This document shows, piece after piece, positions 1-64,000 of a stretch of 64,000 nucleotides of DNA; the first letter of the stretch is position 1, and every line of letters starts with the position of its first letter. Both the position numbers and the translations under genes were made by a program. The stretch covers positions 107,360 through 171,359 of the forward strand of contig JAERTG010000100.1 of NCBI GenBank assembly GCA_016845065.1, written 5' to 3'. Below the pieces are notes generated by a model. It had not been told where the DNA came from, did not search any database, and saw only the letters and a program-made list of their open reading frames with translations. This stretch comes from Fidelibacterota bacterium (GTDB taxonomy: Bacteria; Fidelibacterota; UBA8477; JABMPR01).

Positions 1-271
1 CTTCTGCAAAGTGACCAATGCGACACTTGGCCATCACAGGTATTGACACAGACTCTTGGATTTCTTTAATCATTTTTGGATCTGAAGCTCTTGCGATTCC
101 CCCATCTCTGCGGATATCGGCAGGAATTCTTTCAAGTGCCATTACAGCTACTGCACCAGCTTGCTCGGCGATCTTAGCCTGCTCAGGTGTGGTGACATCC
201 ATAATAACACCACCCTTAAGCATTTCAGCTAATCCTGTTTTTACTTCAAACAGCTCTTTTGTCATTTTCAT
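1..271 (-). CDS. pdxS: Pyridoxal 5'-phosphate synthase subunit PdxS (partial; 3' end cut by window start)
   Basis: Minus-strand translation from ATG at 269-271 gives [65 protein letters not shown]..., the conserved PdxS/Pdx1 N-terminus. The listed plus-strand ORF 18..287 is antisense to it. Confidence 0.85.
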
Positions 272-299
272 AATCTCCAAAAACTAATATTATCAATAC

Positions 300-1157
300 T
301 CAGACACGTGATTCCACGTGCAAGTTATTCAAATGTTCAACCACTTCTTCAATAAGATCATCTGGCGAGGAAGCTCCTGCAGAAACACCTACCGATTCAG
401 CCGTATCAAACCAACTTTCCTGGATGTCATTTGCATTTTCAACCATATAGGATCGGGGATTTAATGAGAGCGAAACCTCATGCAGACGTTTTGTATTGGC
501 ACTGGTAAAGGATCCTACAATAATCATCACATCGGAAATCGGTGCAATCTCTTTTATCTGCCCCTGATTTCTTCTGGTCGGGAAGCAAACTGTATTTACA
601 AACCTTAGATCGAATATTTTCATAGAAAGGATACCGATAATTTCCTGAACATTCTCTATCATCTGTGTGGATTGCGAGACGACTCCCGCTTTTTTCATCC
701 TGGGTAGTGCATCCGCTTCCGCAATGGATGCAATAATGACTGCATCTGGGACTTGAGCTCTGATTGCAACAACTTCATCATGACCATGATCGCCAATGAT
801 GATCAGCTTTCTACCCTCAGCATTCAGCTTTTTAATCTCGTTATGAATCTCGTGGACCAGAGGGCAAGTAGCATCAACAATTGTGAGGTTCTTTCTCCCT
901 GCTTCAGCCCATAAATCGGGGACAGTTCCATGAGCTCTGAAAAGTACTGGTGCATCCACCACATCGTCGAGAGAATCAACGACTTTAACGTTTTCTTGGG
1001 CGAGGTCATTTACTACGCGCTCATTATGCACGATATCACCCAACAGATATACTTTTCCATGCTCCTCGGCAACATCCCTTGCTTTCTGGATGGCATCTCT
1101 GACACCAAAACAGAAACCAGCATCCTTGGCAACTCTAACTTTTAATTGCTCAGGCAT
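300..1157 (-). CDS. ispH: 4-hydroxy-3-methylbut-2-enyl diphosphate reductase IspH/LytB
   Basis: GFCFGVRDAI motif about 13 aa after MPEQLKV, plus conserved Cys and His positions. Start chosen at the internal Met (1157) to avoid a 35-nt overlap with the upstream gene. The ORF-track start is 1184. Confidence 0.85.
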   Translation of the reverse strand: MPEQLKVRVAKDAGFCFGVRDAIQKARDVAEEHGKVYLLGDIVHNERVVNDLAQENVKVVDSLDDVVDAPVLFRAHGTVPDLWAEAGRKNLTIVDATCPLVHEIHNEIKKLNAEGRKLIIIGDHGHDEVVAIRAQVPDAVIIASIAEADALPRMKKAGVVSQSTQMIENVQEIIGILSMKIFDLRFVNTVCFPTRRNQGQIKEIAPISDVMIIVGSFTSANTKRLHEVSLSLNPRSYMVENANDIQESWFDTAESVGVSAGASSPDDLIEEVVEHLNNLHVESRV

Positions 1158-2181
1158 TGCTGTCCCACTTGTGGATCGCTTCAATGGTCATATTTACGAT
1201 TGACGTTGCAGCCTCATTGAGGTTTCCATCTACGTGACAGCCTGCTGCAAAAGCATGTCCACCACCACCAAAGGATTGGGCAACAGTATTTACAGGGATT
1301 TTTCCTTTTGATCTAAAACTTACATCAACCTTTTTGCCAGACATTTTAGTTATAGATATACCTATTTCGACTCCCTTGATGGATCGAATGAAATCCGAGA
1401 GAGAGTTCATATCATCTGGGACGGCTCCTAATGAGCTGATATCATCAAAATCAATGATGGACCAGGCTAATCTACCATCACACTCGTATTTCAACTCACT
1501 GAGCAACTTTTGAATAACCTGAAGTCTACCAGGCGTGTTTAAGTCTTCGTAGAGGTAAACATATAATTCGTATGGTTTTACTCCTGCAGAAACCAAATTG
1601 GCCGCTGCCAGGAGTGTTTCAGGGTCTGTATTATTGAACCTGAAATTACCCGTATCACTCATCATGGCTGAATAGATTGGGATAGCAATATCGCTTCGGG
1701 AATTCACCTGACCATCTATGGAATTGATTAGATCATAGATGAGGACACCTGTTGAACTGGCCGAAGGAAAATCATAAGTAATGTCGAACTGAGATTTGTC
1801 ACCGGGATGATGATCAATACTCACTTTCGTGATATCGTTGGATTGAAGATCTTTCCCCAACTCCATGAGTCTGTCATAGTGACCGATATCAAAAGCAATA
1901 AACACATCAGATTCAGCAACAAGATTTGCGTGTTCGGTGGGGTCGTAAACCTGAATTTCATTATCGCTTGGTAGAAATTCAAGGTTGACGCGTAAAGGTG
2001 ATGGATTCAGTATATGAACTGTCTTGCCTATGGATGTTAAATACCTGGCTAGCGCCAACTCTGAACCTACACCGTCTGCATCCGGTTGGAGATGTGTTGA
2101 GAAGATAAATTTGTCCTTATCCGACAACAGAGTCCTTAAGACTTCCCAGTTTCTCAGCTCCCCAGTTTGATCAACACTCAT
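1150..2181 (-). CDS. nrnA: DHH/DHHA1 family phosphoesterase (NrnA-like oligoribonuclease / pAp phosphatase)
   Basis: DHH-type motifs (THLQPDADGVGS, IDHH) and a C-terminal DHHA1 GGGH motif. Confidence 0.7.
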   Translation of the reverse strand: MSVDQTGELRNWEVLRTLLSDKDKFIFSTHLQPDADGVGSELALARYLTSIGKTVHILNPSPLRVNLEFLPSDNEIQVYDPTEHANLVAESDVFIAFDIGHYDRLMELGKDLQSNDITKVSIDHHPGDKSQFDITYDFPSASSTGVLIYDLINSIDGQVNSRSDIAIPIYSAMMSDTGNFRFNNTDPETLLAAANLVSAGVKPYELYVYLYEDLNTPGRLQVIQKLLSELKYECDGRLAWSIIDFDDISSLGAVPDDMNSLSDFIRSIKGVEIGISITKMSGKKVDVSFRSKGKIPVNTVAQSFGGGGHAFAAGCHVDGNLNEAATSIVNMTIEAIHKWDSNA

Positions 2182-2454
2182 TTATGTAAAAGTACCTCAA
2201 AAAATAGCATCATTTTTACTTCATCGAATTACCCTCGAATCCGAAACATTGAATATATTCGTTAACCTACCAGATACAAACGATTCAGGAACCAGATCAA
2301 TAAAAACCAAGCTTTTGCATTCATGATATAAATAGGGATGTATAAGGAATTTTAGTATGTAGTTAAAACAGAAAAATAGAGAAAGAAATGTGCAGTAATG
2401 TTTCGATAATCTTTTGTCAATGTTGCAGAGAATATCTTTCGGTACCTGCTCTAG

Positions 2455-3465
2455 TCAGTTTAGTGAATGACGCTCCTTTCTCGGAGCTCTACCCATTAAT
2501 TCTTCTACAGCAACAAGTGGATCCTTTTCTTCAAATAGAACTTGAAATATCTGCTCTGAGATTGGCATTTCAACACCGGTTTTAGAAATGAGTTGATGTA
2601 CTGATCTTGAAGTATTAACACCCTCCGCCACCATTTTCATTTCCTCGAGGATTTCTTTTAGCTTTCGACCCTTTCCAAGTTCATATCCAACATGTCGGTT
2701 TCTGCTATGCGTACTGAGACAGGTTACAATAAGATCACCCATGCCACTCAGTCCAGCAAAAGTCTGTTCTTGAGCTCCAAGATATACACCAAGGCGGGTC
2801 ATTTCAAAAAGACCCCGTGTTAATAGCGCGGCCAAAGTATTATCTCCATACCCCATACCAGCAAGAATTCCTGCTGCAATAGCAATGACATTTTTTAGGG
2901 ATCCTCCGTACTCAACCCCTAAAATATCAACATTCGTGTAAACGCGTAGACTATCTGACATGAAGGCCTTCTGCACGATTTTTCCTGACGTTTCATCAGG
3001 ACATGCTGCAACTATTGTTGAGGGCATTTCTTGGACAACTTCCTCGGCATGAGTTGGACCATATAAGCTGGAAATATTACCTACAGGATGATTTGGGAGG
3101 GCGTGGGATATGACCTGGCTCATGGTTCTTAGTGTATTGTTTTCTATACCCTTGGCAACATTCACTAATATGCATTCTTTAGATATGGAGTGAGACAGGT
3201 TTGAGATCGTCATACCTACAGTATGAGATGGAATGGCAACCAAAATTATATCTTTATTGCTGACACAGGTCTTCATGTCCATTGTGAACTGCAATTCAAG
3301 AGGCAATTTTACGTTTGGCAGATAATCAGGGAGTTCTCTGGTTTCTTGAGCTTGATTAAAATCCTTTTCAAGATAAAACCAAACCTCCACTTCATGCCCA
3401 TTTTTGAGCAAATGCATGGCCAATGTCATGCCCCAACTTCCAGATCCTAATACTGCAATCTTCAT
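2455..3465 (-). CDS. gpsA: NAD(P)H-dependent glycerol-3-phosphate dehydrogenase
   Basis: N-terminal MKIAVLGSGSWG Rossmann motif and GpsA-like length and conserved blocks. Confidence 0.9.
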   Translation of the reverse strand: MKIAVLGSGSWGMTLAMHLLKNGHEVEVWFYLEKDFNQAQETRELPDYLPNVKLPLELQFTMDMKTCVSNKDIILVAIPSHTVGMTISNLSHSISKECILVNVAKGIENNTLRTMSQVISHALPNHPVGNISSLYGPTHAEEVVQEMPSTIVAACPDETSGKIVQKAFMSDSLRVYTNVDILGVEYGGSLKNVIAIAAGILAGMGYGDNTLAALLTRGLFEMTRLGVYLGAQEQTFAGLSGMGDLIVTCLSTHSRNRHVGYELGKGRKLKEILEEMKMVAEGVNTSRSVHQLISKTGVEMPISEQIFQVLFEEKDPLVAVEELMGRAPRKERHSLN

Positions 3466-3541
3466 GTTTGAATCCCGCTCTAATATAAAGAGCTCCTGAC
3501 ATTGACCAGGAGCTCCTATCGTTTTTACATAAGTTTAAGAT

Positions 3542-5329
3542 TTAATCGTAGAGGGCATCCAACTTTGCCTTATAACGTTCTTCTACGACTCGTTTTTTGA
3601 TTTTCAGCGTTGGAGTAAGGGTTCCATCTTCCACACTGAATTCTTTGGGAAGCAGAATAGCTTCTTTGACTGCTTCATATCCACTAAAGTCTTCCATTAT
3701 GCCTGCTACTTCACCCATCAACATCTCATAGACTTTAGGATTTTCGCATAATGCTTCGGGAGTCACATCTGTAATCTCATTCTCTGCAGCCCATTCACCT
3801 ACTTCGGTAAAATTCGGTACGAGAATTGCCGAAACAAACTTCCTACGATCACCATGGACAAGGGCTTGCTCAAAGTACTTAGACATGCAAATAGCACCCT
3901 CGATCGGTGCTGGAGCAATATTCTTTCCACCAGCAGTCACAATGATGTTCTTTTTACGGTCTGTTATTCTGAGATACCCATCCTCGATGATACCAATATC
4001 ACCAGTGTGGAACCATCCTTCTTCGTTGATGGCTTCTCTGGTGCCAGCTTCATCTTTGTAGTAACCTTTCATTATATGAGGACCACGAGACAGAATCTCT
4101 CCATCATCAGCGATTTTGACCTCTACACCGTCGATAGTTGGACCTACAGTACCAAACCGAAAATCATGAGGTGGATTCAATGTGATTACAGGCGATGTCT
4201 CTGAAAGGCCATATCCTTCAAGGATGGTAATACCCGCAGCATCGAAAAATCGTCCAATGTCAGCACCAAGTGGAGCTCCACCACTTGCAAACAGTTTAAA
4301 CTGTGTGCCCAGAAGAGCCTGAACCTTGCTAAATACAAGCTTATCAGCGCGTTTCTTCTTCTTGGCCAATTTGGGGGAAATGGTTCCAGCATTACGAGCA
4401 TCAACATACTCAAAACCTGTTTTCACGGCCCAGCCAGCAATTTTACGTTTAATGAAAGATCCACCAGCGAACTTCGCCTGAACGCCAGCATACATTTTCT
4501 CGTATAGCCTTGGTACTGACATTGCCACCGTAGGATTGACTTCAGATAGGTTAGAAATCACCTGTTCCATGGATTCAGCGTAAGTGATATTTGCGCCGAC
4601 ATGCGTGCCTACATAGTCTCCCAATCTCTCAAAACTGTGACTCAAGGGCAAGAAGGATAAGAATTTATCCTTGTCGCTGATGCCAAGACGTGCATTAGCA
4701 GATAATATGTTGCTTACAAGATTGCTGTGCTTCAGCATGACACCCTTGGGATTTCCAGTCGTTCCACTAGTATAAATAAGTGTCAACACATCCTCTGGCT
4801 GGACACTAAGTGCCTGAGCTTCAAAGTCATAGACATTATCAGATGAAGCAAATGTCTTGCCCTTTTCCATTAGCTCATTAAATGACATCACATCTGGATC
4901 ATCATAAGACAATGATTCATCAAAGTAGACAACTGTCTTCAATTCAGGACAATCAGCTTTTATTTGTAGAACCTTCTCCATCTGGCTTTCATCCTGAGCA
5001 AAAATGAGTTTCGAGTCAGAATGAGCAACGATGTATTGAACCTGGCTTGCTATCAGTGTGGGATATACTGTAACAGAAGTGGCACCTCTTGTGGCGATAG
5101 CATAGTCTGAATATGCCCAACGACGACAGTTGGTTGAAAGAATCGCAACATTATCCTTAGCCTGGATCCCTATAGATGCCATCCCATACGATGCGTTCTT
5201 TACCATTTCATATATATCTTTACCTTTATCTCCCACCCATTCACCATCGACTTTTTCAGTAAATAATTCTGCTTCAGCATGGCTTTTTGTGACATTAAGA
5301 AACATTTCTGCAATCGTCTTAAATTCCAC
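3542..5329 (-). CDS. Long-chain fatty acid--CoA ligase (AMP-binding enzyme family)
   Basis: AMP-binding signature TSGTTGNPKGVML and a 595 aa length typical of long-chain acyl-CoA synthetases. Confidence 0.85.
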   Translation of the reverse strand: MEFKTIAEMFLNVTKSHAEAELFTEKVDGEWVGDKGKDIYEMVKNASYGMASIGIQAKDNVAILSTNCRRWAYSDYAIATRGATSVTVYPTLIASQVQYIVAHSDSKLIFAQDESQMEKVLQIKADCPELKTVVYFDESLSYDDPDVMSFNELMEKGKTFASSDNVYDFEAQALSVQPEDVLTLIYTSGTTGNPKGVMLKHSNLVSNILSANARLGISDKDKFLSFLPLSHSFERLGDYVGTHVGANITYAESMEQVISNLSEVNPTVAMSVPRLYEKMYAGVQAKFAGGSFIKRKIAGWAVKTGFEYVDARNAGTISPKLAKKKKRADKLVFSKVQALLGTQFKLFASGGAPLGADIGRFFDAAGITILEGYGLSETSPVITLNPPHDFRFGTVGPTIDGVEVKIADDGEILSRGPHIMKGYYKDEAGTREAINEEGWFHTGDIGIIEDGYLRITDRKKNIIVTAGGKNIAPAPIEGAICMSKYFEQALVHGDRRKFVSAILVPNFTEVGEWAAENEITDVTPEALCENPKVYEMLMGEVAGIMEDFSGYEAVKEAILLPKEFSVEDGTLTPTLKIKKRVVEERYKAKLDALYD

Positions 5330-5404
5330 GACAGCTCCTCCTTCTTGGGGTTTTTATCAGTTTCGTCAATGATAAACATTTTCTTTTAAAAGCACAGCAT
5401 TTTA

Positions 5405-5433
5405 TTGACACACAGGCTGACAGAATGTATCAT
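5405..5433 (+). promoter_or_regulatory. Sigma70-type promoter for tRNA-Leu(CAA): TTGACA - 17 nt - TATCAT
   Basis: Exact TTGACA at 5405-5410 and TATCAT at 5428-5433 with a 17-nt spacer. The -10 element ends 18 nt upstream of the mature tRNA 5' end. Confidence 0.45.
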
Positions 5434-5451
5434 GCCGCGCTTTTAGAAACA

Positions 5452-5535
5452 GCCAGGGTGGCGGAATTGGTAGACGCAGTGGACTCAAAATCCACCGGTG
5501 GCAACACTGTGGGGGTTCGACTCCCCCCCCTGGTA
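5452..5535 (+). tRNA. tRNA-Leu (anticodon CAA), class II with long variable arm
   Basis: Acceptor stem GCCAGGG/CCCTGGT, D-arm GGCGGAATTGGTAGACGC, anticodon loop CT-CAA-AA, long variable arm, T-arm GGTTCGACTCC, discriminator A. The listed ORFs 5402..5674 and 5430..5615 are spurious translations of this gene. Confidence 0.9.
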
Positions 5536-5713
5536 CAATCCTTTGGACTTCGAAACACGGAAGCACATGCTCTATTTTTTGCTTCTGCCTGAAGTAATGC
5601 GGAGAATCCAAACATTCACACATCTCAAATATTTCATTTAACCTCCCAATTTGTTCATGGTTACAACACGACATATAATTACTTTATTTGAACAATTTTA
5701 ATATCACAATAGG

Positions 5714-6385
5714 GTGTTTATGACGAAAAAGTTCATACCATTTAGTAAACCCATTGATCTTACCCACGCAGAAATGGTTCGGAGATCCGAAGCGTTTTAT
5801 GATTTTATGAAAACCAGAAGAACTATTCGCGAGTTTTCAGATGAAGACGTTTCACAGGATGTGATAAATAATTGCCTTGAGACTGCTGGCACAGCACCAA
5901 GTGGTGCCAATCAGCAACCCTGGCATTTTGTCATCATTCGAGACGCTTCAATAAAAGCACAAATTCGGGAAGCAGCCGAGGAAGAGGAAAGAAACTTTTA
6001 TGCTGGTCGCGCTGGTGATACTTGGCTGGAAGTTCTAGAACCACTTGGTACGGACGCCCACAAACCCTTTTTGGAGAAGGCACCTGTTCTTATCGCAATT
6101 TTTGAACAAAAGTATACTACCAATGATCAGGGTGATAAGATCAAACACTATTATGCGAAGGAATCCGTCGGGATTGCTACAGGTATGCTCATATCTGCGC
6201 TACACAATGTAGGACTTGTCACACTTACCCATACACCAAGTCCTATGAATTTCCTCGCTAAGATATTGAACAGACCTGCAGGTGAGAAACCCTTCCTCCT
6301 CCTTGTCGTCGGCCACCCTGCTGATGGAGTTCAGGTACCGGATATTGATAAAAAAAGTCTTCGGGATATCTCAAGCCTGTTTTAG
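5714..6385 (+). CDS. Nitroreductase-family flavoprotein (iodotyrosine-deiodinase-like subgroup possible)
   Basis: RRTIREF...GTAPSGANQQPWHFVIIRD matches the nitroreductase fold FMN-binding N-terminus. One of only two protein genes on the plus strand. Confidence 0.7.
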   Translation: MFMTKKFIPFSKPIDLTHAEMVRRSEAFYDFMKTRRTIREFSDEDVSQDVINNCLETAGTAPSGANQQPWHFVIIRDASIKAQIREAAEEEERNFYAGRAGDTWLEVLEPLGTDAHKPFLEKAPVLIAIFEQKYTTNDQGDKIKHYYAKESVGIATGMLISALHNVGLVTLTHTPSPMNFLAKILNRPAGEKPFLLLVVGHPADGVQVPDIDKKSLRDISSLF

Positions 6386-6393
6386 GTGCACAT

Positions 6394-7011
6394 ATGATAT
6401 CTAATCTTGTCTTTTTTGGCGATAGCATTACTGCTGCAGGCAGAAACCATTACAAGCCTGTTGGTGATGGCTATGTATCGATACTAAACGATATGTTTAT
6501 TGCTGACGCTGATTTTAATCAGATAAAAATTATCAACTCCGGTGTAAATGGTAATAAGGTTGGAGATTTACTCAATCGCTACCAACGAGATGTATTAGAC
6601 CACAAACCTGAAGGAATAGTCATCAAAATTGGCATTAATGATGCTTATCAAGATTTCATATCTGGAGGTGATAATTCCTATATAGAGATGTATGCAATGA
6701 GTCTCGATAAACTTCTACAGGCCCTGCAAGTGGATCAACCAGTCACAAAATTCTTTCTTTTTACTCCTTATCTCATTTCTGACTCGAAATCTGATACATT
6801 TTATTTGACGATGTATAAGTATTGTGAGGTAGTTAAGTCCCTGGGATTCAAGTACAATATTCCTGTGCTTGATGTTCAATCTGTGTTTGATTGGGCTGTT
6901 GAACAAAAACCAGCTCGGGAGTGGGCTGAGGATCAGATACATCCTCAGAAAGCGGGTCATGCACTCATTGCCAGTGCTGCATACAAATTTCTAAAGGATC
7001 ACCTTGACTAA
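6394..7011 (+). CDS. SGNH/GDSL hydrolase family protein
   Basis: FFGDSITAAG block-I motif at the N-terminus and a DxxH-like C-terminal block (DQIHPQKAGH). Confidence 0.75.
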   Translation: MISNLVFFGDSITAAGRNHYKPVGDGYVSILNDMFIADADFNQIKIINSGVNGNKVGDLLNRYQRDVLDHKPEGIVIKIGINDAYQDFISGGDNSYIEMYAMSLDKLLQALQVDQPVTKFFLFTPYLISDSKSDTFYLTMYKYCEVVKSLGFKYNIPVLDVQSVFDWAVEQKPAREWAEDQIHPQKAGHALIASAAYKFLKDHLD

Positions 7012-7012
7012 T

Positions 7013-8329
7013 CTAAGCATCGATTAGGACTTCTTTACCCTTAACGCTCTCATCAATTTCTCCATCCTCATAAACCACATGTCCATTGACAATGGTCATA
7101 ACTGGCCAACCTTGGGTAGTCCACCCATCATAAGGACTCCAATTTACCTTGGTCCATAGCTTCCCATTCTCAATAGCTCGTTTTTTACCCATATCAACCA
7201 GCACAAGGTCAGCATCATAACCCTCGATGATGTGACCCTTATTTTTGACCTTGTATAGTTCAACTGGCTTCTCGCACATCCATTTTACTACGTCCTCAAT
7301 TCTACACATACCACGGTTCGCACGGTCCAGGAGCATTGGAAGGGAAGTTTCTACCCCAGGCATACCTGAGGGTGCTTGTCCAAATGGTTTGGCCTTCTCT
7401 TCGTGGGTGTGCGGTGCATGGTCGGTAGCTATACAATCGATGACTCCATTTACCAGTCCCTCCCAAAGGGCTTCACCGTGCTGTTTATCACGGAGAGGTG
7501 GATTCATCTGGGCGTAAGCACCAAGCTTCTGATATACATGGGGAGCGCTTAAAAGAAAATGCTGTGGACACACTTCTGCAGAAATGAGACTTTTGGATTT
7601 CTGGATTTCCAGGTACCGCACTTCATCCAATGTCGTCAAATGCAAAATATGTAAACGACGCTGATATTTGATAGAGAGTTCCACAGCAAGTGTTGTAGCT
7701 TTTAATGCAGCATCGGCAGGTCTTACGAATTGATGATGATTAAAATCGGTTGAATTTCTATAAACTTCCTGTGCAGCATTAATAATTCCATCATCCTCTG
7801 CATGTACAGCTATGAGGCGAGAACCATTGCCAAATATGTTATCCAGGTCCCTTGTATCACTCACCAGTAAATCACCAGTTGAGGAACCCATAAATATTTT
7901 TATTCCAGGTACATTTTCGACACCATTTAGAACATCAAGATTGGTATTCGTAGCCCCAATGAAAAAATTGTAATTCACGACACATTTTTTAGCAGCAACA
8001 CGCTTGCGTTCCTCCATGCCCTCAATCGTAATAGTAGATGGTTTGGTGTTTGGCATATCAAAGAAGCTGGTAACTCCCCCTGAAGCCGCCGCCATGGAAC
8101 CTGTTCTTAAATCCTCTTTATGTGTCAGGCCGGGATCACGAAAATGAACCTGAGGATCCAGAACACCAGGCAATAAATAGAGGTGAGTACCGTCTATAAT
8201 CTGTTCAGCATTTGATTCAGAAATTGTTCCCAATTGAGCAATTTTACTCCCTTTAAGAAGAACGTCCTGGTGAACAATACCTTTTGAAGAGACACATCTG
8301 GCATTTTTAATGAGAATTGAGGTAGACAT
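7013..8329 (-). CDS. pyrC: Cyclic amidohydrolase, dihydroorotase-like (PyrC class I / allantoinase-dihydropyrimidinase superfamily)
   Basis: DPQVHFRDPGLTHKED...AAASGGVTSFFDMPNTKP metal-binding blocks, 438 aa. Confidence 0.6.
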   Translation of the reverse strand: MSTSILIKNARCVSSKGIVHQDVLLKGSKIAQLGTISESNAEQIIDGTHLYLLPGVLDPQVHFRDPGLTHKEDLRTGSMAAASGGVTSFFDMPNTKPSTITIEGMEERKRVAAKKCVVNYNFFIGATNTNLDVLNGVENVPGIKIFMGSSTGDLLVSDTRDLDNIFGNGSRLIAVHAEDDGIINAAQEVYRNSTDFNHHQFVRPADAALKATTLAVELSIKYQRRLHILHLTTLDEVRYLEIQKSKSLISAEVCPQHFLLSAPHVYQKLGAYAQMNPPLRDKQHGEALWEGLVNGVIDCIATDHAPHTHEEKAKPFGQAPSGMPGVETSLPMLLDRANRGMCRIEDVVKWMCEKPVELYKVKNKGHIIEGYDADLVLVDMGKKRAIENGKLWTKVNWSPYDGWTTQGWPVMTIVNGHVVYEDGEIDESVKGKEVLIDA

Positions 8330-8402
8330 ATATAGCTCCGTGTAGTGAGTTAGTTGGCCTTTAATATCGTTTATGCTAGTTCATATCGAAACCGTTTATC
8401 AA

Positions 8403-10805
8403 CTAATAATTGTCCTTCCATTCATGTCTAAACCAACTCTTTCCATCACTTCGGAAAACCAGAGCCCCCTCCAGGTCAGTTCTGAGTATTTCAGTCCCAA
8501 TCCCTTCATATTTTTCGAGTGTTACTTTTGATGGGTGTCTAAATTTGTTCTTCCTCCCAAGACTCATCAGACAAATCTGAGGTCGCACAAGATTGATATA
8601 GTCCTCACTTGAACTTGTTTTCGACCCATGATGCGGTGCTTTGATTATATCACTATTTAGCAAGGTTCCCAGGTGAAGTTGATCCTCCTCAATGATTTCC
8701 TCTCCGTCACCTGTCAATAGCACACTCGATTCTCCATAAAAGAGCTGGATAACTATTGATGTATTATTGATGTTAGACGGACGGGACTCATTGTCATACT
8801 GCTTTGGTCCGGTAACTCGGAAGTAAATTGGTTTTAATGTCGAATCAATGTGCCCCGCAAAAACTGATGAAGTGGGAATATCCATGGCGTCAATAACATC
8901 ACATAACGCATTGTAGCCATAGGAATCATATTCAATTGCAGGCATCATAATCTTTCCCACATCGATATTCTCCATCAAATACTGGGCACCTCCAATGTGA
9001 TCATTATGGGGATGCGTCAGAACAAGAAGATCTATCTTTGACCAATCACGGTGTTTCAAATATGGCAATATCACATCCTTCCCCATATCTTTCCCACCAA
9101 ATCTCAATCCTGCGTCAATAAGCATCGTTTTACCATTTGGAGAATGAATAAGCGTTGCGTCACCTTGTCCCACATCCAGAACCACTAATTCTAGGTTCTG
9201 GGGTGCCAGAAAGGAACGCCAGGTGTGGATGCTAGCCCAAAGAACTATAAGAATTATCCAAAGTTTGATTACCTTTCGGAATTCAAATACTGTGATTGCA
9301 AAAATACTGGCTAAGAGAAAAATCAATTCGAAATGTTGGATAGATCTCACGGTGATATAGGCCCAATCTACCTGCGCACATTTCTGAACAAACCAGAGCA
9401 TGAAATCAACAGCACCTTCAATGGTGGCCGCCCACAATCTTGCCAGCGTCGGAAAAAGAGATCCGATGATAAGAAAGCTCATACCTGTAGCCACTATCAC
9501 CCCGATTAGCGGTACAACCACTATATTTGCCAACAGGCTAACGATAGGAATCTTGTTGAAGTAAAAGATGGTTATGGCCAGTGTTCCCAACTGAGCTGCC
9601 AGAGAAACCAGAAAGAGATCAAAAATGGGAAGTAATAATTTTCCAAACACAGTCGTTTGAGATATTGAAAGATTACTGACCTTATTTTTAAAGATAGGAA
9701 ACAGTACCACAATGCTAACTACTGCCAAAAAGGAAAGCTGAAATCCAATATTGAATAATTGTGCTGGTGAGATAATCAATATGATGAAGGCAGCTGAAGC
9801 AAGAATGTTTAAAATATCTGACTTCCTTTCAAGTAGCGTACCAACAATCATTAAGGAAGCCATTATAGAGGCGCGCATAACCGATGGAGCTGCACCCGTG
9901 AGACCTACATAAAATAGCAATCCCGCGATCACACTACCCATTTGAAAATGATGAGGTAAACGGAGCAGACCGAAAATGGTGATCAGAATTAGAGAAACAT
10001 AGCCTACATGAAGACCACTTACAGCTAGTACATGGATGACTCCTGTATTAGCAAAATTTGATCTTGTGCTCTCTTCAATCTCACTTTTCTCTCCTAGAAT
10101 TAATGCTGATAATATTCCTGCTGAACGTGGAGATAAATACTTGTGGAATTGTCTGGAAATCAATGCCTGTACATCAAGAAACATGAGGGATACCGAGTTG
10201 GAATTCCTGGGATGAAGGATGACCTCTCCAGGGTTTTCGAGAAAAGCCTCGAAATAGATACCTTTGTTCCTCAAATAGCGACCATAATCAAAGTCATGGG
10301 GGTTGCGTTTTCCACGTGGTCTATTAAACAGCATGATCCCAGTGAGAGTATCTCCTGGATGCATGTTCTGTTTTAATTCCTTAGAGTAAAGAATAATTGA
10401 TCCACCTGAAATGGTCTTCCCTTTAATTGTCTCAGGTTTTAACTGAAATCTTGGTGTGCCCCTTCGTGTTTCACCTACAATTTCCACAACTGCCTTGACT
10501 TCATAAACAGAATCTACTATTGCGTTAAACTGTGAAATATGACTATCCGGGATCATCTCATCAACCGCTACTCTGAGACATGCGGAAACTATGATTATCA
10601 ATAATAATATGCGAGGGTGTTTGCTTAACACCGCTACCACTAATAAGACACATGCGATTAAGCCAAGAAGTCCGATGTGGACATTGAGTTTAGTTTGAAT
10701 CGAAATTCCTAAAATAAAAAGAAGTGATACCAATATCATTGGTCTAGGCATCACAAAATTCATGATACTTTTATACATCTTTCCTACATGATTGGGGTTA
10801 TCCAA
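8403..10805 (-). CDS. comEC: DNA internalization competence protein ComEC/Rec2 with C-terminal metallo-beta-lactamase domain
   Basis: Polytopic membrane core (competence domain) plus a C-terminal MBL motif VLTHPHNDHIGG, 800 aa. Confidence 0.85.
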   Translation of the reverse strand: MDNPNHVGKMYKSIMNFVMPRPMILVSLLFILGISIQTKLNVHIGLLGLIACVLLVVAVLSKHPRILLLIIIVSACLRVAVDEMIPDSHISQFNAIVDSVYEVKAVVEIVGETRRGTPRFQLKPETIKGKTISGGSIILYSKELKQNMHPGDTLTGIMLFNRPRGKRNPHDFDYGRYLRNKGIYFEAFLENPGEVILHPRNSNSVSLMFLDVQALISRQFHKYLSPRSAGILSALILGEKSEIEESTRSNFANTGVIHVLAVSGLHVGYVSLILITIFGLLRLPHHFQMGSVIAGLLFYVGLTGAAPSVMRASIMASLMIVGTLLERKSDILNILASAAFIILIISPAQLFNIGFQLSFLAVVSIVVLFPIFKNKVSNLSISQTTVFGKLLLPIFDLFLVSLAAQLGTLAITIFYFNKIPIVSLLANIVVVPLIGVIVATGMSFLIIGSLFPTLARLWAATIEGAVDFMLWFVQKCAQVDWAYITVRSIQHFELIFLLASIFAITVFEFRKVIKLWIILIVLWASIHTWRSFLAPQNLELVVLDVGQGDATLIHSPNGKTMLIDAGLRFGGKDMGKDVILPYLKHRDWSKIDLLVLTHPHNDHIGGAQYLMENIDVGKIMMPAIEYDSYGYNALCDVIDAMDIPTSSVFAGHIDSTLKPIYFRVTGPKQYDNESRPSNINNTSIVIQLFYGESSVLLTGDGEEIIEEDQLHLGTLLNSDIIKAPHHGSKTSSSEDYINLVRPQICLMSLGRKNKFRHPSKVTLEKYEGIGTEILRTDLEGALVFRSDGKSWFRHEWKDNY

Positions 10806-10861
10806 ACATAGGAGACAAAAGTCAATTCACCAAATATTTTATGAGGTAAATGATCAGCAGA

Positions 10862-11503
10862 TCATGAGGGATTGTCATCTCTGACAAAAGTGTAGCCCTG
10901 AAGGGCAAAAGTGATGCTTGGTCCTTCAAAGCCGCGACTTTGAAGAAAGCTCCAAAGTCGCTTTTTATCTTTATACGTAGGTTTATCGGTGTTTCTTAAT
11001 TTCCGTTCAACTAGATCGAGAGCCATTTGGTTGAAGTCATAGTCATCCCTGATAGCTTCAATTTCTGTTTCAGTAATTTTCTTAGAAATTCGTTTCGAAT
11101 TTAACTCATGTCTTAGTCTTATTGGACCATAACCCTTTATCTTCACACGATCACGAATAAAAAGACGAGCAAACCTTTCATCATTCAAGTAGTTTTTTTC
11201 TTTCAGCCTCGGAATCAATTCATCTGACAGATCTTGATACTTTTTTTTGAAAAGCCATTCCTTTACTTCATGCTCACATCTTTCACGAAAGGCGATAAAA
11301 TTGAGCAATCCTGTATATGCCATCTCGATTCTATCATCGTTTTCAAGATTTAGCCGAAGTTCATCAGTATACTCATCACCAACTTTGATGTCATACTTGA
11401 GAAGAAGTGACCCATCTACACCTAACTCAAACTTACCATCAATAAACAAATTAAACCTTTCTCGGAGTTTTTTCTGTTGAGTGATTTTTGTAATTTTGGG
11501 CAT
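10862..11503 (-). CDS. recX: Recombination regulator RecX
   Basis: Sits immediately downstream of recA. Repeated three-helix RecX-like segments (YLNDERFARLFIRDRVKIKGYGPIRLRHEL). Confidence 0.7.
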   Translation of the reverse strand: MPKITKITQQKKLRERFNLFIDGKFELGVDGSLLLKYDIKVGDEYTDELRLNLENDDRIEMAYTGLLNFIAFRERCEHEVKEWLFKKKYQDLSDELIPRLKEKNYLNDERFARLFIRDRVKIKGYGPIRLRHELNSKRISKKITETEIEAIRDDYDFNQMALDLVERKLRNTDKPTYKDKKRLWSFLQSRGFEGPSITFALQGYTFVRDDNPS

Positions 11504-11564
11504 GATATAAAAAATGGGCTCCCATAGATTTTATGGAAGCCCATCATTTTTGTGTTTACATTTA

Positions 11565-12599
11565 TTATTCAGGTTTTTCGTCAGGGGTATCCATTCCTAA
11601 AAATAGGCGTACCTCGCCGACCAGTTTGGCTAGAAGATCAGGATTTTCAATAAAGAAGTTTTTGACATTTTCCTTACCTTGACCCAGGCGATCATCCCCA
11701 TAGCTAAACCATGATCCACTTTTCTGTACCAGATTGGCCTGCAATGCAAGGTCAAGAATATCACCCTCGAATGAGAAACCCTGACCGAACATAATGTCCA
11801 ACTCAGTCTCGCGAAAAGGTGGAGCCATTTTGTTTTTCACGATTTTTACTCGGACACGATTACCAATATTATCCTGACCATCCTTGAGTGCACCAATTCT
11901 TCTGATATCCAATCGGACTGAGGAATAAAATTTAAGGGCGCGTCCACCTGTAGTTGTCTCTGGGCTGCCAAACATGACACCAATTTTTTCACGAATCTGA
12001 TTGATAAAAATAACTGATGTGTTTGACTTGGAAACAGCCCCAGTCAATTTCCGAAGTGCCTGCGACATAAGCCGTGCATGTAGACCAACATGACTGTCCC
12101 CCATTTCACCTTCTAATTCTGAGCGTGGAACCAGGGCAGCAACGGAATCAATGACTATGACGTCAAGCGCATTACTTCGCACAAGTGTTTCGGTGATTTC
12201 CAGAGCCTGTTCCCCTGAATCAGGTTGAGAGATCAGCAAATTCTTGACATCAACACCCAGTTGGCCGGCGTATTTGGGATCAAGTGCATGTTCAGCATCA
12301 ACAAATGCTGCATAACCACCATCTTTTTGTGCACTTGCAACAACATGTAGTGCAAGAGTAGTTTTACCCGAAGATTCTGGTCCATATACCTCAATAATCC
12401 GTCCCCTGGGTACACCTCCAACTCCGAGAGCGGCATCCAACGAAAGTGCACCAGTAGAAATAGCCTCTACCTGGATGTTCATCTGCTCTTCGCCTAACCT
12501 CATAACTGCTCCTGCACCAAATTGTCGTTCAATTTGGGAGACGGCTAATTCTATCGCTTTATCTTTATCTTTTGATTTCCCTTGAGCAGCGCTCATCAC
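11565..12599 (-). CDS. recA: Recombinase RecA
   Basis: Walker [17 protein letters not shown] and a highly conserved RecA core throughout. Confidence 0.95.
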
Positions 12600-13171
12600 T
12601 GACCTCCACTATTAAAATTAAATATTTTCAATTCCTCATACTCCGCACCCATCGGCGTCAATGTACTCTTCATGCACACCACAGTATCAACTTCAAAATT
12701 GAATTCACGCACTTCCGTTGTCAGAAAGTCATGGATAAAAGAGCTTTTGCGTGAGATTGTTTTGACGCGAGCAAGCGTAATATGTGGCTGAAATTGACGA
12801 TTATCAAGTCTATATCCTAAATGGGTTAATTCTCTATCCAATTTGCGCTTAAACGAGTCCAAAGTAAGATCGTGCGGTACCGATCCAACCCACAGTACTC
12901 TGGGATCATTTGCATGAGGATATATTCCTGTATCAGTCGTTCCCAGGCTAAAAGGTGGAAACTCATTTACAACAGATTCAATTTGACTGGCATGATCTTC
13001 AATTGTATTTGAATCTGTTTCACCTAAATAATTCAAGGTGATATGAATATTTTCACTTTTTACCCAATTTACCTTATCTCGCCGATCAATGATCGGTTCC
13101 AGCATGTTCCTGAAATAGTCTTTTATTTCCTTGGGAACTGGGAACGCCAGGAAGGTCCTTATTTCGTTCAC
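12596..13171 (-). CDS. thpR: RNA 2',3'-cyclic phosphodiesterase (2H phosphoesterase, ThpR/LigT)
   Basis: Two H-x-T/S-x motifs ([11 protein letters not shown] and QPHITLAR). 4-nt overlaps with cinA upstream and recA downstream. Confidence 0.8.
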
Positions 13172-14418
13172 TGAGTAGTTTCCCCAATTAAAAGCCTGAG
13201 CATGTTGAGCGATGAATAAGCACTCATTTCCTTATTCAGGATACGATTTCCCCCAAATTGGAATCGCCTGATATTTTGATGTTCCTTATGAGCCACACCT
13301 ATAAACACAGTCCCAACTGGTTTCTCTTCCGAACCCCCAGTAGGACCAGCTACACCTGAAATTGCCACAGCATAATCAGCACCGCTGTTTTTCAAGGTTC
13401 CTGATAGCATTTCTGAAACTGTGTTCTCACTGACTGCCCCATGTTCAATCAACGTTTGCTCCTGAACATCCAACATAGACATTTTTGTCTCATTGGCGTA
13501 GGTAACATAACCGGTTTGGAAGTATTCACTGCTTCCACTGATATCGGTAATAAGGCTAGCGACCAGCCCACCAGTACACGACTCTGCAGTGGCAACAGTG
13601 GCATTATTTTTTTGGAGGAGTTCACCGATGAGAACAGGTAGCAGTTCATCATCACGACCATAAATATTCTTGGGTTTTATATCTCGTATTCTAGTAAAAA
13701 TCTCGTTTTTCAGTTTTTGATCTTCATCTGGAGAGATTGAAGGGAATGAAACCCGAATTGTTACCATGCCTTGCTTGGGTAAGTAGGCAATTTTTAGATC
13801 AGAGTAATCATTAAAAACCGGCTTAGTTAATTCATATAGAGCAGATTCTGGTACACCTATTGAGTGTATGTCAATTATGGCAATGGAAGACTGCGTTAAT
13901 TCTGTAAGAAAGGGTATTATTTGACCAGTGGTTACGATCTCCATTTCACGGGGTACACCAGCCATCACGAATAGGTGTTTTCCCTGATAATTGATTTGCA
14001 TCCCCTGTGCAGTACCAAAAGGATTCTCTAACAGACTAGCATTTTCTGGGTATTCAGCTTGAGACCTATTGGATTCAGAAAACTTGAACCCCCTGCGCAC
14101 AAAGCGATGCTTGAGAGTTTCCAGTATCTCAGGATACAGCTTTAACCCAACATCAAAATACTCACAGAGTACCGATTTTGTGATGTCATCATGAGTAGGT
14201 CCCAGCCCACCAGTCAGTGTAACCACATCTGCCTGGCTGAATGCCAAGTCCAATGCATCCTTGATGTCTTGTGCAATATCCCCAATAATCAATTTTTTTC
14301 TGACTGGAATTCCAATCATTTCCAATTGCTGCGAAATGAAGGCATTGTTTGAATCAAGGGTCTTACCGGATAATAATTCATCCCCAATGGATATCGTTAT
14401 AGCCTTTAAGCGTTTCAT
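13168..14418 (-). CDS. cinA: Competence/damage-inducible protein CinA (MoCF-binding N-domain plus CinA C-domain)
   Basis: N-terminal MoaB/MogA-like fold (ITISIGDELLSGKTLDSN) and a C-terminal CinA domain. 416 aa. Confidence 0.85.
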   Translation of the reverse strand: MKRLKAITISIGDELLSGKTLDSNNAFISQQLEMIGIPVRKKLIIGDIAQDIKDALDLAFSQADVVTLTGGLGPTHDDITKSVLCEYFDVGLKLYPEILETLKHRFVRRGFKFSESNRSQAEYPENASLLENPFGTAQGMQINYQGKHLFVMAGVPREMEIVTTGQIIPFLTELTQSSIAIIDIHSIGVPESALYELTKPVFNDYSDLKIAYLPKQGMVTIRVSFPSISPDEDQKLKNEIFTRIRDIKPKNIYGRDDELLPVLIGELLQKNNATVATAESCTGGLVASLITDISGSSEYFQTGYVTYANETKMSMLDVQEQTLIEHGAVSENTVSEMLSGTLKNSGADYAVAISGVAGPTGGSEEKPVGTVFIGVAHKEHQNIRRFQFGGNRILNKEMSAYSSLNMLRLLIGETTQ

Positions 14419-14870
14419 ATAAATGCAGCAACCCCTTGAATAATTATCAGGACCAGGATACCGGCTAAAATATCATCCATCATTACACCAAGTCCACCGG
14501 GTAAGTGTTGAGATTTATCTATAGGTCCAGGTTTCCATATATCGAATATTCTAAAAAGAATAAATGCTCCGAACCAGAAACCCCAATGTGAAGGAATGGC
14601 GAGCACAGCGATCCATTGCCCTACAAGTTCATCAATCACAATTTCCCCTGGATCTTCAATCCCCAAGGATTCCCCAACCTTATTTGAGGCATATACACCC
14701 ATGAGCGTCAAGACAGCAATGAAACCCATAGTGATAATGGGATTATCGGTCACCATGGTACTCCAAAAATATGCGATGGGAAGTGTCACCAGCGATCCGT
14801 AGGTACCTGGCGCGCCGGGTATAAGACCTATATATCCTACTGAGGTGAATCCACGTAAAACTTGAATCAT
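14415..14870 (-). CDS. pgpA: Phosphatidylglycerophosphatase A
   Basis: PgpA-like membrane protein (GLIPGAPGTYGSL, GVMMDDILAG). Start ATG at 14868-14870 forms an ATGA overlap with the pgsA stop. The upstream part of the track ORF (to 14984) is an out-of-frame extension. Confidence 0.75.
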   Translation of the reverse strand: MIQVLRGFTSVGYIGLIPGAPGTYGSLVTLPIAYFWSTMVTDNPIITMGFIAVLTLMGVYASNKVGESLGIEDPGEIVIDELVGQWIAVLAIPSHWGFWFGAFILFRIFDIWKPGPIDKSQHLPGGLGVMMDDILAGILVLIIIQGVAAFI

Positions 14871-15460
14871 TCGCTTTCCGAAAAGAGGGATTTCAGAAAT
14901 GCGCGATTTATCCATAAGTAATTTAAACCAGTATATGCTGTAACCAGGCCGGTTAAAGTAAAAATGGTTTCGGTGACGAACCACTCTTCCATCACAGCTA
15001 CCATTGAATCGAGCGATTCAAAGTGCCCGAGAAGAATGAAGATCAACCCCACATACATTGAGATATACTGAAAAACGGTTTTTAACTTGGCCAATCGACT
15101 GGTATTCATTGAAGCACCGTTAGCCAGCATCCCCCAGCGTAATAGCGTAACAAGACCATCTCTAAGAATAATGACAGCTGTAATCCAGATGGGTATGACA
15201 TCTAAAATATTCAGCGTAATAAAAGTGCTGTTCACCAGAATCTTATCTGCAAGTGGATCCATAAATTTACCAAACTCACTAACTACCTGGAGTTTCCGCG
15301 CAATTATTCCATCAAACAAGTCTGTGAGTGATGCGATGATAAACAACACCAGAGCCAGGGCATGGAGCGCTAAACCATCAAAACCGATCAGTAGCCATAC
15401 GATTAATGGTGTGATTACAATTCGAAAAATAGTCAGGATGTTCGGTAAATTATGTATCAT
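14867..15460 (-). CDS. pgsA: CDP-diacylglycerol--glycerol-3-phosphate 3-phosphatidyltransferase
   Basis: CDP-alcohol phosphatidyltransferase motif DGIIARK..G...D....D and an N-terminal NLPNILTIFRI. Confidence 0.85.
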   Translation of the reverse strand: MIHNLPNILTIFRIVITPLIVWLLIGFDGLALHALALVLFIIASLTDLFDGIIARKLQVVSEFGKFMDPLADKILVNSTFITLNILDVIPIWITAVIILRDGLVTLLRWGMLANGASMNTSRLAKLKTVFQYISMYVGLIFILLGHFESLDSMVAVMEEWFVTETIFTLTGLVTAYTGLNYLWINRAFLKSLFSESE

Positions 15461-16053
15461 GTCAATTCATGCCTGTCGTCCAGGGCTCTCCCTAAAGTTA
15501 CTCCGTCAATATACTCAAGATCCCCTCCACTGGGAATTCCTCTTGCAAGTCGGGTTACTTTAATATCTTTTTCCTCTAATAGTCGTGCCAGATACAACGA
15601 AGTTGTTTCACCTTCCACACTAGGATTCATGGCTATCACAATTTCTGTAATATCTTCCAAACGTGTCATAAGATTCCGAATATTCAATTCGTCAGGTCCC
15701 ACACCCTCCAGAGGTGAGAGAACACCACCGAGGATGTGATACTTGCCGCTAAAGCGACTCGTCTCTTCTATGGCTACTACGTCCTTGGAATCTTCTACTA
15801 CACAGAGTATTGATTCATCCCTCCGCGTATCAAGACATACAGGACATGGATCTGTTTCTGTGATCAGATTACAAATGGAACATTGTCGCAATTTCTCGCT
15901 GCTCTGAATGATGACATCACCAAGCCTTTGAACATCCTCGGTATTCCATTCAATCAGCTGAAAAGCCATTCGTTGTGCAGTTTTTTTTCCAATCCCTGGA
16001 AACCTGGAGAACTGCTCAGTGATGCGTTCCAAACTTTCAGGCAGAATTTTCAT
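15457..16053 (-). CDS. recR: Recombination protein RecR
   Basis: HhH N-terminus, C4 zinc finger ([16 protein letters not shown]) and Toprim domain. Confidence 0.9.
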
Positions 16054-16388
16054 CCAAGTCCGGGAATATTAAGTCCGCCCATTCCACCCATCATACCACC
16101 AGTAACCTGTGACATTCTTGAATTGGCCGCATCCTGGGCATTTGTTAGGGCTTGATTTACTGCTGCCAGTACCAGGTCTTCTACCATATCAACATCATCT
16201 TCCAGCACATCTGGCTCGATTTTGATAGATAATACCTGCATTTTGGCATTGGCTTTGACATTTACCATACCACCACCAGCAGATCCTTCTACTTCGATAG
16301 CAGCCAGCTCATTCTGAGCAATTTCCATTTCTTTTTGCATCTTTTGGGCTTGTTTTAAAAGGTTGCCCATTCCGCCTTTTGGCATCAT
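16050..16388 (-). CDS. ybaB: Nucleoid-associated protein YbaB/EbfC
   Basis: Typical YbaB sequence ([14 protein letters not shown]..., 112 aa) located between dnaX and recR as in many bacteria. Confidence 0.85.
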
Positions 16389-16417
16389 TGGAGGTCTCTC
16401 CTATTGGTGTTCATATT

Positions 16418-18211
16418 CTACTCATCAATGATCTCTCCATCAAAAATATCCAGGAGATGTTGTGATGTTGGATGAGCTAATATTTCATCTTCTTTACGTT
16501 GTTTGGGTTTACGACCATTTTCCTCTAATAGCAAAATAGTCATTTTTGTTCCAAAAACATCTGTAGCAATTTTATGAATATCTTCTGTATTCTTATTGAG
16601 GGTTTGAATGTGATATTTTTGTTCTGGAGCGAATGAGACCGTCAAACAACCTTTCTCAAAGCTGGCGGGAGTCCCTTCACTCATAAAAGCGCTGGTAGAA
16701 CGGCTAATTTTTCCGAGACTTTCGATAAATTTCTCCCATTGTGGCAGGAGTGTCTCAATTTTTAATTCATCAGATGAGTCAGCATCAACAGTGTTGCTTT
16801 CTGCCGCTGGGGAACTATCATTTTCAATAATTGGTTCAGGCGCAGGGTCGGATACAACTTCCTCAGCACGTTCCGGTTCAGGGGCTGGTATTGGCTCAAT
16901 TACTTCTTCTTCAACTGGTTCAGATATGACGGCTTTGGCTGTAACAGCAGGTTCTGGTGTAGGTTTTGGAGTTGGTTTCGGTTTAGATTCTGATTTACTT
17001 GGAGCTGAATCGGCCATAACAGGTGGTGGAGTTGGTTTTGCATGTGCAGCCTTTGGAGGAGTCACTGCTGGTACACTTCTCCCTGTCAGAATCGCATCCA
17101 AGTCTAGGGCACGCGTGCTTCGAGACAGCTTTAACAACATGAGTTCAACTGAAACCAATTGATTGCTCACAAAGCGTTGTTCTCTGACAGTTTCCTGCAC
17201 AATATTTTGCATGCGTAACAGATCCCGCTCCTCAAAAGATGTTGCTTGTTCCTCAAGAGCTTTCGCATCTGTATCGGAAACATCAAGGTAATCGGTTATT
17301 CCAGCTACCTTCACAATGAGGAGATTTCTAATGTGCTCACTGAGACCATGCAGAAATTCAGAAATGCTGATTCCTCTGGAGAAAAGTAAATTGGCCTGGT
17401 TCATGAGATTTTCAGCGGACTGACCTGCTACATTGTGCATCAGTTCGAAATAGATTGTGGCGTCAAGGACACCCAAAACCCGTCTCACAAGATCAATTGA
17501 AGCTTCATCCTCAGCAAAGGCGGAAACCTGATCCAACAAGCTCAAAGAATCTCTTAAACTCCCTGCCGCCTTCCGGGCAATCAGGGCTAATCCTTCTTCC
17601 GAGATTGAAATCCCTTCTTTTTCACTAATCATTGCTAGCCGTGCTACCATGGTTTCCGTTGAAATCATACGAAAATCGTAGCGTTGGCAGCGTGATAGTA
17701 TGGTGAGGGGGACTTTTTGTGGTTCAGTTGTGGCAAAAATAAAAAGCACCTGAGGTGGTGGTTCTTCCAGAGTTTTCAGAAGCGCATTAAAGGCTTCTTT
17801 TGTAAGCATATGTACTTCATCAATGATATAGACACGATAATTTGAATTTGCTGGCGGATATTTTACAACTTCGCGTAGCTCCCTGATTGCATCGATACCA
17901 CGGGTAGAGGCTCCATCCACTTCCAGGACATCAAGGCTACGCCCAGCCGTAATCTCAATACAATGGTTGCAGGTGTTGCAGGGATTCCCATCGTTGGGAT
18001 TTTCACAATTGATAGCCTTAGCCAGAATTCGAGCTGAAGTGGTTTTACCAACACCTCTTGGTCCAGTAAATATGTACCCATTCGCCAGTCGTTGTCTTAG
18101 AAGAGCATTTCGAAGCGTTCTGGAAACATGATCCTGACCCACCACATCCTCAAATGTCTGTGGTCGGTACTTTAGCGAGGAGACTATGTATACAGATTCT
18201 TGATCAGCCAC
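16418..18211 (-). CDS. dnaX: DNA polymerase III subunit gamma/tau
   Basis: KYRPQTFEDVVGQ, Walker A GPRGVGKTT, zinc module CNTCNHC, and a Pro/Thr-rich linker. The track ORF extends to 18361, but that N-terminal 50 aa translates the SRP RNA gene. The likely true start is GTG at 18209-18211 or nearby. Confidence 0.85.
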   Translation of the reverse strand: MADQESVYIVSSLKYRPQTFEDVVGQDHVSRTLRNALLRQRLANGYIFTGPRGVGKTTSARILAKAINCENPNDGNPCNTCNHCIEITAGRSLDVLEVDGASTRGIDAIRELREVVKYPPANSNYRVYIIDEVHMLTKEAFNALLKTLEEPPPQVLFIFATTEPQKVPLTILSRCQRYDFRMISTETMVARLAMISEKEGISISEEGLALIARKAAGSLRDSLSLLDQVSAFAEDEASIDLVRRVLGVLDATIYFELMHNVAGQSAENLMNQANLLFSRGISISEFLHGLSEHIRNLLIVKVAGITDYLDVSDTDAKALEEQATSFEERDLLRMQNIVQETVREQRFVSNQLVSVELMLLKLSRSTRALDLDAILTGRSVPAVTPPKAAHAKPTPPPVMADSAPSKSESKPKPTPKPTPEPAVTAKAVISEPVEEEVIEPIPAPEPERAEEVVSDPAPEPIIENDSSPAAESNTVDADSSDELKIETLLPQWEKFIESLGKISRSTSAFMSEGTPASFEKGCLTVSFAPEQKYHIQTLNKNTEDIHKIATDVFGTKMTILLLEENGRKPKQRKEDEILAHPTSQHLLDIFDGEIIDE

Positions 18212-18255
18212 GATATGGAACTTTCCAGTTGGTTGAATAATAGCTGATCTCAAAG

Positions 18256-18368
18256 ATGCGCGTGCCCCAGGCAATTCCGACACACGATTACAATGCTTAC
18301 CGCTGCTTCCTTCCGGATCTGACGGGGTTCGGCTCGCTCTCATTGCAGGACCTGAAAGCACAACGCAT
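18256..18368 (-). ncRNA. ffs: Signal recognition particle RNA (small/4.5S-type ffs)
   Basis: The minus strand carries the helix-8 motif GUCAGAUCCGGAAGGAAGCAGCG (plus-strand 18301-18323 reverse complement). Its flanking arms AUGCGUUGUGC (5') and GCACGCGCAU (3') can pair. The position upstream of dnaX is the conserved bacterial ffs-dnaX synteny. Ends are approximate. Confidence 0.65.
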
Positions 18369-18502
18369 CTTCAAGATCAGTCGATGTTAAATACTCATTA
18401 AAAAAGCAGAATAATGTATCAATTATCAGAGGTGAAGGAAGTCTGATTTGATCTTATTATTCTATGTCATAGTCGCTGTGAACAGCAAATATATGTGCTA
18501 CT

Positions 18503-19801
18503 CTAATCTACTGACACCAAATCTGCTTTGGTAAAGAACCGTTCCAGGACCTTGATCATCATTTCATGATCTTTCGCACCAGCAGTTTCTCGGATTGAGT
18601 GCATTGATAGCATAGCATTCCCAACGTCTACTACTGGTATACCCAATCCAGTCGCTGTTATGGGGCCAATGGTCGATCCACAAGGTAAGTCTGTCTTATG
18701 AACATAATGTTGGACCGGGACATCCACCTCTTTGCACAACTGTTCAAAAATAGCTGAGGTAAAAGCACTGGTCGCATAACGATGATTTGCATTCACCTTG
18801 ATGACGGGCCCTCTATTCATCTTGACAGCATGTTGAGGATCATGATAACCTTCATAATTGGGATGAATAGCATGGGCTCCATCTGCAGAAATACATGCAC
18901 TATTTGCTAGTGCACGTTGGGTGGGATAATCTGAGTTATCCGATCCCACTACCCTTGTGATAATATCACGGACAAAGGCCGAGGCAGCACCATTCTCTGT
19001 TGAGCTCCCAATCTCTTCATTGTCAAACAGGGCGATCATAGCAGTTTGGGAAGCTGTGAATGGTTTTGATATCAGTGCCTGAAAAGATGCGTGACACATG
19101 GTGAGATTGTCAATCCTGCCACTCACTATGAACTCATCATTCAGTCCACTAAAAGTAGCCTCATGCGTATCATAACACTCTAATTGCCAGCTGGCGATTT
19201 CATTGCGATCCACCTTCAGTGCATCAGCGATAAGACCCTCAATCAAGTTTGCATCTACCACCTCGCCATTTGACCTTTCGAGTGCAAGGATGGGAGGCAG
19301 ATGAGTTTGCTTATTCAGCTTCAAACCTTTTTCATTCACTTCCCTATTCAAGTGAATCGCAAGTTGTGGAACTCTAAGCAGAACACGATCAGATTTGAAA
19401 GGAACAACTCGCAACTTCCCATTTTGCCTTAGAATAACCCGACCAGCCAATGATAAGTCGCGATCTGTCCAACTTGCTAAGAGGGGGCCACCATAAACCT
19501 CTACGCCAAGCTGGATATAGCCACTCTTAGAGTATTGTGCCTTCGGTTTTAAATGAAGTCCGGGAGAATCTGTGTGAGCTCCAACGAGGCGTATTCCAGA
19601 TGATTTACCATTGCCCATCTGCCAGGCAGCCAATGCTGATTGACTGCGGATAACATAGTACTTTGAATTTGGTCGCAGGTCCCAGGCGTCTTTCTCATCT
19701 AATTCAGTAAATCCTGCTGATTTAAGTGCTTTCTCTGCGGTCAGAACAGCATGATAGGCTGTGACGCTCTGGTTTAAATAGTCAATAAGACTTTTTAACA
19801 T
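18503..19801 (-). CDS. M18 family aminopeptidase (aspartyl aminopeptidase-like)
   Basis: M18 family blocks (LVGAHTDSPGLHLKP, metal-ligand regions). 432 aa. Confidence 0.8.
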   Translation of the reverse strand: MLKSLIDYLNQSVTAYHAVLTAEKALKSAGFTELDEKDAWDLRPNSKYYVIRSQSALAAWQMGNGKSSGIRLVGAHTDSPGLHLKPKAQYSKSGYIQLGVEVYGGPLLASWTDRDLSLAGRVILRQNGKLRVVPFKSDRVLLRVPQLAIHLNREVNEKGLKLNKQTHLPPILALERSNGEVVDANLIEGLIADALKVDRNEIASWQLECYDTHEATFSGLNDEFIVSGRIDNLTMCHASFQALISKPFTASQTAMIALFDNEEIGSSTENGAASAFVRDIITRVVGSDNSDYPTQRALANSACISADGAHAIHPNYEGYHDPQHAVKMNRGPVIKVNANHRYATSAFTSAIFEQLCKEVDVPVQHYVHKTDLPCGSTIGPITATGLGIPVVDVGNAMLSMHSIRETAGAKDHEMMIKVLERFFTKADLVSVD

Positions 19802-19818
19802 GTTGGATTTCCTTTATC

Positions 19819-20916
19819 TCAATATTTTCGTTTAAAGTACTTACCTGGCAGTTGTTGAATGAGACCCTTCATTTCGAGTTGGAGCAATATCCCCAAAAGT
19901 GCGAAGGTGGTTTGCCCTGCTACAATGGACAAATCATCTATATGGATTTCTTCAGTATCGGAGAGATGTTCAAGCACTTTTGCTTCAGCGGGTTCAGCGG
20001 CAATTAAAAGTTCTTGCTGACCCTGTGAATGTCCCATTTTATACTTACCACCCATATCTTCCAACACATCCTCGACACTTTCAACTAGTTTTGCTCCCTG
20101 TTTGATCAAAAGATTGGTTCCACGACTCTGTCTACTATTTACTGGTCCTGGAACAGAAAAGACCTCTCTGTTTTGATCGAGCGCAAAATATGCCGTAATC
20201 AGTGAGCCGCTTCTCTCAGCAGCCTCAACTACGATGGTACCCATAGTGAGTCCTGAAATAATTCGGTTTCGGCGCGGGAAATTCTGAGCATCAGGTTTGC
20301 TCCCCATGAGAAATTCTGAGATTAACAGACCCTTCTTAGATATCTCATCATAAATATCACGGTTTTCAGCAGGATAAACTCTATCAACTCCATTACCAAG
20401 GACAGCGATTGTTTGACCTCCTGCGGCTAAACAAGCATCATGGGCGTAAGTGTCAACTCCTCTGGCAGCACCTGAGACTATCGTCAGTCCTTTATTTACC
20501 AGCTCTCTGCTAAATTGTTTTGATATTTCCTTGCCATAACCACTGGGAGTACGAGTTCCAACCATAGCGATACTATCAGATTTCAATAATTTAATATCGC
20601 CCCTGCAAAACAGAGCGAAGGGTGGATCATAGATTTCCTTTAACGGGTCAGGATAAGAATCATCCCAAAGTGTGACAATTTCAACCTGAAATTTATCAAT
20701 GAGTTTGGCTTGTCCAGAAATAAGATCTTCATCGGGATCAGACAGAATTGATTTGGCAATTTTATCCTTTATACCTGGAATTCTTGTCAGCTCTTTGTAT
20801 CCAGCTGTGAAAATATTCTCCAGTAATCCAAATTCTGTGATGAGGTCTAATGTTTTCCTAGGACCCACTCCAGGGATGCTAAGCATCCGAATGATATTAA
20901 ATATTTTTTTATTCAC
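19819..20916 (-). CDS. dprA: DNA processing protein DprA/Smf
   Basis: Rossmann-like DprA core (IAMVGTRTPSGYGKE...SGAARGVDTYAH...GGQTIAVLGNGVD) plus a C-terminal winged-helix-like domain. Confidence 0.85.
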   Translation of the reverse strand: MNKKIFNIIRMLSIPGVGPRKTLDLITEFGLLENIFTAGYKELTRIPGIKDKIAKSILSDPDEDLISGQAKLIDKFQVEIVTLWDDSYPDPLKEIYDPPFALFCRGDIKLLKSDSIAMVGTRTPSGYGKEISKQFSRELVNKGLTIVSGAARGVDTYAHDACLAAGGQTIAVLGNGVDRVYPAENRDIYDEISKKGLLISEFLMGSKPDAQNFPRRNRIISGLTMGTIVVEAAERSGSLITAYFALDQNREVFSVPGPVNSRQSRGTNLLIKQGAKLVESVEDVLEDMGGKYKMGHSQGQQELLIAAEPAEAKVLEHLSDTEEIHIDDLSIVAGQTTFALLGILLQLEMKGLIQQLPGKYFKRKY

Positions 20917-21880
20917 TAATACTGGTGGAGAGGGCTTTGATCAAATCCTCTAGTCCTTCTCCAGAAACCGATGAAATGGGAAAAAGGTCAACCGGTTCGA
21001 AGGTCGCCATCTTTGGTACGCCAACAAATGAGTCCATTTTAGTAACAGCAAGTATACGTTTTCGTTGAATAAGACCTGGGCTGTATTTCTTCACTTCCTC
21101 GAAGAGAAGTCGATATGATTCCGCTGGATCTTCATCGTTTGCATCCACGAGAAACAACAACACACTACATCGTTCAACATGTTTGAGGAACTGGATTCCT
21201 AAACCCTTGCCTTCGTGTGCACCTTCTATGAGACCTGGAATATCAGCCATAACAAAGCTGGAATAGGCACCAGACTTCACGATGCCAAGATTTGGGGTTA
21301 GTGTGGTAAATGGGTAATCTGCAATCTTGGGCTTGGCTCTTGATACTCGTGACAAAAGTGTAGATTTGCCTGCGTTGGGAAAACCAACAAGTCCCACATC
21401 TGCCAGGACCTTCAACTCTAATTCCAGCTCTCGTTCTCGCCCTTCCCTACCATATTCGAATTCTCGGGGAGCTTGATGGGTTGGTGTGACAAATTCGGCA
21501 TTGCCCCTGCCTCCCCGACCTCCCTGAGCCACGACAATGGATTCTCCATCTATTTGCAAGTCTGCAACGATCTCACCATTTTGGAGATCCCTGACAATCG
21601 TACCAGCAGGAACTTTAACAGTTATATCATCCCCATTTTTACCGTGGCGAAGACTACCCTCTCCATGCTTTCCTCGATTCGCTTTATAAATGCGATGATA
21701 GCGTATATCTTGAAGCGTATGGAGTTGCGTGTCTACCTTGAGAATTATGCTGCCACCTCTACCTCCATTCCCACCGGCAGGACCTCCCTTGGGAACAAAT
21801 TTTTCCCGGCGAAAGGCGATAATACCATCCCCTCCCTTACCTGGTATGACCTTTATCTTAACGTAATCAACGAATCTCAT
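20909..21880 (-). CDS. obg: GTPase Obg/CgtA
   Basis: Glycine-rich Obg fold N-terminus (GGDGIIAFRREKFVPKGGPAGGNGGRGGS) and GTPase G-motifs (GFPNAGKST). Confidence 0.9.
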   Translation of the reverse strand: MRFVDYVKIKVIPGKGGDGIIAFRREKFVPKGGPAGGNGGRGGSIILKVDTQLHTLQDIRYHRIYKANRGKHGEGSLRHGKNGDDITVKVPAGTIVRDLQNGEIVADLQIDGESIVVAQGGRGGRGNAEFVTPTHQAPREFEYGREGRERELELELKVLADVGLVGFPNAGKSTLLSRVSRAKPKIADYPFTTLTPNLGIVKSGAYSSFVMADIPGLIEGAHEGKGLGIQFLKHVERCSVLLFLVDANDEDPAESYRLLFEEVKKYSPGLIQRKRILAVTKMDSFVGVPKMATFEPVDLFPISSVSGEGLEDLIKALSTSISE

Positions 21881-21888
21881 TTATTATC

Positions 21889-22419
21889 CTAGCGGTAACG
21901 TTGCGCTAGCTCATCCATTCTTCTTTTCAAATAGGAGAGAAAGGCTCGATCTTCGATTTCCATATCGTAGATGAGCACCTCCGCTACCTCTTCATAATCA
22001 AGTGCACATAGGATTGTTACCTCTCCATTTTTTTCCCACCCGTCTGTAACATCTACATGATTCATGATTTGCTCTAGTGTTAAAGGAAGACCAGACAATA
22101 GTTGGAATTCATCTGCCTCGGAGTAATTAATTTGCTTCTCATCCCAATAGTCGCGCAAAATGATTTCAATTTCACTCATCAAAAGTGTGTTCAGCTCAGA
22201 CTGAGCCTTCTGAACGGATACTTCCAAATCAAATGAGTGTTCCTCAGGTAAATGAATGACTATGAAAATAGTGTCACGAACAGCCCGGTGCGTATCTACC
22301 CATTTCGGTGCTTTGCTGGTACCTGCACTAGGGAGGTCATATTTTACAGACTTTGATGCACATCCCATAATGAGAATCATTAGAATGATAAGCAGGGAAA
22401 CCTTATGCTGTATTTTCAT
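21889..22419 (-). CDS. Hypothetical lipoprotein
   Basis: Signal peptide with lipobox LIMGCAS. No recognisable domain. Tightly packed between hutH and obg. Confidence 0.5.
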   Translation of the reverse strand: MKIQHKVSLLIILMILIMGCASKSVKYDLPSAGTSKAPKWVDTHRAVRDTIFIVIHLPEEHSFDLEVSVQKAQSELNTLLMSEIEIILRDYWDEKQINYSEADEFQLLSGLPLTLEQIMNHVDVTDGWEKNGEVTILCALDYEEVAEVLIYDMEIEDRAFLSYLKRRMDELAQRYR

Positions 22420-23939
22420 GCATCTGACTCCAATTGATTTTGCACTATTTTTGAAATTCCACCCGAAGATACCATTTTGTGGATTGCTTCGATATGTGCG
22501 CTTAATGGACCATCAGCTTCCAGATATGGCACTTCTCTACGAATCAACTGATAAATGGCCTCACTACATGGTGCTAATTGGTACTGCGGATTCAAATCCC
22601 TGGCTTGAGCACCACACATAAGCTCTATGGCAATTATTCTAGAAGTATTTGAGATAATCTGTTTTAGTTGATGACCTGCGTTTGGAGCCATACTCACATG
22701 ATCTTCCTGGTTAGCAGATGTTGGAATTGAATCTACAGAAGCTGGATGACTGAGGGTTTTATTCTCACTAGCAAGAGCCGCAGCTGTAACATGCGCTATC
22801 ATGAATCCCGAATTCAACCCGGCTTCCTTCATAAGGAACATAGGCAGGTTACTCTGACTAGTCTCCTGAAAGGCGGCTATTCGTCGCTCACTCATGGCAG
22901 CGACATCTGAAAGAGATATTGCGAGGTAGTCCAAAGTATGAGCAATGGGGGCTGCATGGAAATTACCACCGGAGACGATGATGTTCTCCTCTATCAAAGT
23001 AACCGGGTTATCAGTCGTGCTATTAGCTTCTTGAGTGAGTATTCGTTCAGCGTGAACAATAAGATCATACCAGGCCCCATGAACCTGAGGCATGCATCTG
23101 AGACTGTAGAAGTCCTGTACTCTGTCGCAGTCAACATGAGCATCTCGATACCCACTCCCAGCCATCAGTGTATACAATAATTTACCAGCATAGACCTGTC
23201 CGGGTTGATTGCGAGCCTCCTGGATTTCTGACCTGAAGGCTGTATCAGTCCCGAGCATCACCTCAGTACTGAAAGCACCAGTGGCTGAGATAGTAAAGAA
23301 TAAATCCCTGATCTTTTTCAATGATTCGATGGCAAAAGCTGTACTTACCTGTGTACCATTTATCAAAGAGAGACCTTCTTTTTCTTTTAATTTCATTTTA
23401 GGAAGTTTGTATTGATCCAATACATCCGAAGCTGGGACCACGGATCCATCCGGATTGAGAAATTCGCCTTCTCCGATGAGGGGCAATGCCAAATCGGCCA
23501 GGGGTGCCAGGTCGCCACTAGCTCCCACGCTGCCTCTCTCGCGTATGGCTGGCGTAAGATTATGATTGTACAAAGCCATCAATGCCTCGATGACTTCAAG
23601 ACGAATTCCAGAATACCCTCTGAGTAAACTGTTGATCTTAAGCAGCAGAATCAATTGAACTGTTTTTTGAGGTAGGTAAGCCCCCGTTCCGGCAGCATGA
23701 CTTCGCAGAAGATTCACCTGCAGTTGACGTAAATTTTCACTTGATATTTTCTGATTGGCTAATTTGCCAAAGCCAGTATTTACACCATAGACTTTTCTAC
23801 CGGTCTCTAGAACATTTTCAACGACCTGTCTGGATTTGCGTACTAGCTGCATAGATTCTGGGGAAAGAGAAAGTTTAGTTGGCACTTCAAGCTCTTCAAA
23901 TATCCCTTTCAGGGTCAACGAATTACCATCTAGAATCAT
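22416..23939 (-). CDS. hutH: Histidine ammonia-lyase (aromatic amino acid ammonia-lyase family, MIO cofactor)
   Basis: Ala-Ser-Gly MIO-forming triad in SVGASGDLAPLA, 507 aa. No hutU or hutI adjacent, so substrate (His, Tyr or Phe) is uncertain. Confidence 0.8.
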   Translation of the reverse strand: MILDGNSLTLKGIFEELEVPTKLSLSPESMQLVRKSRQVVENVLETGRKVYGVNTGFGKLANQKISSENLRQLQVNLLRSHAAGTGAYLPQKTVQLILLLKINSLLRGYSGIRLEVIEALMALYNHNLTPAIRERGSVGASGDLAPLADLALPLIGEGEFLNPDGSVVPASDVLDQYKLPKMKLKEKEGLSLINGTQVSTAFAIESLKKIRDLFFTISATGAFSTEVMLGTDTAFRSEIQEARNQPGQVYAGKLLYTLMAGSGYRDAHVDCDRVQDFYSLRCMPQVHGAWYDLIVHAERILTQEANSTTDNPVTLIEENIIVSGGNFHAAPIAHTLDYLAISLSDVAAMSERRIAAFQETSQSNLPMFLMKEAGLNSGFMIAHVTAAALASENKTLSHPASVDSIPTSANQEDHVSMAPNAGHQLKQIISNTSRIIAIELMCGAQARDLNPQYQLAPCSEAIYQLIRREVPYLEADGPLSAHIEAIHKMVSSGGISKIVQNQLESDA

Positions 23940-23951
23940 ATTCTACTCACT

Positions 23952-26819
23952 TTAATTTGTGTTGGCGTCTGCTATTCCGTGAGACCTATACCATCCCCGG
24001 ATTGAATCAACGAGTTCTCTCTCTGAATTTGCTGGTACATGTGGTATAGGAGTGGAATTCCGAAAATAATCACCATATCGTTTTGTAAAGATCCTCTCAT
24101 CCAGTGAAAGAATGGCACCAAAATCTGAAGTACTACGAATAAGTCTGCCAACTCCCTGTTTGTACTTGATTGCCGCCTCAGGCACGCTATAGCCCATGAA
24201 ATCATTCTCTCCCGCTGCTTTTAATGCATCACTGTTTGCTCGGACAATGGGGTCCGAGGGTACCAAAAATGGTAATTTAGCGATTACCAGTAATTGCAGG
24301 GCATCCCCGCGGATATCCACACCCTGCCAAAAGCTATCTGTCGCCAACAGAATGCTATCTGGGTATTTCCGGAACTGGTTGATCAAATCCATTCTTGAGA
24401 CCCGACTCGATTGAACCAATAACCGTCGACCAGAACCTTTAATGCGATCCTCGAGTTCTTCCTGCCAGTTGAGTAGCATGGTATAGCTGGTAAATAAGAT
24501 CATCGTACCCACAGGATGGGTTTTCCAAATTTTTTCAAGCAGAAATAAGACTTCTATTGTATAATTCTCGGCATTTTGCGGCCCCATAAAAGTGGGTACG
24601 AAGATTCTCGCCTGATCTTCATAGTAGAAAGGTGATGGATAGGTCATTTCTTTGAGCCTATCGTGTCCTTTCAATCCCAAACGTTGTTTGAGATAGCTAA
24701 AACTGCCATCGATATTCAGAGTACCTGAAGTGAAAATAGCACATTCAAGATTTTCATATACTCGATCCTGCATTTGCTTGCCTATCTCGAGCGGAACCTG
24801 AACAAATTTTACTGCCACAACTTCACTTTTCGGCAAAATTTCAAACCAATAAATCAGTTCGGGATTATCTGCTGCAGCCTGTTTGTCCATAACTGAAAGA
24901 GTTTGAACCATCATTTCTCGCCAGGACTGAAACCTTGACCTAATTTCCGATAGACCTGGTAGGGAATCATCATCAAGCTCATCCAGAGATTTTTCCACAT
25001 CCCTAACCAGGTTATTAAGGGAGGTTAAACTGGTGACCACCGAGTACCATATTCCTCGGACCGGTGCGAAGGGATCCTTTTCTGCAGTATATAACTCTTT
25101 GTAGGTAAAAGTGGCACGTTCAATATCACGCTGTCTGGTTGCTTTGAACTCAGTAAAAAAGGCCAAGAGGGTCTTATCAAATTCCTGAATATCTGTCTCT
25201 AATTGATCAAGCTGCGAAAGAAGACCTGTTTTTTGTTTTTCATCGACTGGAACAAGCAGGTGACGCAACTCTATGGACATTCCACTCTTATTTCTGCCTT
25301 TATAAAACAACTGATCCATTTGAATCCGTAGACTCTTATACGAAAACTCTGCCGCAAAAAATTGATAGGCGGTTTTCTCGAGCAGATGGGCCTCATCAAC
25401 AATAAGCCTCTGATAACTAGGCAGGATAGCATGATCAGCCGCAGCATCTGCCAGAAGGAGCGAATGATTGACTACCACAATATCGGCCTTTGCAGATTCC
25501 TGGCGTAATTTCCCGAGATAACAGAAATCATTATGTGCACATACGTTTGTTGTGCAGAAGCCCGGCTCACTATTGAGCTTGGACCAAACCAAGGCATTTC
25601 CCACAGTATGAAAACCGTTATGCTCGTCAATGTCGCCAGTAGGTGTTTCATGAGCCCAGACCACTAAAGTCTGCAAGGCTTCCTTTTCGCGACGGCTAAA
25701 ACGCCAACTCACATCCCGCAAGGCACGTTGCCATTTGGTTTTACAGATGTAATTATTGCGGCCTTTCAAGAGGAGTGCTCGTACCGGCAATCCAAGCTTT
25801 TCCTGGATAAAGGGAATTTCTTTGTGGAAAAGCTGATCCTGTAGATTCTTCGTGTTACAACTGATAAAAATGGGCTCGTCCTCTTTGAGCTCATGTCTTG
25901 TCAAAACGGCCGGGATAGTATAAGCCAGACTCTTCCCCACACCTGTACCCGCTTCACCCATAAGAAACTCATCATTCCTCATCGCGGATTGAATATCCTG
26001 AGCAAGTGTAACTTGTGTTTCCCGAGGTTCATATCCCTCGAGATGTTTTGAAAGTAAACCTTCATCGGAAAATATTTGATCGAGATCAGGGAAGCCACCT
26101 TCTGTGGTAGAATGGCGAATATTCGGTTTTTGGGGTAAAAGAATTCGTGGATACTCATCCAACTCTTCCAACGATCGTCCAGAGGCTGTCCATTCCAATA
26201 TCGATTTATACAATTCCTCGTTTGGCAAATCAGTGCCATGGAGAACATCTACTAAAGCCTTAATCACGTCAGGTGACAATCGCTTCATCTCCGAAATCAG
26301 GATAAGCAGGATGTCCGCAACCATGTCAGCGTCATAGTCTGCTCGGTGTGCACCTTCTTTGGATAAACCATAGAATTCAGCTGCCGTCCCCAGTTTATGA
26401 TTGATCATATCATATCGAAGGGTGCGCACCAAACTTAGTGTATCGATGCGCTGATTCTTAAGGGGAATTCCATCAATGGCTTCACGCTTAACATTTAGAA
26501 AATTATGATCGAAGTAAATATTATGTGCTACGAGCGGATGGTTCCCCAGAAAATCGTATAAATCATCTACTACTTCTTCGAATGTTGGAGCATCCGCAAC
26601 CATTTCATTGGTGATACCCGTTAGTTTGGTGATGAATTTCGGGATTCTAACGGGAGGCTTTATAAACTGTTGATAGCGTTCCGTGGCAATGCCATTTACA
26701 ACCTTGACAGCTCCGAACTCAATAACAAAATCTACTTTAGGATCTAAACCAGTGGTCTCGAGGTCAAATGAGACAAATGACCCTAAGCCTATTCCCTGCA
26801 AGTATTCGGAAAAACTCAT
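23952..26819 (-). CDS. dinG: ATP-dependent helicase DinG with N-terminal DnaQ-like 3'-5' exonuclease domain
   Basis: N-terminal exonuclease motif FVSFDLETTGLDP. DEAH box LIVDEAHLLE and a Rad3/XPD-like helicase core with Cys-rich FeS region. 955 aa. Confidence 0.85.
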   Translation of the reverse strand: MSFSEYLQGIGLGSFVSFDLETTGLDPKVDFVIEFGAVKVVNGIATERYQQFIKPPVRIPKFITKLTGITNEMVADAPTFEEVVDDLYDFLGNHPLVAHNIYFDHNFLNVKREAIDGIPLKNQRIDTLSLVRTLRYDMINHKLGTAAEFYGLSKEGAHRADYDADMVADILLILISEMKRLSPDVIKALVDVLHGTDLPNEELYKSILEWTASGRSLEELDEYPRILLPQKPNIRHSTTEGGFPDLDQIFSDEGLLSKHLEGYEPRETQVTLAQDIQSAMRNDEFLMGEAGTGVGKSLAYTIPAVLTRHELKEDEPIFISCNTKNLQDQLFHKEIPFIQEKLGLPVRALLLKGRNNYICKTKWQRALRDVSWRFSRREKEALQTLVVWAHETPTGDIDEHNGFHTVGNALVWSKLNSEPGFCTTNVCAHNDFCYLGKLRQESAKADIVVVNHSLLLADAAADHAILPSYQRLIVDEAHLLEKTAYQFFAAEFSYKSLRIQMDQLFYKGRNKSGMSIELRHLLVPVDEKQKTGLLSQLDQLETDIQEFDKTLLAFFTEFKATRQRDIERATFTYKELYTAEKDPFAPVRGIWYSVVTSLTSLNNLVRDVEKSLDELDDDSLPGLSEIRSRFQSWREMMVQTLSVMDKQAAADNPELIYWFEILPKSEVVAVKFVQVPLEIGKQMQDRVYENLECAIFTSGTLNIDGSFSYLKQRLGLKGHDRLKEMTYPSPFYYEDQARIFVPTFMGPQNAENYTIEVLFLLEKIWKTHPVGTMILFTSYTMLLNWQEELEDRIKGSGRRLLVQSSRVSRMDLINQFRKYPDSILLATDSFWQGVDIRGDALQLLVIAKLPFLVPSDPIVRANSDALKAAGENDFMGYSVPEAAIKYKQGVGRLIRSTSDFGAILSLDERIFTKRYGDYFRNSTPIPHVPANSERELVDSIRGWYRSHGIADANTN

Positions 26820-26888
26820 CTGGTATGTCCCGAGATGGTGATGGAGTGAGTAGTATTCAATTCGCCCTATTCTTTCTAATATGATGGA

Positions 26889-28061
26889 TCAAACGCCAGC
26901 AAAGGCGCGCGTCACATCAATCAATATGGATGGTTTTTGTCTGGCGACAGCTGTAAATATCTTCATTAGCGAGAGTTCATCAGCAGGTACTTTTGACAAG
27001 CGATGAGCCATCTTATTCAATTTTTCATCGGTGATATCAAAAATAGCATCTGCTACGCGATGTAGTCCATCATGGGTTTTGCCCTCAGCTTTTTGCCATC
27101 TTTCAGGATAAGCCTTAAAGCCATTGGGAGTAAAATCTCCAGTCTGCAGAGCAGCCGCGGCAACCTCTCCAGCGATTCGACCACCTACCATTCCGGTGAT
27201 AATGCCACCACCAGTTACAGGATTCACCATTCTTGCAGCATCTCCAGTGAGCATGATTCCTGCCTTCGTGATAGTTTTTAGAGTTTTGGCAATGGGAATA
27301 CCGCCACATACACTGGTTAAAACTGTGGCTTTGGGGAAATGGTCTTTTAAAAACTGATGTGTAATATCGTGGGCACTAAAATCCTTTGCATAAGCACCAT
27401 TTATTCCCAACCCAATGTTTGCCATGCCATTGCCCTTGGGAAATATCCAGAGATATCCACCTGGTGCCCAGTTAGTTCCCACAAAAAAATCAATAAGTTC
27501 CTGATCAACATCAACGTTGCCCACGGTTGCCTGGTAGCCAGAATCCATATCTCTCAGTTTTGTAGCCGTGCGCAATCCAGCCAAGCGTCCGACTCTGGAT
27601 TCGACTCCATCAGCCGCGATGACAACTTTAGCTCTCAGCTGTCTATTTTCACCCATATATTGATATTTGACACCCCGAACCACATCATCTTCAACGACCA
27701 ATCCATCTACATATGCTCTGGTCTGAATTTCTGCCCCAGCATTTCCAGCACGATTTGCTAGTGCATAATCAAATAGTCTTCTGTGTAGTATGTAGCCAGC
27801 ATCTTTTATCCCAAATTCCACTTTGGTGTTATCGGGGGAACGCATTCGAACCTTAGAAATGGTTGCAGCTATCCATTGTGGATCTGGATCGATGAATTGT
27901 TTTAGCCCAGAAGCTCCCACACCTTCTCCACATCTCACGGGATAGCCAATATCTCTGTCCTTCTCCAGAAGAAGTGTTTTCGCACCTCCCTTGGCTGCAG
28001 CCTCAGCGGCCATGGATCCCGCAGGTCCCCCGCCAACTACGATTACATCAAAGTCAGTCAT
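26889..28061 (-). CDS. FAD-dependent oxidoreductase, geranylgeranyl reductase family
   Basis: FAD-binding DVIVVGGGPAGSMAAEAAAKGG. Start assigned to ATG 28059-28061 (MTDFDVIVVGGG). The ORF-track start 28100 is a spurious upstream extension. Confidence 0.75.
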   Translation of the reverse strand: MTDFDVIVVGGGPAGSMAAEAAAKGGAKTLLLEKDRDIGYPVRCGEGVGASGLKQFIDPDPQWIAATISKVRMRSPDNTKVEFGIKDAGYILHRRLFDYALANRAGNAGAEIQTRAYVDGLVVEDDVVRGVKYQYMGENRQLRAKVVIAADGVESRVGRLAGLRTATKLRDMDSGYQATVGNVDVDQELIDFFVGTNWAPGGYLWIFPKGNGMANIGLGINGAYAKDFSAHDITHQFLKDHFPKATVLTSVCGGIPIAKTLKTITKAGIMLTGDAARMVNPVTGGGIITGMVGGRIAGEVAAAALQTGDFTPNGFKAYPERWQKAEGKTHDGLHRVADAIFDITDEKLNKMAHRLSKVPADELSLMKIFTAVARQKPSILIDVTRAFAGV

Positions 28062-28251
28062 GCTTTGCCTCCTCTTTTTCTTGATCAGAAGAGAGCACAT
28101 CTATTGGACACACCCAGATACAAATATCACAATCTATACAGGTGTCGTGAATGATTGATATATCAGCCTCGCGCAACTCGATAGCATCCACGGGACATAC
28201 AGCCACGCAAGTACCACAAAAGTCACACCGATTGTCTTTTACAAGGATCAT
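28054..28251 (-). CDS. 2[4Fe-4S] ferredoxin
   Basis: Two CxxCxxCxxxCP motifs (CDFCGTCVAVCP and CIDCDICIWVCP), 65 aa. Stop overlaps the downstream flavoprotein start by 8 nt. Confidence 0.75.
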   Translation of the reverse strand: MILVKDNRCDFCGTCVAVCPVDAIELREADISIIHDTCIDCDICIWVCPIDVLSSDQEKEEAKHD

Positions 28252-28385
28252 GATAAACCCCTTTTATAGATACACGATCAACGTCGAGGAGAAACCTTAC
28301 CTCCATTGTTGATCTGTTCAGTATTAACCTGTTAAAATAGGAATCAAAGATGCATTCTAAATGATTAAATGCACTGGTTCACCGG

Positions 28386-28419
28386 AAGATGGACGTATCA
28401 GTTAATTCACGTCCATCTT
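28386..28419. repeat. Perfect inverted repeat (11-bp arms AAGATGGACGT / ACGTCCATCTT, 12-nt loop)
   Basis: Read directly from sequence. Lies 22-55 nt past the stop of the NSS transporter gene and upstream of the ferredoxin gene. No U-tract follows on the minus strand. Confidence 0.4.
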
Positions 28420-28440
28420 TGATATTTGGATCGGTATTTT

Positions 28441-29802
28441 TTAGACTATCCCCAAACTGCTTAGCAGCACCAAAGTGATGAGAACTGGTGCTACATATCG
28501 CAGAAATACAAACCATACACCTTCGAACCATGGATATGATTCAAACAATTGCTCTGCACCCTCTTTTACTGCTGTCATGACAGAAAGTCGGGTCCACACC
28601 CAACCAACGAAAATCGCAATCATCAATCCACCGAAGGGTAATAAGACATTTGATGCTATGAAATCGACAATATCGAAAAATGTTTTCCCAAACAGGGTAA
28701 CATCTGACATGATGTTAAATGACAGTGCAGAGGGAATTCCCAGTAGATAAATCGATCCACCAAAAGCCAATACCGCCCCCTTGCGATTCCAGCCCTTTTC
28801 ATCAACAAAATAAGCCACAACCACTTCAAGAAGTGAGATAGCCGATGTTAGCGCTGCAATAGCCAGGAGGAGGAAAAATAGAAATGAAAAGTAGACCCCA
28901 CCAGTCATACCGGCAAAAACTGCAGGTAGCGTTTGAAAAATTAGTCCTGGACCAGCTGCAGGATCAAGCCCTGATGCGAATACTGCCGTGAATATGGCTA
29001 CACCAGCCATAATGGCAATGAGGGTGTCTAGAAAAACAATCTGGGCTGAGGCGGTGATGACACTGTCCTTCTTAGACATATAACTACCATATGTCATCAT
29101 TGCACCCATGCCTAGGCTCAGGGTAAAGAAAGCATGGCCCAATGCTATCAAAATGGATTGACCATTTATTTTTGCCCAGTCTGGAACCAGTAAAAAAGCC
29201 AGTCCATCGTCTGCACCCGGTAGTGTCGTCCCACGTATCATAAGGATGACCAGAATCGATAGCAGAATCGGCATCATAATTTTGCTGGATCTCTCGATAC
29301 CACCTTGGACGCCCCTGACTACGATAAACATCGTCATAGCAAAGAATAGAGTATGATATCCTAAAGTCCATGTTGCATTACCGGATAATGTTCCAAACAG
29401 CACACCAGCTTCCTCTGGGGAGTGAAAATTGGTTAATGAACCTCTCAGGGTTTCAATTACATATCCAATTGTCCACCCACCAATGACACTATAGAAGGAA
29501 AGAATCATAAATCCGGCCAGCACACCTAGAAAACCAACTGACAACCACATCCTGGATGGAGTAAGTGCTGAAAAAGCACCAACAGGATTTCTTTGGGTCG
29601 TTCTTCCAATGAGAACTTCAGCGATTAGTACTGGAAAACCGATAATACCTATACAGATCAGGTAGACAAAGATGAAGGCTGCACCACCATTTTCACCTGC
29701 GATATATGGGAATTTCCAGATATTTCCCAGACCAACCGCAGAACCTGCAGCAGCCAGTATGAAACCAAATTTCGATCCCCACGATTCTCTATTCTGTGTC
29801 AT
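28441..29802 (-). CDS. Neurotransmitter:sodium symporter (NSS/SNF) family transporter
   Basis: NSS N-terminal signature WGSKFGFILAAAGSAVGLGNIWKFPY and a polytopic membrane protein of 453 aa. Confidence 0.85.
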   Translation of the reverse strand: MTQNRESWGSKFGFILAAAGSAVGLGNIWKFPYIAGENGGAAFIFVYLICIGIIGFPVLIAEVLIGRTTQRNPVGAFSALTPSRMWLSVGFLGVLAGFMILSFYSVIGGWTIGYVIETLRGSLTNFHSPEEAGVLFGTLSGNATWTLGYHTLFFAMTMFIVVRGVQGGIERSSKIMMPILLSILVILMIRGTTLPGADDGLAFLLVPDWAKINGQSILIALGHAFFTLSLGMGAMMTYGSYMSKKDSVITASAQIVFLDTLIAIMAGVAIFTAVFASGLDPAAGPGLIFQTLPAVFAGMTGGVYFSFLFFLLLAIAALTSAISLLEVVVAYFVDEKGWNRKGAVLAFGGSIYLLGIPSALSFNIMSDVTLFGKTFFDIVDFIASNVLLPFGGLMIAIFVGWVWTRLSVMTAVKEGAEQLFESYPWFEGVWFVFLRYVAPVLITLVLLSSLGIV

Positions 29803-30238
29803 CTATTGGTCCTACCTCTTTCGGTTTTATCATGTTATCGTCTGTAATTACTTCTTCATCTTCAATTTCATACTTACCAAAATCCCAAAGTTGGGCATCG
29901 ACATAGGCATCGAGAATGTTCAGAGTCCATATCAGAGACATCATCCAAACCTTGTCATTCCTGGTCCTATGGAGGGATTCACTGGTAATATCAGCCTGGT
30001 ATTCCTCCTGAGCAACTGAATATCCATAGCCATAGTAGGCAAAAGCGCTTGCAAACAAAATCGCTTTCAATGGACGCCTATTATAAAGTTGTCCCCCTCC
30101 TGGAATAACCGAAAACAGAAGAGCTTTTGAAGGATTCTTGACATTAGATGAGTCCACAGCATTCTCAACCGGAGTTTGACCACTCAAAACGCCGAATGTG
30201 AGTATAATCAGGAAAAGATGTTTCAAGGAACGATTCAT
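29789..30238 (-). CDS. Secreted hypothetical protein, possibly DUF5683-like
   Basis: Signal peptide and a PGGGQLYN motif followed by a hydrophobic segment. Stop overlaps the NSS transporter start by 14 nt. Confidence 0.5.
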   Translation of the reverse strand: MNRSLKHLFLIILTFGVLSGQTPVENAVDSSNVKNPSKALLFSVIPGGGQLYNRRPLKAILFASAFAYYGYGYSVAQEEYQADITSESLHRTRNDKVWMMSLIWTLNILDAYVDAQLWDFGKYEIEDEEVITDDNMIKPKEVGPIDDTE

Positions 30239-30243
30239 TATCT

Positions 30244-30624
30244 CTATTTATGTGCAACCATCTCGATTTCAACATCAGTTCCTAGTGGTAGCCCTGCGAC
30301 CTGAACAGCAGCTCGGGCAGGGGCGTCATCCCCTGGAAAGAATTCACCATAAATGTGGTTCAACTCGGCATATTGACCTAAATCGGTAACATAAATATTA
30401 GTCTTAACAACTCTTGAAAAATCACTATCTGCAGCTTCCAAAATGGCTTTCAAGTTATTCATCACCTGATACACCCTATCAGCAAAGGATGTTTCTACCA
30501 ATTTGCCAGTTGCTGGATCCAAAGGAATCTGACCTGCAGTATAAATCAATCCATTAATCTCCACGGCCTGGTTATAGGGTCCAATTGCCGCAGGTGCAGC
30601 GTCTGTACGAATAATATTCTTCAT
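30244..30624 (-). CDS. ridA: RidA/YjgF family reactive-intermediate deaminase
   Basis: APAAIGPYNQAV...YTAGQIPLDP motif, 126 aa. Confidence 0.85.
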   Translation of the reverse strand: MKNIIRTDAAPAAIGPYNQAVEINGLIYTAGQIPLDPATGKLVETSFADRVYQVMNNLKAILEAADSDFSRVVKTNIYVTDLGQYAELNHIYGEFFPGDDAPARAAVQVAGLPLGTDVEIEMVAHK

Positions 30625-30782
30625 GATAACATCCTATTATATAATTGTTACTCAGTTAGTTACAAGATTACCATCAAGCATTTTTTGTGACACAGAAAGC
30701 CTGTGATATAAGTAAGCATCTGCTTTAGTCAATGTCAACTTTCCCTTTTAGAAAGGAAAAAGGAATTAATAGAGCGAAAATT

Positions 30783-32030
30783 CTACTGATATAGTGAAAT
30801 CATTTCATCAAAGGACTGGCGATCGCGGATCAATTGAGTCTCCCCTGATATTCCTACAAGAATTTCTGGTGAAAGGGGTCGCAAATTATAGGTGGATCCC
30901 ATAGAGCTGGCGTAAGCACCTGCTGATCCGATAATCATTAGTTCATCCTTAGCAAACTCAGGTATTTCTCTGTTTCTGGCTAATGCATCAGAGCTTTCGC
31001 AGACTGGACCAACCACATCTGCCACATGAGTGGGACGGTCATTCTGGTATGAGTATACGGAATGATAGGCATCATACAAGGCAGGTCGAATCAAATCTGT
31101 GGTGGCACCATCAACGATGACAAAATGATGATCACCATTCTCCTTGTTGCCTAAAACACGGGTGAGTAGGATTCCGGCATTCGCAACCAGAACTCGACCA
31201 GGTTGGATGTGAAGCTGGTAATCCCGTAGTTTCTCCTTCGCCCGTTCTGCAATTGATTCGAGAAAGGGTGTCGTCTCAAGAATATCTTCAAATGGATCAT
31301 TGTAATTGACACCAAAACCACCACCAAGATCGATATGCTTGAATTCCACACCTTCTGAGCGCAGAGTGGATGTAAATTCCTCCAAATAGTCAATGAGATC
31401 GTAAAATGGTTGTGGTTGAACAATCTGGGAGCCTATATGACAATGTATACCGTCAAACCGAATATGTGGATACATTTCTGTATGTGTAAGAAAATGCCTA
31501 ACTTTTTCTGGACTCATTCCGAATTTATTCTGTTTTAGACCAGTTGAGATGTGTGGATGTGTCTGAGGATCGATATCCGGATTCAATCTGAGCAGAACCG
31601 ATGCTTTTTTGCCTGCATTTTTAGCTCGTTCTTCCAGCTGCTCTAACTCAAAACGGCTTTCAACATTGAAATGATCAATTTTGAATTCCAAAGCTAGATC
31701 CAATTCCTTTATGCTCTTCCCCACGCCAGCGAAATTGATCTCTGGGCCTTTAAAACCACAGTGCTCGGCCATTCTCAGCTCACCTTCAGAGACAATATCG
31801 ACTCCCAAACCCTTATTTTTAAAAAGATTCAGAATCGTTGGGTTGGCATTGGCCTTCATGGCGTAAGAAACCTTAAATCCGCGTTCAACGAATACATTCT
31901 TTAAAACATCGGCGTTGCGTCTGAGGATTTGTTCTGAGTATATATAGGCAGGTGTCCCATATTTACCTGCAACATCATGCAAATCAACCCCATCACAATG
32001 GAGACGCTTATCTATATAGGTGAAGGCCAT
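30783..32030 (-). CDS. lysA: Diaminopimelate decarboxylase (PLP-dependent, fold III)
   Basis: YAMKANANPTIL PLP-lysine block and a C-terminal CESSD motif. 415 aa. Confidence 0.8.
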   Translation of the reverse strand: MAFTYIDKRLHCDGVDLHDVAGKYGTPAYIYSEQILRRNADVLKNVFVERGFKVSYAMKANANPTILNLFKNKGLGVDIVSEGELRMAEHCGFKGPEINFAGVGKSIKELDLALEFKIDHFNVESRFELEQLEERAKNAGKKASVLLRLNPDIDPQTHPHISTGLKQNKFGMSPEKVRHFLTHTEMYPHIRFDGIHCHIGSQIVQPQPFYDLIDYLEEFTSTLRSEGVEFKHIDLGGGFGVNYNDPFEDILETTPFLESIAERAKEKLRDYQLHIQPGRVLVANAGILLTRVLGNKENGDHHFVIVDGATTDLIRPALYDAYHSVYSYQNDRPTHVADVVGPVCESSDALARNREIPEFAKDELMIIGSAGAYASSMGSTYNLRPLSPEILVGISGETQLIRDRQSFDEMISLYQ

Positions 32031-32031
32031 T

Positions 32032-33468
32032 CTACCAGTGGACGTTCAGATTGCGGTTGGCATAGGTTTCATCAACCTTTCCAACTGGTGTAGAATGTGG
32101 TGCAGAATGTACTAATTCAGGATTTGATTCCACTTCCTCAGCAATTTGCTTCATGACTGAGATAAAGCGATCCATGGTTTCCTTATTCTCACTTTCAGTC
32201 GGCTCAATCATAAGGGCCTCTTTCACAATGAGCGGGAAATACATGGTTGGTGAGTGAAATCCAAAGTCCAATAGACGTTTCGCAATGTGCAGCGCGTTGG
32301 TGCCCTGTTCTTTTTGCTTCTGAGCGGAAAGAACAAATTCATGCATACAGGTTCTATCGTAGGCCAATTCAAATACATCCCTGAGTTTATGCATCATGTA
32401 ATTGGCATTAGAAATGGCTATTTCAGAAATGTTTCGGAGACCATCTGGACCCAGCATCCTGATATAGGTCCAGGCGCGGAGAAGGATCCCAAAGTTTCCA
32501 TAAAATCCATGTACACGCCCAATGCTATGCTCATAGCCATATTCTAGATGATATTTTTCATTCTTCAATTCTACACGTGGCCTGGGAAGAAATTCTGCAA
32601 GCTTGTCGGTCACACCAATGGGACCGGCTCCAGGTCCACCACCACCATGAGGTGTTGAGAACGTTTTGTGCAGATTTAAATGCGTAATGTCAAATCCCAG
32701 ATCCGCAGGTCGAGCGATACCCAGCAGAGCATTCATATTTGCGCCGTCCATGTACATGATTCCATCGACACCATGAATCAAGTCAGAAATTTTACAAATA
32801 TTTTCTTCAAAAAGACCCAAGGTGTTGGGATTAGTCAGCATAAAACCAGCAACACGATCATTGATTTTGGATTCAAAATCGTCTAGGTCAACCAGACCCT
32901 TGGAATTACTCTTTACTTCAATCACCTTGTAGCCTGCCATGGCTACAGAAGCAGGATTGGTCCCGTGAGCTGCGTCTGGAATAAGGATGACATCTTTATC
33001 ATTCTCCTTGAGCTCATGATACTTACGCATGAGCAGGACACCGACTAATTCACCCTGAGAACCTGCAGCAGGTTGAAGCGTAAAAGCCTTCATACCCGTT
33101 ATGGCACACAATTGTTGTTCCAATTCATGGTATACGCCGAGTAAGCCCTGACTCAAAGCCTCAGGTTGATAAGGATGGACCTCAGCCAGAATGGAGGCTG
33201 TCCAATCATTGATCTTGGGATTATACTTCATAGTACACGACCCTAAGGGATAGAGATCTTTGTCAACATGATGATTCTGGGTTGAAATGCCGATATAATG
33301 TCGAACCAGTTCAGGTTCAGATATTTCTGGAAGACGAGGCGATTCAGTTCGAAGATATTTTTCTGGAATCAGCTCTGTCAAAGGTTTTTCTGGTACATCC
33401 AAGGCAGGTATCGAAGTTGCCACATGTCCTGACGTAGATTTCTCGATGATTAATTGAGCTTCTTTCAT
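32032..33468 (-). CDS. gcvPB: Glycine dehydrogenase (aminomethyl-transferring) subunit 2
   Basis: Typical GcvPB N-terminus (LIFEKS...GR, split P-protein C-terminal half) with a PLP-lysine region. 478 aa. No gcvPA, gcvT or gcvH in the window. Confidence 0.85.
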   Translation of the reverse strand: MKEAQLIIEKSTSGHVATSIPALDVPEKPLTELIPEKYLRTESPRLPEISEPELVRHYIGISTQNHHVDKDLYPLGSCTMKYNPKINDWTASILAEVHPYQPEALSQGLLGVYHELEQQLCAITGMKAFTLQPAAGSQGELVGVLLMRKYHELKENDKDVILIPDAAHGTNPASVAMAGYKVIEVKSNSKGLVDLDDFESKINDRVAGFMLTNPNTLGLFEENICKISDLIHGVDGIMYMDGANMNALLGIARPADLGFDITHLNLHKTFSTPHGGGGPGAGPIGVTDKLAEFLPRPRVELKNEKYHLEYGYEHSIGRVHGFYGNFGILLRAWTYIRMLGPDGLRNISEIAISNANYMMHKLRDVFELAYDRTCMHEFVLSAQKQKEQGTNALHIAKRLLDFGFHSPTMYFPLIVKEALMIEPTESENKETMDRFISVMKQIAEEVESNPELVHSAPHSTPVGKVDETYANRNLNVHW

Positions 33469-36080
33469 CCCAGGCGATCTCCTATTAAATCAAAAACTCC
33501 TGCTATCACTTTCTCGAGAGCTGCAGCATCTTTACCGCCTGCTGTAGCCATTTGCGGTTTTCCACCACCGCCACCACCTAATTTCTGGCCAATTTCACGC
33601 ACAATATCACCAGCCTTCAATTTATGTTGAGCAATTACATCGTCTGAAACAACACAAACTATATATGGGGCTCCATCGATGACTGTACCCAAGACTCCCA
33701 GGCCACTTTTCATTTGACGAATGAGCTCTGAGCCAAGATCCTTAAGTGCCTCTGTGTCAGATACTTCCACTAGTTCACTTAACACATTAACACCTTTGAC
33801 AGACTGTGAGTTTGCTAAGATGTCGGTTAGTACTGAGGCAGCTTGATCAAAAGACAGTGCTTTAACCTGTTTTTCCAGGGCTTTTTTCTCATCCATTAAA
33901 TGTTGAGTCTTTTCGCTCAGATCATCAACATCTGAAGTAAGTAAATGACGAAGCTGATTGATAGTAGACCTTTCAACACGGGCATTTTCTTCAGCGATTT
34001 TTCCCGTTACTGCTTCAATTCGGCGAACCCCAGCAGCAATTGCTGCTTCTGATTCAATACGGAAGAACCCAATATCCCCAGTAGCCTGGACATGGACTCC
34101 TCCACACAATTCGTGGCTGTATTCGCCAAACTTTACTGTCCGAACCTCATCACCATATTTCTCTCCAAAGAATGCCAGAGCGCCTTCAGTCCTAGCCTCG
34201 TCAAAGCTCATGTTTCGAATACTAGCAGAGTTATTGCTTCTAATTTCAGCATTCACAAGACGTTCTACTTCGTTAATCTCCTCAACAGTCATTTTATCAA
34301 AGTGGTTAAAATCAAAGCGTAGGTGATTGTCATCAACAAGCGAACCTGCCTGTTTTACATGGTCACCCAGGATTTTTCTCAGGGCAGCATTTAATAAATG
34401 AGTTGCTGAGTGATTTCTAATGATATCTTCACGTCGCGATGTGTCAATCACAGCAATCACGGGATCAGTGTTGAATTCGCCCGAGACCAGTTTTGTCTCA
34501 TGGACGATGAAATCACCCTCATGCTGTGTATCTATTACCTCAAGATCCATGTTGGCATTATAAATCCTACCAGTGTCCCCTACCTGACCTCCACTTTCAG
34601 CATAAAAAGGTGTTTGAGACAAGACGATATACAATCCATTATCTGACTTCATCACCTGAGAAATTGAGGTATCTAATTTTTGATGTGTATATCCCAGGAA
34701 CTCTGAATGCTCACCACGACTTACAATTTCCCATTCACTCCCCTGGGTATGGGTTTGTTTCAGTTGTGAAGCCTCACGTGCCTTTTCCCGTTGAGAGTTC
34801 ATCAAATTCTCGAATCCTTCTATATCAACACTGAAGCCCTTTTCATCAGCCATAAGACTTGTAAGGTCCACAGGGAAACCAAATGTATCGTAGAGTTTAA
34901 AGACGTTTTCACCGGTAAGTAAAGTCTGTCCAGCTGATTTTGCATCCTTGACCATACCGTCGAAAATCTGTAATCCTCGTCCCAATGTCTGGCTGAAAGA
35001 ATCTTCCTCAGATTTTATGACTTTCTGGATATATGCAACCCGTTCATTGAGTTCAGGATACGCTTCACCCATTATTGCCACAACAAAGGGTACTAGTTTA
35101 TAGAGAAAGGCATCATTCATGCCCAAATTACGGCCATAACGGGCTGCTCTGCGCAATATGCGGCGCAAGACATACCCACGACCATCATTGGAGGGTATAG
35201 CACCGTCAGAGATGGAGAAGGTCAACATGCGGGCATGATCGGCAATGACTCTGTGGGCCTTACCCTTATCATCAGATGAGTAAGGTACCCCTGCAAGACT
35301 GGTAATTTCATCAAGAATAGGAGTAAATAGGTCGGTGTCGTAGTTGCTGTCTTTCCCCTGGAGATAGGCAACCACACGCTCAAACCCTGCGCCAGTATCA
35401 ACATGTTTATTCGGCAATTCTGATAATTCACCACTTTGGTTGCGGAAGTATTGAATAAAAACCAGATTCCACAACTCCATGAACCGTGGATTGTCCGTAT
35501 TGACTCCTAACTCAGGATGAGACCCATGAATTGCAGGATCTCCACCGATGTCAACGTGAATCTCCGAACAGGGACCGCATGGACCAGTTTCTCCCATTTC
35601 CCAGAAGTTGTCCTTGTCTCCGAAGCGTAGAATATGATCTCGTGGAATATCTGTCAAGGTTTCCCAGAGTTCGAAAGCTTCATCATCATCTTTATAAACA
35701 GTTGCATAGAGCTTGTCTTTTGGAATTTTCCATACTTCAGTAAACAACTCCCAGGCCCATTGAATTGCTTCTGTCTTGTAATAGTCGCCAAAACTCCAGT
35801 TTCCCAACATTTCAAAAAACGTGTGGTGATAAGTATCGAGACCCACTTCTTCAAGATCATTGTGTTTTCCACTAACACGGATGCATTTTTGTGAGTTTAC
35901 AGCTCGAGAATGATCTGCAGTTTCTGTTTCAAGAAAGATGCCCTTGAATTGATTCATTCCTGCATTGGTGAATAACAAGGTAGGATCATCGAAGGGAACC
36001 ACACCTGCACTACGAACATATTTATGATTTTTATCCTGAAAGAACTGAATAAACTGATTACGAATTTCTTGTGATGTCAT
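33465..36080 (-). CDS. alaS: Alanine--tRNA ligase
   Basis: Class II aaRS motifs (FTNAGMNQFK), editing-domain HxxxH/CxxxH region and a C-terminal DHHA1-like GGGGG motif. 871 aa. Confidence 0.95.
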   Translation of the reverse strand: MTSQEIRNQFIQFFQDKNHKYVRSAGVVPFDDPTLLFTNAGMNQFKGIFLETETADHSRAVNSQKCIRVSGKHNDLEEVGLDTYHHTFFEMLGNWSFGDYYKTEAIQWAWELFTEVWKIPKDKLYATVYKDDDEAFELWETLTDIPRDHILRFGDKDNFWEMGETGPCGPCSEIHVDIGGDPAIHGSHPELGVNTDNPRFMELWNLVFIQYFRNQSGELSELPNKHVDTGAGFERVVAYLQGKDSNYDTDLFTPILDEITSLAGVPYSSDDKGKAHRVIADHARMLTFSISDGAIPSNDGRGYVLRRILRRAARYGRNLGMNDAFLYKLVPFVVAIMGEAYPELNERVAYIQKVIKSEEDSFSQTLGRGLQIFDGMVKDAKSAGQTLLTGENVFKLYDTFGFPVDLTSLMADEKGFSVDIEGFENLMNSQREKAREASQLKQTHTQGSEWEIVSRGEHSEFLGYTHQKLDTSISQVMKSDNGLYIVLSQTPFYAESGGQVGDTGRIYNANMDLEVIDTQHEGDFIVHETKLVSGEFNTDPVIAVIDTSRREDIIRNHSATHLLNAALRKILGDHVKQAGSLVDDNHLRFDFNHFDKMTVEEINEVERLVNAEIRSNNSASIRNMSFDEARTEGALAFFGEKYGDEVRTVKFGEYSHELCGGVHVQATGDIGFFRIESEAAIAAGVRRIEAVTGKIAEENARVERSTINQLRHLLTSDVDDLSEKTQHLMDEKKALEKQVKALSFDQAASVLTDILANSQSVKGVNVLSELVEVSDTEALKDLGSELIRQMKSGLGVLGTVIDGAPYIVCVVSDDVIAQHKLKAGDIVREIGQKLGGGGGGKPQMATAGGKDAAALEKVIAGVFDLIGDRLG

Positions 36081-36242
36081 TGTGCCTCAATGAGTTAGCA
36101 ATACTACTTAAATAGTGAATAGTTACCTAGCAAAGAACGCGTTATTATAGTTAGCAACACCCCAATATGGAAGTATGGAAATTGAATTATTTAGTATGAG
36201 CAAAAAATAATATTTACGTGATTCATTTGAGTTGGGAATGAT

Positions 36243-36273
36243 GAAAAAAAAGCACTGTTATTAACAGTGCTTT
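36243..36273 (-). terminator. Rho-independent terminator of lepB
   Basis: On the minus strand, AAGCACTGTTA-T-TAACAGTGCTT (11-bp palindromic arms) is followed at once by a run of 7-8 T. It starts 27 nt after the lepB stop. Confidence 0.6.
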
Positions 36274-36299
36274 AGTAATATCCGTTTTTGGATAAGGTA

Positions 36300-37196
36300 T
36301 TAGTCTATAAGTCTAAACATTCTGCCTGGACGTACCTTGAATATACGTTTTAAAAGATTTGGTTCGGTTTGCTCCCAGCTAAGGTAGGTTAAAATGGCCT
36401 CACCTATAATGTTGGATTCTGGGACCAGACCCCAATAACGGCTATCATGGGAATTATCGCGATTGTCACCCATCATAAAGTAGTGATTCTGCTCGCAAAT
36501 GTATGATTCCACATTCTTTCCATCAATCTTTAGTTGTCCGGAGATGCCAGGCGTAACCTCATGACCTTCAAGGGAAATCACATTCACAGCGTGATCAAGG
36601 TTCACTTCACTAAAGATCAGTGTATCTCCAGCTGCTGGTATCTTTAGAGGTCCGAAATAGTCGCGATTCCCTATTCCTCGAGGGAAAATCATACGCTCTG
36701 CATACTCATCGTCATATACATTCAATTTGGAAGCACGCCCGTGTTCTGGTAAATCAAACTGGACTCCATCAACATAAACGTCTTTTTCAATAATTTCCAG
36801 AGATTGACCGGGTCCAGCAATGCAACGCTTGATGTAATTCAAACTTGGATCGTGTGGGCCAATTTGTAAACCTGGCCATTTGTCATTTGGATATCTAAAG
36901 ATGACAACATCACCAGTCTCGGGCTGCTCAAATCCAGGAAGACGATAATAGGGTACTGAAAACCCGAAGTTTGTCCAGGGGATTCCAATCCAATCAGGTG
37001 TTCTGATCCCATAGACAAACTTATTGCCAAGGATAAAGTCGCCAATTTTGATCGTAGTCTCCATGGAGCCAGTTGGGACGTTATAGGCTTCGATGACTGT
37101 AGCCCTCAGGATCAGCACAGAAACGATAATATGCATCAGTCCCCTAAAGGCACTGCTATTCCTGGATCGCTTCGCTTGTTTTTCTTTTTCACTCAA
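36300..37196 (-). CDS. lepB: Signal peptidase I
   Basis: Catalytic Ser box (PTGSMETT) and Lys box (YIKRCIAGPGQ), plus a GDNRDNSHDSRYWG box. Confidence 0.85.
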   Translation of the reverse strand: MSEKEKQAKRSRNSSAFRGLMHIIVSVLILRATVIEAYNVPTGSMETTIKIGDFILGNKFVYGIRTPDWIGIPWTNFGFSVPYYRLPGFEQPETGDVVIFRYPNDKWPGLQIGPHDPSLNYIKRCIAGPGQSLEIIEKDVYVDGVQFDLPEHGRASKLNVYDDEYAERMIFPRGIGNRDYFGPLKIPAAGDTLIFSEVNLDHAVNVISLEGHEVTPGISGQLKIDGKNVESYICEQNHYFMMGDNRDNSHDSRYWGLVPESNIIGEAILTYLSWEQTEPNLLKRIFKVRPGRMFRLID

Positions 37197-37300
37197 ATTT
37201 CGATCTCCTGGTCTTCGCTACCTACCATGTTAATGCGGTGACCCTGTTTCAACGGTATAAATATTAAAATGTTCAGAATTTTTCTAATTACTTGAATGAT

Positions 37301-39007
37301 CTAATATGCAGCTCCATGGGAAGCAGTTTTTAGATCAGGAGCCCCAATCCAACCTCCAAATATTTTGTCACGCGAAATGGCATTCACTTCCCCATAACCA
37401 TAACGTGGTTTTAATTCATAGCCCATGGTTTCAAGCAATACCATGGTATCAGGACTTATTGCTCCTGGACCGTAGTGGATAACGTCTGGACGCCATTGAT
37501 GATGAAATCTTGGCACATTTACAGCATCCTGGACTGGCATTCCAAAATCAACCATATTATGAATGACCTGCAGGACTGTAGTGATAATTGTAGATCCCCC
37601 AGGTGCGCCTACAACCAGTACAACCTTGCCATCTCTGGCCAAAATGGTGGGAGTCATGCTAGAGAGCATACGCTTTTTGGGTTCAATTGCATTAGCTTCA
37701 TTTCCAATAAGTCCAAAAGAATTGGGCTCACCAGGTTTGGAGCTGAAGTCATCCATCTCATTGTTCAACAGGAAGCCAAATCCATCTACTGTCACATATG
37801 ATCCAAAGGACCAATTCAGTGTTGTGGTGACACTAACTGCATTTCCCCACTTGTCTACTACTGAAAAATGGGTGGTCTCCTCGCTTTCATGACCAGCGAG
37901 TTCTATACCAGCTAAGTCCTTGTCATTCAATGGATAAATAGAATCACTTGGTGTTATGGACAGGCTGTCGTAATCTACCATTCGTAGTTTGGCATAAGCT
38001 TTAGAAAGCAGCTCTGCTTGTGGAACTTCAAAAAAGTCAGAGTCACCCAGCCAAACACTTCTATCAGCATAGGCTCGCTTCTCTACTTCAGCCAGCATCT
38101 GAATATGTTGTGCAGAATGCCAACCCACTGAATCAAAAATCATTGGTTCCATCATATTGAGCATGGAAATAAGTGCGATACCTCCAGAACTAGGTGGCGG
38201 CATTGATATGACTTCCAGTCCACGGTAGGTACCCACAACTGGTTTCCGGATTTTTGCAGTATAGTTCTTCAGGTCCTGACTTGTGATTTTACCACCGTAT
38301 TTTGAACTACTCCTGACAAGGGCTTCTGCTACCTTTCCAGAATAGAAACCATCATTACCTTTTTTCTGGATCATTTTGAGTGTTTTCGCCAGGTCAGGCT
38401 GTTTGAAAATCTCTCCAGGCGTATATATTTCACCGTCTCTGCAAAAAATTCTTCTGGTTTCATCAAATCCTTCTGCAGCTTTGTTTAACCAACCGAAGGA
38501 GTAGGCCAAATCATATGGTATTGTAAACCCTTTCTTGGCTAGCCTGATGGCAGGTTTCATCACTTTTTTTCGAGTCATAGAACCAAATTCATCCAATGCG
38601 AGCTGCAGGCCAGCTACTGTTCCAGGAACACCAACTGCCAGGCCACCACGAACACTCAATTGGGAAACTACCCTCCCGCTGTCATCCAGAAACATATCTC
38701 TGTGCGCTTCCCCAGGAGCCATTTCGCGATAATCAATGGCAACTTTTTGTCCGTCCGCCATATGAATAAGCATAAATCCCCCACCACCAATATTTCCAGC
38801 TTGAGGATGAGTAACTGCCAGGGCATAACTCACTGCCACAGCTGCATCTACTGCGTTGCCACCCTTTTTTAGAATCTCAATACCAGCTTCACAAGCTTCA
38901 AGATCATGGGCGACGACCACTCCGTTCTCGCCATATATACTTGGTTGGGTGGCCATTGCAGTTGCGCAGAGAATGATTGTGACTAAAAGAGCAGATCTAA
39001 TTTTCAT
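37301..39007 (-). CDS. ggt: Gamma-glutamyltransferase
   Basis: Nucleophile region TTHFSVVDKWGNAVSVTTTLN and the GGT small-subunit motifs. 568 aa with signal peptide. Confidence 0.9.
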   Translation of the reverse strand: MKIRSALLVTIILCATAMATQPSIYGENGVVVAHDLEACEAGIEILKKGGNAVDAAVAVSYALAVTHPQAGNIGGGGFMLIHMADGQKVAIDYREMAPGEAHRDMFLDDSGRVVSQLSVRGGLAVGVPGTVAGLQLALDEFGSMTRKKVMKPAIRLAKKGFTIPYDLAYSFGWLNKAAEGFDETRRIFCRDGEIYTPGEIFKQPDLAKTLKMIQKKGNDGFYSGKVAEALVRSSSKYGGKITSQDLKNYTAKIRKPVVGTYRGLEVISMPPPSSGGIALISMLNMMEPMIFDSVGWHSAQHIQMLAEVEKRAYADRSVWLGDSDFFEVPQAELLSKAYAKLRMVDYDSLSITPSDSIYPLNDKDLAGIELAGHESEETTHFSVVDKWGNAVSVTTTLNWSFGSYVTVDGFGFLLNNEMDDFSSKPGEPNSFGLIGNEANAIEPKKRMLSSMTPTILARDGKVVLVVGAPGGSTIITTVLQVIHNMVDFGMPVQDAVNVPRFHHQWRPDVIHYGPGAISPDTMVLLETMGYELKPRYGYGEVNAISRDKIFGGWIGAPDLKTASHGAAY

Positions 39008-39016
39008 GAGTTTTCC

Positions 39017-39970
39017 TTAAAGCGGTAAAAATGCGTCGCTATAATGATTTATTTGTGGTTTAGGGTCTGAGAAATTGACAGTTATGATGTCAAATCTACA
39101 TTCGGGTTGATCAATCCTATGCTTCTCAAGGTACATTTCAGCAACTCTGGCAATTTGCTTTTGCTTTGCAGGTGTCACGCGTTCAAGTGCCAGACTGTCA
39201 TCTGATTCACCTGCAAAGCTCTTCACTTCGACAAAGATGACTTCTTCAGCTTCGGTAGCAATCAAATCTATCTCACCATCCCGTCCAGCATGATAGCTAT
39301 GTTCGAGAAGCGTAAACCCATTCCGAATCAAAAACATTCCAGCAATTATCTCACCCATCCGTCCATATGATGAATCCAGGCCATAATATTGATATTTCTT
39401 ATTGGGACATGAGTCGACCGGTCGAAAGCTACGCCGATGAACGGGAGTGCGTCCTAACTCTCTCAAAGTTTCCATGTGTGCTTTGGAACCATAACCTTTG
39501 TGAGACTTAAAACTGTACTCTGGAAACAGTTTGTCATAGGAAATCATCATGGCATCCCTGGTTGTCTTCGCAATGATGCTTGCCGCACTTATTCCAGGCA
39601 CCAAATCATCTCCCCCGATTATACACTCCTGAGCTATTTCTAGGTCTGGAATCTTATGGTTGCCATCTACCTGCACTAGGGTGGCTTGAATTTTCAATTT
39701 TGCTATTGATTGACGCATTGCCTCAAAAGTTGCCTGCAGGATATTGTTCCGGTCAATATCCTGTTCGTGTACGATACCAACACCAACAGCGAGTGCCTTG
39801 GAGCGGATTTCCTGCGCGAGGACAATTCGCTTTTTTTCACTAAGTTTTTTAGAATCCTTCAATCCTACAGGAATAGCTTCAGGATTTAGTATCACTGCAG
39901 AAGCGACCACAGGTCCTGCTAAAGGCCCCCGACCCGCTTCATCTACTCCTGCTATTACTTTTGAATTCAA
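39017..39970 (-). CDS. rnhB: Ribonuclease HII fused to a C-terminal YraN/UPF0102 endonuclease-like domain
   Basis: N-terminal AGVDEAGRGPLAGPVVASAVIL RNase HII catalytic block over about 200 aa. The C-terminal region of about 115 aa (EIIAGMFLIRNGFTLLEHSYHAGRDGEIDLIATEAEEVIFVEVKSF) matches the YraN family. Single uninterrupted frame. Confidence 0.8.
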   Translation of the reverse strand: MNSKVIAGVDEAGRGPLAGPVVASAVILNPEAIPVGLKDSKKLSEKKRIVLAQEIRSKALAVGVGIVHEQDIDRNNILQATFEAMRQSIAKLKIQATLVQVDGNHKIPDLEIAQECIIGGDDLVPGISAASIIAKTTRDAMMISYDKLFPEYSFKSHKGYGSKAHMETLRELGRTPVHRRSFRPVDSCPNKKYQYYGLDSSYGRMGEIIAGMFLIRNGFTLLEHSYHAGRDGEIDLIATEAEEVIFVEVKSFAGESDDSLALERVTPAKQKQIARVAEMYLEKHRIDQPECRFDIITVNFSDPKPQINHYSDAFLPL

Positions 39971-40221
39971 CTCGTTTCAGCTTCCATTTGCGGTCAATAT
40001 AGGTAGTGTTGGGATGATTAGAAGCACAACTAACTCATGACGAGTAAGAAGATAGAAATGTAAGAGAAATTGAATACATCAGCTGCCCTCTATGAGTGTA
40101 TGCCGCAGCTGATCCTTGAATTTCTCGAATGACTCGAAACCAGAAATATGCAAATGAAGGAAGACTGACCTGCTAGATGGCATACTTATAAATTGATTGG
40201 GTCTCGAGGGTCTCAACCTCC

Positions 40222-40262
40222 AAAAATAAAAAAAACGCCACGATGAAGTGGCGCTTTTCTTT
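40222..40262 (-). terminator. Rho-independent (bidirectional-looking) terminator after trxA
   Basis: On the minus strand, GC-rich stem CGCCAC-TTCATC-GTGGCG is followed by TTTTTTTTATTTTT, about 20 nt past the trxA stop. The plus strand also has a T-rich tract after the stem. Confidence 0.65.
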
Positions 40263-40281
40263 GTCGGTAAGTGTTTAAAGC

Positions 40282-40650
40282 TTAAGCTGATATTGGAGCT
40301 ACACCCAATACATCCTGAAATGCCTGCACAAACTGCTCTTTTGGTAGTGCGCCGGCGGCCATCTGCGGTTTATCGCCAACGGGTACAAACAGAAGAGATG
40401 GGATACTGCGGATACCGAATACACCAGCAAGTTCCTGTTCAGTTTCTGTATCTACTTTGTAAACCTTAACCTTGCCTTCATACTCAGTTGAGAGCTCTTC
40501 AAGAACGGGGGCAACGGCCTTACATGGTCCACACCATTCAGCCCAGAAATCAATAATACAAGGTGTATCACCTTTATATTTCCATTCCTGTTCATTCTCG
40601 TAATCAAAAATTTTATCAAGGAAATCTTGTTTTGTCAAATTCTCAGTCAT
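40282..40650 (-). CDS. trxA: Thioredoxin
   Basis: WCGPC active site, 122 aa. Confidence 0.9.
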   Translation of the reverse strand: MTENLTKQDFLDKIFDYENEQEWKYKGDTPCIIDFWAEWCGPCKAVAPVLEELSTEYEGKVKVYKVDTETEQELAGVFGIRSIPSLLFVPVGDKPQMAAGALPKEQFVQAFQDVLGVAPISA

Positions 40651-40860
40651 TTTTTCTCCCGTTCATGATACCTGCACAAGTACCGTGTTTAATAAATATT
40701 TCGTTGTCAAAATTCTTTCACTCACAGGTCTTTGAGGCATTGACAGGATATTGGTTACAAAATGTGGTATGACAGTTTCGTTGAAGGCCTGAGTTCAGAA
40801 GAAACTCTATATTTTCTGGTAATCGAGTCGATCTGTCTACATCAAATGGTTTGAGAAGTA

Positions 40861-41298
40861 CTATGATTTGTGAGAGAGGAAATCCTCATCAGAGCTGCAG
40901 TATATTCCGGCAGCTTTAAGGTGTTGGGTGAATACTCCATCACCCTCAACCAGGGTTTTAGAAAAGGAACCATCATAAACCTTACCACATCCGCAGGCGG
41001 GGCTACGACTTTTAAGGATCGCGTGGCTCGCATGGATGGATACAGCTTTTGCAGTACATAATGAGGCTCCCCGCTGAAATGATTCGGTCACATCTTCGCC
41101 ATTTTCTCGGAATACTCCCGCTCCCTTTATTTCTGCAGGCGGTCTCGGAATGGGTAATCCTCCTTCAACCTCAGGACAAACTGGAATAAGGATTTTGTCA
41201 CCGAGGGCATCCAATAGTTCATTGTTCAATTTACCACGACCATCGAAGCGGCAGGGTTCGCCCAAAAGACAAGCTGAGATGAGAATGTTTTTTGTCAA
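40861..41298 (-). CDS. DUF523 family protein (TudS-like putative 2-thiouracil desulfurase, Fe-S)
   Basis: N-terminal ILISACLLGEPCRFDG plus conserved Cys positions typical of DUF523. Confidence 0.65.
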   Translation of the reverse strand: MTKNILISACLLGEPCRFDGRGKLNNELLDALGDKILIPVCPEVEGGLPIPRPPAEIKGAGVFRENGEDVTESFQRGASLCTAKAVSIHASHAILKSRSPACGCGKVYDGSFSKTLVEGDGVFTQHLKAAGIYCSSDEDFLSHKS

Positions 41299-41301
41299 TT
41301 T

Positions 41302-42051
41302 TTACTCCGGAAAACGAAATGTGTAGAGAATAGATTCTGAGTCACAAACAATATAGACGAGCTCATTTATTGGATTGTAGGCGACCCCTTCTGCCTGTTT
41401 AACGTCAAAACGGTAGCTATCCTTGAAACCTCCATCCCAGGACCACGTCCATAAACGCTTTTCACCAGCACTGATTAAGAAATATTCGTCCTCACTGGGA
41501 CCCTGACAAATACCAGTGATATCTACTGTCAGATCCAGTGTTTTCGAGTTTTGAGTGACCAAGTTAGAATCAATATATATAATGGCAGCTGGATTTTTCT
41601 GTTTGATGGTAAAAAAGTCGTTGTCGGCTTGATTGAAAACGATCCCCTCCAGTCCTTCCCCTGGATCTGGTATTGAATGGTTCACTTTTGTTCTAGAAAT
41701 TTCCACTCCGTGTGTGGAAAGATGGATAATGTCGGATTGAAGTTCATCTACCACCCAGAGTGTCTCATCCCGAGGATCAAAACTAATCCCCTCCAGATCA
41801 TCTCCAACAAAGGTGAGGGTGTTTAAGATATGTCCACTTAAATCGAGCTTATGGACTTGATTGGAAGGTGGATCGCTAACGCAGAATAGGAAGCCACCCT
41901 CCGCATCCAGCGTAAGACCGGAGGGCTCAGGAACTAGAATATCTGCTTCAGACACCAGAATGAGTTCTGGAATCTTCTCAACAGTATCAAAGAGACCACA
42001 CCCCATGAGAACCAATGCACAAAAAGGAAGAAAATATCTCAATGTAAGGGT
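41302..42051 (-). CDS. Lipoprotein with SdiA-regulated/YjiK-like beta-propeller domain (putative)
   Basis: Lipobox LVLMGCG. Repeated propeller-like blocks (LEGISFDPRDETLWVVDE, EGIVFNQADNDFFTIKQK, EGVAYNPINELVYIV). Start uncertain (non-ATG likely near 42050). The track ORF extends to 42126, overlapping the upstream gene. Confidence 0.45.
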   Translation of the reverse strand, partial: TLTLRYFLPFCALVLMGCGLFDTVEKIPELILVSEADILVPEPSGLTLDAEGGFLFCVSDPPSNQVHKLDLSGHILNTLTFVGDDLEGISFDPRDETLWVVDELQSDIIHLSTHGVEISRTKVNHSIPDPGEGLEGIVFNQADNDFFTIKQKNPAAIIYIDSNLVTQNSKTLDLTVDITGICQGPSEDEYFLISAGEKRLWTWSWDGGFKDSYRFDVKQAEGVAYNPINELVYIVCDSESILYTFRFPE

Positions 42052-42055
42052 TCGT

Positions 42056-42589
42056 TTAATTAGTGGCTCCAGGAGTGGGAGTAGCAAATAACGTCCAGAG
42101 ATCACCCCCATCTGTCTCACGCCCATATGAAATATCTGTGGTCATAGTCCCAAATTGAATGCTATCAATTATAGTAGCCATGTCCTTCCCCAGCAGGATA
42201 ATATGCTCCCCACGGGCAGAAAGTTTGATATCAACATGTCTGACACCTTGCTCAGGATCTTTGTCGCACCAGAGTAGCAAAAAGCCCTTGGGTGGAATTG
42301 AGGTCTCACTTGGATCTGTTTCTGGAATCATCCAGGGATTCAAATCCAGAGGGTCGTCAGTAATATACATGCCGCCTACATCCATGATATCGCTTGTTCC
42401 ATTATACAACTCGACCCAATCATCGGATTCATCAAATTCGTCAAGATTGGTTGAATCATTGCTAGCCAGAAACTCATTGATGACCAAAGCTCCCAGATCA
42501 CCCCCATCTGGGGTGGTGGGCTCCTTGGTCTCACAGGCAATCAGGTTAAAAAGGAGCAGTACGACAATCCAATTTATTGTGTTTTTCAT
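42056..42589 (-). CDS. Lipoprotein with lamin-tail domain (LTD)
   Basis: Signal peptide with lipobox (NLIACE from MKNTINWIVVLLLF). LTD-like core VINEFLASN...DWVELYN...GGMYITDD. Start taken at internal Met (42589). Confidence 0.5.
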   Translation of the reverse strand: MKNTINWIVVLLLFNLIACETKEPTTPDGGDLGALVINEFLASNDSTNLDEFDESDDWVELYNGTSDIMDVGGMYITDDPLDLNPWMIPETDPSETSIPPKGFLLLWCDKDPEQGVRHVDIKLSARGEHIILLGKDMATIIDSIQFGTMTTDISYGRETDGGDLWTLFATPTPGATN

Positions 42590-42629
42590 TTTATGGTCCT
42601 TATCACAATGCTTGCGCATATGCGTCTGA

Positions 42630-44420
42630 CTAGTTACCAATTTTTTCCATGGATAGCAGTGTTTTAGCAATATCGCCAGTATACACAGTAATTCGTTTGA
42701 GGAGATCTAATAATTCCATGTGAATATCATGGGTCTGAACCGATTCCTCTTTGGCAGCATGAATTCTTTCGAGGTGATATACTCGATATTTTGATTCAAG
42801 ATCCAGATATTTTTCTTCCTTACGCATAATATTCTTGGCTTTTTGAAGATCCATCTCCACAAAAACATCATGGAGGCGGCTGATCTGTTTACAAACCTTA
42901 GTATGATAGTGGATCAACTCTTCCTGGCCCTGTTCTGAAAAGGTAAGCGACAATGCTCTTTTTTTGGCAATCATTGGCATGACACTGCGCTGGATAATAT
43001 CCCCGATATTCTCCATGTAACTCACGATTGACATCATTGCAAAAACTTCAGATACCTGATCATCTGATAACTCTTCCTGACCTATTTTTTGGATATAATC
43101 CGCGATTTTAACACGTAGATAGTTTATCTTTTTTTCTCTTATTTCTATGCCTTCAATCAGTGAAATACTAGGATGAATCTTGTCTTTCGCTGGCGAGTTA
43201 TCAAAAAACGGGGTAATGACCGCCTCGAGCATTCTACCAAGAATTTTAGCCATTCGGGCAATTTCAGCACGCGCCAGATCAAGTGCCATGGAAGGTGTTT
43301 TGATACTTTGGTCATCGAGATGCCAGACAACAGGATTGAGAGCAAGTTGTTCCTTGTTATCGGGCAATATTTTATATATCAAATTTGAAAAATATCCAGT
43401 AAATGGCAAAAATAGAAGGCCAAGCCCGACATTGAAAATCGTATGTGCATTAGCTATCTGGCGCGGTGTATCTGCCGCTTGAACCATGAGATCTGGACTA
43501 CTATTAGCGGGCGAGATCATGCGAACCAAATCTGCAAACCATGGAATAAAAGGAAGGATGATAACCACACCGATTATTTTAAAGCCAACATGCGCAAGAG
43601 CCACTCGCTTCGCATCTTGGCTAGTTCCTATACTCGCCAGGCCAGCTGTGATGCAAGTGCCTATATTCGCGCCCAGGAGGAGTGGAATCCCTGCTTCAAG
43701 TGTGACCAGTCCTTGTTGTGCAAGAACGATAATTATACCGGTAAAAGCGCTGCTACTTTGAATTAGCGCTGTAAATGCCGCTCCAACCAGAATACCTAAA
43801 AAAGGATTTTCCAAATTATGTAGAATCTGTATAAATGGCTCAAAGCTTCTCATAGGTTTCATCGCTTCAGACATCAATTTCATCCCATAGAAAAGGATGC
43901 CAAACCCAAGGAGTGATTCCCCAAAGTATTTCTGTCTGTCAGTTTTGCCAAACATGAGCAAAGCAAAACCAACCGCGATCAGCAATAAAGCGTAATCTGT
44001 CAACTTGAATGCAATGAGTTGAGCTGTAATGGTTGTACCAATATCCGCACCGAGAATAACCCCCAGACTCTGGGAAAATGTCATGAGTTGAGATTGTACA
44101 AAGCTCACCAGCATCACTGTCGTAGCACTACTCGACTGAACGACCATGGTCACGAAAGCACCCACTGACATAGCTACAAATTTATTCTTGGTGAGCGCTG
44201 ATAGAATAGAGCGAAGACTGTCCCCTGCTGCCTTTTTCATCCCCAGGCTCATTTTTTCCATGCCATACAGGAAAAGAGCCAGACCACCTAACAGCGTCAT
44301 CATCAATACGCTCCACTGGATATCTGAGGGAATACGTCCACTAGCAAACGAAAAGGCTGGAGACAATAGGAGTATCATTGTCAGTTTCATGCTCGTGGTA
44401 CTCTTCAAAATTGAGTTCAC
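42630..44420 (-). CDS. Na+/phosphate cotransporter family protein (NptA-like) with C-terminal PhoU-like domain
   Basis: Duplicated Na/Pi-cotransporter membrane repeats (QSSSATT and QSSSAFTG motifs) and a C-terminal helical PhoU-like region. 596 aa. Confidence 0.85.
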   Translation of the reverse strand: MNSILKSTTSMKLTMILLLSPAFSFASGRIPSDIQWSVLMMTLLGGLALFLYGMEKMSLGMKKAAGDSLRSILSALTKNKFVAMSVGAFVTMVVQSSSATTVMLVSFVQSQLMTFSQSLGVILGADIGTTITAQLIAFKLTDYALLLIAVGFALLMFGKTDRQKYFGESLLGFGILFYGMKLMSEAMKPMRSFEPFIQILHNLENPFLGILVGAAFTALIQSSSAFTGIIIVLAQQGLVTLEAGIPLLLGANIGTCITAGLASIGTSQDAKRVALAHVGFKIIGVVIILPFIPWFADLVRMISPANSSPDLMVQAADTPRQIANAHTIFNVGLGLLFLPFTGYFSNLIYKILPDNKEQLALNPVVWHLDDQSIKTPSMALDLARAEIARMAKILGRMLEAVITPFFDNSPAKDKIHPSISLIEGIEIREKKINYLRVKIADYIQKIGQEELSDDQVSEVFAMMSIVSYMENIGDIIQRSVMPMIAKKRALSLTFSEQGQEELIHYHTKVCKQISRLHDVFVEMDLQKAKNIMRKEEKYLDLESKYRVYHLERIHAAKEESVQTHDIHMELLDLLKRITVYTGDIAKTLLSMEKIGN

Positions 44421-44896
44421 TATTTATTTTGGTCCCATTTACGAAAAGGATTAATCAAAAGATTGGAATTGAAGTAGCGCCAGTCATTACTCACTTCTTC
44501 ACCAACCCACTCAGGTTTTTGGAAAGTTTCATCAATACGCTCTAGCTCAATTTCTGCGACAACCAGCCCATCATTTTCACCATGAAATTTATCAACCTCC
44601 CAGATGTGTTTATCAAATTGGAGTTTGTAGCGAGTTTTCACAATAATGGGTTGCTCACAGATATTGTCCAGCAAAAACCTGGCATCATCTTCGGGTATTT
44701 CATACTCATACTCCGGTCTAATCAAGCCTTTGGGCAACCCTTTGATAGTGATAAAGGCCCCTTCAGCACTGAGACGGACTCGAACCACTCTCTTTTTATC
44801 ACTATTCAGATAACCCTGTTCATACAACTCGCCCTCTAAATTTTTTATAAATATATCTGTGAGAACTAAATATTTTCGCTCAATCTCAACACCCAT
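44420..44896 (-). CDS. CYTH-domain protein (triphosphate tunnel metalloenzyme; CyaB/inorganic triphosphatase-like)
   Basis: N-terminal EIERKYLV (ExExK) motif and CYTH-like acidic blocks. 158 aa. Stop overlaps the start of the Na/Pi cotransporter gene by 1 nt. Confidence 0.7.
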   Translation of the reverse strand: MGVEIERKYLVLTDIFIKNLEGELYEQGYLNSDKKRVVRVRLSAEGAFITIKGLPKGLIRPEYEYEIPEDDARFLLDNICEQPIIVKTRYKLQFDKHIWEVDKFHGENDGLVVAEIELERIDETFQKPEWVGEEVSNDWRYFNSNLLINPFRKWDQNK

Positions 44897-44899
44897 AGC

Positions 44900-45373
44900 C
44901 TAAGCCCCTTTGTATCCGCTCATTCGTTTAAGCACATCTGGATAATTTTCGTTCTCCAAATTATCAAAGCCCATCAAATGCTTCACATCAGATATTTTCT
45001 CCGGGTCTTCCGATTCGAGGGCAATCGTAAATATTTTTCTAGTGTTTAGATGAATTTGGGTAAACTCAGCCTTCAAACCCTGGATATCATAAATATTCCT
45101 GATTTTTTTCAAGGATACTGTCGCAATTTCTGGCTGGGACTGTAGAAAAGTAGTGAAGTCTGACTCTTCAATTGGCTTATCAAATTGTGTTATAGATAAT
45201 CCCAGCAGTTCGGATACCTGGGTGAGCGAGACTTCTGCAAGTGGATATTCAAATTTCATCATGGGGAACCATTGCTCCATTCCAGACGAATTGACTGATA
45301 GTCTCTTTTTCACATCAAATATGTGTTGTCTGATTTTTAGATTAAGTTCTGCTTGTGGGACAAGGAAATACAA
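44900..45373 (-). CDS. Hypothetical protein
   Basis: Co-oriented ORF, 3-nt gap to CYTH gene. No recognisable motifs. Confidence 0.45.
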   Translation of the reverse strand: MYFLVPQAELNLKIRQHIFDVKKRLSVNSSGMEQWFPMMKFEYPLAEVSLTQVSELLGLSITQFDKPIEESDFTTFLQSQPEIATVSLKKIRNIYDIQGLKAEFTQIHLNTRKIFTIALESEDPEKISDVKHLMGFDNLENENYPDVLKRMSGYKGA

Positions 45374-45543
45374 CTCTTCGCTCTGTTTTTGATAAGAAGA
45401 CTGAAAATTTGCAAATAACTTCCGATAAGATTGGATGCTTTCATCAAAAGCCCGCCACTCCCACCGAGGGATTATGCCCTTCTTATTTTCGATCAGACAC
45501 CTCCAGTGTACATGATTTTTTCACTTACTCACCCTAACTAAAG

Positions 45544-45735
45544 CTACCACCGATCATCCTTAAAGAAATCTTCCTGATCATAAACTGCTTTCAGCATATT
45601 GGTGGCCAGTTTCCGAACATCTCCATTGACTGAAACTTCCACTTTTCGGACATCTTTCTTTTTCAGCTTTTCAAGAACGATTTTTAGATCCTCAACTTCA
45701 TACTTATCCAGTTCAAATTTGAATGTCCAGGCCAT
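45544..45735 (-). CDS. Small hypothetical protein (63 aa, Lys/Glu/Asp-rich)
   Basis: Co-oriented with neighbours. Sits in an otherwise empty gap of about 385 nt. No homology recognisable. Confidence 0.3.
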   Translation of the reverse strand: MAWTFKFELDKYEVEDLKIVLEKLKKKDVRKVEVSVNGDVRKLATNMLKAVYDQEDFFKDDRW

Positions 45736-45758
45736 TCTATACTCCTTTTCTCGACAAT

Positions 45759-46283
45759 TTATAATTGGTGTGTCTGAACCAGCGACGACAGCTTATCTCC
45801 TGTCTCCAGGTTCATTTGCTTAAATTTCTCAATATCCTGTAGGATGAAAAGTCCCCTTGCACTGGCATATCTATTTTCAGTCTCATCAATCAATTTAGCT
45901 TTAAGACTGATTTTATTACCATCAACCTCCCTAATTTTAGCACAATACAAGACATCCTTTTCCAGCGGCAATGGTTCGAAATATCGTGTTGTATACTGAG
46001 CTGTCATTGCAGGATATCCATTCACCCAGCAGCAGGCTCCCATGAGCTCATCAAAAACTGCTGAGATAGCACCGCCATGTGTATACCCTGGAGGTCCCTG
46101 AGCCAGTTTTCCAAACCTGACCTCAGCATAAAACCACCCGCTGCCTTCATTGAAGTGATATTTTAATGAGATGCGTTCATCATTATGCTCACCAGTAATA
46201 AATGAGATGAATTGTTTTCCGAATTCAATGGGGATGGCATTCTTAAGCTGTTTATAATCGACCATCACTACTGTTCTCCTCAA
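45759..46283 (-). CDS. Hotdog-fold thioesterase (PaaI/YbgC-like)
   Basis: HGGAISAVFDELMG motif typical of PaaI-type hotdog thioesterases. 174 aa. Confidence 0.65.
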   Translation of the reverse strand: MRRTVVMVDYKQLKNAIPIEFGKQFISFITGEHNDERISLKYHFNEGSGWFYAEVRFGKLAQGPPGYTHGGAISAVFDELMGACCWVNGYPAMTAQYTTRYFEPLPLEKDVLYCAKIREVDGNKISLKAKLIDETENRYASARGLFILQDIEKFKQMNLETGDKLSSLVQTHQL

Positions 46284-46483
46284 AAGATTGCATACAAACT
46301 AATGAGAAGCATCATCGATTACATCTGATTGTTTTTAAAATATAATGAAGATTATAATCTGATGGATCTCTGGTGAAAAGTAAGTAGGTATCCTTCAATA
46401 GTCCCAGGAGGACGCGCTTCTTTATTCCTGAACGTTCGAAAATTGTAGTAGGGCCTTGGAACCGTTAATTCAAATTTATACGA

Positions 46484-46515
46484 TTAAAAAAAGCCACCAC
46501 ATAGAGCGATGGCCT
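46484..46515 (-). terminator. Possible weak terminator downstream of tRNA-Leu(CAG)
   Basis: On the minus strand a short stem (GCCA...TGGC) is followed by a run of 7-8 T, about 40-60 nt past the tRNA 3' end. The stem is weak. Confidence 0.25.
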
Positions 46516-46552
46516 ATCTTTAATCTCAAATCTTAAAACTTAAATCAATCCG

Positions 46553-46638
46553 TGCCCGAGACTGGAGTCGAACCAGCACGCACAAAAGAGTGCACTAGGA
46601 CCTGAACCTAGCGCGTCTACCAATTCCGCCACCCGGGC
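46553..46638 (-). tRNA. tRNA-Leu (anticodon CAG), class II
   Basis: Minus-strand sequence GCCCGGGTGGCGGAATTGGTAGACGCGCTAGGTTCAGGTCCTAG...GGTTCGACTCCAGTCTCGGGCA. Acceptor stem pairs (one G-U). Anticodon loop TT-CAG-GT, long variable arm, discriminator A. Confidence 0.85.
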
Positions 46639-46720
46639 ATCTCTGACTTCACTCATCACTCTGGCGTTGTCAGGTCTTGAAAAAGCGGGCTAATGTAATC
46701 CCCCTCCCAACCTCTGTCAA

Positions 46721-47338
46721 TCAGGAAAAAACAAGAATAATAACCAAGTTTGAAAGGAGTAGTAAACCGGCTAGCATTAGAACCACCAGAGGTTGAGCAA
46801 GACTCAACTTAAGCACCAGAACTTGCCAGTTTTGCGGCTGCTCTGTGGATAGAATTTTCAGACCTTTTACAAATAGCACTGAGGTCCAGCCGTATGCAAA
46901 GGGTGCCAGTATTGGTGTATTTCCCCAGAGCTTTGAATTGGAGTCAAGCTTCCAAACAAGTAAACCATATTGTGAGAGTAGGGCTTCAAAGAAGAACGAG
47001 ATCAATACCATGGTTAAAAATATGAGAGGTAGATGATAATCCATGGGTTTGGCCTTTAAGTATTCTCTTTCAAGGAAATTGTTACTCCAGATCAAGCCTA
47101 TATAGGCAATATTGGTCCAGAAAAACGCGTACATGAGTGGTATACCCAAAAGGGTGATATGAAAATCACCATAGGCATAAATATTCATGATATCACTGAG
47201 TGCGTATTCGCGCAGAAATCCTAAAATCATCCCTGCAATCCAAAATACTTTCACAAATGAAATATTGTATACGCTCCTGGCGTGGATCACCAGAAGGACT
47301 GTGACCAGGAGAATGCTGATTTCAATCAACCAGATCAT
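46721..47338 (-). CDS. Integral membrane protein of unknown function
   Basis: About 6 hydrophobic helices. No confident family assignment. Confidence 0.5.
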   Translation of the reverse strand: MIWLIEISILLVTVLLVIHARSVYNISFVKVFWIAGMILGFLREYALSDIMNIYAYGDFHITLLGIPLMYAFFWTNIAYIGLIWSNNFLEREYLKAKPMDYHLPLIFLTMVLISFFFEALLSQYGLLVWKLDSNSKLWGNTPILAPFAYGWTSVLFVKGLKILSTEQPQNWQVLVLKLSLAQPLVVLMLAGLLLLSNLVIILVFS

Positions 47339-47604
47339 CTTGCATCTTTCTTACCTGCTTGTTGAGTGACACTAAACCCCAGATTAGGATTGGCAGGTTT
47401 GCCCAGAGCAGGTCATATCGCTTGTTCAGAATTTCGCTGATAATGGCAATACCCAACAGCAGGTCTATGGCACCATATGGTAAATAAGTGAGGAGTAGTT
47501 TGTTCATAAATTCTAGCTAATTGGTTCAATCCAAAAAATGGTATCTCACACAGCAGATTGAGTGAGACACCATTTCTATGAAAAAGCAGATCTGGTTTGA
47601 CTAA

Positions 47605-48663
47605 TTAATCGTTCCACTCCGCTTTGAAAATATGTGTGGCTCTGGGATTATCTGCGTCACGATTAGAAGCAAATGCCATATATTTTCCATCTGGGCTAAA
47701 CATGGGAAAACTATCAAAATATGTATTGTTGGTGAGTCTTTTTAGACCCGTACCATCAATCGCCACCATGTATAATTCAAAATTATGACCGAAGGCACCT
47801 GCCTCTTCATTCCAGTCATCCATATTGGATGAGAAAACAACATGCTTCCCATCAGGATGCCAGGACGGTGCCCAGTTAGTGGCTCCATTGTCCGTCAATC
47901 GTACTTTGTTCTGACCATCGACATCCATTGTATAAATTGATAAAGGTACAGCCTCAACCTGGTTCAGAGCCATATTTTCCTGCCATCGTAAGGTATCTTC
48001 AGCATTTTCAGGATACCAGGCACGCCAGACTATCTTTTTTGCATCAGGGCTAAAATAAGGTCCTCCATCGTAACCAAGGTGATTTGTGACTCGTTGGACA
48101 TCTGATCCATCCATATTCATTGTGAACAATTCGAGGTCATTGTCAATTTCAGAGGTGAAGATTACCCTGCCTGTTAGAAAGGAAACGGTTGGCTCAGCGT
48201 CATAGCCAGCATTCTCCCTGATTCGTACCAGATCAGTTCCATCTGGATTGGCTGAATAGATATCATAGGGAAATAGTGGCCAGAGGTATTTATTGCCCTG
48301 GGGCCTGGGTCTGGGTGGGCAACTGTCCACGATACCAAAGGTAGACGCAAAAATTATTCTGTCCTTCTCCATGCTATAGTAGGAACAAGTATTTGCACCA
48401 AGCTCGGGACTCACCATATGCTGATCACTGCCGTCTGCATTCATGACATAGATTTTATCACAACCATTCCCATCGCGCTTGCTCTGAAAGATAATCTGCT
48501 GACCGTAAGGTCCCCAATATGCTTCTCCATTGTCACCCTTGAAGGTCAATTGCTCTACGTTGGAAAGCCCAAATGGCTTTTCCTCAACAACGAGTTCCTG
48601 CTGTGTGGTACAGCTAATCATTGCCACACTCAGCACCAATAATACGCTAAACTTTATTTTCAA
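47605..48663 (-). CDS. TolB-like periplasmic/lipoprotein with PD40 (WD40-like) beta-propeller repeats
   Basis: Lipobox-like signal (AMISCTT). Repeated PD40-type blocks (YWGPYGQQIIFQSKRDGN, YSANPDGTDLVRI, FSPDAKKIVW, WHPDGKHVVFSSN, FSPDGKYMAFASNRD). Confidence 0.7.
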   Translation of the reverse strand: MKIKFSVLLVLSVAMISCTTQQELVVEEKPFGLSNVEQLTFKGDNGEAYWGPYGQQIIFQSKRDGNGCDKIYVMNADGSDQHMVSPELGANTCSYYSMEKDRIIFASTFGIVDSCPPRPRPQGNKYLWPLFPYDIYSANPDGTDLVRIRENAGYDAEPTVSFLTGRVIFTSEIDNDLELFTMNMDGSDVQRVTNHLGYDGGPYFSPDAKKIVWRAWYPENAEDTLRWQENMALNQVEAVPLSIYTMDVDGQNKVRLTDNGATNWAPSWHPDGKHVVFSSNMDDWNEEAGAFGHNFELYMVAIDGTGLKRLTNNTYFDSFPMFSPDGKYMAFASNRDADNPRATHIFKAEWND

Positions 48664-48704
48664 TTTACACTCCTGATTTTGTTTTTTTGTGAATCTGAAA
48701 AAAC

Positions 48705-49892
48705 CTATTTCTCTTCCAATTCAACACGATACAAAAGAACAGCATTGTGAATATGAATTGCAAATAGATCTTTTCCAATTTGAGATAATTTTGGTAATGT
48801 AGTTGTCCAGCTCCCAAATGAGCTGCGATGGGCGATCTGTCCCGTTTTACTCACACCTTCCAGCTCGAAATTTCGGTAGGCCTGTACCCCACTCTCAGTA
48901 AAAAAAGGTTCATAACGTATATAGAGGAACAAACCCCAGTTGGCGAGATAGTCAGCATCACTGATGGTAGATAAATCAATGGGGTGGTAACTTGAAATAA
49001 GCGAACCGTCTCCAAGATTAACAACATTCAAGTCTTTTTCGGAGACAACAAATGCCATCTCTCGTCCAAGTGAACTAATCTCCCAGGTCTTCCAGGGGAA
49101 CTGGGCCATGATTCGTTCTCTATTAAATAGAGTCAGGTTCGACTCAAAACCGTCATGAATCTCCAGAAAGTAATAATCTGTGCCTGGCACAGGTTCAAGA
49201 CCAACAAGTCGTCCCGGGACACTTACAGGGTTCGTCAGCAATTTGTCATGATTCCAGAGGTGAATATCGACAATTGACATGGAGTCGGGCTCGTCGGGCA
49301 TTAGGCAAGAGGAAGCCGTAATGAATTCATTCCGGTTAATCAACTTTGCCATCCTGAGATTTATTCCACATTTATCTTGATCACCGGGCACTACATTCTC
49401 CAAATAGAGTAGCGTGTCCTCATTGCCCAGCTCGAGAATCCAGGGTTGATCTTCCTGTGTGAGTAGAATCGTACCGTGAGTCGTGAGCTTTGAATTGAGT
49501 TTTCCCTCGCCCAAAGGGACACCATGAACCAGTGTGTAGTCTGGATTACCCTGATAATCATAGACCTGAAATGAGTAGAGTCTCTGGGGATTAAATGCAT
49601 CGATTGACTCGTTCTCCTGAATCAACACAAAGCTGGAAAGATCCTGATTTACTTTGAACTTATCATTTGGTGTGCGGTGGATTTGGATGACATGGTTGCC
49701 AAGACTGTCATAATAGGAAATCTGATTCTCGGTGATGGTATACATGATGGGAAAACCATTGGTGTTTGACCTGAATATGACCTCTTCAAGAGGGGTGTCA
49801 AATGTCCATTGGGCATATGGCTCAATATGCAAGACATCAGCTCTAGCAAGTTGTAGCAAAGTTAAAAAAAATACGAGATACCTAATTATCAC
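48705..49892 (-). CDS. Secreted hypothetical protein (395 aa)
   Basis: N-terminal signal peptide. No recognisable domain. Lies in the T9SS-linked operon. Confidence 0.5.
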   Translation of the reverse strand: MIIRYLVFFLTLLQLARADVLHIEPYAQWTFDTPLEEVIFRSNTNGFPIMYTITENQISYYDSLGNHVIQIHRTPNDKFKVNQDLSSFVLIQENESIDAFNPQRLYSFQVYDYQGNPDYTLVHGVPLGEGKLNSKLTTHGTILLTQEDQPWILELGNEDTLLYLENVVPGDQDKCGINLRMAKLINRNEFITASSCLMPDEPDSMSIVDIHLWNHDKLLTNPVSVPGRLVGLEPVPGTDYYFLEIHDGFESNLTLFNRERIMAQFPWKTWEISSLGREMAFVVSEKDLNVVNLGDGSLISSYHPIDLSTISDADYLANWGLFLYIRYEPFFTESGVQAYRNFELEGVSKTGQIAHRSSFGSWTTTLPKLSQIGKDLFAIHIHNAVLLYRVELEEK

Positions 49893-49899
49893 GGCTCAC

Positions 49900-52041
49900 C
49901 TATTTAAGCAAAACTATTTTTTGTGTCTTACTGTGTGCTTCGCCTTGAAGCAGCTGTACAAAATAAGCGCCGCTAGGGAGACTTATCCCATTATTATTTT
50001 TTGCATTCCAGGTCCAATGATAACTTCCAGGTATATCACTCCCCAATTTTGCATCAACCACCTGACTACCACTGATATCATAAATGAGTATTCTAGCACC
50101 AGAGTGCTGATTCAAATGGTACTCAATATTGACTGAAGCGTTAAATGGGTTCGGATATATTCTAGATATGGACATTTGTTGCGGCACTTGAGTATCTCTC
50201 AGGTCACTGGTTCCATCGAAGTACTGGAGGACACGGCCAACCAGCTCAGCGCGTTGAGTCTCTGTGTCAATGGTTTCGAAGGCCAAACCCATGACAAACG
50301 TTCCTGAGCTATTATCCAGAAAGCTCACTGCTGCATTCAAGCCATTCCCATATTGAAGGGCTATTTCTCCATTTGATGATACACCAAAATGATCAGGCCA
50401 ATCCTCTTCATAGGGACTGGTTCCATAATTAAAACTGATATCAGAAAAGTGAGGACCTACACCATTCACGGAGGGGTGATTACCATCATCACCCAGGTAG
50501 GTTATGTGCAAGGTTTCGTTCAAAAAAGCAATATCACTAGGAGATCCAACACTGAGATCATAGCCAATCTCTGCTCCAGACGCAAACAAGTAGCCACCTC
50601 CACCCAGATATTCAGAAATTACATTTTGCTCAGATGAGCTAAATGTTTCAGATGTTCTGCTATCATCCCCTAGAAACCAGAATACTGATGAGTAATCTTC
50701 GAGACTCTGAGCTTCTGTCACCCATTCATTGCTAGCCGATGCTATTGCGGCATCTGAACCGCTATTCACAATTGCTTCCGAATAGTATGTTGCGAAATCA
50801 TGTTGGATCGAGGTCCATGAACCATTTGTGCGATCAAAACCATCTACTATGAGAATTGTAGGTTGGGCGGCACTAAGACGTGCCCCATATGTGTCTGAAT
50901 ACCCACTACGATTCGGAATGGGTGCAGTATCCACTGCCAATAATCGAAATTGGATATATGAGTTTTCCGGAAATTCTTCTACCGTAAAACTAGTCAAATT
51001 CGAAGTGAGAATATCCGGCCCGTGATTCGAACTCCAGGTTGTTCCATTAAAAGAGAATTCCAGAATGTATCCACCAAGATCAGGATCATTCGGGCCTTCC
51101 CATTCCAGATATAACTGACCATCTGCGTTGGGTCCTACATAGGTGAAGTTGGGTTGACCGGGTGGAAGTAAGTCAACATCACTGAGTTGAACACGGACAT
51201 AGGTCGTATCCCAATTGTCGCGAGTATCTGAGCTCATGACAGATATGACATAGGGACCTGGTTCATAAATTGTACAGTCGAGATAGTCATTTGCTGTGAT
51301 TCGATTGGTGACAATATATCTGTATATACTCGTACTGGAGCCAGGCGCATAAACTCGGTTGATGTTTGAATTGGAATACAGCTCATCAGCTTCGAACCAA
51401 AAATGTGGTCCACGTAAAACTTCAGACGTGTCTGATGAGTGTAATGCCCATCCAATAGTGTAGATGCCGTTGTTCATATCAATACTGGACCATAGATCTG
51501 TTGTGTCAGCTGCCTGTGCGATAATATCCACATGTCCGCTGAGTGTTACTCCAGGAAAAGCTGCAGAGCTACCATCTCTAACAAATTGAATGATTGGAGA
51601 CCGGGGATGATAGGGATCCACAAAAGGTGTGAGTTTCCCCGGTAAAAGTGGGTTACCGGTGGGGTGTCCGCTTGCACCACCCCCATAGTTAAGATGAATA
51701 TGAGCATAACTGTCTGTATGACCCACCACTGCTCCCTGAGCGACGGTATTTCCTACTTGAAGTCCTGCCAGAGGAATTACATGGACATAGGCAAAATCTT
51801 CGACACGAATCCAATCCGACCCAATACCAGTCACGGTGCCAGCCATGATGCTCAGGGCATTTTCACCAGGAGCTAAGGGCATATCGGTACCATTGTGAAA
51901 ATGGTCCCTGTCTTCTCGGCATTCATCAAATGTAGCAGATATGCGATGTTGTTGATCCATGGGTGCCATGGGCCATGGGAAGTTGTTTATCTGAGCCATA
52001 AGACTCAGAGGCAGCAGAATAAGAAGAGTTTTAAGTGGCAT
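49900..52041 (-). CDS. Secreted M23/LytM-family metallopeptidase with FN3-like domain and canonical T9SS C-terminal sorting domain
   Basis: M23 motifs (HNGTDMP...AG and AHIHLNYG). FN3-like block (PPGQPNFTYVGPNADGQLYLEWEGPNDPDLGGY). C-terminal domain of about 85 aa (IYPNPFNASVNIEY...GAYFVQLL...KIVLLK) matches the T9SS type-A CTD pattern. Confidence 0.8.
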   Translation of the reverse strand: MPLKTLLILLPLSLMAQINNFPWPMAPMDQQHRISATFDECREDRDHFHNGTDMPLAPGENALSIMAGTVTGIGSDWIRVEDFAYVHVIPLAGLQVGNTVAQGAVVGHTDSYAHIHLNYGGGASGHPTGNPLLPGKLTPFVDPYHPRSPIIQFVRDGSSAAFPGVTLSGHVDIIAQAADTTDLWSSIDMNNGIYTIGWALHSSDTSEVLRGPHFWFEADELYSNSNINRVYAPGSSTSIYRYIVTNRITANDYLDCTIYEPGPYVISVMSSDTRDNWDTTYVRVQLSDVDLLPPGQPNFTYVGPNADGQLYLEWEGPNDPDLGGYILEFSFNGTTWSSNHGPDILTSNLTSFTVEEFPENSYIQFRLLAVDTAPIPNRSGYSDTYGARLSAAQPTILIVDGFDRTNGSWTSIQHDFATYYSEAIVNSGSDAAIASASNEWVTEAQSLEDYSSVFWFLGDDSRTSETFSSSEQNVISEYLGGGGYLFASGAEIGYDLSVGSPSDIAFLNETLHITYLGDDGNHPSVNGVGPHFSDISFNYGTSPYEEDWPDHFGVSSNGEIALQYGNGLNAAVSFLDNSSGTFVMGLAFETIDTETQRAELVGRVLQYFDGTSDLRDTQVPQQMSISRIYPNPFNASVNIEYHLNQHSGARILIYDISGSQVVDAKLGSDIPGSYHWTWNAKNNNGISLPSGAYFVQLLQGEAHSKTQKIVLLK

Positions 52042-53213
52042 TACCGGCTTATCTCAAGCCATTCATAGTTCGTTCCTATGAAGAATCGGTCACCATCATT
52101 TTGAACTTGAAATAGTTTGGGAAAACGGGGATCGATTTGTACATCGGTGTTTTCTAGAGACTGAGGAAAAAAGATTTGTGCGAAGTGTGTATTTCTTTTG
52201 GCAAAGAAATCTGCGGCAACACGAATGATTGCTACCTCACCGCGGTTGTTAACTGACAATCCTAAACAAATGCGATTATTGTTGTCAAATCTAATTTTTT
52301 CAACTCGTTTGAAGTTCAGATCAAACAGCTGAATGTATTCATGACTGCTAAGGACTGCGAGATAGCGGCCATTGGCAGATAATTTAAGCTCATGACCATA
52401 ATTCTCATTATTCCAGAGCATCTTCCCATCACTGGTAAGTTCAACAATCATGGGTTTCATTTCCTGATCAACTGCGGAATAATCGTAGCCACTGACGAAG
52501 AAGCGTTGATTTTGAAAAACCAATTTCTGCAAATAGGTAAATGGTAAATAAGCAGTTTTCTGTTCACGACCGTTGCTGTTTATGCGAATAAACAGAGATT
52601 TTCCAGCTGGACCACCATTAAATCCAGGTCGTTCAAGTAATATGTAGCATTGATCCCCAATCCACTGCAAGAGAACATTGCGCTCCATACTCATCTCCCC
52701 ATCATCTTCATACAACTGTCCTTCTGAGATGAGGTTACCAGATTCATAGAACCAGATCAAAGCCTTTACTGGATCCACGAGGGCGAGGATGCCCTTATCA
52801 GATATTGCAGATACCAGCGGTTTGAGATCTGCATCAGAACCTCGATTTACTGTATAAAGCAATTCGGAGTGATCATCCAACACGAAATAGTCTGAATACC
52901 GTTTGTTGTTTTTTATTTCACCCAAATCCTGGAGGCGTGAAACAAGTCGATACTCCCCATTTGGTGAGAGGGTAATTGTGGATTCTGGATCATAAGCAGA
53001 TATTCTTCTAATCGATTGATTATCAATGGAATACTTAGCACTACTTGAAGTATAATATAGTGGACGTCCATCCACCGATACCCATGAAATAGCGGCATCA
53101 TCGACTTCAATAATTTGATCTATCTGGAATGCAGATACCCCCCCGGATAGCATTATCAACAGAGCTAATAAAGACGCATTGCTAATTTTCATTGGCTTCC
53201 TTCTCTCCTTCAA
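52041..53213 (-). CDS. Secreted hypothetical protein (390 aa)
   Basis: Signal peptide (LLALLIMLSGGVSA). No recognisable domain. Stop overlaps the M23 gene start by 1 nt. Confidence 0.5.
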   Translation of the reverse strand: MKERRKPMKISNASLLALLIMLSGGVSAFQIDQIIEVDDAAISWVSVDGRPLYYTSSSAKYSIDNQSIRRISAYDPESTITLSPNGEYRLVSRLQDLGEIKNNKRYSDYFVLDDHSELLYTVNRGSDADLKPLVSAISDKGILALVDPVKALIWFYESGNLISEGQLYEDDGEMSMERNVLLQWIGDQCYILLERPGFNGGPAGKSLFIRINSNGREQKTAYLPFTYLQKLVFQNQRFFVSGYDYSAVDQEMKPMIVELTSDGKMLWNNENYGHELKLSANGRYLAVLSSHEYIQLFDLNFKRVEKIRFDNNNRICLGLSVNNRGEVAIIRVAADFFAKRNTHFAQIFFPQSLENTDVQIDPRFPKLFQVQNDGDRFFIGTNYEWLEISR

Positions 53214-53243
53214 ATTCGATTATCAGAATATGAGAAACACCGG

Positions 53244-54284
53244 TTAAAATTCCAAACTTATACTAAAGCGACGAGTATCATTCAATATTCCCCAATCACC
53301 ATAGGCAAGATCCAGTTTAAAACGAAGGTTGCGGGCGATAAGAAAATTTACACCTCCCCCAACATTAAACCCTTCTGGAGAAAGGGTGTTACCATCTTCA
53401 TCCACATCATCAAGATAGAATGTCTGACCAGCTCTGAGGAAAGCCAAATCCATTAGATTGAATTCTCCACCAATACTAACACTCTCAGAATAGTTGTTGG
53501 GATGAGCAGCATCTACAGCCAGTGTGAGCTTACCGTGACGTATTTTCACTACATCTGCCGCCAAACCAACCCTGAAAGTTAGAGGAAGTGACCAGTAGTC
53601 TGTGTCGAGGTGGGCATTGATGCGGGAATTGTTACCTTCCTGATCGGGAGCAACATCAACCTCGATCAGTGTGTCATCCCCCTTCAACTGCATTTTACCA
53701 CCGAAGTTTGACACGCTCATGCCAACTCTCAGGTCTCTGAACTGAGTTTTGAAGGTGGTTCCGAGATCCACAGCTACTGAGCTGGCTTTCATATGCCAGA
53801 TACGTTCCTCAATATATTTCACATTAGCGCCGAAAGTAAATCGATCCGTAAACTTTCTGCCCCATCCTAGGGTTGCCGATAGATCAGTAGCTCCGAAGCG
53901 TTCTCCAGTACCATCTGGTTGGTCAATCGTGGTGACATCCATTTCTTCAATGGAGATACTGGTCAGGGCTACACCAACAGTACCCAAATTACCCATGGGG
54001 AAGGCAGCTGATACATTGTTAAAACTAATACCTGCCAGCCAATTGGTCTGGATAAAACTCACTTCGCTCTTATTCATCAGAGCCAAGCCACCTGGATTCC
54101 AGTACAATGAATGGACATCATCAACTACAGCAACATACGCATTACCCATAGAAGTACCCCGAGCTCCGATTCCAATTTCCAGGAATGACGCAGCTGTGGT
54201 ACCCCGTTTTGAGACAGCCTGTGTGGTTGTGACCAATAATAGGAAGATGATTGCGATACGAATGGAGTTTCTTGATAGTTTCAT
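53244..54284 (-). CDS. PorV/PorQ-family (FadL-like) outer-membrane beta-barrel protein, copy B
   Basis: After the signal peptide: GTTAASFLEIGIGARGTSMGNAYVAVVDDVHSLYWNPGGLA, the conserved N-terminal block of T9SS PorV/PorQ-type proteins. Beta-barrel-like alternating pattern and a C-terminal aromatic (F). Paralogous to 62569..63615. Starts 9 nt after the stop of the giant CTD protein. Confidence 0.6.
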   Translation of the reverse strand: MKLSRNSIRIAIIFLLLVTTTQAVSKRGTTAASFLEIGIGARGTSMGNAYVAVVDDVHSLYWNPGGLALMNKSEVSFIQTNWLAGISFNNVSAAFPMGNLGTVGVALTSISIEEMDVTTIDQPDGTGERFGATDLSATLGWGRKFTDRFTFGANVKYIEERIWHMKASSVAVDLGTTFKTQFRDLRVGMSVSNFGGKMQLKGDDTLIEVDVAPDQEGNNSRINAHLDTDYWSLPLTFRVGLAADVVKIRHGKLTLAVDAAHPNNYSESVSIGGEFNLMDLAFLRAGQTFYLDDVDEDGNTLSPEGFNVGGGVNFLIARNLRFKLDLAYGDWGILNDTRRFSISLEF

Positions 54285-54293
54285 GTCAACCTC

Positions 54294-57200
54294 CTACTTA
54301 ATCACTGCAAATTTGCTGACATGATTACCAATTCCAGGTGCTTCTACGTGGTATAGATACACGCCATAGGCAATCTCCAATCCATCTCTAGACAGGAGAT
54401 TCCAGGATTCAGCACCATCCCATATTTCAGCATTATGATTGATGGAATTCACAAACTTTCCACTCAGGGTATAAATACTGATCGTACATTCCGGAGGCAA
54501 ATTGATGAAGTCTATCTTGCGCACTCCCCGTCCAGAATCATAAAGATGCTGTGGTTCCCAGGAGGCTGTTACCACATAAGGATTTGGTACCACTGAGATA
54601 TCCTCCAGAAGGCTTGAGGGAGCGTTCACATCGATATCACCACCTGTGGCAGAGAAGGTCAGCACATCATGAGCAGAGAAGGGTTTTCTCGACTTGACGA
54701 TGAATTGATCACCAGGTTCTGGAGCCCAGTTATCCCATACACCATCCTTCAATCTTGCTACTGAATTTTCAGTACCAATCCAAATCGCTCCATCGTCAGT
54801 TTGATTTATGCACTGAAGAAGGTTAGTGCCAAATGCGGCTACATCATCCTTGGTATAGGCAGAGTAGACGGTATCAACACCATTGAAGTCAATTACGTTG
54901 TAACCTTTTTTGGTAACAAGATGGACTTTTCCATCTGAGGCAACTATGAGATCATTCACTTTTCTATCTAGTATGCTATCTTTATTTGCATAGGTAACAC
55001 TATCCAGGGCAAAGTTGTAGATTACCAACCCTTTGTCCTTAGTACCAATAAATAGTTCGGCCTGGTTGGTAGCGAGGGAAATAATTTTATCAGTTGGTAG
55101 GTTAGAATTAGTCTTGTTTAAATACCAGAAGCTAGTATTGGATGGTTGGTAAAACTCAATTCCTTCTGATTGGGTACCGACAACAATAGTTCCATCATCC
55201 AGAGAAATCAATTCTGTGGATGCATTTTGTAATACACCTGTCATTACTGAGTCTCCACTAATGGTATTGAACTCCCCATTATTGAAATTGACAGAGGTGA
55301 TTGCATTTACACCCCAAATCTCTCCTATTTGAGTCTGGTGCCAATCCCATCGAAAGATCCCTTTTGATGAAATGGACCATAAAATGCCATTTTTGTCCTC
55401 CAAAACTCTATGAAATTGGAGATATTCATTCTTCACACCTTCAGAATTATCAGCATCAACTACAAGATCAATTTGGTAATTCTGCCAACCATATTGATTG
55501 TGAACACTCAATCCTCCCGTGGATCCCACCATTATGTTGCCAGAAATATTATAAGATATATCCAAAACATTGTTGGTAAGTAGACCCGCATCATCTTTTA
55601 TGTTACCCCAGGTTTCTCCATCATATAAACCAAGGCCCTGACTTGCAGTGGCAAAAACAGTAAAGTCATCCCATTGAGCAATACGATTCACATTACCAAC
55701 CTTGGACTGACTCACCATTTTCCAGGTCACACGATCTTCGCCACCAGCTAAAATGGTGGGATAAATCACAGAACCAGGTCTGAGGGTCGTATCCGACAGA
55801 GTCTGAGCTATTAATCGCACTGGAAGATCATTGGTGAGATCTCTCATGCTGAATGCCATCCGTTTGTTCAGATAGATAGATGTATCAGTAACTGTCGGAT
55901 TGATGGTCAATTGATAATCAAAGGGAACTAATTTGAGGTCAACGTTATTATGTCGTTCCGGATAGAGATTGATTTCATAGTTCAAACCGGTTCTCATCCA
56001 CCCAGTTTCCTGTTCATTCAATGCAATCACATCATTGGTAACATTTATCTTGAATCCCTCTGTGACCATACCTCGTCCCTCTCCTGAAAAGTTGGTCTGG
56101 TCTGAAAGTAATACATTACCAGTGGTCAAGTTTGTAAGCTGATAAGAGCTTGTGTGGCGCGGAACCTCATCAACATCATTGGCATCAAAATGAGGCTCAC
56201 CTGCATCTGGCATGGCGTTGGCCTGTGTTCCGTTTGGATTTGTCAACTCGTTCCAATTGTCCTGGTTGGGATCACCACCCAGATTTAGCTCCGTTTCAGA
56301 GCAGGGATTCAATGGATCCCCTGTTTCAAATGCATCATTACAGCCATCAGATCCAAGATCATCATAGATTTCTTCCCACCCATCCCATAAACCCAATGTT
56401 GGATACAGTGTGAAGGTCGTATCTGGAATCTCCACAAAATATTGGAGGTAAGTCGAATCGTCCACAGTCACGGTCTGCGTGTCAACGAATGAGGTGATAA
56501 AATTGAACCCGTTAAAAATAAAATTAGTCGTACTCTCGGTAATCCCCTGAAAGAGATGAGCCCCGGGAAGTGTAAATATCAGGGTATCAGAATTTGGGGG
56601 GATCATCATCTCCAGCGTACTATTCAGAGTAATAGTAGTTGAGTCATCAGTCCAGGTGCGCCAATCACCATCATTGTCGATACCATCTTCAGACCAATCC
56701 CTGAATGTGATCTGGTATTGATCCATATTTCTGATTTTGGATGGATCAACCACTTCAATTTCCAGTGATCCTGTTCCCAGCGTTGTGGCTGCATCAGCTA
56801 CAATTTCAGGTGGTAAATATGCCATTGCAGGTGCGTTTGGCACTGCAACACCAGTATTGATACCGAATTTTACGGGAATTCCAGAAGCATTGATCTCTAT
56901 CTTCTTGGTACACTCAGAAGGTGTAATGGGTGGTCTCAGTTCAATTTCAGAAATCCCGCGATCATAAAAATCATAGTCGAACCCATAATCATAGGCTACA
57001 ACTGCGTAATAATATGTTTGCCCGTTGTTAACCGTCGTATCTGTCCAGGAGTGCCTTATACCAGTATCAGTACCCATATCCAGGTGAATACCGTTCAGAC
57101 CATATGGATGTGGACCTACCAGGCCATCTGCCTTGTCAAATTGAGCAATGGGCTTGTTAAAGGTCTGATTGCCATAAGTATCCGTAATATTCCAGACCTC

Positions 57201-59096
57201 ATTGAAGGCTGGGTCAGTAGCACGATATATGCGATAGCCCTCAAAATCATTTCCATAGATGGGATCCAGACTGTATTCGGCCTTATCATCCCAATATAGG
57301 GTGACCTGCCCATCTCCAGGAACCACGGTGAGTTTTGGGAGGTTTGGTGGTTTAGCAAAATTATAGTCACTATTGTAAATCTGCTGCATGGTCTCAGAAT
57401 TACGCAAGATATCCTCATAATCATTTCCGAATATGAGTGCTACAGCAAATTTTCGTTCCTCTTGCTGGGGAAGCTCAAAGTAGGCTGATCCATACATGAA
57501 GGTTAGATCAACAGTTTGGGAAATATCTGTAAAAGACCCTGGTGATAGTTGTTCCCAGGCATTTGCATCACGGGTAAGATCAATACCCGGGTATGGACCG
57601 GCTGTAAAACTTGTGAGACCAATCTGGTCAGATTCATCATTATCTGTGTATTCAAAATTTGGCTCACCTGGATCGGGTACGCCATTTCCTTCGGTTCCAT
57701 CTGCATCAGGACCTAGATATTCACCGAAATTCGGTCCAACACCATCAGAACCTGTATCATCCACATAGGGGTCCCAATCACCATCATTGTCAATCCCATC
57801 ATCTTGACTTTCGTCAATCATTCCGTCTTCATCATTATCACGACTATCCAGGGGGTTTCCTGGTGATTCGAGATATTTCCAACCAAAATATGCTGGAACA
57901 TATCCACCATCATTTACGGTCCAAAGGTCATGATCCCACTGATAAACAATGTCATTTACGGTATCAAACCAGGCATCATCATCCCGTTGATCTCCATCAT
58001 CACCAACATCAGCATCCCCATACATGCCAAAGATGAATTTTTGATAATCCCAGGAACTGATATTCTGGATCCAGTAGGTAAAAATCAAAATATCTTCTGC
58101 AGCTGGATGTGCCCATTGATAACCTCTTGCAGAGACATCTACACCGAGACCTCTTTTAAGACCATCATAGATGTAATAGTCCATATCCTGATCTGAAGTG
58201 TTGGCACGACCAGCAAACGTTTTGATCAGGATTTGGTTATCGTTTATAATTTCTTCGATTTCATACCACTTATCATCAAGAACCCGAACTACATCCGGGC
58301 GTCGTCCATCTCTTGGATCAATTGCGTCTGATCGAGCAACATCCCGTACCAGACCATCAAATGTGGTATTCATATCCGTAAGGATAGCATAATCATTGGA
58401 GTCAGAATTGGCCAATTGAACAATACTTCCAGAATGAAGCACAGTATCTACCAGGATGGGATAGTGTTTAAATTCATCATTGTTAAAGTCATCCATGTGG
58501 AAGTAGCTTTCCTGATCTGCGCGACTGTACTGACCGTACTGACCGGCCCATCTGTTATCCCATTCAGAGGAAAGGTTTGCCCAACTATCGGGCCATGAAA
58601 GACTATCGTCACTCATTGCTATGAGTGAATCATTTGTATTCGCATATCCCAGTCTCGGTTCAAACTGCCAGAGATAGTCATCTGATGTTGGCTTGTCGAT
58701 GGAGCTTGAGGGCATTCCCTCACTGACAATATGCAGTGGAGCACCGTTGGCATTTGGGGTTTCTGCAGCCACGAGTGGTGAGAATTCTGCAAGGTATGAA
58801 CGTCCGCTACCAATAGGATAGATACCACAATCATATCTTCCTGGTGAGTTTCTCCAATCCGCGATGGATCCATAATTTGTGAATCTCGTGAGAATTTTAT
58901 TGCCATTGTGTACACCAAGCCTGCGATTACCATGTCCATTGGCGTCAGTACCCAGGGTACCCACTTTTCTCAATATATTTGGTTTGGGATGAATGTTTTT
59001 ATCTGAGCTCGCTGCTTCCAGGACAAAGGGAACTGCCAGGAAGACCACCATCAGTATTATAGTCTTATTGATTTTCATTGCTAGCCCTTGACTCAT
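54294..59096 (-). CDS. Giant secreted T9SS cargo protein (1600 aa): Asp-rich Ca-binding repeats, FN3-like domain, Cys-bracketed D-rich module, Reg_prop-type beta-propeller repeats, variant C-terminal sorting domain
   Basis: Signal peptide. TSP3-like DxDxDG repeats (DNDEDGMIDESQDDGIDNDGDWDP...) at about aa 360-495. FN3-like block at about aa 585-705. A GSDGCND...PCSETELNLGGDPNQDNWNELTNPNG module at about aa 905-980. Two-component-regulator-propeller-like repeats at about aa 1140-1490. C-terminal domain VVPNPYVVTASWEP...ISIYTLSGKFV...AYGVYLYHVE...KFAVIK. Confidence 0.8.
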   Translation of the reverse strand: MSQGLAMKINKTIILMVVFLAVPFVLEAASSDKNIHPKPNILRKVGTLGTDANGHGNRRLGVHNGNKILTRFTNYGSIADWRNSPGRYDCGIYPIGSGRSYLAEFSPLVAAETPNANGAPLHIVSEGMPSSSIDKPTSDDYLWQFEPRLGYANTNDSLIAMSDDSLSWPDSWANLSSEWDNRWAGQYGQYSRADQESYFHMDDFNNDEFKHYPILVDTVLHSGSIVQLANSDSNDYAILTDMNTTFDGLVRDVARSDAIDPRDGRRPDVVRVLDDKWYEIEEIINDNQILIKTFAGRANTSDQDMDYYIYDGLKRGLGVDVSARGYQWAHPAAEDILIFTYWIQNISSWDYQKFIFGMYGDADVGDDGDQRDDDAWFDTVNDIVYQWDHDLWTVNDGGYVPAYFGWKYLESPGNPLDSRDNDEDGMIDESQDDGIDNDGDWDPYVDDTGSDGVGPNFGEYLGPDADGTEGNGVPDPGEPNFEYTDNDESDQIGLTSFTAGPYPGIDLTRDANAWEQLSPGSFTDISQTVDLTFMYGSAYFELPQQEERKFAVALIFGNDYEDILRNSETMQQIYNSDYNFAKPPNLPKLTVVPGDGQVTLYWDDKAEYSLDPIYGNDFEGYRIYRATDPAFNEVWNITDTYGNQTFNKPIAQFDKADGLVGPHPYGLNGIHLDMGTDTGIRHSWTDTTVNNGQTYYYAVVAYDYGFDYDFYDRGISEIELRPPITPSECTKKIEINASGIPVKFGINTGVAVPNAPAMAYLPPEIVADAATTLGTGSLEIEVVDPSKIRNMDQYQITFRDWSEDGIDNDGDWRTWTDDSTTITLNSTLEMMIPPNSDTLIFTLPGAHLFQGITESTTNFIFNGFNFITSFVDTQTVTVDDSTYLQYFVEIPDTTFTLYPTLGLWDGWEEIYDDLGSDGCNDAFETGDPLNPCSETELNLGGDPNQDNWNELTNPNGTQANAMPDAGEPHFDANDVDEVPRHTSSYQLTNLTTGNVLLSDQTNFSGEGRGMVTEGFKINVTNDVIALNEQETGWMRTGLNYEINLYPERHNNVDLKLVPFDYQLTINPTVTDTSIYLNKRMAFSMRDLTNDLPVRLIAQTLSDTTLRPGSVIYPTILAGGEDRVTWKMVSQSKVGNVNRIAQWDDFTVFATASQGLGLYDGETWGNIKDDAGLLTNNVLDISYNISGNIMVGSTGGLSVHNQYGWQNYQIDLVVDADNSEGVKNEYLQFHRVLEDKNGILWSISSKGIFRWDWHQTQIGEIWGVNAITSVNFNNGEFNTISGDSVMTGVLQNASTELISLDDGTIVVGTQSEGIEFYQPSNTSFWYLNKTNSNLPTDKIISLATNQAELFIGTKDKGLVIYNFALDSVTYANKDSILDRKVNDLIVASDGKVHLVTKKGYNVIDFNGVDTVYSAYTKDDVAAFGTNLLQCINQTDDGAIWIGTENSVARLKDGVWDNWAPEPGDQFIVKSRKPFSAHDVLTFSATGGDIDVNAPSSLLEDISVVPNPYVVTASWEPQHLYDSGRGVRKIDFINLPPECTISIYTLSGKFVNSINHNAEIWDGAESWNLLSRDGLEIAYGVYLYHVEAPGIGNHVSKFAVIK

Positions 59097-62000
59097 ATTG
59101 AAGTTGAGAAACCGATTCGAATCTGTCTAGGAGACGAATAGTAGCTCGGTCTGTTTAAATATTCTTCAATCGTATTGTAATTCCAGCCAGGATCCTGGGT
59201 AGTATAGGTTGGAATAAGTGAATACCCAGAGCGACCTGTATCCGAATAAACAGAGACTTCGTTTCTTATATCGAGAAGGTTATAAACATTGGCCGTAAAT
59301 CCTATTTCTCGACCTAGCAGCATAAACTTCTTGGAGATTCTCATATCTACGTTGATTTGGGTTGGTCGACGACCGCTGTTCTCGAAGCTACCTCCCACCA
59401 GATTCAATGAAGTCGGGGTATAAGGTAATCCAGATCCATACTCACCAATGAAACTGAGGTTGACCTTATATGGTAGTTTAAACAAAACAGAGCCATTGAG
59501 TGTGTGCCGTTGATCCCAATCCAGATAGACTAATTGCTTCTCTGTATCACGATTATTCTGAGCATCCCAAAATGCAGATCTTGGGTCAGAGGCATTACCT
59601 TCAGCTACACTGTAGGTATAGTCCAGGTTAGCTGAAAATCCTTGTGAGAGTCTTTTTGTCAAGGAAACGGTAATTCCCTTTACGTTTCCATAATCACGGT
59701 TGACATAAACTCCATATACCTCATTAGTGTAGGTCGTGACAATCTTTGAACCCAATAAATTACTGATATCCTTGTAGAATCCAGTTACATCTACACCTAT
59801 ATCCTCTCCAAACTGCTGCTGAAACCCAACCTCGTACTGGACGGTCTTTTGAGGTTCCAGGTCTGCATTACCCATAGTAGCAGAAGCAATGCTCCCTCCT
59901 GCCGGCACTTCGAAATCAGGATTTATATAGAGATAGGTATAACTCGGTATTTGGAAGAAGTGGCCATAGGAGAAGTGCAAGACACCCTTATCGGTGATTG
60001 GATAGGCCATGGCCAGTCGAGGACTGAATTGTACCTTCTTGGAAGCCTCCTTGAACCAGTACTCCATGCGATCTTCCAGAGTTTTTGCGTTAGTATCAAC
60101 CGCTTCATCCTCTGAAATCTGACCATTCCCGTCTATATCATGAAATCTGTTAACCAATTTAAGGGGTGATTTCGGATTAGGATCTGATGGATCCGAAGGT
60201 GTCACACCATCTGGATCAAATATTTCGTATCTCAACCCTGCATTCACTATCATATCCACAACTTCGATCTTATCCTGGAGATAAACTGCAAACTCAGAAG
60301 GATTCTTGACCATCTCACTATATGTTGGTGTTGTGGGGCTTACATCGGGTGTAAGAATTTGCGGTGTGAAATATCCTTCGGCTGGATCGTAAATGATGGA
60401 AAAGTCCCTTCGAAAGATGCTGGTGTATTTGTATTCAAGACCACCTTGCAGCTGATGCATTTTATTTATCTGGTTGGTCATATCAAATTTGATCAATTGA
60501 CTACGTGTCATCCGATACAGGTGGTATTTAGAGATACCACCCAGGTTGAATTTCTGACCGACTGAGGCATCAAGAATATTGTTGTCATTCTCATAGTCCT
60601 CAAGATTGTTGGAATCATAAGCAGTATCTGCAGGCATATCAAAATCGGAGATATTGAACATGTTCGACATAAATATCTGATTCCAATTGACATCATAAAT
60701 GGGTTCATAATAGGATCGACCCAAATTCCCAAGAATTGACGCCTTGACACTATAGAAGGCCTCGGGGCTGAGTGTATGTTGTAGAACAAGACCTATATTC
60801 ATATTGGTCCCATAAGAAGTCGCTCGTCCCTCGGGCGTATATTTCCAGTTTAGCGAACTACTGTTGTAAGTTTCTGAACTTCCGTAAAGAACATTGAGAG
60901 AGAGTTTTAATTGTTGTGTGAAGCGATGTGTAAGTTTTCCCTGAAGGTTAAGACTCTTTGAGTTATATAGTGGCACTACGGCGTTGTCACCGCGCATATT
61001 CGTCCATTCCCCGTCCTGGTCCCCATCTATGTACCATTCACCACTCAAAGCGCCATTGCCATCCAGATCTTCGTAGGTTACCTCAGGAAAACCAACATCT
61101 GTATCGACGTCTGAATCCCATTCTCCATTGCCATTGTTATCTCGATACCAGGTGCCAGTGGCATTATCGAGGAATACATCTGGGTCGATGGGATAAACAC
61201 GATCACCACCATCCCATAGACCGTTTCCTGATTCACCACCATCTCTGATGTTATTGCCTTCTCCACCATTGGGATTGAGATAGAAGTCCCAATTATCTCC
61301 ATTGGGATCATCACCCAGGTTTAAGGGTACACTGGAGCAGCCTCCTGTTCCATTTTCATATTCATCGGGACAACCATCCTCACCATAATCGATATAATCA
61401 GAGAAATATTCACCATTTTCAATGGGCATGGAATTGGTGTTATCCCAGTAAAAAGAATCAGTATTAAATCGTCGCACACCATATAGACGACCAGCCAGAT
61501 CTTCATACCTGCCTGAAGTAAAAAATGATGTCGTCTTTGCCAGTCCAGGCACCGGTCCACTCATACTCCACTGGAAATCATGTCTACCCTGGGGCGTAAA
61601 GACATCAGGATTGGTTCCAAAAATGTCTACTTTAGAAATGTCGAGATCATCTTTTAAAGCCAGATCTCCAGGAATAATACCAAGATATATTTCAGGATCT
61701 GGAGATATATAGCGACCATAGCGATAGCTCAGTTCACCGGAATAATCACTCAAACTTCCATCCTTGGTGATGATATTGATAATACCTGACATGGCCTGGC
61801 CATATTCAGCGTTGAATGTTCCTGAAATAACCTGTAGTTCCTGGATGGCATTGTTTTCAATACCAACACCCATATTCTGACCGTAGGAGTTTGTGACTGG
61901 GATACCATCAATCAGGTAAGCAACTTCAGAGGATCGTCCACCGCGGATATGAATTGCCCCAGAGCCATCGACAACCACACCAGCTTGCAATGAGACAGCA

Positions 62001-62440
62001 GCCTGGAATGATTCAACGGGTAATGCTTCTAGCTCTGCCGAACTAATGTTGGACTGGGCATGTGTAATATCAGCTTGTATCATGGACCGATCCGCTGTAA
62101 CAGTAACCACATCTCCCTCGATAATACTGAGTGTCATCTGGACATCCTGGGTCGTGGTCAAATCAACCATGATGCGGATACCATCAATCACTTGTTCTGA
62201 ATAGCCAATCATGGAACAGCGAAGTTGATACTCACCAGGGGCGATATTCAGGATATAGAAATTACCGTCCATATCCGTCGCTCCACCCTGACCGGTAGCC
62301 GGCAAGAATACATTTACTCCAATTAGGGCCTCACCTGTACTTAGATCGGTAACCCGACCTGTCAATTTTCCTGCAGTTCCTGAGAACAGAAATTGAGCCC
62401 CAATCAATAGAATTAGAGATATACGACATAGATTTTTCAT
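59093..62440 (-). CDS. TonB-dependent-receptor-like outer-membrane protein (CarboxypepD_reg domain, plug and barrel) with a large Asp-rich insertion
   Basis: N-terminal carboxypeptidase-regulatory-like domain (GKLTGRVTDLSTGEALIGVNVFL...DGNFYILNIAPGEYQL), TonB-box/plug region (VVTVTADR...IDGIPV) and a beta-barrel-like C-terminal body. Insertion at about aa 350-480 (GEDGCPDEYENGTGGCSSVPLNLGDDPNGDNWDFYLNPNG...). ATGA overlap with the downstream giant cargo gene. Confidence 0.75.
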   Translation of the reverse strand: MKNLCRISLILLIGAQFLFSGTAGKLTGRVTDLSTGEALIGVNVFLPATGQGGATDMDGNFYILNIAPGEYQLRCSMIGYSEQVIDGIRIMVDLTTTQDVQMTLSIIEGDVVTVTADRSMIQADITHAQSNISSAELEALPVESFQAAVSLQAGVVVDGSGAIHIRGGRSSEVAYLIDGIPVTNSYGQNMGVGIENNAIQELQVISGTFNAEYGQAMSGIINIITKDGSLSDYSGELSYRYGRYISPDPEIYLGIIPGDLALKDDLDISKVDIFGTNPDVFTPQGRHDFQWSMSGPVPGLAKTTSFFTSGRYEDLAGRLYGVRRFNTDSFYWDNTNSMPIENGEYFSDYIDYGEDGCPDEYENGTGGCSSVPLNLGDDPNGDNWDFYLNPNGGEGNNIRDGGESGNGLWDGGDRVYPIDPDVFLDNATGTWYRDNNGNGEWDSDVDTDVGFPEVTYEDLDGNGALSGEWYIDGDQDGEWTNMRGDNAVVPLYNSKSLNLQGKLTHRFTQQLKLSLNVLYGSSETYNSSSLNWKYTPEGRATSYGTNMNIGLVLQHTLSPEAFYSVKASILGNLGRSYYEPIYDVNWNQIFMSNMFNISDFDMPADTAYDSNNLEDYENDNNILDASVGQKFNLGGISKYHLYRMTRSQLIKFDMTNQINKMHQLQGGLEYKYTSIFRRDFSIIYDPAEGYFTPQILTPDVSPTTPTYSEMVKNPSEFAVYLQDKIEVVDMIVNAGLRYEIFDPDGVTPSDPSDPNPKSPLKLVNRFHDIDGNGQISEDEAVDTNAKTLEDRMEYWFKEASKKVQFSPRLAMAYPITDKGVLHFSYGHFFQIPSYTYLYINPDFEVPAGGSIASATMGNADLEPQKTVQYEVGFQQQFGEDIGVDVTGFYKDISNLLGSKIVTTYTNEVYGVYVNRDYGNVKGITVSLTKRLSQGFSANLDYTYSVAEGNASDPRSAFWDAQNNRDTEKQLVYLDWDQRHTLNGSVLFKLPYKVNLSFIGEYGSGLPYTPTSLNLVGGSFENSGRRPTQINVDMRISKKFMLLGREIGFTANVYNLLDIRNEVSVYSDTGRSGYSLIPTYTTQDPGWNYNTIEEYLNRPSYYSSPRQIRIGFSTSI

Positions 62441-62474
62441 ACTAGTCTCGCCTTAGTTGTTACTGTTAGCAGCG

Positions 62475-62502
62475 TATATAAATAATTAAGGCACCTCTTC
62501 AA
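62475..62502 (-). promoter_or_regulatory. Candidate sigma70-like promoter for the TBDR-cargo operon (TTGAAG - 16 nt - TATATA)
   Basis: On the minus strand the -35-like TTGAAG maps to plus 62497-62502 and the -10-like TATATA to plus 62475-62480, about 35 nt upstream of the ATG at 62440. Weak evidence. Confidence 0.25.
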
Positions 62503-62568
62503 TATCCGCGGATACCTAAAAGATGCCTTGACTACTACTTACCTATAGTGAGGTAATCCCCTTAGGCA

Positions 62569-63615
62569 TTAAAAATACAAGCTTAGATTAAATCTTTGGA
62601 CATTGTTCAGACGCCCAAAATCAGCATAAGCATAGTCAAATCGTAATCCTGAGGCAGATCCAAATATGGGCAGATCAAATCCTGCTCCGAATGTGAAACC
62701 TTCCTCGCGAGCTTCAAGGTCAGAGGCTGCAAGACTGGTGTTGGTCTCAACAAAGGGTGATTTCCAACCCCCTCTTAGAAAGTATTTATCCAATATATTG
62801 AGCTCAGTACCGATATTGATTGATTCATAATTGTCATTTGGATGAATAGCATCTACTGCCAATGTCAATTTGGTAACGCCAACTTCAATCACATCCATGG
62901 CAACACCCACACGAAAGATGAGTGGTAAATCCCAGTCATCCAGTGCATAATCAACTGGAATAGCATCATTATTGCCTTCAAAGCCAGGTGCGGGGTCATA
63001 ACGTTCCAGAATATCCCGGCCGGACATCCTTAAACTCGATCCATAATTGGATATACTCATTCCGAGACGCATATCATTGAACTGGGTCCTGAACAGGGTA
63101 CCTACATCTACAGCCATAGCGCTAGCCCGGCTATGCCAGATGGTCTGCTGTATATATTTACCATTAAATCCAATCGAAAAACGATCTGTGAGTGATCTTG
63201 CCAGAGTTACCTGAAGCGCTAAATCGCTGGCAGTAAATTCCTCACCGGTTCCGTTGGGTTCCAGTTCAGTTGTCACAGGCATATCATCCATTGTTAAGGA
63301 GGTAACACTCAGACCAACAGTACCAATCCCATATAGAGGAAAAATAACACCCATGTAGTTGATGGCCACATCAGCAATCCAATTGTTCCGAAGGAACATG
63401 ATCTCGCCACCACCAGCCTGAGCAATACCAGCTGGGTTCCAATAGAGTCCTGAAGCATCGCGGCTCATGGCGACATATGCCTCACCCATACCAGTAGCTC
63501 GGCTACCAATACCTATTTTGAGAAATTGTGCTGCAGTCGTACCACCCTTGTATTGTCCAAAGCTCATTGAAACAGCGATTACAAGGAGCATGATCATTTT
63601 CTTCTGCATGGTCAA
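62569..63615 (-). CDS. PorV/PorQ-family (FadL-like) outer-membrane beta-barrel protein, copy A
   Basis: After the signal peptide: GGTTAAQFLKIGIGSRATGMGEAYVAMSRDASGLYWNPAGIA, plus a C-terminal FNLSLYF. Paralogous to 53244..54284 at roughly 40-45% identity by eye. Starts 5 nt after the stop of the upstream partial giant-protein gene. Confidence 0.6.
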   Translation of the reverse strand: MTMQKKMIMLLVIAVSMSFGQYKGGTTAAQFLKIGIGSRATGMGEAYVAMSRDASGLYWNPAGIAQAGGGEIMFLRNNWIADVAINYMGVIFPLYGIGTVGLSVTSLTMDDMPVTTELEPNGTGEEFTASDLALQVTLARSLTDRFSIGFNGKYIQQTIWHSRASAMAVDVGTLFRTQFNDMRLGMSISNYGSSLRMSGRDILERYDPAPGFEGNNDAIPVDYALDDWDLPLIFRVGVAMDVIEVGVTKLTLAVDAIHPNDNYESINIGTELNILDKYFLRGGWKSPFVETNTSLAASDLEAREEGFTFGAGFDLPIFGSASGLRFDYAYADFGRLNNVQRFNLSLYF

Positions 63616-63620
63616 TCTCC

Positions 63621-64000
63621 TTATTTAATCACGGCAAATTTGCCGATGGTTTCTGCGTTATCGGTTTCAACGTGATATATGTAAACACCATAGGCAACCT
63701 CCAGGTTATCCAGGTTCAATAGGTCCCAGGATTGAGCACCGTTATAGACAGACTCATGGTGTTCCAATTTTCTAACCAACTCGCCAGCCATGGTATAAAT
63801 CCGGATTGTACAGTCTGTGGGGAGGTTGATAAAATAGATCTTACGTTCTCCTCGTCCTGACTGCAAATATGGCTTTTGTTCCCAGATGGCGGCTGCCACA
63901 TAGGGATTTGGCACGACGGAAACTTTGTGAAGCTCGTTGGCAACTTTTTCAGCATCTTCTTTTGCAGCTGTGGTCTCATATCTGTAGACATCCCGGGAGC
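63621..64000 (-). CDS. C-terminal end of a second giant T9SS cargo protein (partial; continues beyond window)
   Basis: The reading frame is open to the window edge (...EDAEKVANELHKVSVVPNPYVAAAIWEQKPYLQSGRGERKIYFINLPTDCTIRIYTMAGELV...AYGVYIYHVE...KFAVIK). This C-terminal domain is clearly homologous to the CTD of the 1600 aa protein (54294..54600). Confidence 0.7.
   Translation of the reverse strand, partial: SRDVYRYETTAAKEDAEKVANELHKVSVVPNPYVAAAIWEQKPYLQSGRGERKIYFINLPTDCTIRIYTMAGELVRKLEHHESVYNGAQSWDLLNLDNLEVAYGVYIYHVETDNAETIGKFAVIK

Follow-up and report, generated by a model that had tools for sequence, protein, structure and literature searches.

A seven-gene outer-membrane operon, real and conserved, is present in the genome of an uncultured marine Marinimicrobia (Fidelibacterota) bacterium, and its first three genes, encoding a TonB-dependent transporter (TBDR), a giant secreted protein and a PorV-like barrel, represent a three-gene unit that is undescribed but widespread. 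We put at roughly one half the probability that the operon specifies a TonB-dependent outer-membrane capture-and-import system. The triad probably captures and imports polymer fragments, for example of cell wall or peptides, with peptidoglycan or another peptide-containing polymer as the most likely substrate.

All seven open reading frames lie on the minus strand of the window (the whole 64-kb stretch of DNA analysed), exactly where a previous sequence-only reading had placed them, in the order TBDR, giant, PorV-like barrel, 390-aa protein, M23/CTD protein, 395-aa protein and PD40 protein (5' to 3'; Table 1). Export signals are present on all seven products. The genes are spaced by −4 to 51 nt, with an ATGA overlap between genes 1 and 2 (59093–59096), a 1-nt TAATG overlap between genes 4 and 5 (at 52041) and gaps of 9, 7 and 41 nt, all as previously described; the remaining gap, given as 30 nt, probably measures 51 nt, since the more likely start of gene 4 is an ATG located 7 codons in, at 53192. 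This codon is preceded by GGAGAGAAGGAAG, and independent gene calls yield a product of 383 rather than 390 aa. Similarly, the giant may begin at Met7, in which case a 14-nt gap would replace the ATGA overlap. Translational coupling, previously assumed for the whole operon, is suggested by the two overlapping junctions only, whereas each of the remaining genes comes with a Shine-Dalgarno-like sequence of its own. Closely spaced junctions are usual throughout the window: 48 of its 51 genes are on the minus strand, no more than 50 nt separates neighbours at 21 of the 40 same-strand gaps that lie beyond the locus, and the median same-strand gap is ∼15–23 nt. Because such junctions are so common, a run of six is only weakly unusual (about 0.02), and the operon argument rests on conserved synteny instead.

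Table 1. Features of the operon and of its upstream neighbourhood (window coordinates).
Feature	Position	Strand	Remarks
Rho-independent terminator closing the operon	47534..47577	-	16-bp stem then UUUUUU
Gene 7, PD40 beta-propeller lipoprotein, 352 aa	47605..48663	-	PF07676 PD40, 94.5 bits
Gene 6, secreted protein, 395 aa	48705..49892	-	Distant paralog of gene 4
Gene 5, T9SS cargo enzyme, 713 aa	49900..52041	-	Por_Secre_tail; M23 at family level
Gene 5, type A CTD	49903-50160	-	Por_Secre_tail, 36.8 bits
Gene 5, GATase1/ThuA-like middle domain	50206-50877	-	
Gene 5, M23 metallopeptidase domain	51652-51909	-	
Gene 4, secreted WD40-like beta-propeller, 390 aa	52041..53213	-	Ortholog profile vs PDB
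Gene 3, PorV/PorQ-family 14-strand-type outer-membrane barrel, 346 aa	53244..54284	-	NF033709
Gene 2, giant secreted protein, 1600 aa	54294..59096	-	Member of a very conserved ∼1100-aa family
Gene 2, C-terminal sorting domain	54297..54611	-	T9SS type A CTD-like, ends KFAVIK
Gene 2, clade-specific insertion, residues ∼800-1460	54717..56699	-	Reg_prop-like beta-propeller and 57-aa Cys/Asp-rich motif
Gene 1, TonB-dependent transporter, Oar-like type, 1115 aa	59093..62440	-	Pfam domains
Hairpin and U/A-rich run in the spacer upstream of gene 1	62488..62529	-	Fold z -2.8
PorV/PorQ-family paralog, 348 aa, end gene of upstream triad	62569..63615	-	NF033709, 203.6 bits
3' end of upstream giant paralog, cut by window edge	63621..64000	-	Tail ...GKFAVIK, CTD-like

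The closing terminator starts 28 nt past the stop codon of gene 7 (fold z −2.9 for the RNA 47339–47620), and its hairpin is also found in the closest relatives (loci L003 and L009). At the other end, the 128-nt spacer 62441–62568 had been taken to lie inside the locus and to carry a weak sigma70-like promoter; instead, it forms the upstream boundary, its coding strand yielded no sigma-70-like site, and such sites are fewer over the whole region than in shuffled sequences (37 against 45). The hairpin in this spacer keeps its position in 8 relatives and displays compensatory changes in 6 of its 13 pairs; it is probably the terminator of the upstream triad and the 5' limit of the seven-gene unit. 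None of the junctions within the seven-gene locus contains a terminator-like hairpin.

Sixteen genome loci have a giant of the 1600-aa form; the complete gene order was detected at 9 of them, and at the other seven it holds up to the limit of the locus or of BLAST detection, while identity of the giant falls from 89% to 51%. As had been proposed, the genes thus belong together and are not neighbours by chance; they form a single conserved unit with terminators at its boundaries. Beyond this clade, only the first three genes travel together, and it is these that constitute the evolutionary core. Of 60 giant-family genes with enough flanking DNA, 48 are directly preceded by a TBDR gene and directly followed by a PorV-like gene, an arrangement verified by independent gene calls and Pfam annotations and found in Marinimicrobia, KSB1, Zhuqueibacterota, Calditrichota and FCB-group MAGs. 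Best-segment identities are 52–63% for the giant core, 40–47% for the transporter and 39–50% for the barrel. Genes 4–7 form an accessory set found only in a single Marinimicrobia clade; gene 4 is conserved only in the 1600-aa clade, and the M23 gene accompanies the triad in one clade only. The T9SS-CTD hydrolases encoded beside triads differ between lineages (M23, GH18, M28, FG-GAP or Reelin-like CTD proteins, and M20/M28 with an amino-acid permease), and KSB1 triads adjoin NamZ, Amidase_2 and SLT-LysM genes.

Two or three diverged triads occur per locus (35–47% identity among paralogs), each tandem triad having its own pair of giant and PorV paralogs. Such a repeat of the core triad is found just upstream of the operon, where the window contains the barrel paralog (45% identical to gene 3, BLASTP E 5e-105) and the paralogous CTD-like tail of a second giant. 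In relatives, a TBDR–giant2–PorV array directly precedes the operon, and the second giant (in L003 and L018) is ∼1600 aa long and 35% identical to gene 2.

Gene 1 encodes a TBDR-like barrel, in agreement with the sequence-only reading; the product has a signal peptide, a CarboxypepD_reg domain, a Plug and a large barrel (PF13715, PF13620, PF07715 and PF00593), and its TonB box reads DVVTVTA. Its TonB-box motif, [VI]TVTA, is invariant in 12 orthologs, and in the SAR406 locus L084 a TonB_C gene is located divergently upstream of the module. Assignment to SusC/RagA was rejected (TIGR04056, 78.9 bits against a cutoff of 368), and homologs of other lineages carry PF25183. An Asp/Cys-rich insert occupies residues 349–403 of the product; a 57-aa Cys/Asp-rich motif is common to the transporter (61232–61396) and the giant (56196–56366), with 51% identity (E 3e-13).

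The giant is composed of a signal peptide, a supersandwich core of carbohydrate-enzyme (galactose-mutarotase-like) type with Asp-rich Ca-type loops, FN3 and beta-sandwich domains, and a CTD. About 150 positions of the core are invariant in 45 sequences, and the core is 55–63% identical across phyla. Clade-specific insertions are found at residues about 214–310 and 800–1460, the latter being missing from the ∼1100-aa homologs; the Reg_prop match in the latter is weak in the Pfam scan of the window protein, and PF07494 is precomputed on most 1600-aa homologs. The CTD has a 16-aa insert after its PNPY motif and scores below threshold for both curated CTD models (CHU_C, 20.6 against 27 bits); an HHalign comparison with the profile for the type A CTDs of gene 5 (713 aa) and its family gives a probability of 94.9% (E 4.5e-8). 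A structure model for the giant family is of moderate quality (pLDDT 74, pTM 0.58); its Foldseek matches, with low TM-scores, include PorZ, PorU and, among the weak ones, fragments of grappling-hook proteins. The partner barrel, gene 3, was correctly recognized as PorV-like (NF033709 PorV_fam, 202 bits against a cutoff of 90). It is not an equivalog of PorQ, PorV2 or PorV (94 against 220, 81 against 325 and 68 against 250 bits, respectively), PorQ giving the highest score, and no PorP/SprF-family match was obtained in the Pfam or NCBIfam scans. A gene of this type always lies directly downstream of the giant-family gene, and we propose that the barrel is a dedicated dock for the giant CTD.

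Among the accessory products, that of gene 5 contains a signal peptide, an M23 metallopeptidase, Ig/FN3, a GATase1/ThuA-like middle domain and a type A CTD (AlphaFold pLDDT 86). The M23-CTD peptidase of the sequence-only reading is thus borne out for the CTD, but the M23 domain is sub-threshold on the window protein itself (17.4 against 28.7 bits), and its identity is supported only at the level of the family: homologs at 36–42% identity carry PF01551, H47, H49xxxD53, H87 and H114xH116 are invariant, and the family profile matches M23 enzymes in the PDB (9gy1, E 1e-8; LytM; lysostaphin; ShyA). In other proteins the middle domain is fused to Amidase_3 (9 of 53 sampled), beta-lactamase-family, M23, M14 and M28 domains, and further homologs combine it with Amidase_2 and GH18. 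Gene 4 has no Pfam match, and its ortholog profile matches WD40 propellers in the PDB (PkwA, E 9e-8). Gene 6, a distant paralog of gene 4 (HHalign 83%, E 9e-6, 266 columns), has no family match in Pfam, NCBIfam or PDB. For gene 7, the predicted PD40 repeats and lipobox (MISC, following a signal) are present, but it is not TolB (TIGR02800, 132 bits against a cutoff of 343), being a lipoprotein without tol/pal neighbours.

These data support an outer-membrane and cell-surface system that depends on T9SS-type sorting signals, the T9SS link following from the homology of the giant tail to type A CTDs, from the membership of gene 3 in the PorV/PorQ family and from the own giant–PorV pair of each tandem triad. 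No T9SS core gene (sprA, porK/L/M/N or porU) was found within the 64-kb window. We infer that the giant is exported by the T9SS, that its CTD is not cleaved and that it stays docked on the gene 3 barrel, as PorZ does on PorQ, PorU on PorV and SprB-type proteins on PorP/SprF; there are precedents both for a CTD that is left uncleaved and kept on its cognate barrel and for cargo genes that cluster with barrel genes (PMC10202324, PMC9143113, PMC10947112). Its supersandwich and propeller modules would thereby be held at the cell surface beside the Oar-like transporter and would bind a polymeric substrate, a role equivalent to that of SusD and surface glycan-binding proteins in Bacteroidota. The secreted M23 endopeptidase of gene 5 would cleave this substrate, and the propeller proteins of genes 4, 6 and 7 might serve as accessory binding or periplasmic hand-over factors. 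Of the previous proposal, the T9SS-dependent surface apparatus is retained through its sorting signals, whereas uptake is favoured over adhesion, predation or envelope remodelling because of the invariant TonB box, the TonB gene adjoining the triad in a SAR406 relative, the carbohydrate-enzyme-type supersandwich and the hydrolases that change from lineage to lineage, following a PUL-like logic. The M23 enzyme may still act in bacteriolysis. The middle-domain fusions of gene 5 and the neighbours of KSB1 triads hint at peptidoglycan.

Counting against uptake, the giant core is more conserved than its partners, which suits an enzyme or a component of a machine better than a substrate-specific binder. 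The first alternative, though unlikely, takes the triad for conserved envelope machinery and not for a nutrient system. It would be an analogue of the T9SS attachment complex, in which the giant resembles PorZ (propellers and a retained CTD) and the barrel PorQ, and which handles a surface polymer such as LPS or S-layer glycan with the TBDR-like barrel as structural or conduit partner. The conservation of the giant core, the leading PorQ score of gene 3, the Reg_prop-type repeats followed by a CTD in the 1600-aa form, the PorZ and PorU matches, and the platform function of FadL/PorV-type barrels for surface proteins within the BAM complex of Bacteroidota (PMC12578637) are all consistent with this. 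However, the presence of several diverged triads per locus is a pattern usually seen where uptake is substrate-specific, active transport is indicated by the intact TonB box and the adjacent TonB gene, the neighbours are hydrolases and permeases rather than LPS or T9SS genes, and the PorQ, PorV and PorV2 models all failed by a wide margin.

Slightly less probable still is the earlier idea of adhesion, predation or bacteriolysis, under which the locus would encode an adhesin or contact apparatus on the cell surface resembling SprB–SprF. The giant, held by its cognate barrel, would attach to particles or prey, and the M23 enzyme would be a bacteriolytic weapon. The giant is indeed large, all-beta and rich in Ca motifs, with FN3 domains and a propeller; its gene sits beside that of the barrel, as genes for type B CTD adhesins do (PMC10202324, PMC9143113); gene 5 belongs to the family of lysostaphin and LytM with an intact active site; and grappling-hook fragments were matched, albeit weakly. 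Yet the invariant pairing with a TonB-dependent transporter is left unexplained, the barrel is of the PorV/PorQ family and gave no PorP/SprF-family match in the Pfam or NCBIfam scans, and no gliding genes are nearby in the window. Adhesins are usually repetitive and fast-evolving, unlike the giant core.

Oar-like transporters are documented to act in export in Myxococcus, where PopC secretion needs Oar, and transport could therefore run in either direction here. That the barrel works outwards, exporting the giant or the M23 enzyme to the PorV-like receiver in a T9SS-independent pathway, is nevertheless improbable. The Oar-type build of the transporter (CarboxypepD_reg and Plug domains with a barrel of >900 aa; homologs carry PF25183), the shared 57-aa motif, suggestive of direct contact, and the T9SS core genes not seen within the window would fit; against this, the giant tail shares homology with genuine type A CTDs, the same loci commonly encode ordinary type A CTD cargo, implying a working T9SS, and a folded, beta-rich protein of 1100–1600 aa would be an unlikely passenger of a plugged 22-strand barrel. 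Finally, packing of unrelated neighbours by genome streamlining, which would make the operon an artefact of a gene-dense, one-strand region where clearly unrelated housekeeping genes also overlap, is very improbable, being already contradicted by a gene order kept over wide divergence and a triad kept across phyla; flanking but no internal terminator-like hairpins and export signals throughout also speak against it.

The known systems nearest to the operon include the polysaccharide (or peptide) utilisation loci of Bacteroidota with their SusC/SusD and RagA/RagB pairs, with which it shares a TonB-dependent transporter with an N-terminal carboxypeptidase-regulatory-like domain, adjacency of its gene to those of a surface-exposed partner and of secreted or surface hydrolases, several diverged copies per genome, and enzyme genes that vary from locus to locus. 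In contrast to these loci, a SusD-like gene is absent, the transporter fails the SusC/RagA model, and the partner is a 1100–1600-aa non-lipoprotein with a T9SS-type CTD and its own PorV/PorQ-family barrel; this partner is more conserved than the transporter, the opposite of SusC/SusD. With PorZ–PorQ, PorU–PorV and SprB–SprF the operon has in common a C-terminal beta-sandwich sorting domain on a large secreted cargo, a cargo gene directly upstream of a FadL/PorV-superfamily barrel gene, and cargo–barrel paralog pairs side by side (PMC10202324, PMC9143113, PMC10947112). Unlike in those systems, the barrel does not qualify as a PorQ, PorV or PorV2 equivalog and has no PorP/SprF match in the scans, the type A-like CTD contains a 16-aa insert and falls short of both curated models, a TonB-dependent transporter invariably accompanies the pair, and the host phylum lies outside Bacteroidota. 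Myxococcus xanthus Oar shares CarboxypepD_reg, Plug and an oversized barrel of ∼1000–1100 aa, as well as PF25183 on homologs. The Oar gene stands alone and has been linked to the export of a protease, whereas the transporter described here belongs to a fixed triad, together with a PorV-like barrel and a T9SS-type cargo with which it shares the Cys/Asp-rich insert. Lastly, gene 5 resembles M23 (LytM/lysostaphin) peptidoglycan endopeptidases in the invariant HxxxD, HxH and a further His and in a profile matching solved enzymes, but its M23 domain, below the Pfam threshold in the window protein, is joined with Ig/FN3, GATase1/ThuA-like and T9SS type A CTD domains, and no LysM or SH3b targeting domain is present.

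The seven consecutive minus-strand ORFs that a sequence-only reading had proposed as an operon were all recovered at exactly the claimed coordinates (see the table), and the ATGA and TAATG overlaps described at their junctions are both real. Distances between neighbouring genes range from −4 to 41 nt, or up to 51 nt if the start of gene 4 is revised. The true starts of two of the seven ORFs probably lie some codons further in; in the 390-aa ORF of gene 4 a strong Shine-Dalgarno sequence precedes Met8, and the product is 383 aa long in gene calls made independently on identical metagenome contigs. The genes thus have the marks of an operon, being co-directional, with short or overlapping junctions and no minus-strand terminator-like site within any of them. 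Tight spacing is, however, the norm in the window rather than a special property of this locus: the median same-strand gap is ~15–23 nt, and 21 of the 40 gaps outside the locus are of 50 nt or less.

The minus strand holds 48 of the 51 genes predicted in the window and GC skew is negative in all of its 2-kb bins, a combination that would suit a single replichore in a compact genome whose genes are strongly co-oriented. Outside the locus the genes are of the housekeeping type (alaS, recA, dnaX, obg, dprA, glycine cleavage, GGT, signal peptidase and a Na/Pi transporter). The longest dnaX ORF (16418–18361) overlaps at its 5′ end with a bacterial small SRP RNA (18262–18357, minus strand; 50 bits) and, therefore, the true dnaX start is located further downstream. 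A single 317-aa ORF (39017–39970, minus strand) combines RNase HII (residues 7–184) with a UPF0102/YraN-like domain (206–298) and looks like a two-gene fusion.

The 128-nt spacer preceding gene 1 (62441–62568) had been taken to be internal to the locus and to carry a weak sigma-70-like promoter. It is actually the upstream edge of the seven-gene unit; its coding strand lacks such a site and the region is not enriched in them. The coding strand upstream of gene 1 gave no recognisable promoter. What the spacer does contain is a hairpin. Relatives also have a hairpin here, formed from a different sequence, and when eight sequences are aligned 6 of its 13 pairs are compensatory, with both sides changed. 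The hairpin is probably the terminator of a transporter–giant–PorV-like set (hereafter triad, equivalent to genes 1–3) lying in tandem upstream, only the tail of which falls within the window. Alternatively, it could be a 5′-leader element. A textbook terminator, common to the closest relatives, follows gene 7. Since terminator-like elements are present at both ends and none within, genes 1–7 are bracketed as one set. In three of the compared genome loci (L006, L008 and L018) a tRNA T-arm-like sequence (GCGGGTTCGAATCCGCGC) is found less than 100 nt after the PD40 gene; the window has the plain terminator at this place and a tRNA-Leu further on (46552–46638).

Features of the seven-gene locus and its borders (coordinates are those of the window)
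Feature	Coordinates	Strand	Remarks
Giant, C-terminus of another copy	63621-64000	-	...KFAVIK tail as in gene 2; cut at window edge
Second PorV/PorQ-family paralog	62569-63615	-	45% identical to gene 3; NF033709 203.6 bits
Hairpin then U/A-rich run	62488-62529	-	Fold z -2.8; in spacer before gene 1
Gene 1, transporter	62440-59093	-	ORF
Gene 2, giant	59096-54294	-	ORF
Motif shared by genes 1 and 2	61232-61396 and 56196-56366	-	DGCxDxxExG...CSxxxLNLGxDPNxDNW...NPNG; protein comparison
Gene 3, PorV-like	54284-53244	-	ORF
Gene 4, 390 aa	53213-52041	-	ORF
Gene 5, M23/CTD	52041-49900	-	ORF
Gene 5 middle domain	50206-50877	-	GATase1/ThuA-like alpha/beta fold, unannotated; also P0229-P0377
Gene 6, 395 aa	49892-48705	-	ORF
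Gene 7, PD40	48663-47605	-	ORF
Textbook terminator	47534-47577	-	16-bp stem then U6, 28 nt past gene 7

BLASTP was used to set the window proteins against the ORFs of 80 genome loci. Homologues of the 1600-aa giant come from genomes named Marinimicrobia, Neomarinimicrobiota or Fidelibacterota. Comparison with related genomes had been suggested as a check, and gene order is indeed kept: the full succession of transporter, giant, PorV-like barrel, 390-aa protein, M23/CTD protein, 395-aa protein and PD40 protein, followed by a 205-aa membrane protein, is present in 9 of the 16 loci with the 1600-aa form, and in the remaining seven it is kept up to the end of the locus or the limit of BLAST detection. 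Identity of the giant across these 16 loci falls from 89% to 51%, and all loci with the 1600-aa form have a second triad directly upstream. Owing to this conserved synteny, a chance neighbourhood of genes 1–7 is excluded.

Outside the 1600-aa clade, genes 1–3 alone stay joined. Of the giant-family genes, 60 had sufficient flanking sequence for this comparison; 48 of them have a transporter directly upstream and a PorV-like gene directly downstream, frequently with two or three triads in tandem, and the same arrangement is seen in independent gene calls with precomputed Pfam annotations. The triad is highly conserved in sequence across the Marinimicrobia loci compared and recurs in several sister phyla, the sources being Marinimicrobia, KSB1, Zhuqueibacterota, Calditrichota and unclassified FCB MAGs. 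Exact look-up returned no contig match for the window giant (P0001); for the PorV-like gene, two short Logan contigs were the sole matches.

Gene 1 encodes a TonB-dependent transporter, with a CarboxypepD_reg domain, a Plug (PF07715, 41.5 bits), a 22-strand TonB-dependent barrel domain (PF00593, 83.4 bits) and, between the N-terminal domain and the plug, the TonB box DVVTVTA, the core of which ([VI]TVTA) is invariant in 12 orthologues. Its homologues carry the PF25183 barrel model. The protein does not qualify as a SusC/RagA transporter: TIGR04056 scores 78.9 bits against a cutoff of 368.25, matching the N-terminal 200 residues only. No SusD-family match was obtained among the eight proteins scanned, and membership of a SusC/SusD-type polysaccharide utilisation locus was rejected on the same TIGR04056 score and the absence of an adjacent SusD-like lipoprotein. 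A 57-residue Cys/Asp/Gly-rich motif is common to the transporter (residues 349–403) and the giant (911–967; 51% identical); it matches no family and may be a Ca-binding or contact module.

The giant family has no sequence match in Pfam, NCBIfam or PDB, and its named members are all annotated as hypothetical proteins. Identity between the window giant and the ~1100-aa proteins of other lineages is 62% over residues 311–800 and 56–57% in the N- and C-terminal parts, and the family has dozens of invariant positions, Asp-rich Ca-type loops among them. Two insertions are present in the window protein, with Reg_prop-type propeller repeats located in one of them. Its last ~100 residues are homologous to the type A C-terminal sorting domain (CTD) of type IX secretion system (T9SS) cargo (HHalign 94.9%, E 4.5e-8), with a 16-residue insert following the PNPY motif. 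This tail scores below threshold in the curated CTD models (PF18962/TIGR04183 and PF13585/TIGR04131; CHU_C 20.6 vs 27 bits).

The proposal that gene 3 is a PorV-like barrel is borne out, the protein being a member of the PorV/PorQ family NF033709 (202.4 bits vs a cutoff of 90). It is not PorV, PorQ or PorV2 proper, as judged from scores of 68.5, 93.8 and 81.3 bits against cutoffs of 250, 220 and 325 (NF033710, NF033711 and NF052325, respectively). No T9SS core genes are located within the 64-kb window; T9SS has been reported for the FCB superphylum (PMC9127263).

Gene 5 had been described as an M23 peptidase with a CTD. The second half of this description holds, since the protein ends in a genuine type A CTD (PF18962/TIGR04183; 36.8 and 38.3 bits). 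The M23 domain is not recovered by Pfam on the window protein (PF01551, 17.4 vs a gathering threshold of 28.7 bits) and is recovered at the family level: PF01551 is present on full-length homologues sharing 36–42% identity, residues H49-N-G-T-D53 (HxxxD), H114-I-H116 (HxH), H47 and H87 do not vary among 35 sequences, and the family profile matches M23 structures (9gy1, E 1e-8; 5kqb, LytM, lysostaphin and ShyA). A Foldseek search with the gene 5 model returned mainly FN3/Ig tandems and no M23 structures among its listed matches, so that the assignment rests on sequence-profile evidence. The distribution of the middle domain was surveyed by exhaustive HMMER, which replaced a word-indexed search that had given one match, and subsequently with Pfam. 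The family comprises at least 1571 cluster representatives. In 37 of 53 sampled proteins the middle domain is followed by a T9SS CTD, and the fusions in this sample include Amidase_3 (9), beta-lactamase-family (3), M23 (3) and M28 (2) domains, and M14 or C1; other homologues are fused to Amidase_2 and GH18. Of these partners, Amidase_3, the beta-lactamase family, M23 and M14 are hydrolases of the peptidoglycan type.

Genes 4 and 6 encode secreted proteins that are distant paralogues of each other (HHalign 83%). The gene 4 profile matches WD40 propellers, and no match to PDB was obtained with the profile of the 395-aa gene 6 product. Gene 7 is a PD40 propeller lipoprotein. The label 'TolB-like' does not suit it, as TIGR02800 reaches 132.4 vs 343 bits with the propeller alone matched; TolB itself was rejected on this failed model, the lipoprotein signal and the absence of tol or pal genes from the window.

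The surroundings of other triads were also inspected. On a marine SAR406 contig (L084:2913-13385) a four-gene module consists of a 683-aa CTD protein, a transporter, a 1122-aa giant and a PorV-like barrel; the 683-aa protein combines a type A CTD with a Reelin-subrepeat-like domain, and a TonB_C gene is placed divergently upstream of the module. The exact protein sequence of this giant has entries in 255 blocks of the contig collection; SAR406 is an abundant marine clade. In a KSB1 genome (GCA_034506335.1, L083:14000-21402) two triads in tandem have a peptidoglycan-turnover neighbourhood: genes for Amidase_2, Memo, the exo-muramidase NamZ and SLT-LysM come after them on the opposite strand. 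Elsewhere, the PorV-like gene is directly followed by M28 or GH18 fused to a gene 5-type middle domain and a CTD, FG-GAP-CTD proteins and M20 peptidases occur near triads, and one triad lies near an M20/M28 peptidase and an amino-acid permease. Lamin-tail domains are found in T9SS-CTD proteins near triads in two SAR406 loci (L043 and L054), as well as in the window itself, where one of two overlapping ORFs (41302–42670, minus strand) has such a domain and the other specifies an SdiA-regulated/phytase-like beta-propeller protein.

Taken as a whole, the seven-gene locus is best explained as a TonB-dependent capture-and-import operon. The surface partner of the transporter would be the giant, a T9SS-type cargo staying docked on its dedicated PorV/PorQ-like barrel. 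This idea is modelled on established precedents: PorZ retains its CTD and binds PorQ, and PorU binds PorV. Furthermore, the FadL-type protein BamG provides surface proteins with a platform (PMC12578637). The enzyme partners suggest peptidoglycan or another peptide-containing material as the putative substrate. The main observation that speaks against import is the degree of conservation, higher in the giant than in the transporter or the barrel, which would fit an enzyme or a machine component; a PorZ–PorQ-like role in the envelope therefore stays a live rival. Less likely are readings in which the genes encode an adhesin or bacteriolysis apparatus, or in which the Oar-like transporter has an Oar-type export role.

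If the import reading is extended to the triad in general, the Oar-like TonB transporter, the ~1100-aa giant with its retained T9SS CTD and the dedicated PorV/PorQ-like barrel might constitute an undescribed class of multi-phylum outer-membrane import complex, a functional counterpart of SusCD in non-Bacteroidota FCB bacteria (for example Marinimicrobia, KSB1 and Calditrichota). The lid or capture protein of such a complex would be delivered by T9SS and docked non-covalently on its own barrel rather than being a lipoprotein, and in this Marinimicrobia clade the M23 enzyme and the propellers would have been added for harvesting peptidoglycan or peptide polymers of marine organic matter. We consider this proposal tentative, with a probability of roughly 0.3. 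Each of its parts (TonB transporter, T9SS CTD cargo, PorV-family barrel, M23 enzyme) belongs to a known kind; the fixed way in which they are combined, and the occurrence of the combination beyond Bacteroidota, appear to be undescribed. A literature search retrieved no description of the triad, the giant family or T9SS in Marinimicrobia, and the Caldithrix genome paper mentions neither the triad nor a Marinimicrobia T9SS.

Among the uncultured bacteria of the dark ocean, Marinimicrobia (SAR406) rank with the most abundant, and their uptake of polymeric organic matter is poorly understood; to our knowledge, they do not possess SusD. If correct, the proposal would show how non-Bacteroidota FCB bacteria build surface-assisted TonB import, would add nutrient uptake, and further phyla, to the cases in which PorV-like barrels dock T9SS cargo, and would provide a concrete, testable candidate for deep-sea scavenging of peptidoglycan or peptides. 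Both prediction and purification of the complex could start directly from these sequences. In its logic the locus resembles polysaccharide utilisation loci, with a supersandwich fold in the giant, hydrolases specific to a lineage and several diverged triads in one genome.

Follow-up and report, generated by a model that had tools for sequence, protein, structure and literature searches.

Giant proteins with a divergent type-A-like C-terminal domain are encoded beside TonB-dependent transporter and PorV/PorQ-family barrel genes in a Fidelibacterota genome

Gene content of the locus

The window, meaning the whole stretch of DNA that was analysed, covers 64,000 nt of a Fidelibacterota bacterium (GCA_016845065.1 JAERTG010000100.1:107360-171359), and every gene of the locus under discussion is carried on its minus strand. 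The features are:

63621..64000, minus: C-terminal end of giant protein X-A, read from the translation and truncated by the window edge; variant C-terminal domain (CTD) at about nt 63624-63932
62569..63615, minus: barrel A, PorV/PorQ-family outer-membrane barrel, 348 aa, 6 nt 3' of X-A
59093..62440, minus: TonB-dependent transporter B, 1115 aa, assigned from Pfam domains
54294..59096, minus: giant protein X-B, 1600 aa, with Sec signal peptide, core, FN3-like domain and variant CTD
54297..54611, minus: variant CTD of X-B, aa 1496-1600 (variant profile, 206 bits)
53244..54284, minus: barrel B, PorV/PorQ-family outer-membrane barrel, 346 aa, 9 nt 3' of X-B and in the identical frame
52041..53213, minus: 390-aa protein with signal peptide, its position 3' of barrel B kept in Neomarinimicrobiota relatives
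49900..52041, minus: M23-like protein, 713 aa, canonical type-A CTD at about nt 49903-50160 (TIGR04183, PF18962)
48705-49892, minus: 395-aa protein, part of a conserved Neomarinimicrobiota locus tail (47605..49892)
47605-48663, minus: TolB/PD40 beta-propeller protein (PF07676 PD40, 94.5 bits)

The locus is best explained as two tandem copies of a conserved outer-membrane module of three genes, in which a transporter gene is followed by a gene of the X family and then by a PorV/PorQ-family barrel gene, a reading that we hold as a whole with slightly better than even confidence. The end of transporter B overlaps the start of X-B by 4 nt. Downstream, the position of the M23-like gene is kept across Neomarinimicrobiota loci, and the order of the 395-aa and PD40 genes is identical in loci L001, L003, L005, L006 and L081. 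The 390-aa protein, for which no Pfam or NCBIfam family was matched, has its equivalent place in L001-L007 and L081.

Transporter B exceeds the Pfam cut-offs for PF13715, PF13620, PF07715 (41.5 bits) and PF00593 (83.4 bits), which makes it a TonB-dependent transporter with a CarboxypepD_reg N-terminal domain, a Plug and a 22-strand-type barrel. The motif GDVVTVTAD ahead of the plug is one that, judging by eye, we take to be TonB-box-like. The transporter does not qualify as SusC/RagA: that model (TIGR04056, cut-off 368 bits) gives it 78.9 bits and covers only aa 25-230.

The X proteins form a single family of 1030-1600 aa with at least 2444 homologues at E<=1e-10, every one of them named 'hypothetical', and with 37-62% identity in the core across phyla. 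Between its signal peptide and its CTD, X-B has the conserved core (aa 1-213 and 311-800), an FN3-like domain and, towards the C-terminus, a lineage-specific extension that contains propeller-like repeats. It belongs to no Pfam or NCBIfam family, a weak Reg_prop match aside, the full-length protein is without any NCBIfam match at E<0.01, and no sequence in the PDB matches it. The X-A orthologue in the relative carrying locus L081 is 1581 aa long, with a TonB-dependent transporter of its own encoded upstream. X is predicted to contain a beta-supersandwich of the galactose-mutarotase-like type and an FN3-like domain, along with numerous Asp/Asn repeats of the Ca-binding type. The X model is of moderate confidence only (pLDDT 71.5, pTM 0.58), and a supersandwich fold does not prove glycan binding.

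Canonical and variant C-terminal domains and the barrels

Residues 628-713 of the M23-like protein are a canonical T9SS type-A CTD (TIGR04183, 38.3 bits, cut-off 23; PF18962, 36.8 bits, cut-off 27), and PF13585 CHU_C gives this tail 17.6 bits, below its cut-off of 27. The preliminary description called the carrier an M23 peptidase. HxxxD and HxH metal-binding motifs (HFHNGTD, HIH) are indeed present, but the Peptidase_M23 match (PF01551, 17.8 bits, E = 0.004, aa 48-112) is below the cut-off of 28.7. Among ORFs of 80 aa or more, a motif search in the final 130 aa revealed no further CTD carrier in the 64 kb.

The tails of the giant proteins differ from this domain. That of X-B reads VVPNPYVVTASWEP...KFAVIK (nt 54297-54611) and that of X-A reads VVPNPYVAAAIWEQ...KFAVIK within the final 125 aa (63621-63998); they share 49-55% identity, and each is 20% identical to the canonical tail. 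The observation that two CTD subtypes coexist in one locus has thus been upheld, with one canonical type-A tail and two longer variant tails on giant paralogues. From the PNP motif to the I-x-I-Y strand the variant tails are longer by about 12 residues. The variant CTD has the near-invariant insertion WEP...GRGxRxIxFxNLPxxC; the near-invariant residues are E19, G27, R28, G29, R31, F35, L38, P39 and C42. A variant-CTD profile scores 185.9 bits on the X-A tail and 206 bits on that of X-B. Standard type-A models respond weakly: tail A reaches 24.3 bits with TIGR04183 (cut-off 23) and 20.7 bits with PF18962 (below the cut-off of 27), tail B matches neither at E<0.01, and PF18962 is precomputed in none of the 120 X homologues listed. 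Profile-profile comparison (hhalign) nevertheless aligns the variant with the canonical CTD at 97% probability (E = 1e-10) over 68 columns, spanning beta2-beta7 only. As far as sequence goes, the variant CTD is a divergent offshoot of the type-A CTDs and not a standard member. Other identities considered for tail A were a type-B CTD (PF13585 CHU_C, 19.2 bits, cut-off 27), PorZ (NF052228, 22.9 bits, cut-off 260) and the PorU sortase (NF033707, 16.1 bits, cut-off 420), the last two matching in the CTD region only; the type-B NCBIfam model (TIGR04131) gave no match at E<0.01. Across the triad the variant CTD is the most conserved segment, with a mean p-distance of 0.39 as against 0.56-0.59 for the other parts. 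In a homologue modelled with AlphaFold the insertion stays under pLDDT 50; being near-invariant yet poorly modelled in a monomer is as expected for a partner-binding loop, making it a candidate interface.

Barrels A and B, 46% identical, match the PorV/PorQ family model (NF033709, cut-off 90) over its full length at 203.6 and 202.4 bits respectively. The equivalog models match the N-terminal half of the barrels only, with 90-94 bits for PorQ proper (NF033711, cut-off 220; barrel A 89.9), 63-68 bits for PorV proper (NF033710, cut-off 250; barrel A 63.4) and 81 bits for PorV2 (NF052325, cut-off 325). By these profile scores the barrels are a separate clade of the PorV/PorQ family. The AlphaFold model of barrel B (pLDDT 81.5) has as its top structural matches Flavobacterium johnsoniae PorV (8gl6_F, 6h3i_F; E = 1e-13, TM 0.66-0.69), that is, PorV from the translocon complex with bound substrate CTD. 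FadL/TodX and BamG (9hiv_F, 9n2d_B) come next. BamG, a FadL-family 14-strand barrel of the Bacteroidota BAM complex, is a docking platform that anchors the large surface protein BamH (PMC12611786). The present barrels resemble it in being of FadL type and in having BamG structures among the matches to barrel B, although by sequence they are far under the BamG cut-off (NF053685, 23.7 bits against 250), and BamH, unlike X, is a lipoprotein bound by an N-terminal tail, a CTD playing no part.

Association of variant domain, barrel and transporter across loci

The association was examined in the window and 80 genome loci (Neomarinimicrobiota, KSB1, Calditrichia, Ignavibacteria and others). These loci were picked via the variant CTD, and the canonical-CTD control therefore comes from triad neighbourhoods. 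Of the variant-CTD proteins, 81/92 have a barrel gene directly 3', against 0/93 of the canonical-CTD proteins that these loci encode (Fisher p = 7.8e-41). Where X is not directly followed by a barrel, the barrel is one gene later or upstream, and all PorV-like genes in the sampled loci adjoin a variant-CTD gene. Within the window both variant-tail genes have a PorV/PorQ-family barrel gene 6-10 nt 3', and the canonical-tail gene is directly followed by the unrelated 395-aa ORF. The earlier claim that only variant-CTD cargos are followed by a PorV-like gene is therefore correct for the window (2/2), and the correlation of CTD subtype with an adjacent barrel extends across phyla.

The preliminary description also proposed that the variant CTD is a recognition tag for the adjacent barrel. 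The link to the barrel stands, but the variant CTD is borne by one family only and not by different cargos: X is its sole bearer class, 85/90 variant-CTD passengers in the loci are homologous, and the X core is present in 81/83 of the best-scoring library representatives (at least 400 aa). Because it is confined to X, the domain is inseparable from the family, and a conserved operon would explain the adjacency equally well. It is also no portable class, unlike the canonical CTD, which in the same loci rides on GH16, GH2, GH26, CBM9 and LamG proteins; nine of ten sampled neighbour cargos from related loci exceed the PF18962 cut-off. A general route for canonical-CTD enzymes, different from that of the variant, is consistent with the adjacency data.

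What the CTD-barrel pairing lacked, as first described, was its third invariant partner, the TonB-dependent transporter gene directly upstream of X. A homologous transporter gene is upstream in 65/95 cases, and most of the others end at a contig edge. Median gaps are about 12 nt from transporter to X and 11 nt from X to barrel, with 4-nt overlaps frequent. The triad is found in Neomarinimicrobiota, KSB1, Calditrichia, Ignavibacteria/Melioribacteraceae and Gemmatimonadota, usually inside glycan-utilisation loci; in this window its neighbours are peptidase-like. At least one of gene clusters F2, F9, F8 and F15 occurs in 52/79 loci, and sampled members were confirmed as glycoside hydrolases (GH2/GH16/GH26, GH3, GH130 and GH94-like). 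ABC sugar-transporter clusters F5-F7 occur in 18/79 loci, Pfam confirming the binding protein F5 only, and LacI regulators are also present.

One alternative to a family-bound module is that the variant CTD, much like type B, forms a sorting-signal class of its own and defines a parallel T9SS branch in which each barrel recognises its own adjacent cargo. There is precedent in cognate pairs of type-B CTDs and PorP/SprF barrels (PMC12618676): in type-B systems such as F. johnsoniae SprB-SprF and P. gingivalis PG1035-PorP the adjacent PorP/SprF-like barrel is needed for cargo secretion and anchoring, and the present genes likewise couple a distinct CTD class to a neighbouring dedicated PorV-like barrel (PMC9143113, PMC12618676). 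The strict association with variant and none with canonical CTDs, and the co-inheritance of the paralogous tandem pairs A and B as pairs across Neomarinimicrobiota, also fit. However, type-B CTDs are found on many unrelated adhesins and the X variant on a single family; moreover, the X CTD derives from type A, and its barrel belongs to the PorV/PorQ family, not to PorP/SprF. In one Gemmatimonadota genome (L083) two variant-CTD proteins have one common barrel, which argues against strict one-barrel-one-cargo coding. The CTD is near-uniform across phyla, without partner-specific covariation, and on balance a parallel branch is unlikely.

The check for co-evolution of CTD and barrel that had been suggested gave no specific signal. 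The correlation of their distances vanishes after control, partial r falling to 0.15 when conditioned on the X core and to 0.01 when conditioned on the transporter, and no covariation beyond shared ancestry was found. Between barrel and transporter the distance correlation is stronger, with r = 0.86, and conditioning on the X core leaves a partial r of 0.61. Both results would suit a barrel that acts as a FadL-type channel or uptake accessory, makes no direct contact with the CTD and is adjacent through a common uptake pathway; the barrel is in the FadL superfamily, and FadL, TodX and TbuX match its structure at E = 1e-8. This reading is nonetheless very unlikely, since the sequence family is PorV/PorQ (203 bits) and not FadL/Toluene_X (22 bits, below cut-off), the best structural match is PorV, PorV-family barrels bind CTDs in all characterised cases, and this clade strictly co-occurs with the sole divergent CTD of the loci.

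Possible roles of the module

The transporter could itself be the exporter. In Myxococcus xanthus, Oar has the same domain layout as the transporter here, a CarboxypepD_reg domain and a TonB-dependent barrel, in both cases genetically tied to a secreted protein; Oar is not known to have a CTD or a PorV-like partner. Oar is needed for secretion of the protease PopC and shows that TonB-dependent barrels can serve export (PMC6434023). An Oar-like transporter would move X outward to be received by the PorV-like barrel with no need of the T9SS translocon; the triad is passed on and duplicated as a unit, barrel and transporter distances are strongly correlated, and no T9SS core gene was seen within the 64-kb window. 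Nevertheless, the type-A-like CTD of X is genuine and the loci also encode many canonical T9SS cargos, whose presence implies a T9SS, and with core genes unseen in the window a separate general PorV/PorU is assumed. X, at 1030-1600 aa, folded and with many Ca sites, would be a very large cargo for a 22-strand barrel to pass, and unlike that of Oar the context of the triad, with its glycoside hydrolases, ABC sugar importers and LacI regulators, points to nutrient uptake. Export of this kind is very unlikely.

Our preferred reading, for which the odds appear a little better than even, is that the barrel anchors the uncleaved tail of X, X being the substrate-capture subunit beside the transporter. 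X would be exported by Sec and taken across the outer membrane by the type IX pathway through its divergent type-A-like CTD. The CTD would escape removal by the general PorV/PorU sortase route, remain attached and dock on the barrel encoded by the neighbouring gene, probably via the near-invariant WEP...GRGxR insertion. The barrel would then be a dedicated membrane anchor keeping X at the cell surface next to the transporter. There X may capture a polymeric substrate and pass it to the transporter, a role filled in Bacteroidota by SusD and other lipoproteins. The degradative enzymes of the same loci, GH16/GH2/GH26 elsewhere and the M23-like protein here, would use the ordinary CTD and the general pathway.

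The uncleaved CTD of PorZ binds PorQ and that of PorU binds PorV, and type-B CTDs bind their cognate PorP/SprF barrels (PMC10202324, PMC5562754, PMC9143113, PMC12618676). A CTD-retaining cargo of the PorZ-PorQ type receives indirect support from the adjacency and from the conserved low-pLDDT insertion. With respect to the PorZ-PorQ/PorU-PorV attachment complex of the P. gingivalis T9SS, X is neither PorZ nor PorU, the barrels score below the equivalog cut-offs for PorQ and PorV, and the X-barrel pairs are multi-copy per genome, are encoded by adjacent genes and in every case come with a TonB-dependent transporter within loci for nutrient utilisation, outside the secretion machinery.

A barrel acting as a dedicated but transient PorV-like shuttle would extract X from the translocon, and X would then lose its CTD by cleavage and either be released or become attached to lipopolysaccharide. 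Such a shuttle matches the genomics as well as an anchor does. PorV shuttles type-A CTDs (PMC5562754), the type-A core motifs are kept in the variant, and the structure nearest to the barrel is PorV in its substrate-bound translocon state. However, a one-cargo shuttle duplicated with each cargo copy would be costly if a general PorV is presumed present, and where a PorV-like partner of a single cargo is known (PorZ-PorQ, type-B CTD-PorP), it serves as an anchor and the CTD is retained (PMC10202324, PMC9143113). Conservation of the CTD beyond that of the passenger core also suits a permanent interface better than a disposable signal, and a shuttle is considered unlikely.

As an anchored module, the triad would resemble SusC/SusD (RagA/RagB) pairs and utilisomes, in which a transporter with a carboxypeptidase-regulatory-like N-terminal domain is likewise encoded immediately before a large surface partner (the surface location of X being predicted), and, as in Bacteroidota polysaccharide utilisation loci, genes for glycoside hydrolases, for regulators and for sugar transporters of the inner membrane surround the pair. 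It differs in having no SusD-like protein, the X next to transporter B giving no SusD-like Pfam match; the partner is all-beta, measures 1030-1600 aa and has a Sec signal peptide instead of being a lipoprotein, and its anchoring is presumably through CTD and barrel. The module also spans non-Bacteroidia FCB phyla and Gemmatimonadota. No paper on a transporter-X-barrel module was found in the literature, and the almost constant association of the widespread, unnamed X family with barrel and transporter speaks for a surface module for nutrient capture that has not been described before, and not for a general second sorting tag.

Gene content of the tandem triads

The minus strand of the window carries, in tandem, the end of triad A and the whole of triad B, a triad being the genes for a TonB-dependent transporter, a giant protein of the unannotated family X and a barrel of the PorV/PorQ family. 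The copy of X in triad A (X-A) is cut by the window end, and that in triad B is termed X-B. The genes concerned are as follows.

Genes of the triads and their neighbours, in order of transcription
63621-63998, minus: C-terminal part of X-A, 125 aa, the rest lying beyond the window end
62569-63615, minus: PorV/PorQ-family barrel A, 348 aa (NF033709)
59093-62440, minus: TonB-dependent transporter, 1115 aa, with a carboxypeptidase-regulatory-like N-terminal domain, plug and barrel
54294-59096, minus: X-B, 1600 aa, no family in Pfam or NCBIfam
53244-54284, minus: PorV/PorQ-family barrel B, 346 aa (NF033709)
52041-53213, minus: 390-aa protein with a signal peptide, no detectable family
49900-52041, minus: 713-aa M23-like protein with a canonical type-A C-terminal sorting domain (CTD) (TIGR04183, PF18962)
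48705-49892, minus: 395-aa protein with a signal peptide, no detectable family
47605-48663, minus: 352-aa PD40/TolB-type propeller protein

On NF033709 (cut-off 90) the two barrels reach about 203 bits. They may represent the general PorV of the organism, but they miss the PorV equivalog cut-off, their scores being far under those set for PorV, PorQ and PorV2. The transporter of the window is, on profile scores, outside the SusC/RagA family (78.9 bits against a threshold of 368). Pfam and NCBIfam assign no family to X, the 390-aa protein or the 395-aa protein, and the M23 call for the 713-aa protein consists of a sub-threshold Pfam match and HxxxD and HxH motifs only; its CTD scores 38.3 bits on TIGR04183 and 36.8 bits on PF18962. 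The 390-aa and 395-aa genes flank the M23-like gene in an order kept only in Neomarinimicrobiota relatives. No type IX secretion system (T9SS) machinery gene was present among the ten largest ORFs scanned in the rest of the window. Positions 1-47000 contain ordinary housekeeping genes (DinG-like helicase/exonuclease, AlaRS, ComEC, DnaX, HutH, gamma-glutamyltransferase, GcvPB, Na/Pi symporter and acyl-CoA ligase); GC skew is negative throughout, and every gene reads on the minus strand.

Gene order beyond the window end was taken from a 70%-identical relative (locus L081), in which a transporter (1183 aa), X (1581 aa) and barrel (346 aa) are followed by a second transporter (1107 aa), X (1598 aa) and barrel (348 aa), and then by genes of 383, 714, 398 and 352 aa, the same set as in the window. 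This arrangement indicates that the window begins within triad A, and X-A is probably about 1580 aa long, with its own transporter beyond the window. Two tandem triads are found in Neomarinimicrobiota, and the A and B paralogues are old as judged from sequence (36% identity between X-A and X-B, 46% between the barrels). Median gaps are 11 nt between X and barrel and about 12 nt between transporter and X, with frequent 4-nt overlaps. The stop codon of X-B is separated by 9 nt from the start codon of barrel B, with no change of frame (54285-54296). A 4-nt overlap of X and barrel was counted in 18 related loci, the transporter-X junction being alike. Such tiny gaps and overlaps at both junctions suggest translational coupling of the three genes.

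X of Neomarinimicrobiota is a long form of 1565-1604 aa, compared with 1030-1280 aa elsewhere, with an added C-terminal region. Residues of about 1140-1480 in X-B (54657-55679) give weak matches to PF07494, the two-component-regulator propeller, recalling the propellers of PorZ. In addition, a 57-aa Cys-pair, Asp/Asn-rich module (DGCxDxxExG...C...LNLGxDPNxDNW...NPNG) is common to the transporter (aa 349-403, 61232-61396) and X-B (aa 911-967, 56196-56366), at 51% identity and E = 4e-12. A motif scan located it only in four transporters (window and loci L001-L003) and three X proteins (window, L001 and L002), and it is a lineage-specific insert in both proteins of one triad.

The variant tail and its neighbouring barrel

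The preliminary description of this DNA had noted two CTD subtypes in one locus, and this is borne out: both giant proteins share a longer, variant tail and the M23-like protein has the canonical one. The variant copies are 49-55% identical to one another, compared with 20% to the canonical tail, and have about 12 additional residues beyond the PNP motif. When ORF C-termini were scanned for the motifs, no other CTD-like ending emerged in the window. Curated models barely detect the variant, with 24.3 bits on TIGR04183 for tail A and no match at E < 0.01 for tail B. Even so, profile-profile alignment of variant with canonical tails covers the last 68 columns (97% probability, E = 1e-10), which makes the variant a diverged branch of the type-A domain. 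The variant-specific WEP...GRGxR insertion of the tail (residues 994-1008 of a modelled homologue) has pLDDT below 50 in the predicted structure, and its residues are invariant or near-invariant across phyla; conserved yet of low pLDDT, it is a putative partner-binding loop. In a library scan with the variant-CTD profile, some 3900 representatives scored at E = 1e-30 to 1e-10, intermediate between the X tails (>120 bits) and the canonical tails of the loci (at most 44 bits), and these may represent fragments or additional subclasses of the CTD.

The same description held that only variant-tail genes are each followed by a PorV-like gene. In the window this is the case (gaps of 6 and 9 nt), with none after the canonical-tail gene, and the pattern extends to related genomes. 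With the CTD alone as query, 155 fragments were obtained from MAGs of Marinimicrobia, Ignavibacteria, KSB1 and 'Bacteroidota'; they are short contig ends, uninformative on passengers but usable as alignment seeds; their alignment retrieved 80 genome loci, and the counts given here cover these loci and the window. The variant profile gives more than 120 bits for 95 ORFs, of which 85 have a PorV-like gene on the same strand within 1.5 kb downstream, and in non-overlapping gene sets the barrel directly follows the variant-tail gene in 81 of 92. The exceptions to direct adjacency are four loci with the barrel one gene further, behind a PPIase-like gene (L032, L044, L048 and L076), three with the barrel upstream (L039, L064 and L079), and others cut by contig ends. 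A PorV-like gene followed none of the 93 canonical-CTD proteins detected in the loci and window with an iteratively built canonical profile (Fisher p = 7.8e-41 for variant versus canonical), a control that is local rather than genome-wide because the loci were chosen via the variant tail. All PorV-like genes of the loci adjoin a variant-tail gene, and ten sampled canonical-CTD neighbours were diverse (GH16 with malectin, GH2, GH26, CBM9 and LamG).

The structural model of the barrel (pLDDT 81.5) has Flavobacterium johnsoniae PorV as its best matches, including chain 8gl6_F, PorV in a substrate-CTD-bound translocon complex (E = 1.5e-13, TM 0.69), followed by FadL/TodX and BamG.

One passenger family and the test of co-evolution

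The variant CTD had been proposed as a recognition tag for the dedicated barrels; its passengers proved to be a single family. With tails removed, 85 of 90 passengers fall in one BLAST cluster, and residues 1-213 and 311-800 of X-B are 37-62% identical to proteins of other phyla. A full-length search (E ≤ 1e-10) yielded at least 2444 homologues, named 'hypothetical' throughout, and among the 120 listed none has a precomputed PF18962 match. The tail profile, searched against 1.84 billion representatives, matched 465 at E ≤ 1e-30 (clusters at 50% identity), and the same core was present in 81 of the 83 top new matches of at least 400 aa. Sequence searches of PDB chains were uninformative for X and for the transporter. 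Orthology of X to PorZ or PorU was rejected, the match being confined to the CTD.

In the earlier model, a rival reading, the variant CTD is a distinct sorting class recognised one-to-one by its barrel, and the co-evolution check it called for was performed as a mirror-tree analysis with partial correlation on 55 complete triads, residue-level covariation being judged underpowered with about 55 triads and a near-invariant CTD. Conservation is highest in the tail, whose mean p-distance is 0.39; the barrel has 0.56, the X core 0.59 and the transporter 0.57. The distances of tail and barrel are correlated (r = 0.62), but the partial r is only 0.15 when the X core is controlled for and 0.01 when the transporter is, and these low partial correlations give no evidence for partner-specific coding. 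In a Gemmatimonadota genome (CP070758.1; L083, 2401-11026), a transporter of 899 aa is followed by X, here 933 aa long, and by a 651-aa paralogue of X that is shorter at the N-terminus; both X proteins bear the variant tail, at about 197 bits each, and have one PorV-like barrel in common. A second locus (L084, CP070762.1, 945-9032) has a 562-aa ORF lacking a Pfam match before the barrel, no transporter gene immediately upstream, and IS110-type and DDE_3 transposase genes nearby; it looks disrupted.

Co-location of the genes by function, with no contact between CTD and barrel, is another rival reading of the same data. The distances of barrel and transporter correlate strongly (r = 0.86; 0.61 given the core), which may reflect contact, or just constraints common to outer-membrane barrels. 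In the gene-order strings X nearly always has a transporter homologue before it (65 of 95 cases, the others being mostly contig-end truncations) and the barrel after it. The TonB-dependent barrel could alternatively act in an Oar-like export role (PMC6434023).

Proposed anchoring and substrate capture, and wider meaning

The T9SS components PorU and PorZ retain their CTDs, by which they bind PorV and PorQ, and cargos with a type-B CTD are secreted and anchored with the help of cognate PorP/SprF barrels, on which they depend and which are adjacent to them (PMC10202324, PMC5562754, PMC9143113, PMC12618676). A further barrel of the FadL type, BamG, serves as anchor for a surface protein (PMC12611786). 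The genomic association of tail and barrel is solid; as to mechanism, we infer, as the parsimonious reading, that the barrel would be a dedicated anchor of the uncleaved tail of X, although it might be a transient dedicated shuttle, with the CTD of X cleaved afterwards. Anchoring by the tail would put X next to its own transporter as a substrate-capture subunit, and hydrolases or a peptidase with ordinary tails would take the general route.

Triads occur in Neomarinimicrobiota, Ignavibacteria, Calditrichia, KSB1 and Gemmatimonadota. Their neighbours in Ignavibacteria, Calditrichia, KSB1 and related MAGs include enzymes of the GH2, GH3, GH16, GH26, GH130 and GH94-like kinds, a LacI regulator, a PPIase-like protein, and an ABC sugar-binding protein accompanied by two genes presumed to encode permeases. 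At least one of four gene clusters is present in 52 of 79 loci, GH identity being confirmed for sampled cluster members. In Neomarinimicrobiota, the window included, the conserved neighbours are the M23-like protein with its canonical CTD, the PD40/TolB-type propeller and two proteins without a family assignment. This set suggests that the substrate is peptide or cell wall, rather than glycan. No SusD gene lies beside the triad transporter in triad-bearing loci. It is conceivable, at appreciably less than even confidence, that the triad is a hitherto unrecognised, phylum-spanning outer-membrane complex for nutrient capture, in which T9SS-delivered X, held by its uncleaved, divergent CTD in a dedicated PorQ-like barrel, replaces the SusD-type lipoprotein that is both lid and binding protein in the utilisation loci of Bacteroidota.

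That a given CTD can have its own cognate PorV-like barrel is already known in principle, from a few machinery proteins and adhesins of Bacteroidota. No description of the X family, tail subclass, barrel clade or transporter coupling in at least five phylum-level lineages was found in the searchable literature; genome or cluster papers on Caldithrix, Melioribacter and Ignavibacterium mention TonB-dependent receptors or Por tails, not the triad. Pfam and NCBIfam hold no model of the X family, tail subclass or barrel clade. If the proposed mechanism is true, the principle of CTD-dedicated barrels would be reused many times per genome, in several poorly studied phyla, for nutrient-uptake modules, and type IX secretion would be directly tied to TonB-dependent import. 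A role would be given to a 'hypothetical' family of at least 2444 homologues (E ≤ 1e-10), with 465 50%-identity clusters bearing a strong variant CTD, and a large set of T9SS substrates would have been missed and under-counted by standard CTD models. It would also suggest how triad loci lacking SusD give their transporters a surface receptor and, with peptidase-like neighbours in the window, would provide a concrete candidate polymer-capture system for the abundant marine Neomarinimicrobiota.

Follow-up and report, generated by a model that had tools for sequence, protein, structure and literature searches.

When a gene for a large secreted protein is followed directly by one for an outer-membrane barrel, and this arrangement occurs twice at one locus, the question arises as to what such a private barrel is for. 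In the 64,000-nt stretch of DNA analysed here (the window), a sequence-only reading had seen a tandemly duplicated two-gene module, in which a giant cargo protein with a variant C-terminal domain (CTD) has its own PorV/PorQ-like barrel as a dedicated shuttle or anchor, along the lines of SprB–SprF. The pairs are real, but the module as drawn left out a transporter gene (59093-62440) that makes the unit one of three genes, and the copies are ancient paralogs rather than a recent tandem duplication. The region thus holds two copies of an outer-membrane cassette of three genes, for a TonB-dependent transporter (TBDT), for a barrel and, between them, for a large secreted protein (here called X). 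In our main reading, which we consider about an even bet (probability roughly 0.5), this cassette would work as a SusCD-like uptake unit, with X as a surface partner that is delivered by the T9SS and anchored by the barrel. The features are as follows:

63621..64000, minus strand: C-terminal 125 aa of X_A, including its PorU/PorZ-like CTD; the gene runs off the window
62569..63609, minus strand: barrel A, a PorV/PorQ-family outer-membrane beta-barrel, 346 aa from ATG
62441..62568, minus strand: intergenic spacer of 128 nt between units A and B, the sole sizeable gap
59093..62440, minus strand: transporter B, a predicted TonB-dependent transporter of 1115 aa (Pfam CarbopepD_reg_2, Plug and TonB_dep_Rec_b-barrel)
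54294..59096, minus strand: X_B, 1600 aa, with Sec signal peptide, conserved core, variable middle, propeller and CTD
56697..58985, minus strand: conserved core of X_B (aa 38-800), a predicted beta-supersandwich with an acidic loop insertion, followed by an FN3-like segment
54717..55769, minus strand: predicted seven-bladed Reg_prop-type beta-propeller of X_B (aa ~1110-1460)
54297..54599, minus strand: CTD of X_B (aa ~1500-1600), a predicted seven-strand sandwich, type-A-related and PorU/PorZ-like
53244..54284, minus strand: barrel B, a PorV/PorQ-family outer-membrane beta-barrel, 346 aa

All cassette ORFs lie on the minus strand at the coordinates reported before, and the motifs that gave the two X–barrel pairs a common layout are seen in their translations. 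The barrels share 45.5% identity over 345 aa (E 2e-103) and the C-termini of X_A and X_B 48% over 126 aa (E 3e-38), similarities well above chance. The genes are tightly packed: the stop of transporter B overlaps the start of X_B (ATGA), and X is separated from its barrel by 9 nt in copy B and, in copy A, by 11 nt with an ATG start or 5 nt with a TTG start (62569-63615, 348 aa). The ATG at 63609 is the more likely start of barrel A because GGAG precedes it and because public assemblies, in which the exact protein is present, call the same start. In both copies, this GGAG ribosome-binding site lies directly at the X stop codon. The last 30 nt of the two X genes, singled out earlier as conserved, simply encode ...GKFAVIK, the stop codon and the ribosome-binding site, although the TTAY given for them is inexact for copy B, which uses TAG. 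The 128-nt spacer is likely the promoter region of unit B; a promoter scan of it found nothing above background, and an Rfam search found no riboswitch there that might hint at the ligand of the cassette.

Transporter B combines a signal peptide, a CarboxypepD_reg N-terminal domain, a TonB-box-like DVVTVTA, a plug and a large barrel with Asp-rich loop insertions. Plug (41.5 bits vs 23.9), TonB_dep_Rec_b-barrel (83.4 vs 27) and CarbopepD_reg_2 all score above cut-off, and the TonB-box-like motif is conserved, and identically placed, in 71 family members. These features place the protein in the TBDT family, with TonB dependence predicted. A TonB gene adjoins the cassette of SAR406, and the 1581-aa X_A ortholog in another locus (L004) has its own 1183-aa TonB receptor upstream.

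Is the transporter part of the unit or a chance neighbour? Across 80 species-representative genomes (Marinimicrobia/Fidelibacterota, KSB1, Calditrichota and others), the barrel lies downstream of X in 82 of 83 X genes, over several phyla, and the TBDT upstream in 66 of 67. The TBDT–X–barrel order is identical in Marinimicrobia and KSB1 contigs, and these three families are the only universal neighbours; the neighbourhoods hold no conserved glycoside hydrolase or other catabolic gene. As estimated from the ends of tblastn hits, the median intergenic gaps lie below zero, suggesting that the cassette genes overlap or abut across genomes. Matching of CTDs and barrels agrees in 32 of 34 informative comparisons. 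Judged by this concordance, X and barrel genes are inherited as a pair.

The same data bear on the SprB–SprF-like proposal, according to which X would be adhesin-like, the PorV-type barrel its cargo-dedicated shuttle or anchor and the transporter unrelated. The adjacency and paired inheritance on which this proposal builds are real, X is a large multi-domain protein of mostly beta structure, and cognate barrels for single type B CTD substrates are known (PMC12618676). However, the TBDT is no less invariant than the barrel, and its gene overlaps that of X. The X core retains 55-64% identity across phyla, unlike fast-evolving adhesins, and in pelagic SAR406 contigs the cassette is single-copy and sits beside housekeeping genes. 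Moreover, in the NCBIfam scan neither barrel matches PorP/SprF (TIGR03519) at E <= 0.1, nor do the X tails match the type B CTD model TIGR04131. We therefore regard an adhesin with its own shuttle as decidedly unlikely.

X belongs to a family of more than 2445 homologs, each unnamed or 'hypothetical'. Its core matches nothing in Pfam, NCBIfam or the PDB at the sequence level, X_B yields no Pfam or NCBIfam family above cut-off, and no SusD Pfam match was found in X. What had been labelled a giant cargo, the 1600-aa X_B, represents the long form, specific to its lineage, of a family with a canonical length of ~1100 aa, which is strongly conserved, in contrast to the usual variable cargo. The signal is of the Sec type and has no lipobox cysteine. 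In AF2 models, X is almost wholly beta (the model of the canonical form has moderate confidence, pLDDT 67.8). The N-terminal part is predicted to fold as a galactose-mutarotase-like supersandwich with acidic loops, its fold matches being of a type typical of carbohydrate-active enzymes, and is followed by the FN3-like segment. The propeller, absent from canonical X and present in the long form of this lineage, resembles in its predicted model those of Bacteroides glycan-sensing hybrid two-component domains and of PorZ, with a faint Reg_prop score (16.6 bits vs the 20.4 cut-off). Neither the supersandwich nor the propeller is specific to glycan binding.

At 55-64% identity, the core is also more conserved than its partners (TBDT about 42-48%, barrel about 40-50%), which is uncommon among nutrient-binding proteins and may hint at an enzymatic role or one in the cell envelope. 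X could thus be a surface enzyme (e.g. glycan- or polymer-processing) that is anchored by the barrel and feeds its products to the TBDT. This would agree with the many Asp, Glu, His, Arg, Trp and Tyr residues that are invariant in the very highly conserved core and with the supersandwich, a fold that is catalytic in aldose epimerases and adjoins active sites in GH15, GH65 and GH94. Yet the almost entirely beta X lacks a catalytic (alpha/alpha)6 or TIM-barrel domain, its core matches no Pfam or NCBIfam family and no PDB sequence, and no catalytic motif was found, so that an enzyme seems rather unlikely.

As had been proposed, the barrels are of the PorV/PorQ type. The whole-protein family model NF033709 (cut-off 90 bits) gives barrel B 202.4 bits with end-to-end profile coverage (1-326 of 326) and barrel A 203.6 bits (positions 1-324 of 326); barrel B also just exceeds the Pfam PorV cut-off (27.5 vs 27 bits). 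Neither is PorV, PorQ or PorV2 proper: against these equivalogs (NF033710, NF033711 and NF052325, with cut-offs of 250, 220 and 325 bits), barrel B scores 68.5, 93.8 and 81.3 bits and barrel A 63.4, 89.9 and 81.3 bits, the matches being confined to the N-terminal ~190 residues. FadL/TodX (PF03349, Toluene_X; gathering 29.7 bits) remains below threshold for both (22.4 bits for B, 11.6 for A).

What, then, is the tail of X? By profile comparison with canonical type A CTDs of the same genomes, the X CTD is homologous to T9SS type A CTDs (hhalign probability 95%, E 3.7e-8). It has seven strands in both AF2 models and invariant PNP, GxY and terminal K-x-x-x-K motifs, and lies at the extreme C-terminus in all of the best 150 matches listed. 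To this extent the earlier assignment to the T9SS-type CTDs is supported, whereas the standard type A models (cut-offs: TIGR04183 23 bits, PF18962 27 bits) bear it out marginally for X_A (24.3 bits with TIGR04183; 20.7 with PF18962, below cut-off) and fail for X_B (13.4 to 17.5 bits). CHU_C (PF13585) also stays below its cut-off of 27 bits in the X tails (19.2 and 14.6 bits). The tails of PorU and PorZ matched more often, with 29 and 28 of 31 X tails in a per-member scan, compared with 7 of 31 for TIGR04183 at E <= 0.01. The X_A tail matches that of PorZ with E 2.5e-5 and that of PorU with E 0.0017. The domain likewise has fold matches to PorZ and PorU, and the PorU tail is its best, albeit weak, PDB sequence match (E 0.055). 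A family-specific insertion, SWEPxHxYxSGRGxRK, follows PNPY.

This likeness matters for anchoring. The sequence-only reading had assumed that a single PorV shuttles all CTD cargo, but this overlooks PorU on PorV and PorZ on PorQ, both of which retain an uncleaved CTD and stay on a dedicated barrel (PMC10947112, PMC10202324). These two pairs set a precedent for giving a single CTD protein its private barrel. The analogy with these tails suggests that the CTD is retained in mature X as well, and its unusually high conservation (52-64% identity across phyla) is what one would expect of a structural interface, not of a signal that is discarded.

Taken further, the analogy would make X and its barrel a counterpart of PorZ–PorQ or PorU–PorV, i.e. 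secretion or attachment machinery (e.g. handling surface glycan or LPS for the anchoring of other CTD proteins), with a TBDT-like barrel that does not serve import. In Porphyromonas and Flavobacterium, porU is adjacent to porV. Besides the resemblance of the tails, the PorZ-like propeller next to the CTD of the long form would fit such a role, as would the strong conservation of the X family and its near-universal presence in Marinimicrobia and the related uncultured phyla surveyed. However, the equivalogs of PorZ (NF052228), with its two propellers, and of the PorU sortase (NF033707), with its C25 peptidase, reach only 16-23 bits with X, where 260 and 420 bits are required, and do so over their last ~70 profile positions. 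X has no C25 peptidase domain, and the canonical ~1100-aa form has no propeller. The TonB box is conserved, and two or three diverged cassette copies at 15 of 80 loci would be odd for core machinery. On balance, this role for X is very unlikely.

The genetic context beyond the barrels speaks to T9SS dependence. Downstream of unit B lie four closely spaced genes (47605..53192, minus strand) with short or overlapping junctions:

52041-53192, minus strand: 383-aa protein, no family given
49900-52041, minus strand: 713-aa M23-like protein (orf713) with a canonical type A CTD (TIGR04183 38.3 bits vs 23)
48705-49892, minus strand: 395-aa protein, no family given
47605-48663, minus strand: PD40 propeller protein (PD40 94.5 bits)
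47533..47571, minus strand: hairpin and T-run, GGTGTCTCAC...GTGAGATACC then TTTTTT, a probable intrinsic terminator

The order of these four genes is repeated in locus L004, and they are kept at 2 of ~80 loci, CTD-only similarity aside. They are probably co-transcribed with unit B, lineage-specific and outside the conserved core. The hairpin, recognised by direct reading of the sequence and not listed by a consensus terminator scan, would close the unit B transcript. A canonical type A CTD protein, orf713, is thus encoded in what is probably the same operon as unit B, and SAR406 bins are reported to encode many such proteins (PMC5596340). The 64-kb window contains neither T9SS core genes (gldKLMN, sprA) nor a canonical porV or porU, which is why we can only infer T9SS secretion of X.

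Indeed, the barrel could instead be a FadL-type lateral-diffusion channel for hydrophobics, or X could be exported by another route, its CTD-like sandwich being a mere docking domain. PorV-family barrels are FadL homologues, and BamG, itself FadL-like, holds a surface protein in place with no T9SS involved (PMC12578637); the weak Toluene_X match of barrel B and the lack of T9SS core genes in the window point the same way. Such a T9SS-independent arrangement is nonetheless highly improbable in view of the PorV/PorQ score of ~200 bits against a sub-threshold 22 bits for FadL, the position of the type A motifs at the extreme C-terminus in all of the best 150 matches listed and the canonical T9SS substrates encoded alongside the cassette.

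Under the SusCD-like reading, Sec would carry all three proteins across the inner membrane, and the C-terminal sandwich of X would be recognised as a type-A-like CTD. Unlike that of ordinary cargo, this CTD would not be removed but would stay on the cognate barrel and so anchor X in the outer membrane. X combines the mutarotase-like supersandwich and its acidic loops with an FN3-like segment and variable sandwich domains, to which this lineage adds a propeller of the glycan-sensor type. Next to or over the TBDT, X would capture a polymer, most likely a glycan, and the TBDT would import it with energy from TonB. The cassette would then be a functional counterpart of SusC–SusD or of surface glycan-binding proteins, with a barrel-anchored T9SS substrate in the place of the lipoprotein. 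Physical contacts of X with both the barrel and the TBDT are presumed in this scheme. A bolder version, which we put forward tentatively, is that a TBDT with X as its lid or antenna, a T9SS substrate locked on a private PorQ-like barrel by its uncleaved CTD, constitutes the main polymer-uptake machine of Marinimicrobia, KSB1, Calditrichota and allied phyla, with the SGRGxRK loop setting pair specificity. If true, this would be a SusCD-type 'pedal bin' made of secretion-system parts rather than lipoproteins. We found no prior description of a TBDT–X–barrel cassette in the literature.

Several known systems share individual traits with the cassette. Barrel B weakly matches BamG of the BamG–BamH pair (E 2e-5), but with 23.7 bits against a cut-off of 250; moreover, BamH is a lipoprotein, and the cassette has no link to BamA. 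Unlike the hybrid two-component systems of Bacteroides (e.g. BT4663, PDB 4a2l), whose periplasmic sensor domains belong to membrane kinases, X_B has a single propeller, which sits in a secreted CTD protein. In SprB–SprF of Flavobacterium johnsoniae and other type B CTD pairs, the barrel gene likewise lies directly 3' of the substrate gene and the pairs are specific (PMC12618676, PMC9143113), yet the cassette has a PorV/PorQ-family barrel, a type-A-related tail and a TBDT in the unit.

PorZ–PorQ and PorU–PorV of Porphyromonas gingivalis also combine a CTD-bearing surface protein with a dedicated PorV/PorQ-family barrel, and the Reg_prop propeller that directly precedes the CTD in long-form X is PorZ-like. 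In contrast to PorZ and PorU, X has a supersandwich core outside any Pfam family, no C25 peptidase and no match to their equivalogs above cut-off, and its barrels fail those of PorV and PorQ. The X–barrel pair is also genetically fused to a TBDT, multi-copy and found in non-Bacteroidota phyla.

Finally, as in SusC–SusD, RagA–RagB and surface glycan-binding proteins of Bacteroidota, a large TBDT with a CarboxypepD_reg-type N-terminal extension adjoins the gene of a surface partner with which it is probably co-made and which has carbohydrate-associated folds. Transporter B is not a SusC/RagA protein proper (TIGR04056, 78.9 vs 368 bits), its match being limited to N-terminal profile positions 2-208. 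X differs from SusD in having neither the TPR fold nor a lipobox, with a Sec signal and a CTD in their place, and, unlike in SusCD, its anchoring would be via a separate barrel, not lipid.

The sequence-only reading had described this region as two copies of a two-gene arrangement, in which a large secreted protein (X) is followed by its own PorV-like outer-membrane barrel. Both copies of cargo and barrel are real, and the motifs by which they were recognized can be read directly in the translations, but the layout contained one large omission: the gene of a TonB-dependent transporter (TBDT) lies between the copies. All genes of the region are on the minus strand and follow each other in this order of transcription:

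64000-63621, minus strand: 3′ end of the large gene X_A, which runs off the end of the window (125 aa visible)
63609-62569, minus strand: barrel A
62568-62441, minus strand: spacer of 128 nt between barrel A and the TBDT gene
62440-59093, minus strand: TonB-dependent receptor of 1115 aa, preceding X_B
59096-54294, minus strand: X_B, the complete copy of X (1600 aa), after the TBDT gene
54284-53244, minus strand: barrel B (346 aa), after X_B
down to 47605, minus strand: four further closely spaced genes downstream of barrel B
47571-47533, minus strand: hairpin and T-run at the end of the gene series

The transporter stop codon overlaps the X_B start codon (ATGA), and in both copies a GGAG site abuts the X stop codon, 9-11 nt before the barrel ATG. 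A promoter and terminator scan of the window returned nothing above the shuffled background. The same operon encodes a 713-aa protein (49900-52041, minus strand) with a textbook type A T9SS C-terminal domain (CTD; 38.3 bits) and, near its N-terminus, the M23-peptidase-like motifs HFHNGTD and HIH (Pfam M23 at E 0.018 only). Because of this CTD, the cassette in the window's lineage is probably transcribed together with the gene of a conventional T9SS substrate. Two secreted proteins of ~385-395 aa (52041-53192 and 48705-49892, minus strand), neither with any family match, accompany the cassette nowhere except in L004, the closest relative.

The order TBDT, X and PorV-like barrel recurs on contigs from other genomes. 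The L004 locus carries the cassette twice in tandem together with the same four downstream genes, the pelagic SAR406 locus L006 has a single cassette, with a TonB gene and the gene of a type A CTD protein beside it, and the KSB1 locus L008 again has two cassettes in tandem. A scan of 185,579 species genomes, one per GTDB species, gave 397 matching stretches, from which 80 loci were retained; neighbours were counted in those with enough flank. A barrel follows the X C-terminus in 82 of 83 cases, the exception having its barrel about 580 nt away, which bears out the expectation that the pairing would be conserved in relatives. Likewise, a transporter precedes the X N-terminus in 66 of 67 cases, with one transporter matching slightly short. 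The ends of the tblastn hits put the median gaps below zero, suggesting overlapping or abutting genes, and 15 of the 80 loci hold two units within 15 kb. When all neighbouring ORFs were clustered, only TBDT, X and barrel emerged as universal families (70-73 loci); the fourth-ranked family, a SAR406-specific CTD protein, occurs in 19 of ~80 loci. Neither a fourth universal neighbour (an enzyme or a regulator, for instance) nor a conserved catabolic gene turned up among these ~80 loci. The unit thus comprises three genes, and the cassette is spread over several uncultured phyla.

Individual loci have further neighbours of their own. In pelagic SAR406, a type A CTD protein of ~690 aa (FlgD_ig, with a faint Reelin-subrepeat match) is encoded upstream of the transporter, with some 70 nt between the two genes, in L006, L010 and ~19 other loci; in L006 the TonB gene adjoins it on the opposite strand. 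In L008, peptidoglycan-turnover genes (Amidase_2, NamZ exo-MurNAc-ase and SLT/LysM transglycosylase; 15040-23345) lie beside the tandem cassettes on the opposite strand, which may be chance. The sole cultured Fidelibacterota strain is, however, reported to live on exogenous muropeptides (PMC11652737).

Both barrels score far above the cut-off of the NCBIfam PorV/PorQ family (202 and 204 bits vs 90) with an end-to-end profile match, so that their proposed PorV/PorQ nature holds at the family level, while both stay below the equivalog models for PorV, PorQ and PorV2. The PorP/SprF model matches neither, the FadL model gives sub-threshold matches only, and a FadL or PorP identity was rejected on these profile scores. 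The possibility that the barrels act in a T9SS-independent or FadL-type role is accordingly rated very low; no T9SS core genes were seen within the 64-kb window.

How old are the two copies? Barrels A and B are 45.5% identical over 345 aa (E 2e-103), and 47% in the comparison that includes L004, whereas they share 87% and 85% identity with their respective L004 orthologs. Because each barrel is closer to its ortholog than to the other, the 'tandem duplication' of the sequence-only reading is better described as ancient paralogy of the whole cassette, as judged from these identities. Across two-unit loci, barrels are 35-58% and tails 52-61% identical, and matching units between genomes by tail or by barrel gave the same answer in 32 of 34 informative comparisons. 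A mirror-tree correlation of CTD, barrel and transporter (0.80-0.94) was discounted as evidence, since shared phylogeny explains the high value.

The central protein of the cassette could be assigned to no known family. X_B scores above the cut-off of no Pfam or NCBIfam family, canonical X members give no match in a Pfam scan even at E <= 1, and the full-length family profile has zero matches among PDB sequences. More than 2445 homologs were collected, all unnamed or 'hypothetical', from metagenome-assembled genomes of Marinimicrobia/Fidelibacterota, KSB1 and other members of the FCB group. One of these homologs, P0064, is labelled 'Methanosarcinaceae archaeon', and some loci carry the labels 'uncultured Cytophagia', 'Deferribacteres' or 'Bacteroides sp. 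SM23_62'; such labels probably go back to faulty binning or naming of metagenome-assembled genomes, not to the true distribution. The common form of X has ~1100 aa, the 1600-aa form being found in the window's own lineage. Against SAR406 and KSB1 members, X_B shows 55-60% identity in residues ~310-800, and in its final ~140 residues the figure is 55-57%.

Within X, a supersandwich carries a low-confidence Asp-rich insertion (residues 300-500 of X_B are 20% Asp, with motifs such as DNDEDGMIDESQDDGIDNDGDW), for which calcium binding is plausible, even though no domain model matches. An FN3-like segment, read from the sequence pattern with no FN3 model match, comes next, followed by variable sandwich domains; in the model of X_B residues 800-1600 (pLDDT 76.7), residues ~1110-1460 form a confidently predicted seven-bladed propeller. 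A catalytic (alpha/alpha)6 domain is absent from X. The X core surpasses both transporter and barrel in conservation, which makes an enzymatic or envelope-related role conceivable: we regard a surface enzyme as unlikely, yet the strongest of the alternatives, and a cassette analogous to the attachment complex as less probable still.

Both X models end in a seven-strand sandwich, and the tails of X_A and X_B are 48% identical over 126 aa. Residues in PNPY, W-E-P, G-R-G-x-R-K, LP, I-x-I-x-T, G, H, W, G-x-Y and the terminal K are invariant across an alignment of 31 tails, both window tails included. The X tail shares PNP, GxY and K-x-x-x-K with the canonical type A CTD that the 713-aa protein carries, and direct reading shows that it has, in addition, an insertion of ~16 residues after PNPY. 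Aligned by hhalign to canonical CTDs of the same loci, the X tails match over the last 64 columns (probability 95%, E 3.7e-8). TIGR04183, by contrast, divides the copies: the tail of copy A passes marginally (24.3 bits vs 23), whereas that of copy B falls below the cut-off at 13.4 to 17.5 bits, so the supposed T9SS CTD is recognized by this model in one copy only.

Which CTDs do these tails resemble most? In per-member scans, the C-terminal region of PorU matched 29 of 31 tails (best E 2.5e-6) and that of PorZ 28 of 31 (best E 3.5e-6), compared to 7 of 31 for the generic type A CTD model. The top PDB sequence match of the tail profile is weak, PorU residues 1084-1143 (E 0.055), and Foldseek with the canonical X model returned PorZ (E 1.9e-4) and PorU (E 1.4e-3). 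That X itself is PorU or PorZ was rejected, the match being confined to the tail. A phmmer search of 1.84 billion cluster representatives with the 125-aa tail as query found 1041 clusters at E <= 1e-10; in all of the best 150, the match is the extreme C-terminus, and among those 150 the proteins longer than ~800 aa mostly have about 930 to 1600 aa, the many shorter ones being presumed gene fragments. From this resemblance and conservation, we infer that the CTD would be retained.

The gene between the copies encodes CarboxypepD_reg, Plug and TonB-dependent barrel domains (Pfam), with a TonB-box-like DVVTVTA between N-terminal domain and plug; 71 transporter relatives have an equivalent motif, (E/D)x(V/I)(V/T)V(Q/T/V)A(E/D)RP, at the same position. 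The SusC/RagA model matches only the N-terminal 200 residues, far below its cut-off. No riboswitch or other known RNA was detected upstream of the transporter in the window or seven related loci. X_B and the transporter share an acidic, Cys-containing module of ~57 aa (51% identity; roughly DDxGxDGCxDxxExG...PCS...LNLGxDPNxDNW), located, in the transporter, in a lineage-specific insertion of the barrel domain and, in X, within the variable middle part. Sequence comparison places it as follows:

61232-61396: module in the transporter of copy B
56196-56366: module in X_B (aa 911-967)
3300-3461 and 12725-12895 of L004: module in the related locus

Such a module could bind calcium or a ligand in both proteins, or bring the two into contact.

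Elsewhere in the window, a bacterial small SRP RNA (18262-18357, minus strand; 50 bits vs a gathering score of 40) overlaps the 5′ end of the mechanical ORF 16418-18361 (dnaX), meaning that the true dnaX start must be further downstream. An ORF at 39017-39970 (minus strand) fuses RNase HII (aa 7-184) to a UPF0102/YraN-like domain (aa 206-298), the genes of which are usually separate but adjacent, and a 955-aa protein (23952-26819, minus strand) combines an N-terminal RNase_T-type exonuclease with a DinG-like helicase (DEAD, Helicase_C_2).

By analogy, we propose, at roughly even odds (about 0.5), that the cassette is a SusCD-like uptake unit with a T9SS-delivered, barrel-retained X. Sec and the T9SS would export X, an uncleaved PorU/PorZ-like CTD would keep it on its cognate barrel, and X would there capture a ligand of polymeric nature (probably a glycan) for the TBDT next to it. 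Circumstantial evidence comes from the overlapping or abutting gene junctions, the TonB gene adjoining a SAR406 cassette, the canonical type A CTD proteins encoded at these loci and the abundant Por-type CTD proteins and TonB receptors that SAR406 genomes are reported to encode (PMC5596340). That X and its barrel instead form an adhesin pair appears improbable, somewhat more so than the surface enzyme.

Marinimicrobia (SAR406) are among the most abundant dark-ocean bacteria and barely cultured. The cassette is widespread in them and in allied phyla, frequently as more than one copy and with some 1000 clusters at 50% identity, around a ~1100-aa protein that has no Pfam domain and is 'hypothetical' in every named copy. 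If the uptake reading is true, FCB-group bacteria outside Bacteroidota could provide TonB transporters with surface-exposed capture proteins without a SusD-kind lipoprotein partner, and structural work and the interpretation of ocean metaproteomes would gain a defined three-protein target that can be tested. Protection and anchoring of a CTD protein by its cognate PorV-like barrel would then no longer be limited to two machinery components, PorU and PorZ, but would cover a large group of working surface proteins.

In the open-access full-text literature, we found no description of the TBDT-X-barrel triad, the X family or PorV-like barrels beside TonB receptors. The pairing of a CTD protein with its own barrel is nevertheless less unprecedented than had been claimed, and the premise of one universal PorV was too strong. 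PorU and PorZ are T9SS substrates with uncleaved CTDs, held by PorV and PorQ, respectively; PorQ may be the dedicated shuttle of PorZ, and cognate PorV-like barrels may prevent CTD cleavage (PMC10947112, PMC10202324). Type B substrates, in turn, have private PorP/SprF barrels whose genes lie directly downstream (PMC12618676). Given these precedents, it is an established principle that a single CTD protein can have a barrel to itself: PorU-PorV and PorZ-PorQ place a CTD protein on its own PorV-family barrel, as proposed for X, and the type B systems share with X a private barrel encoded directly downstream of the substrate gene.
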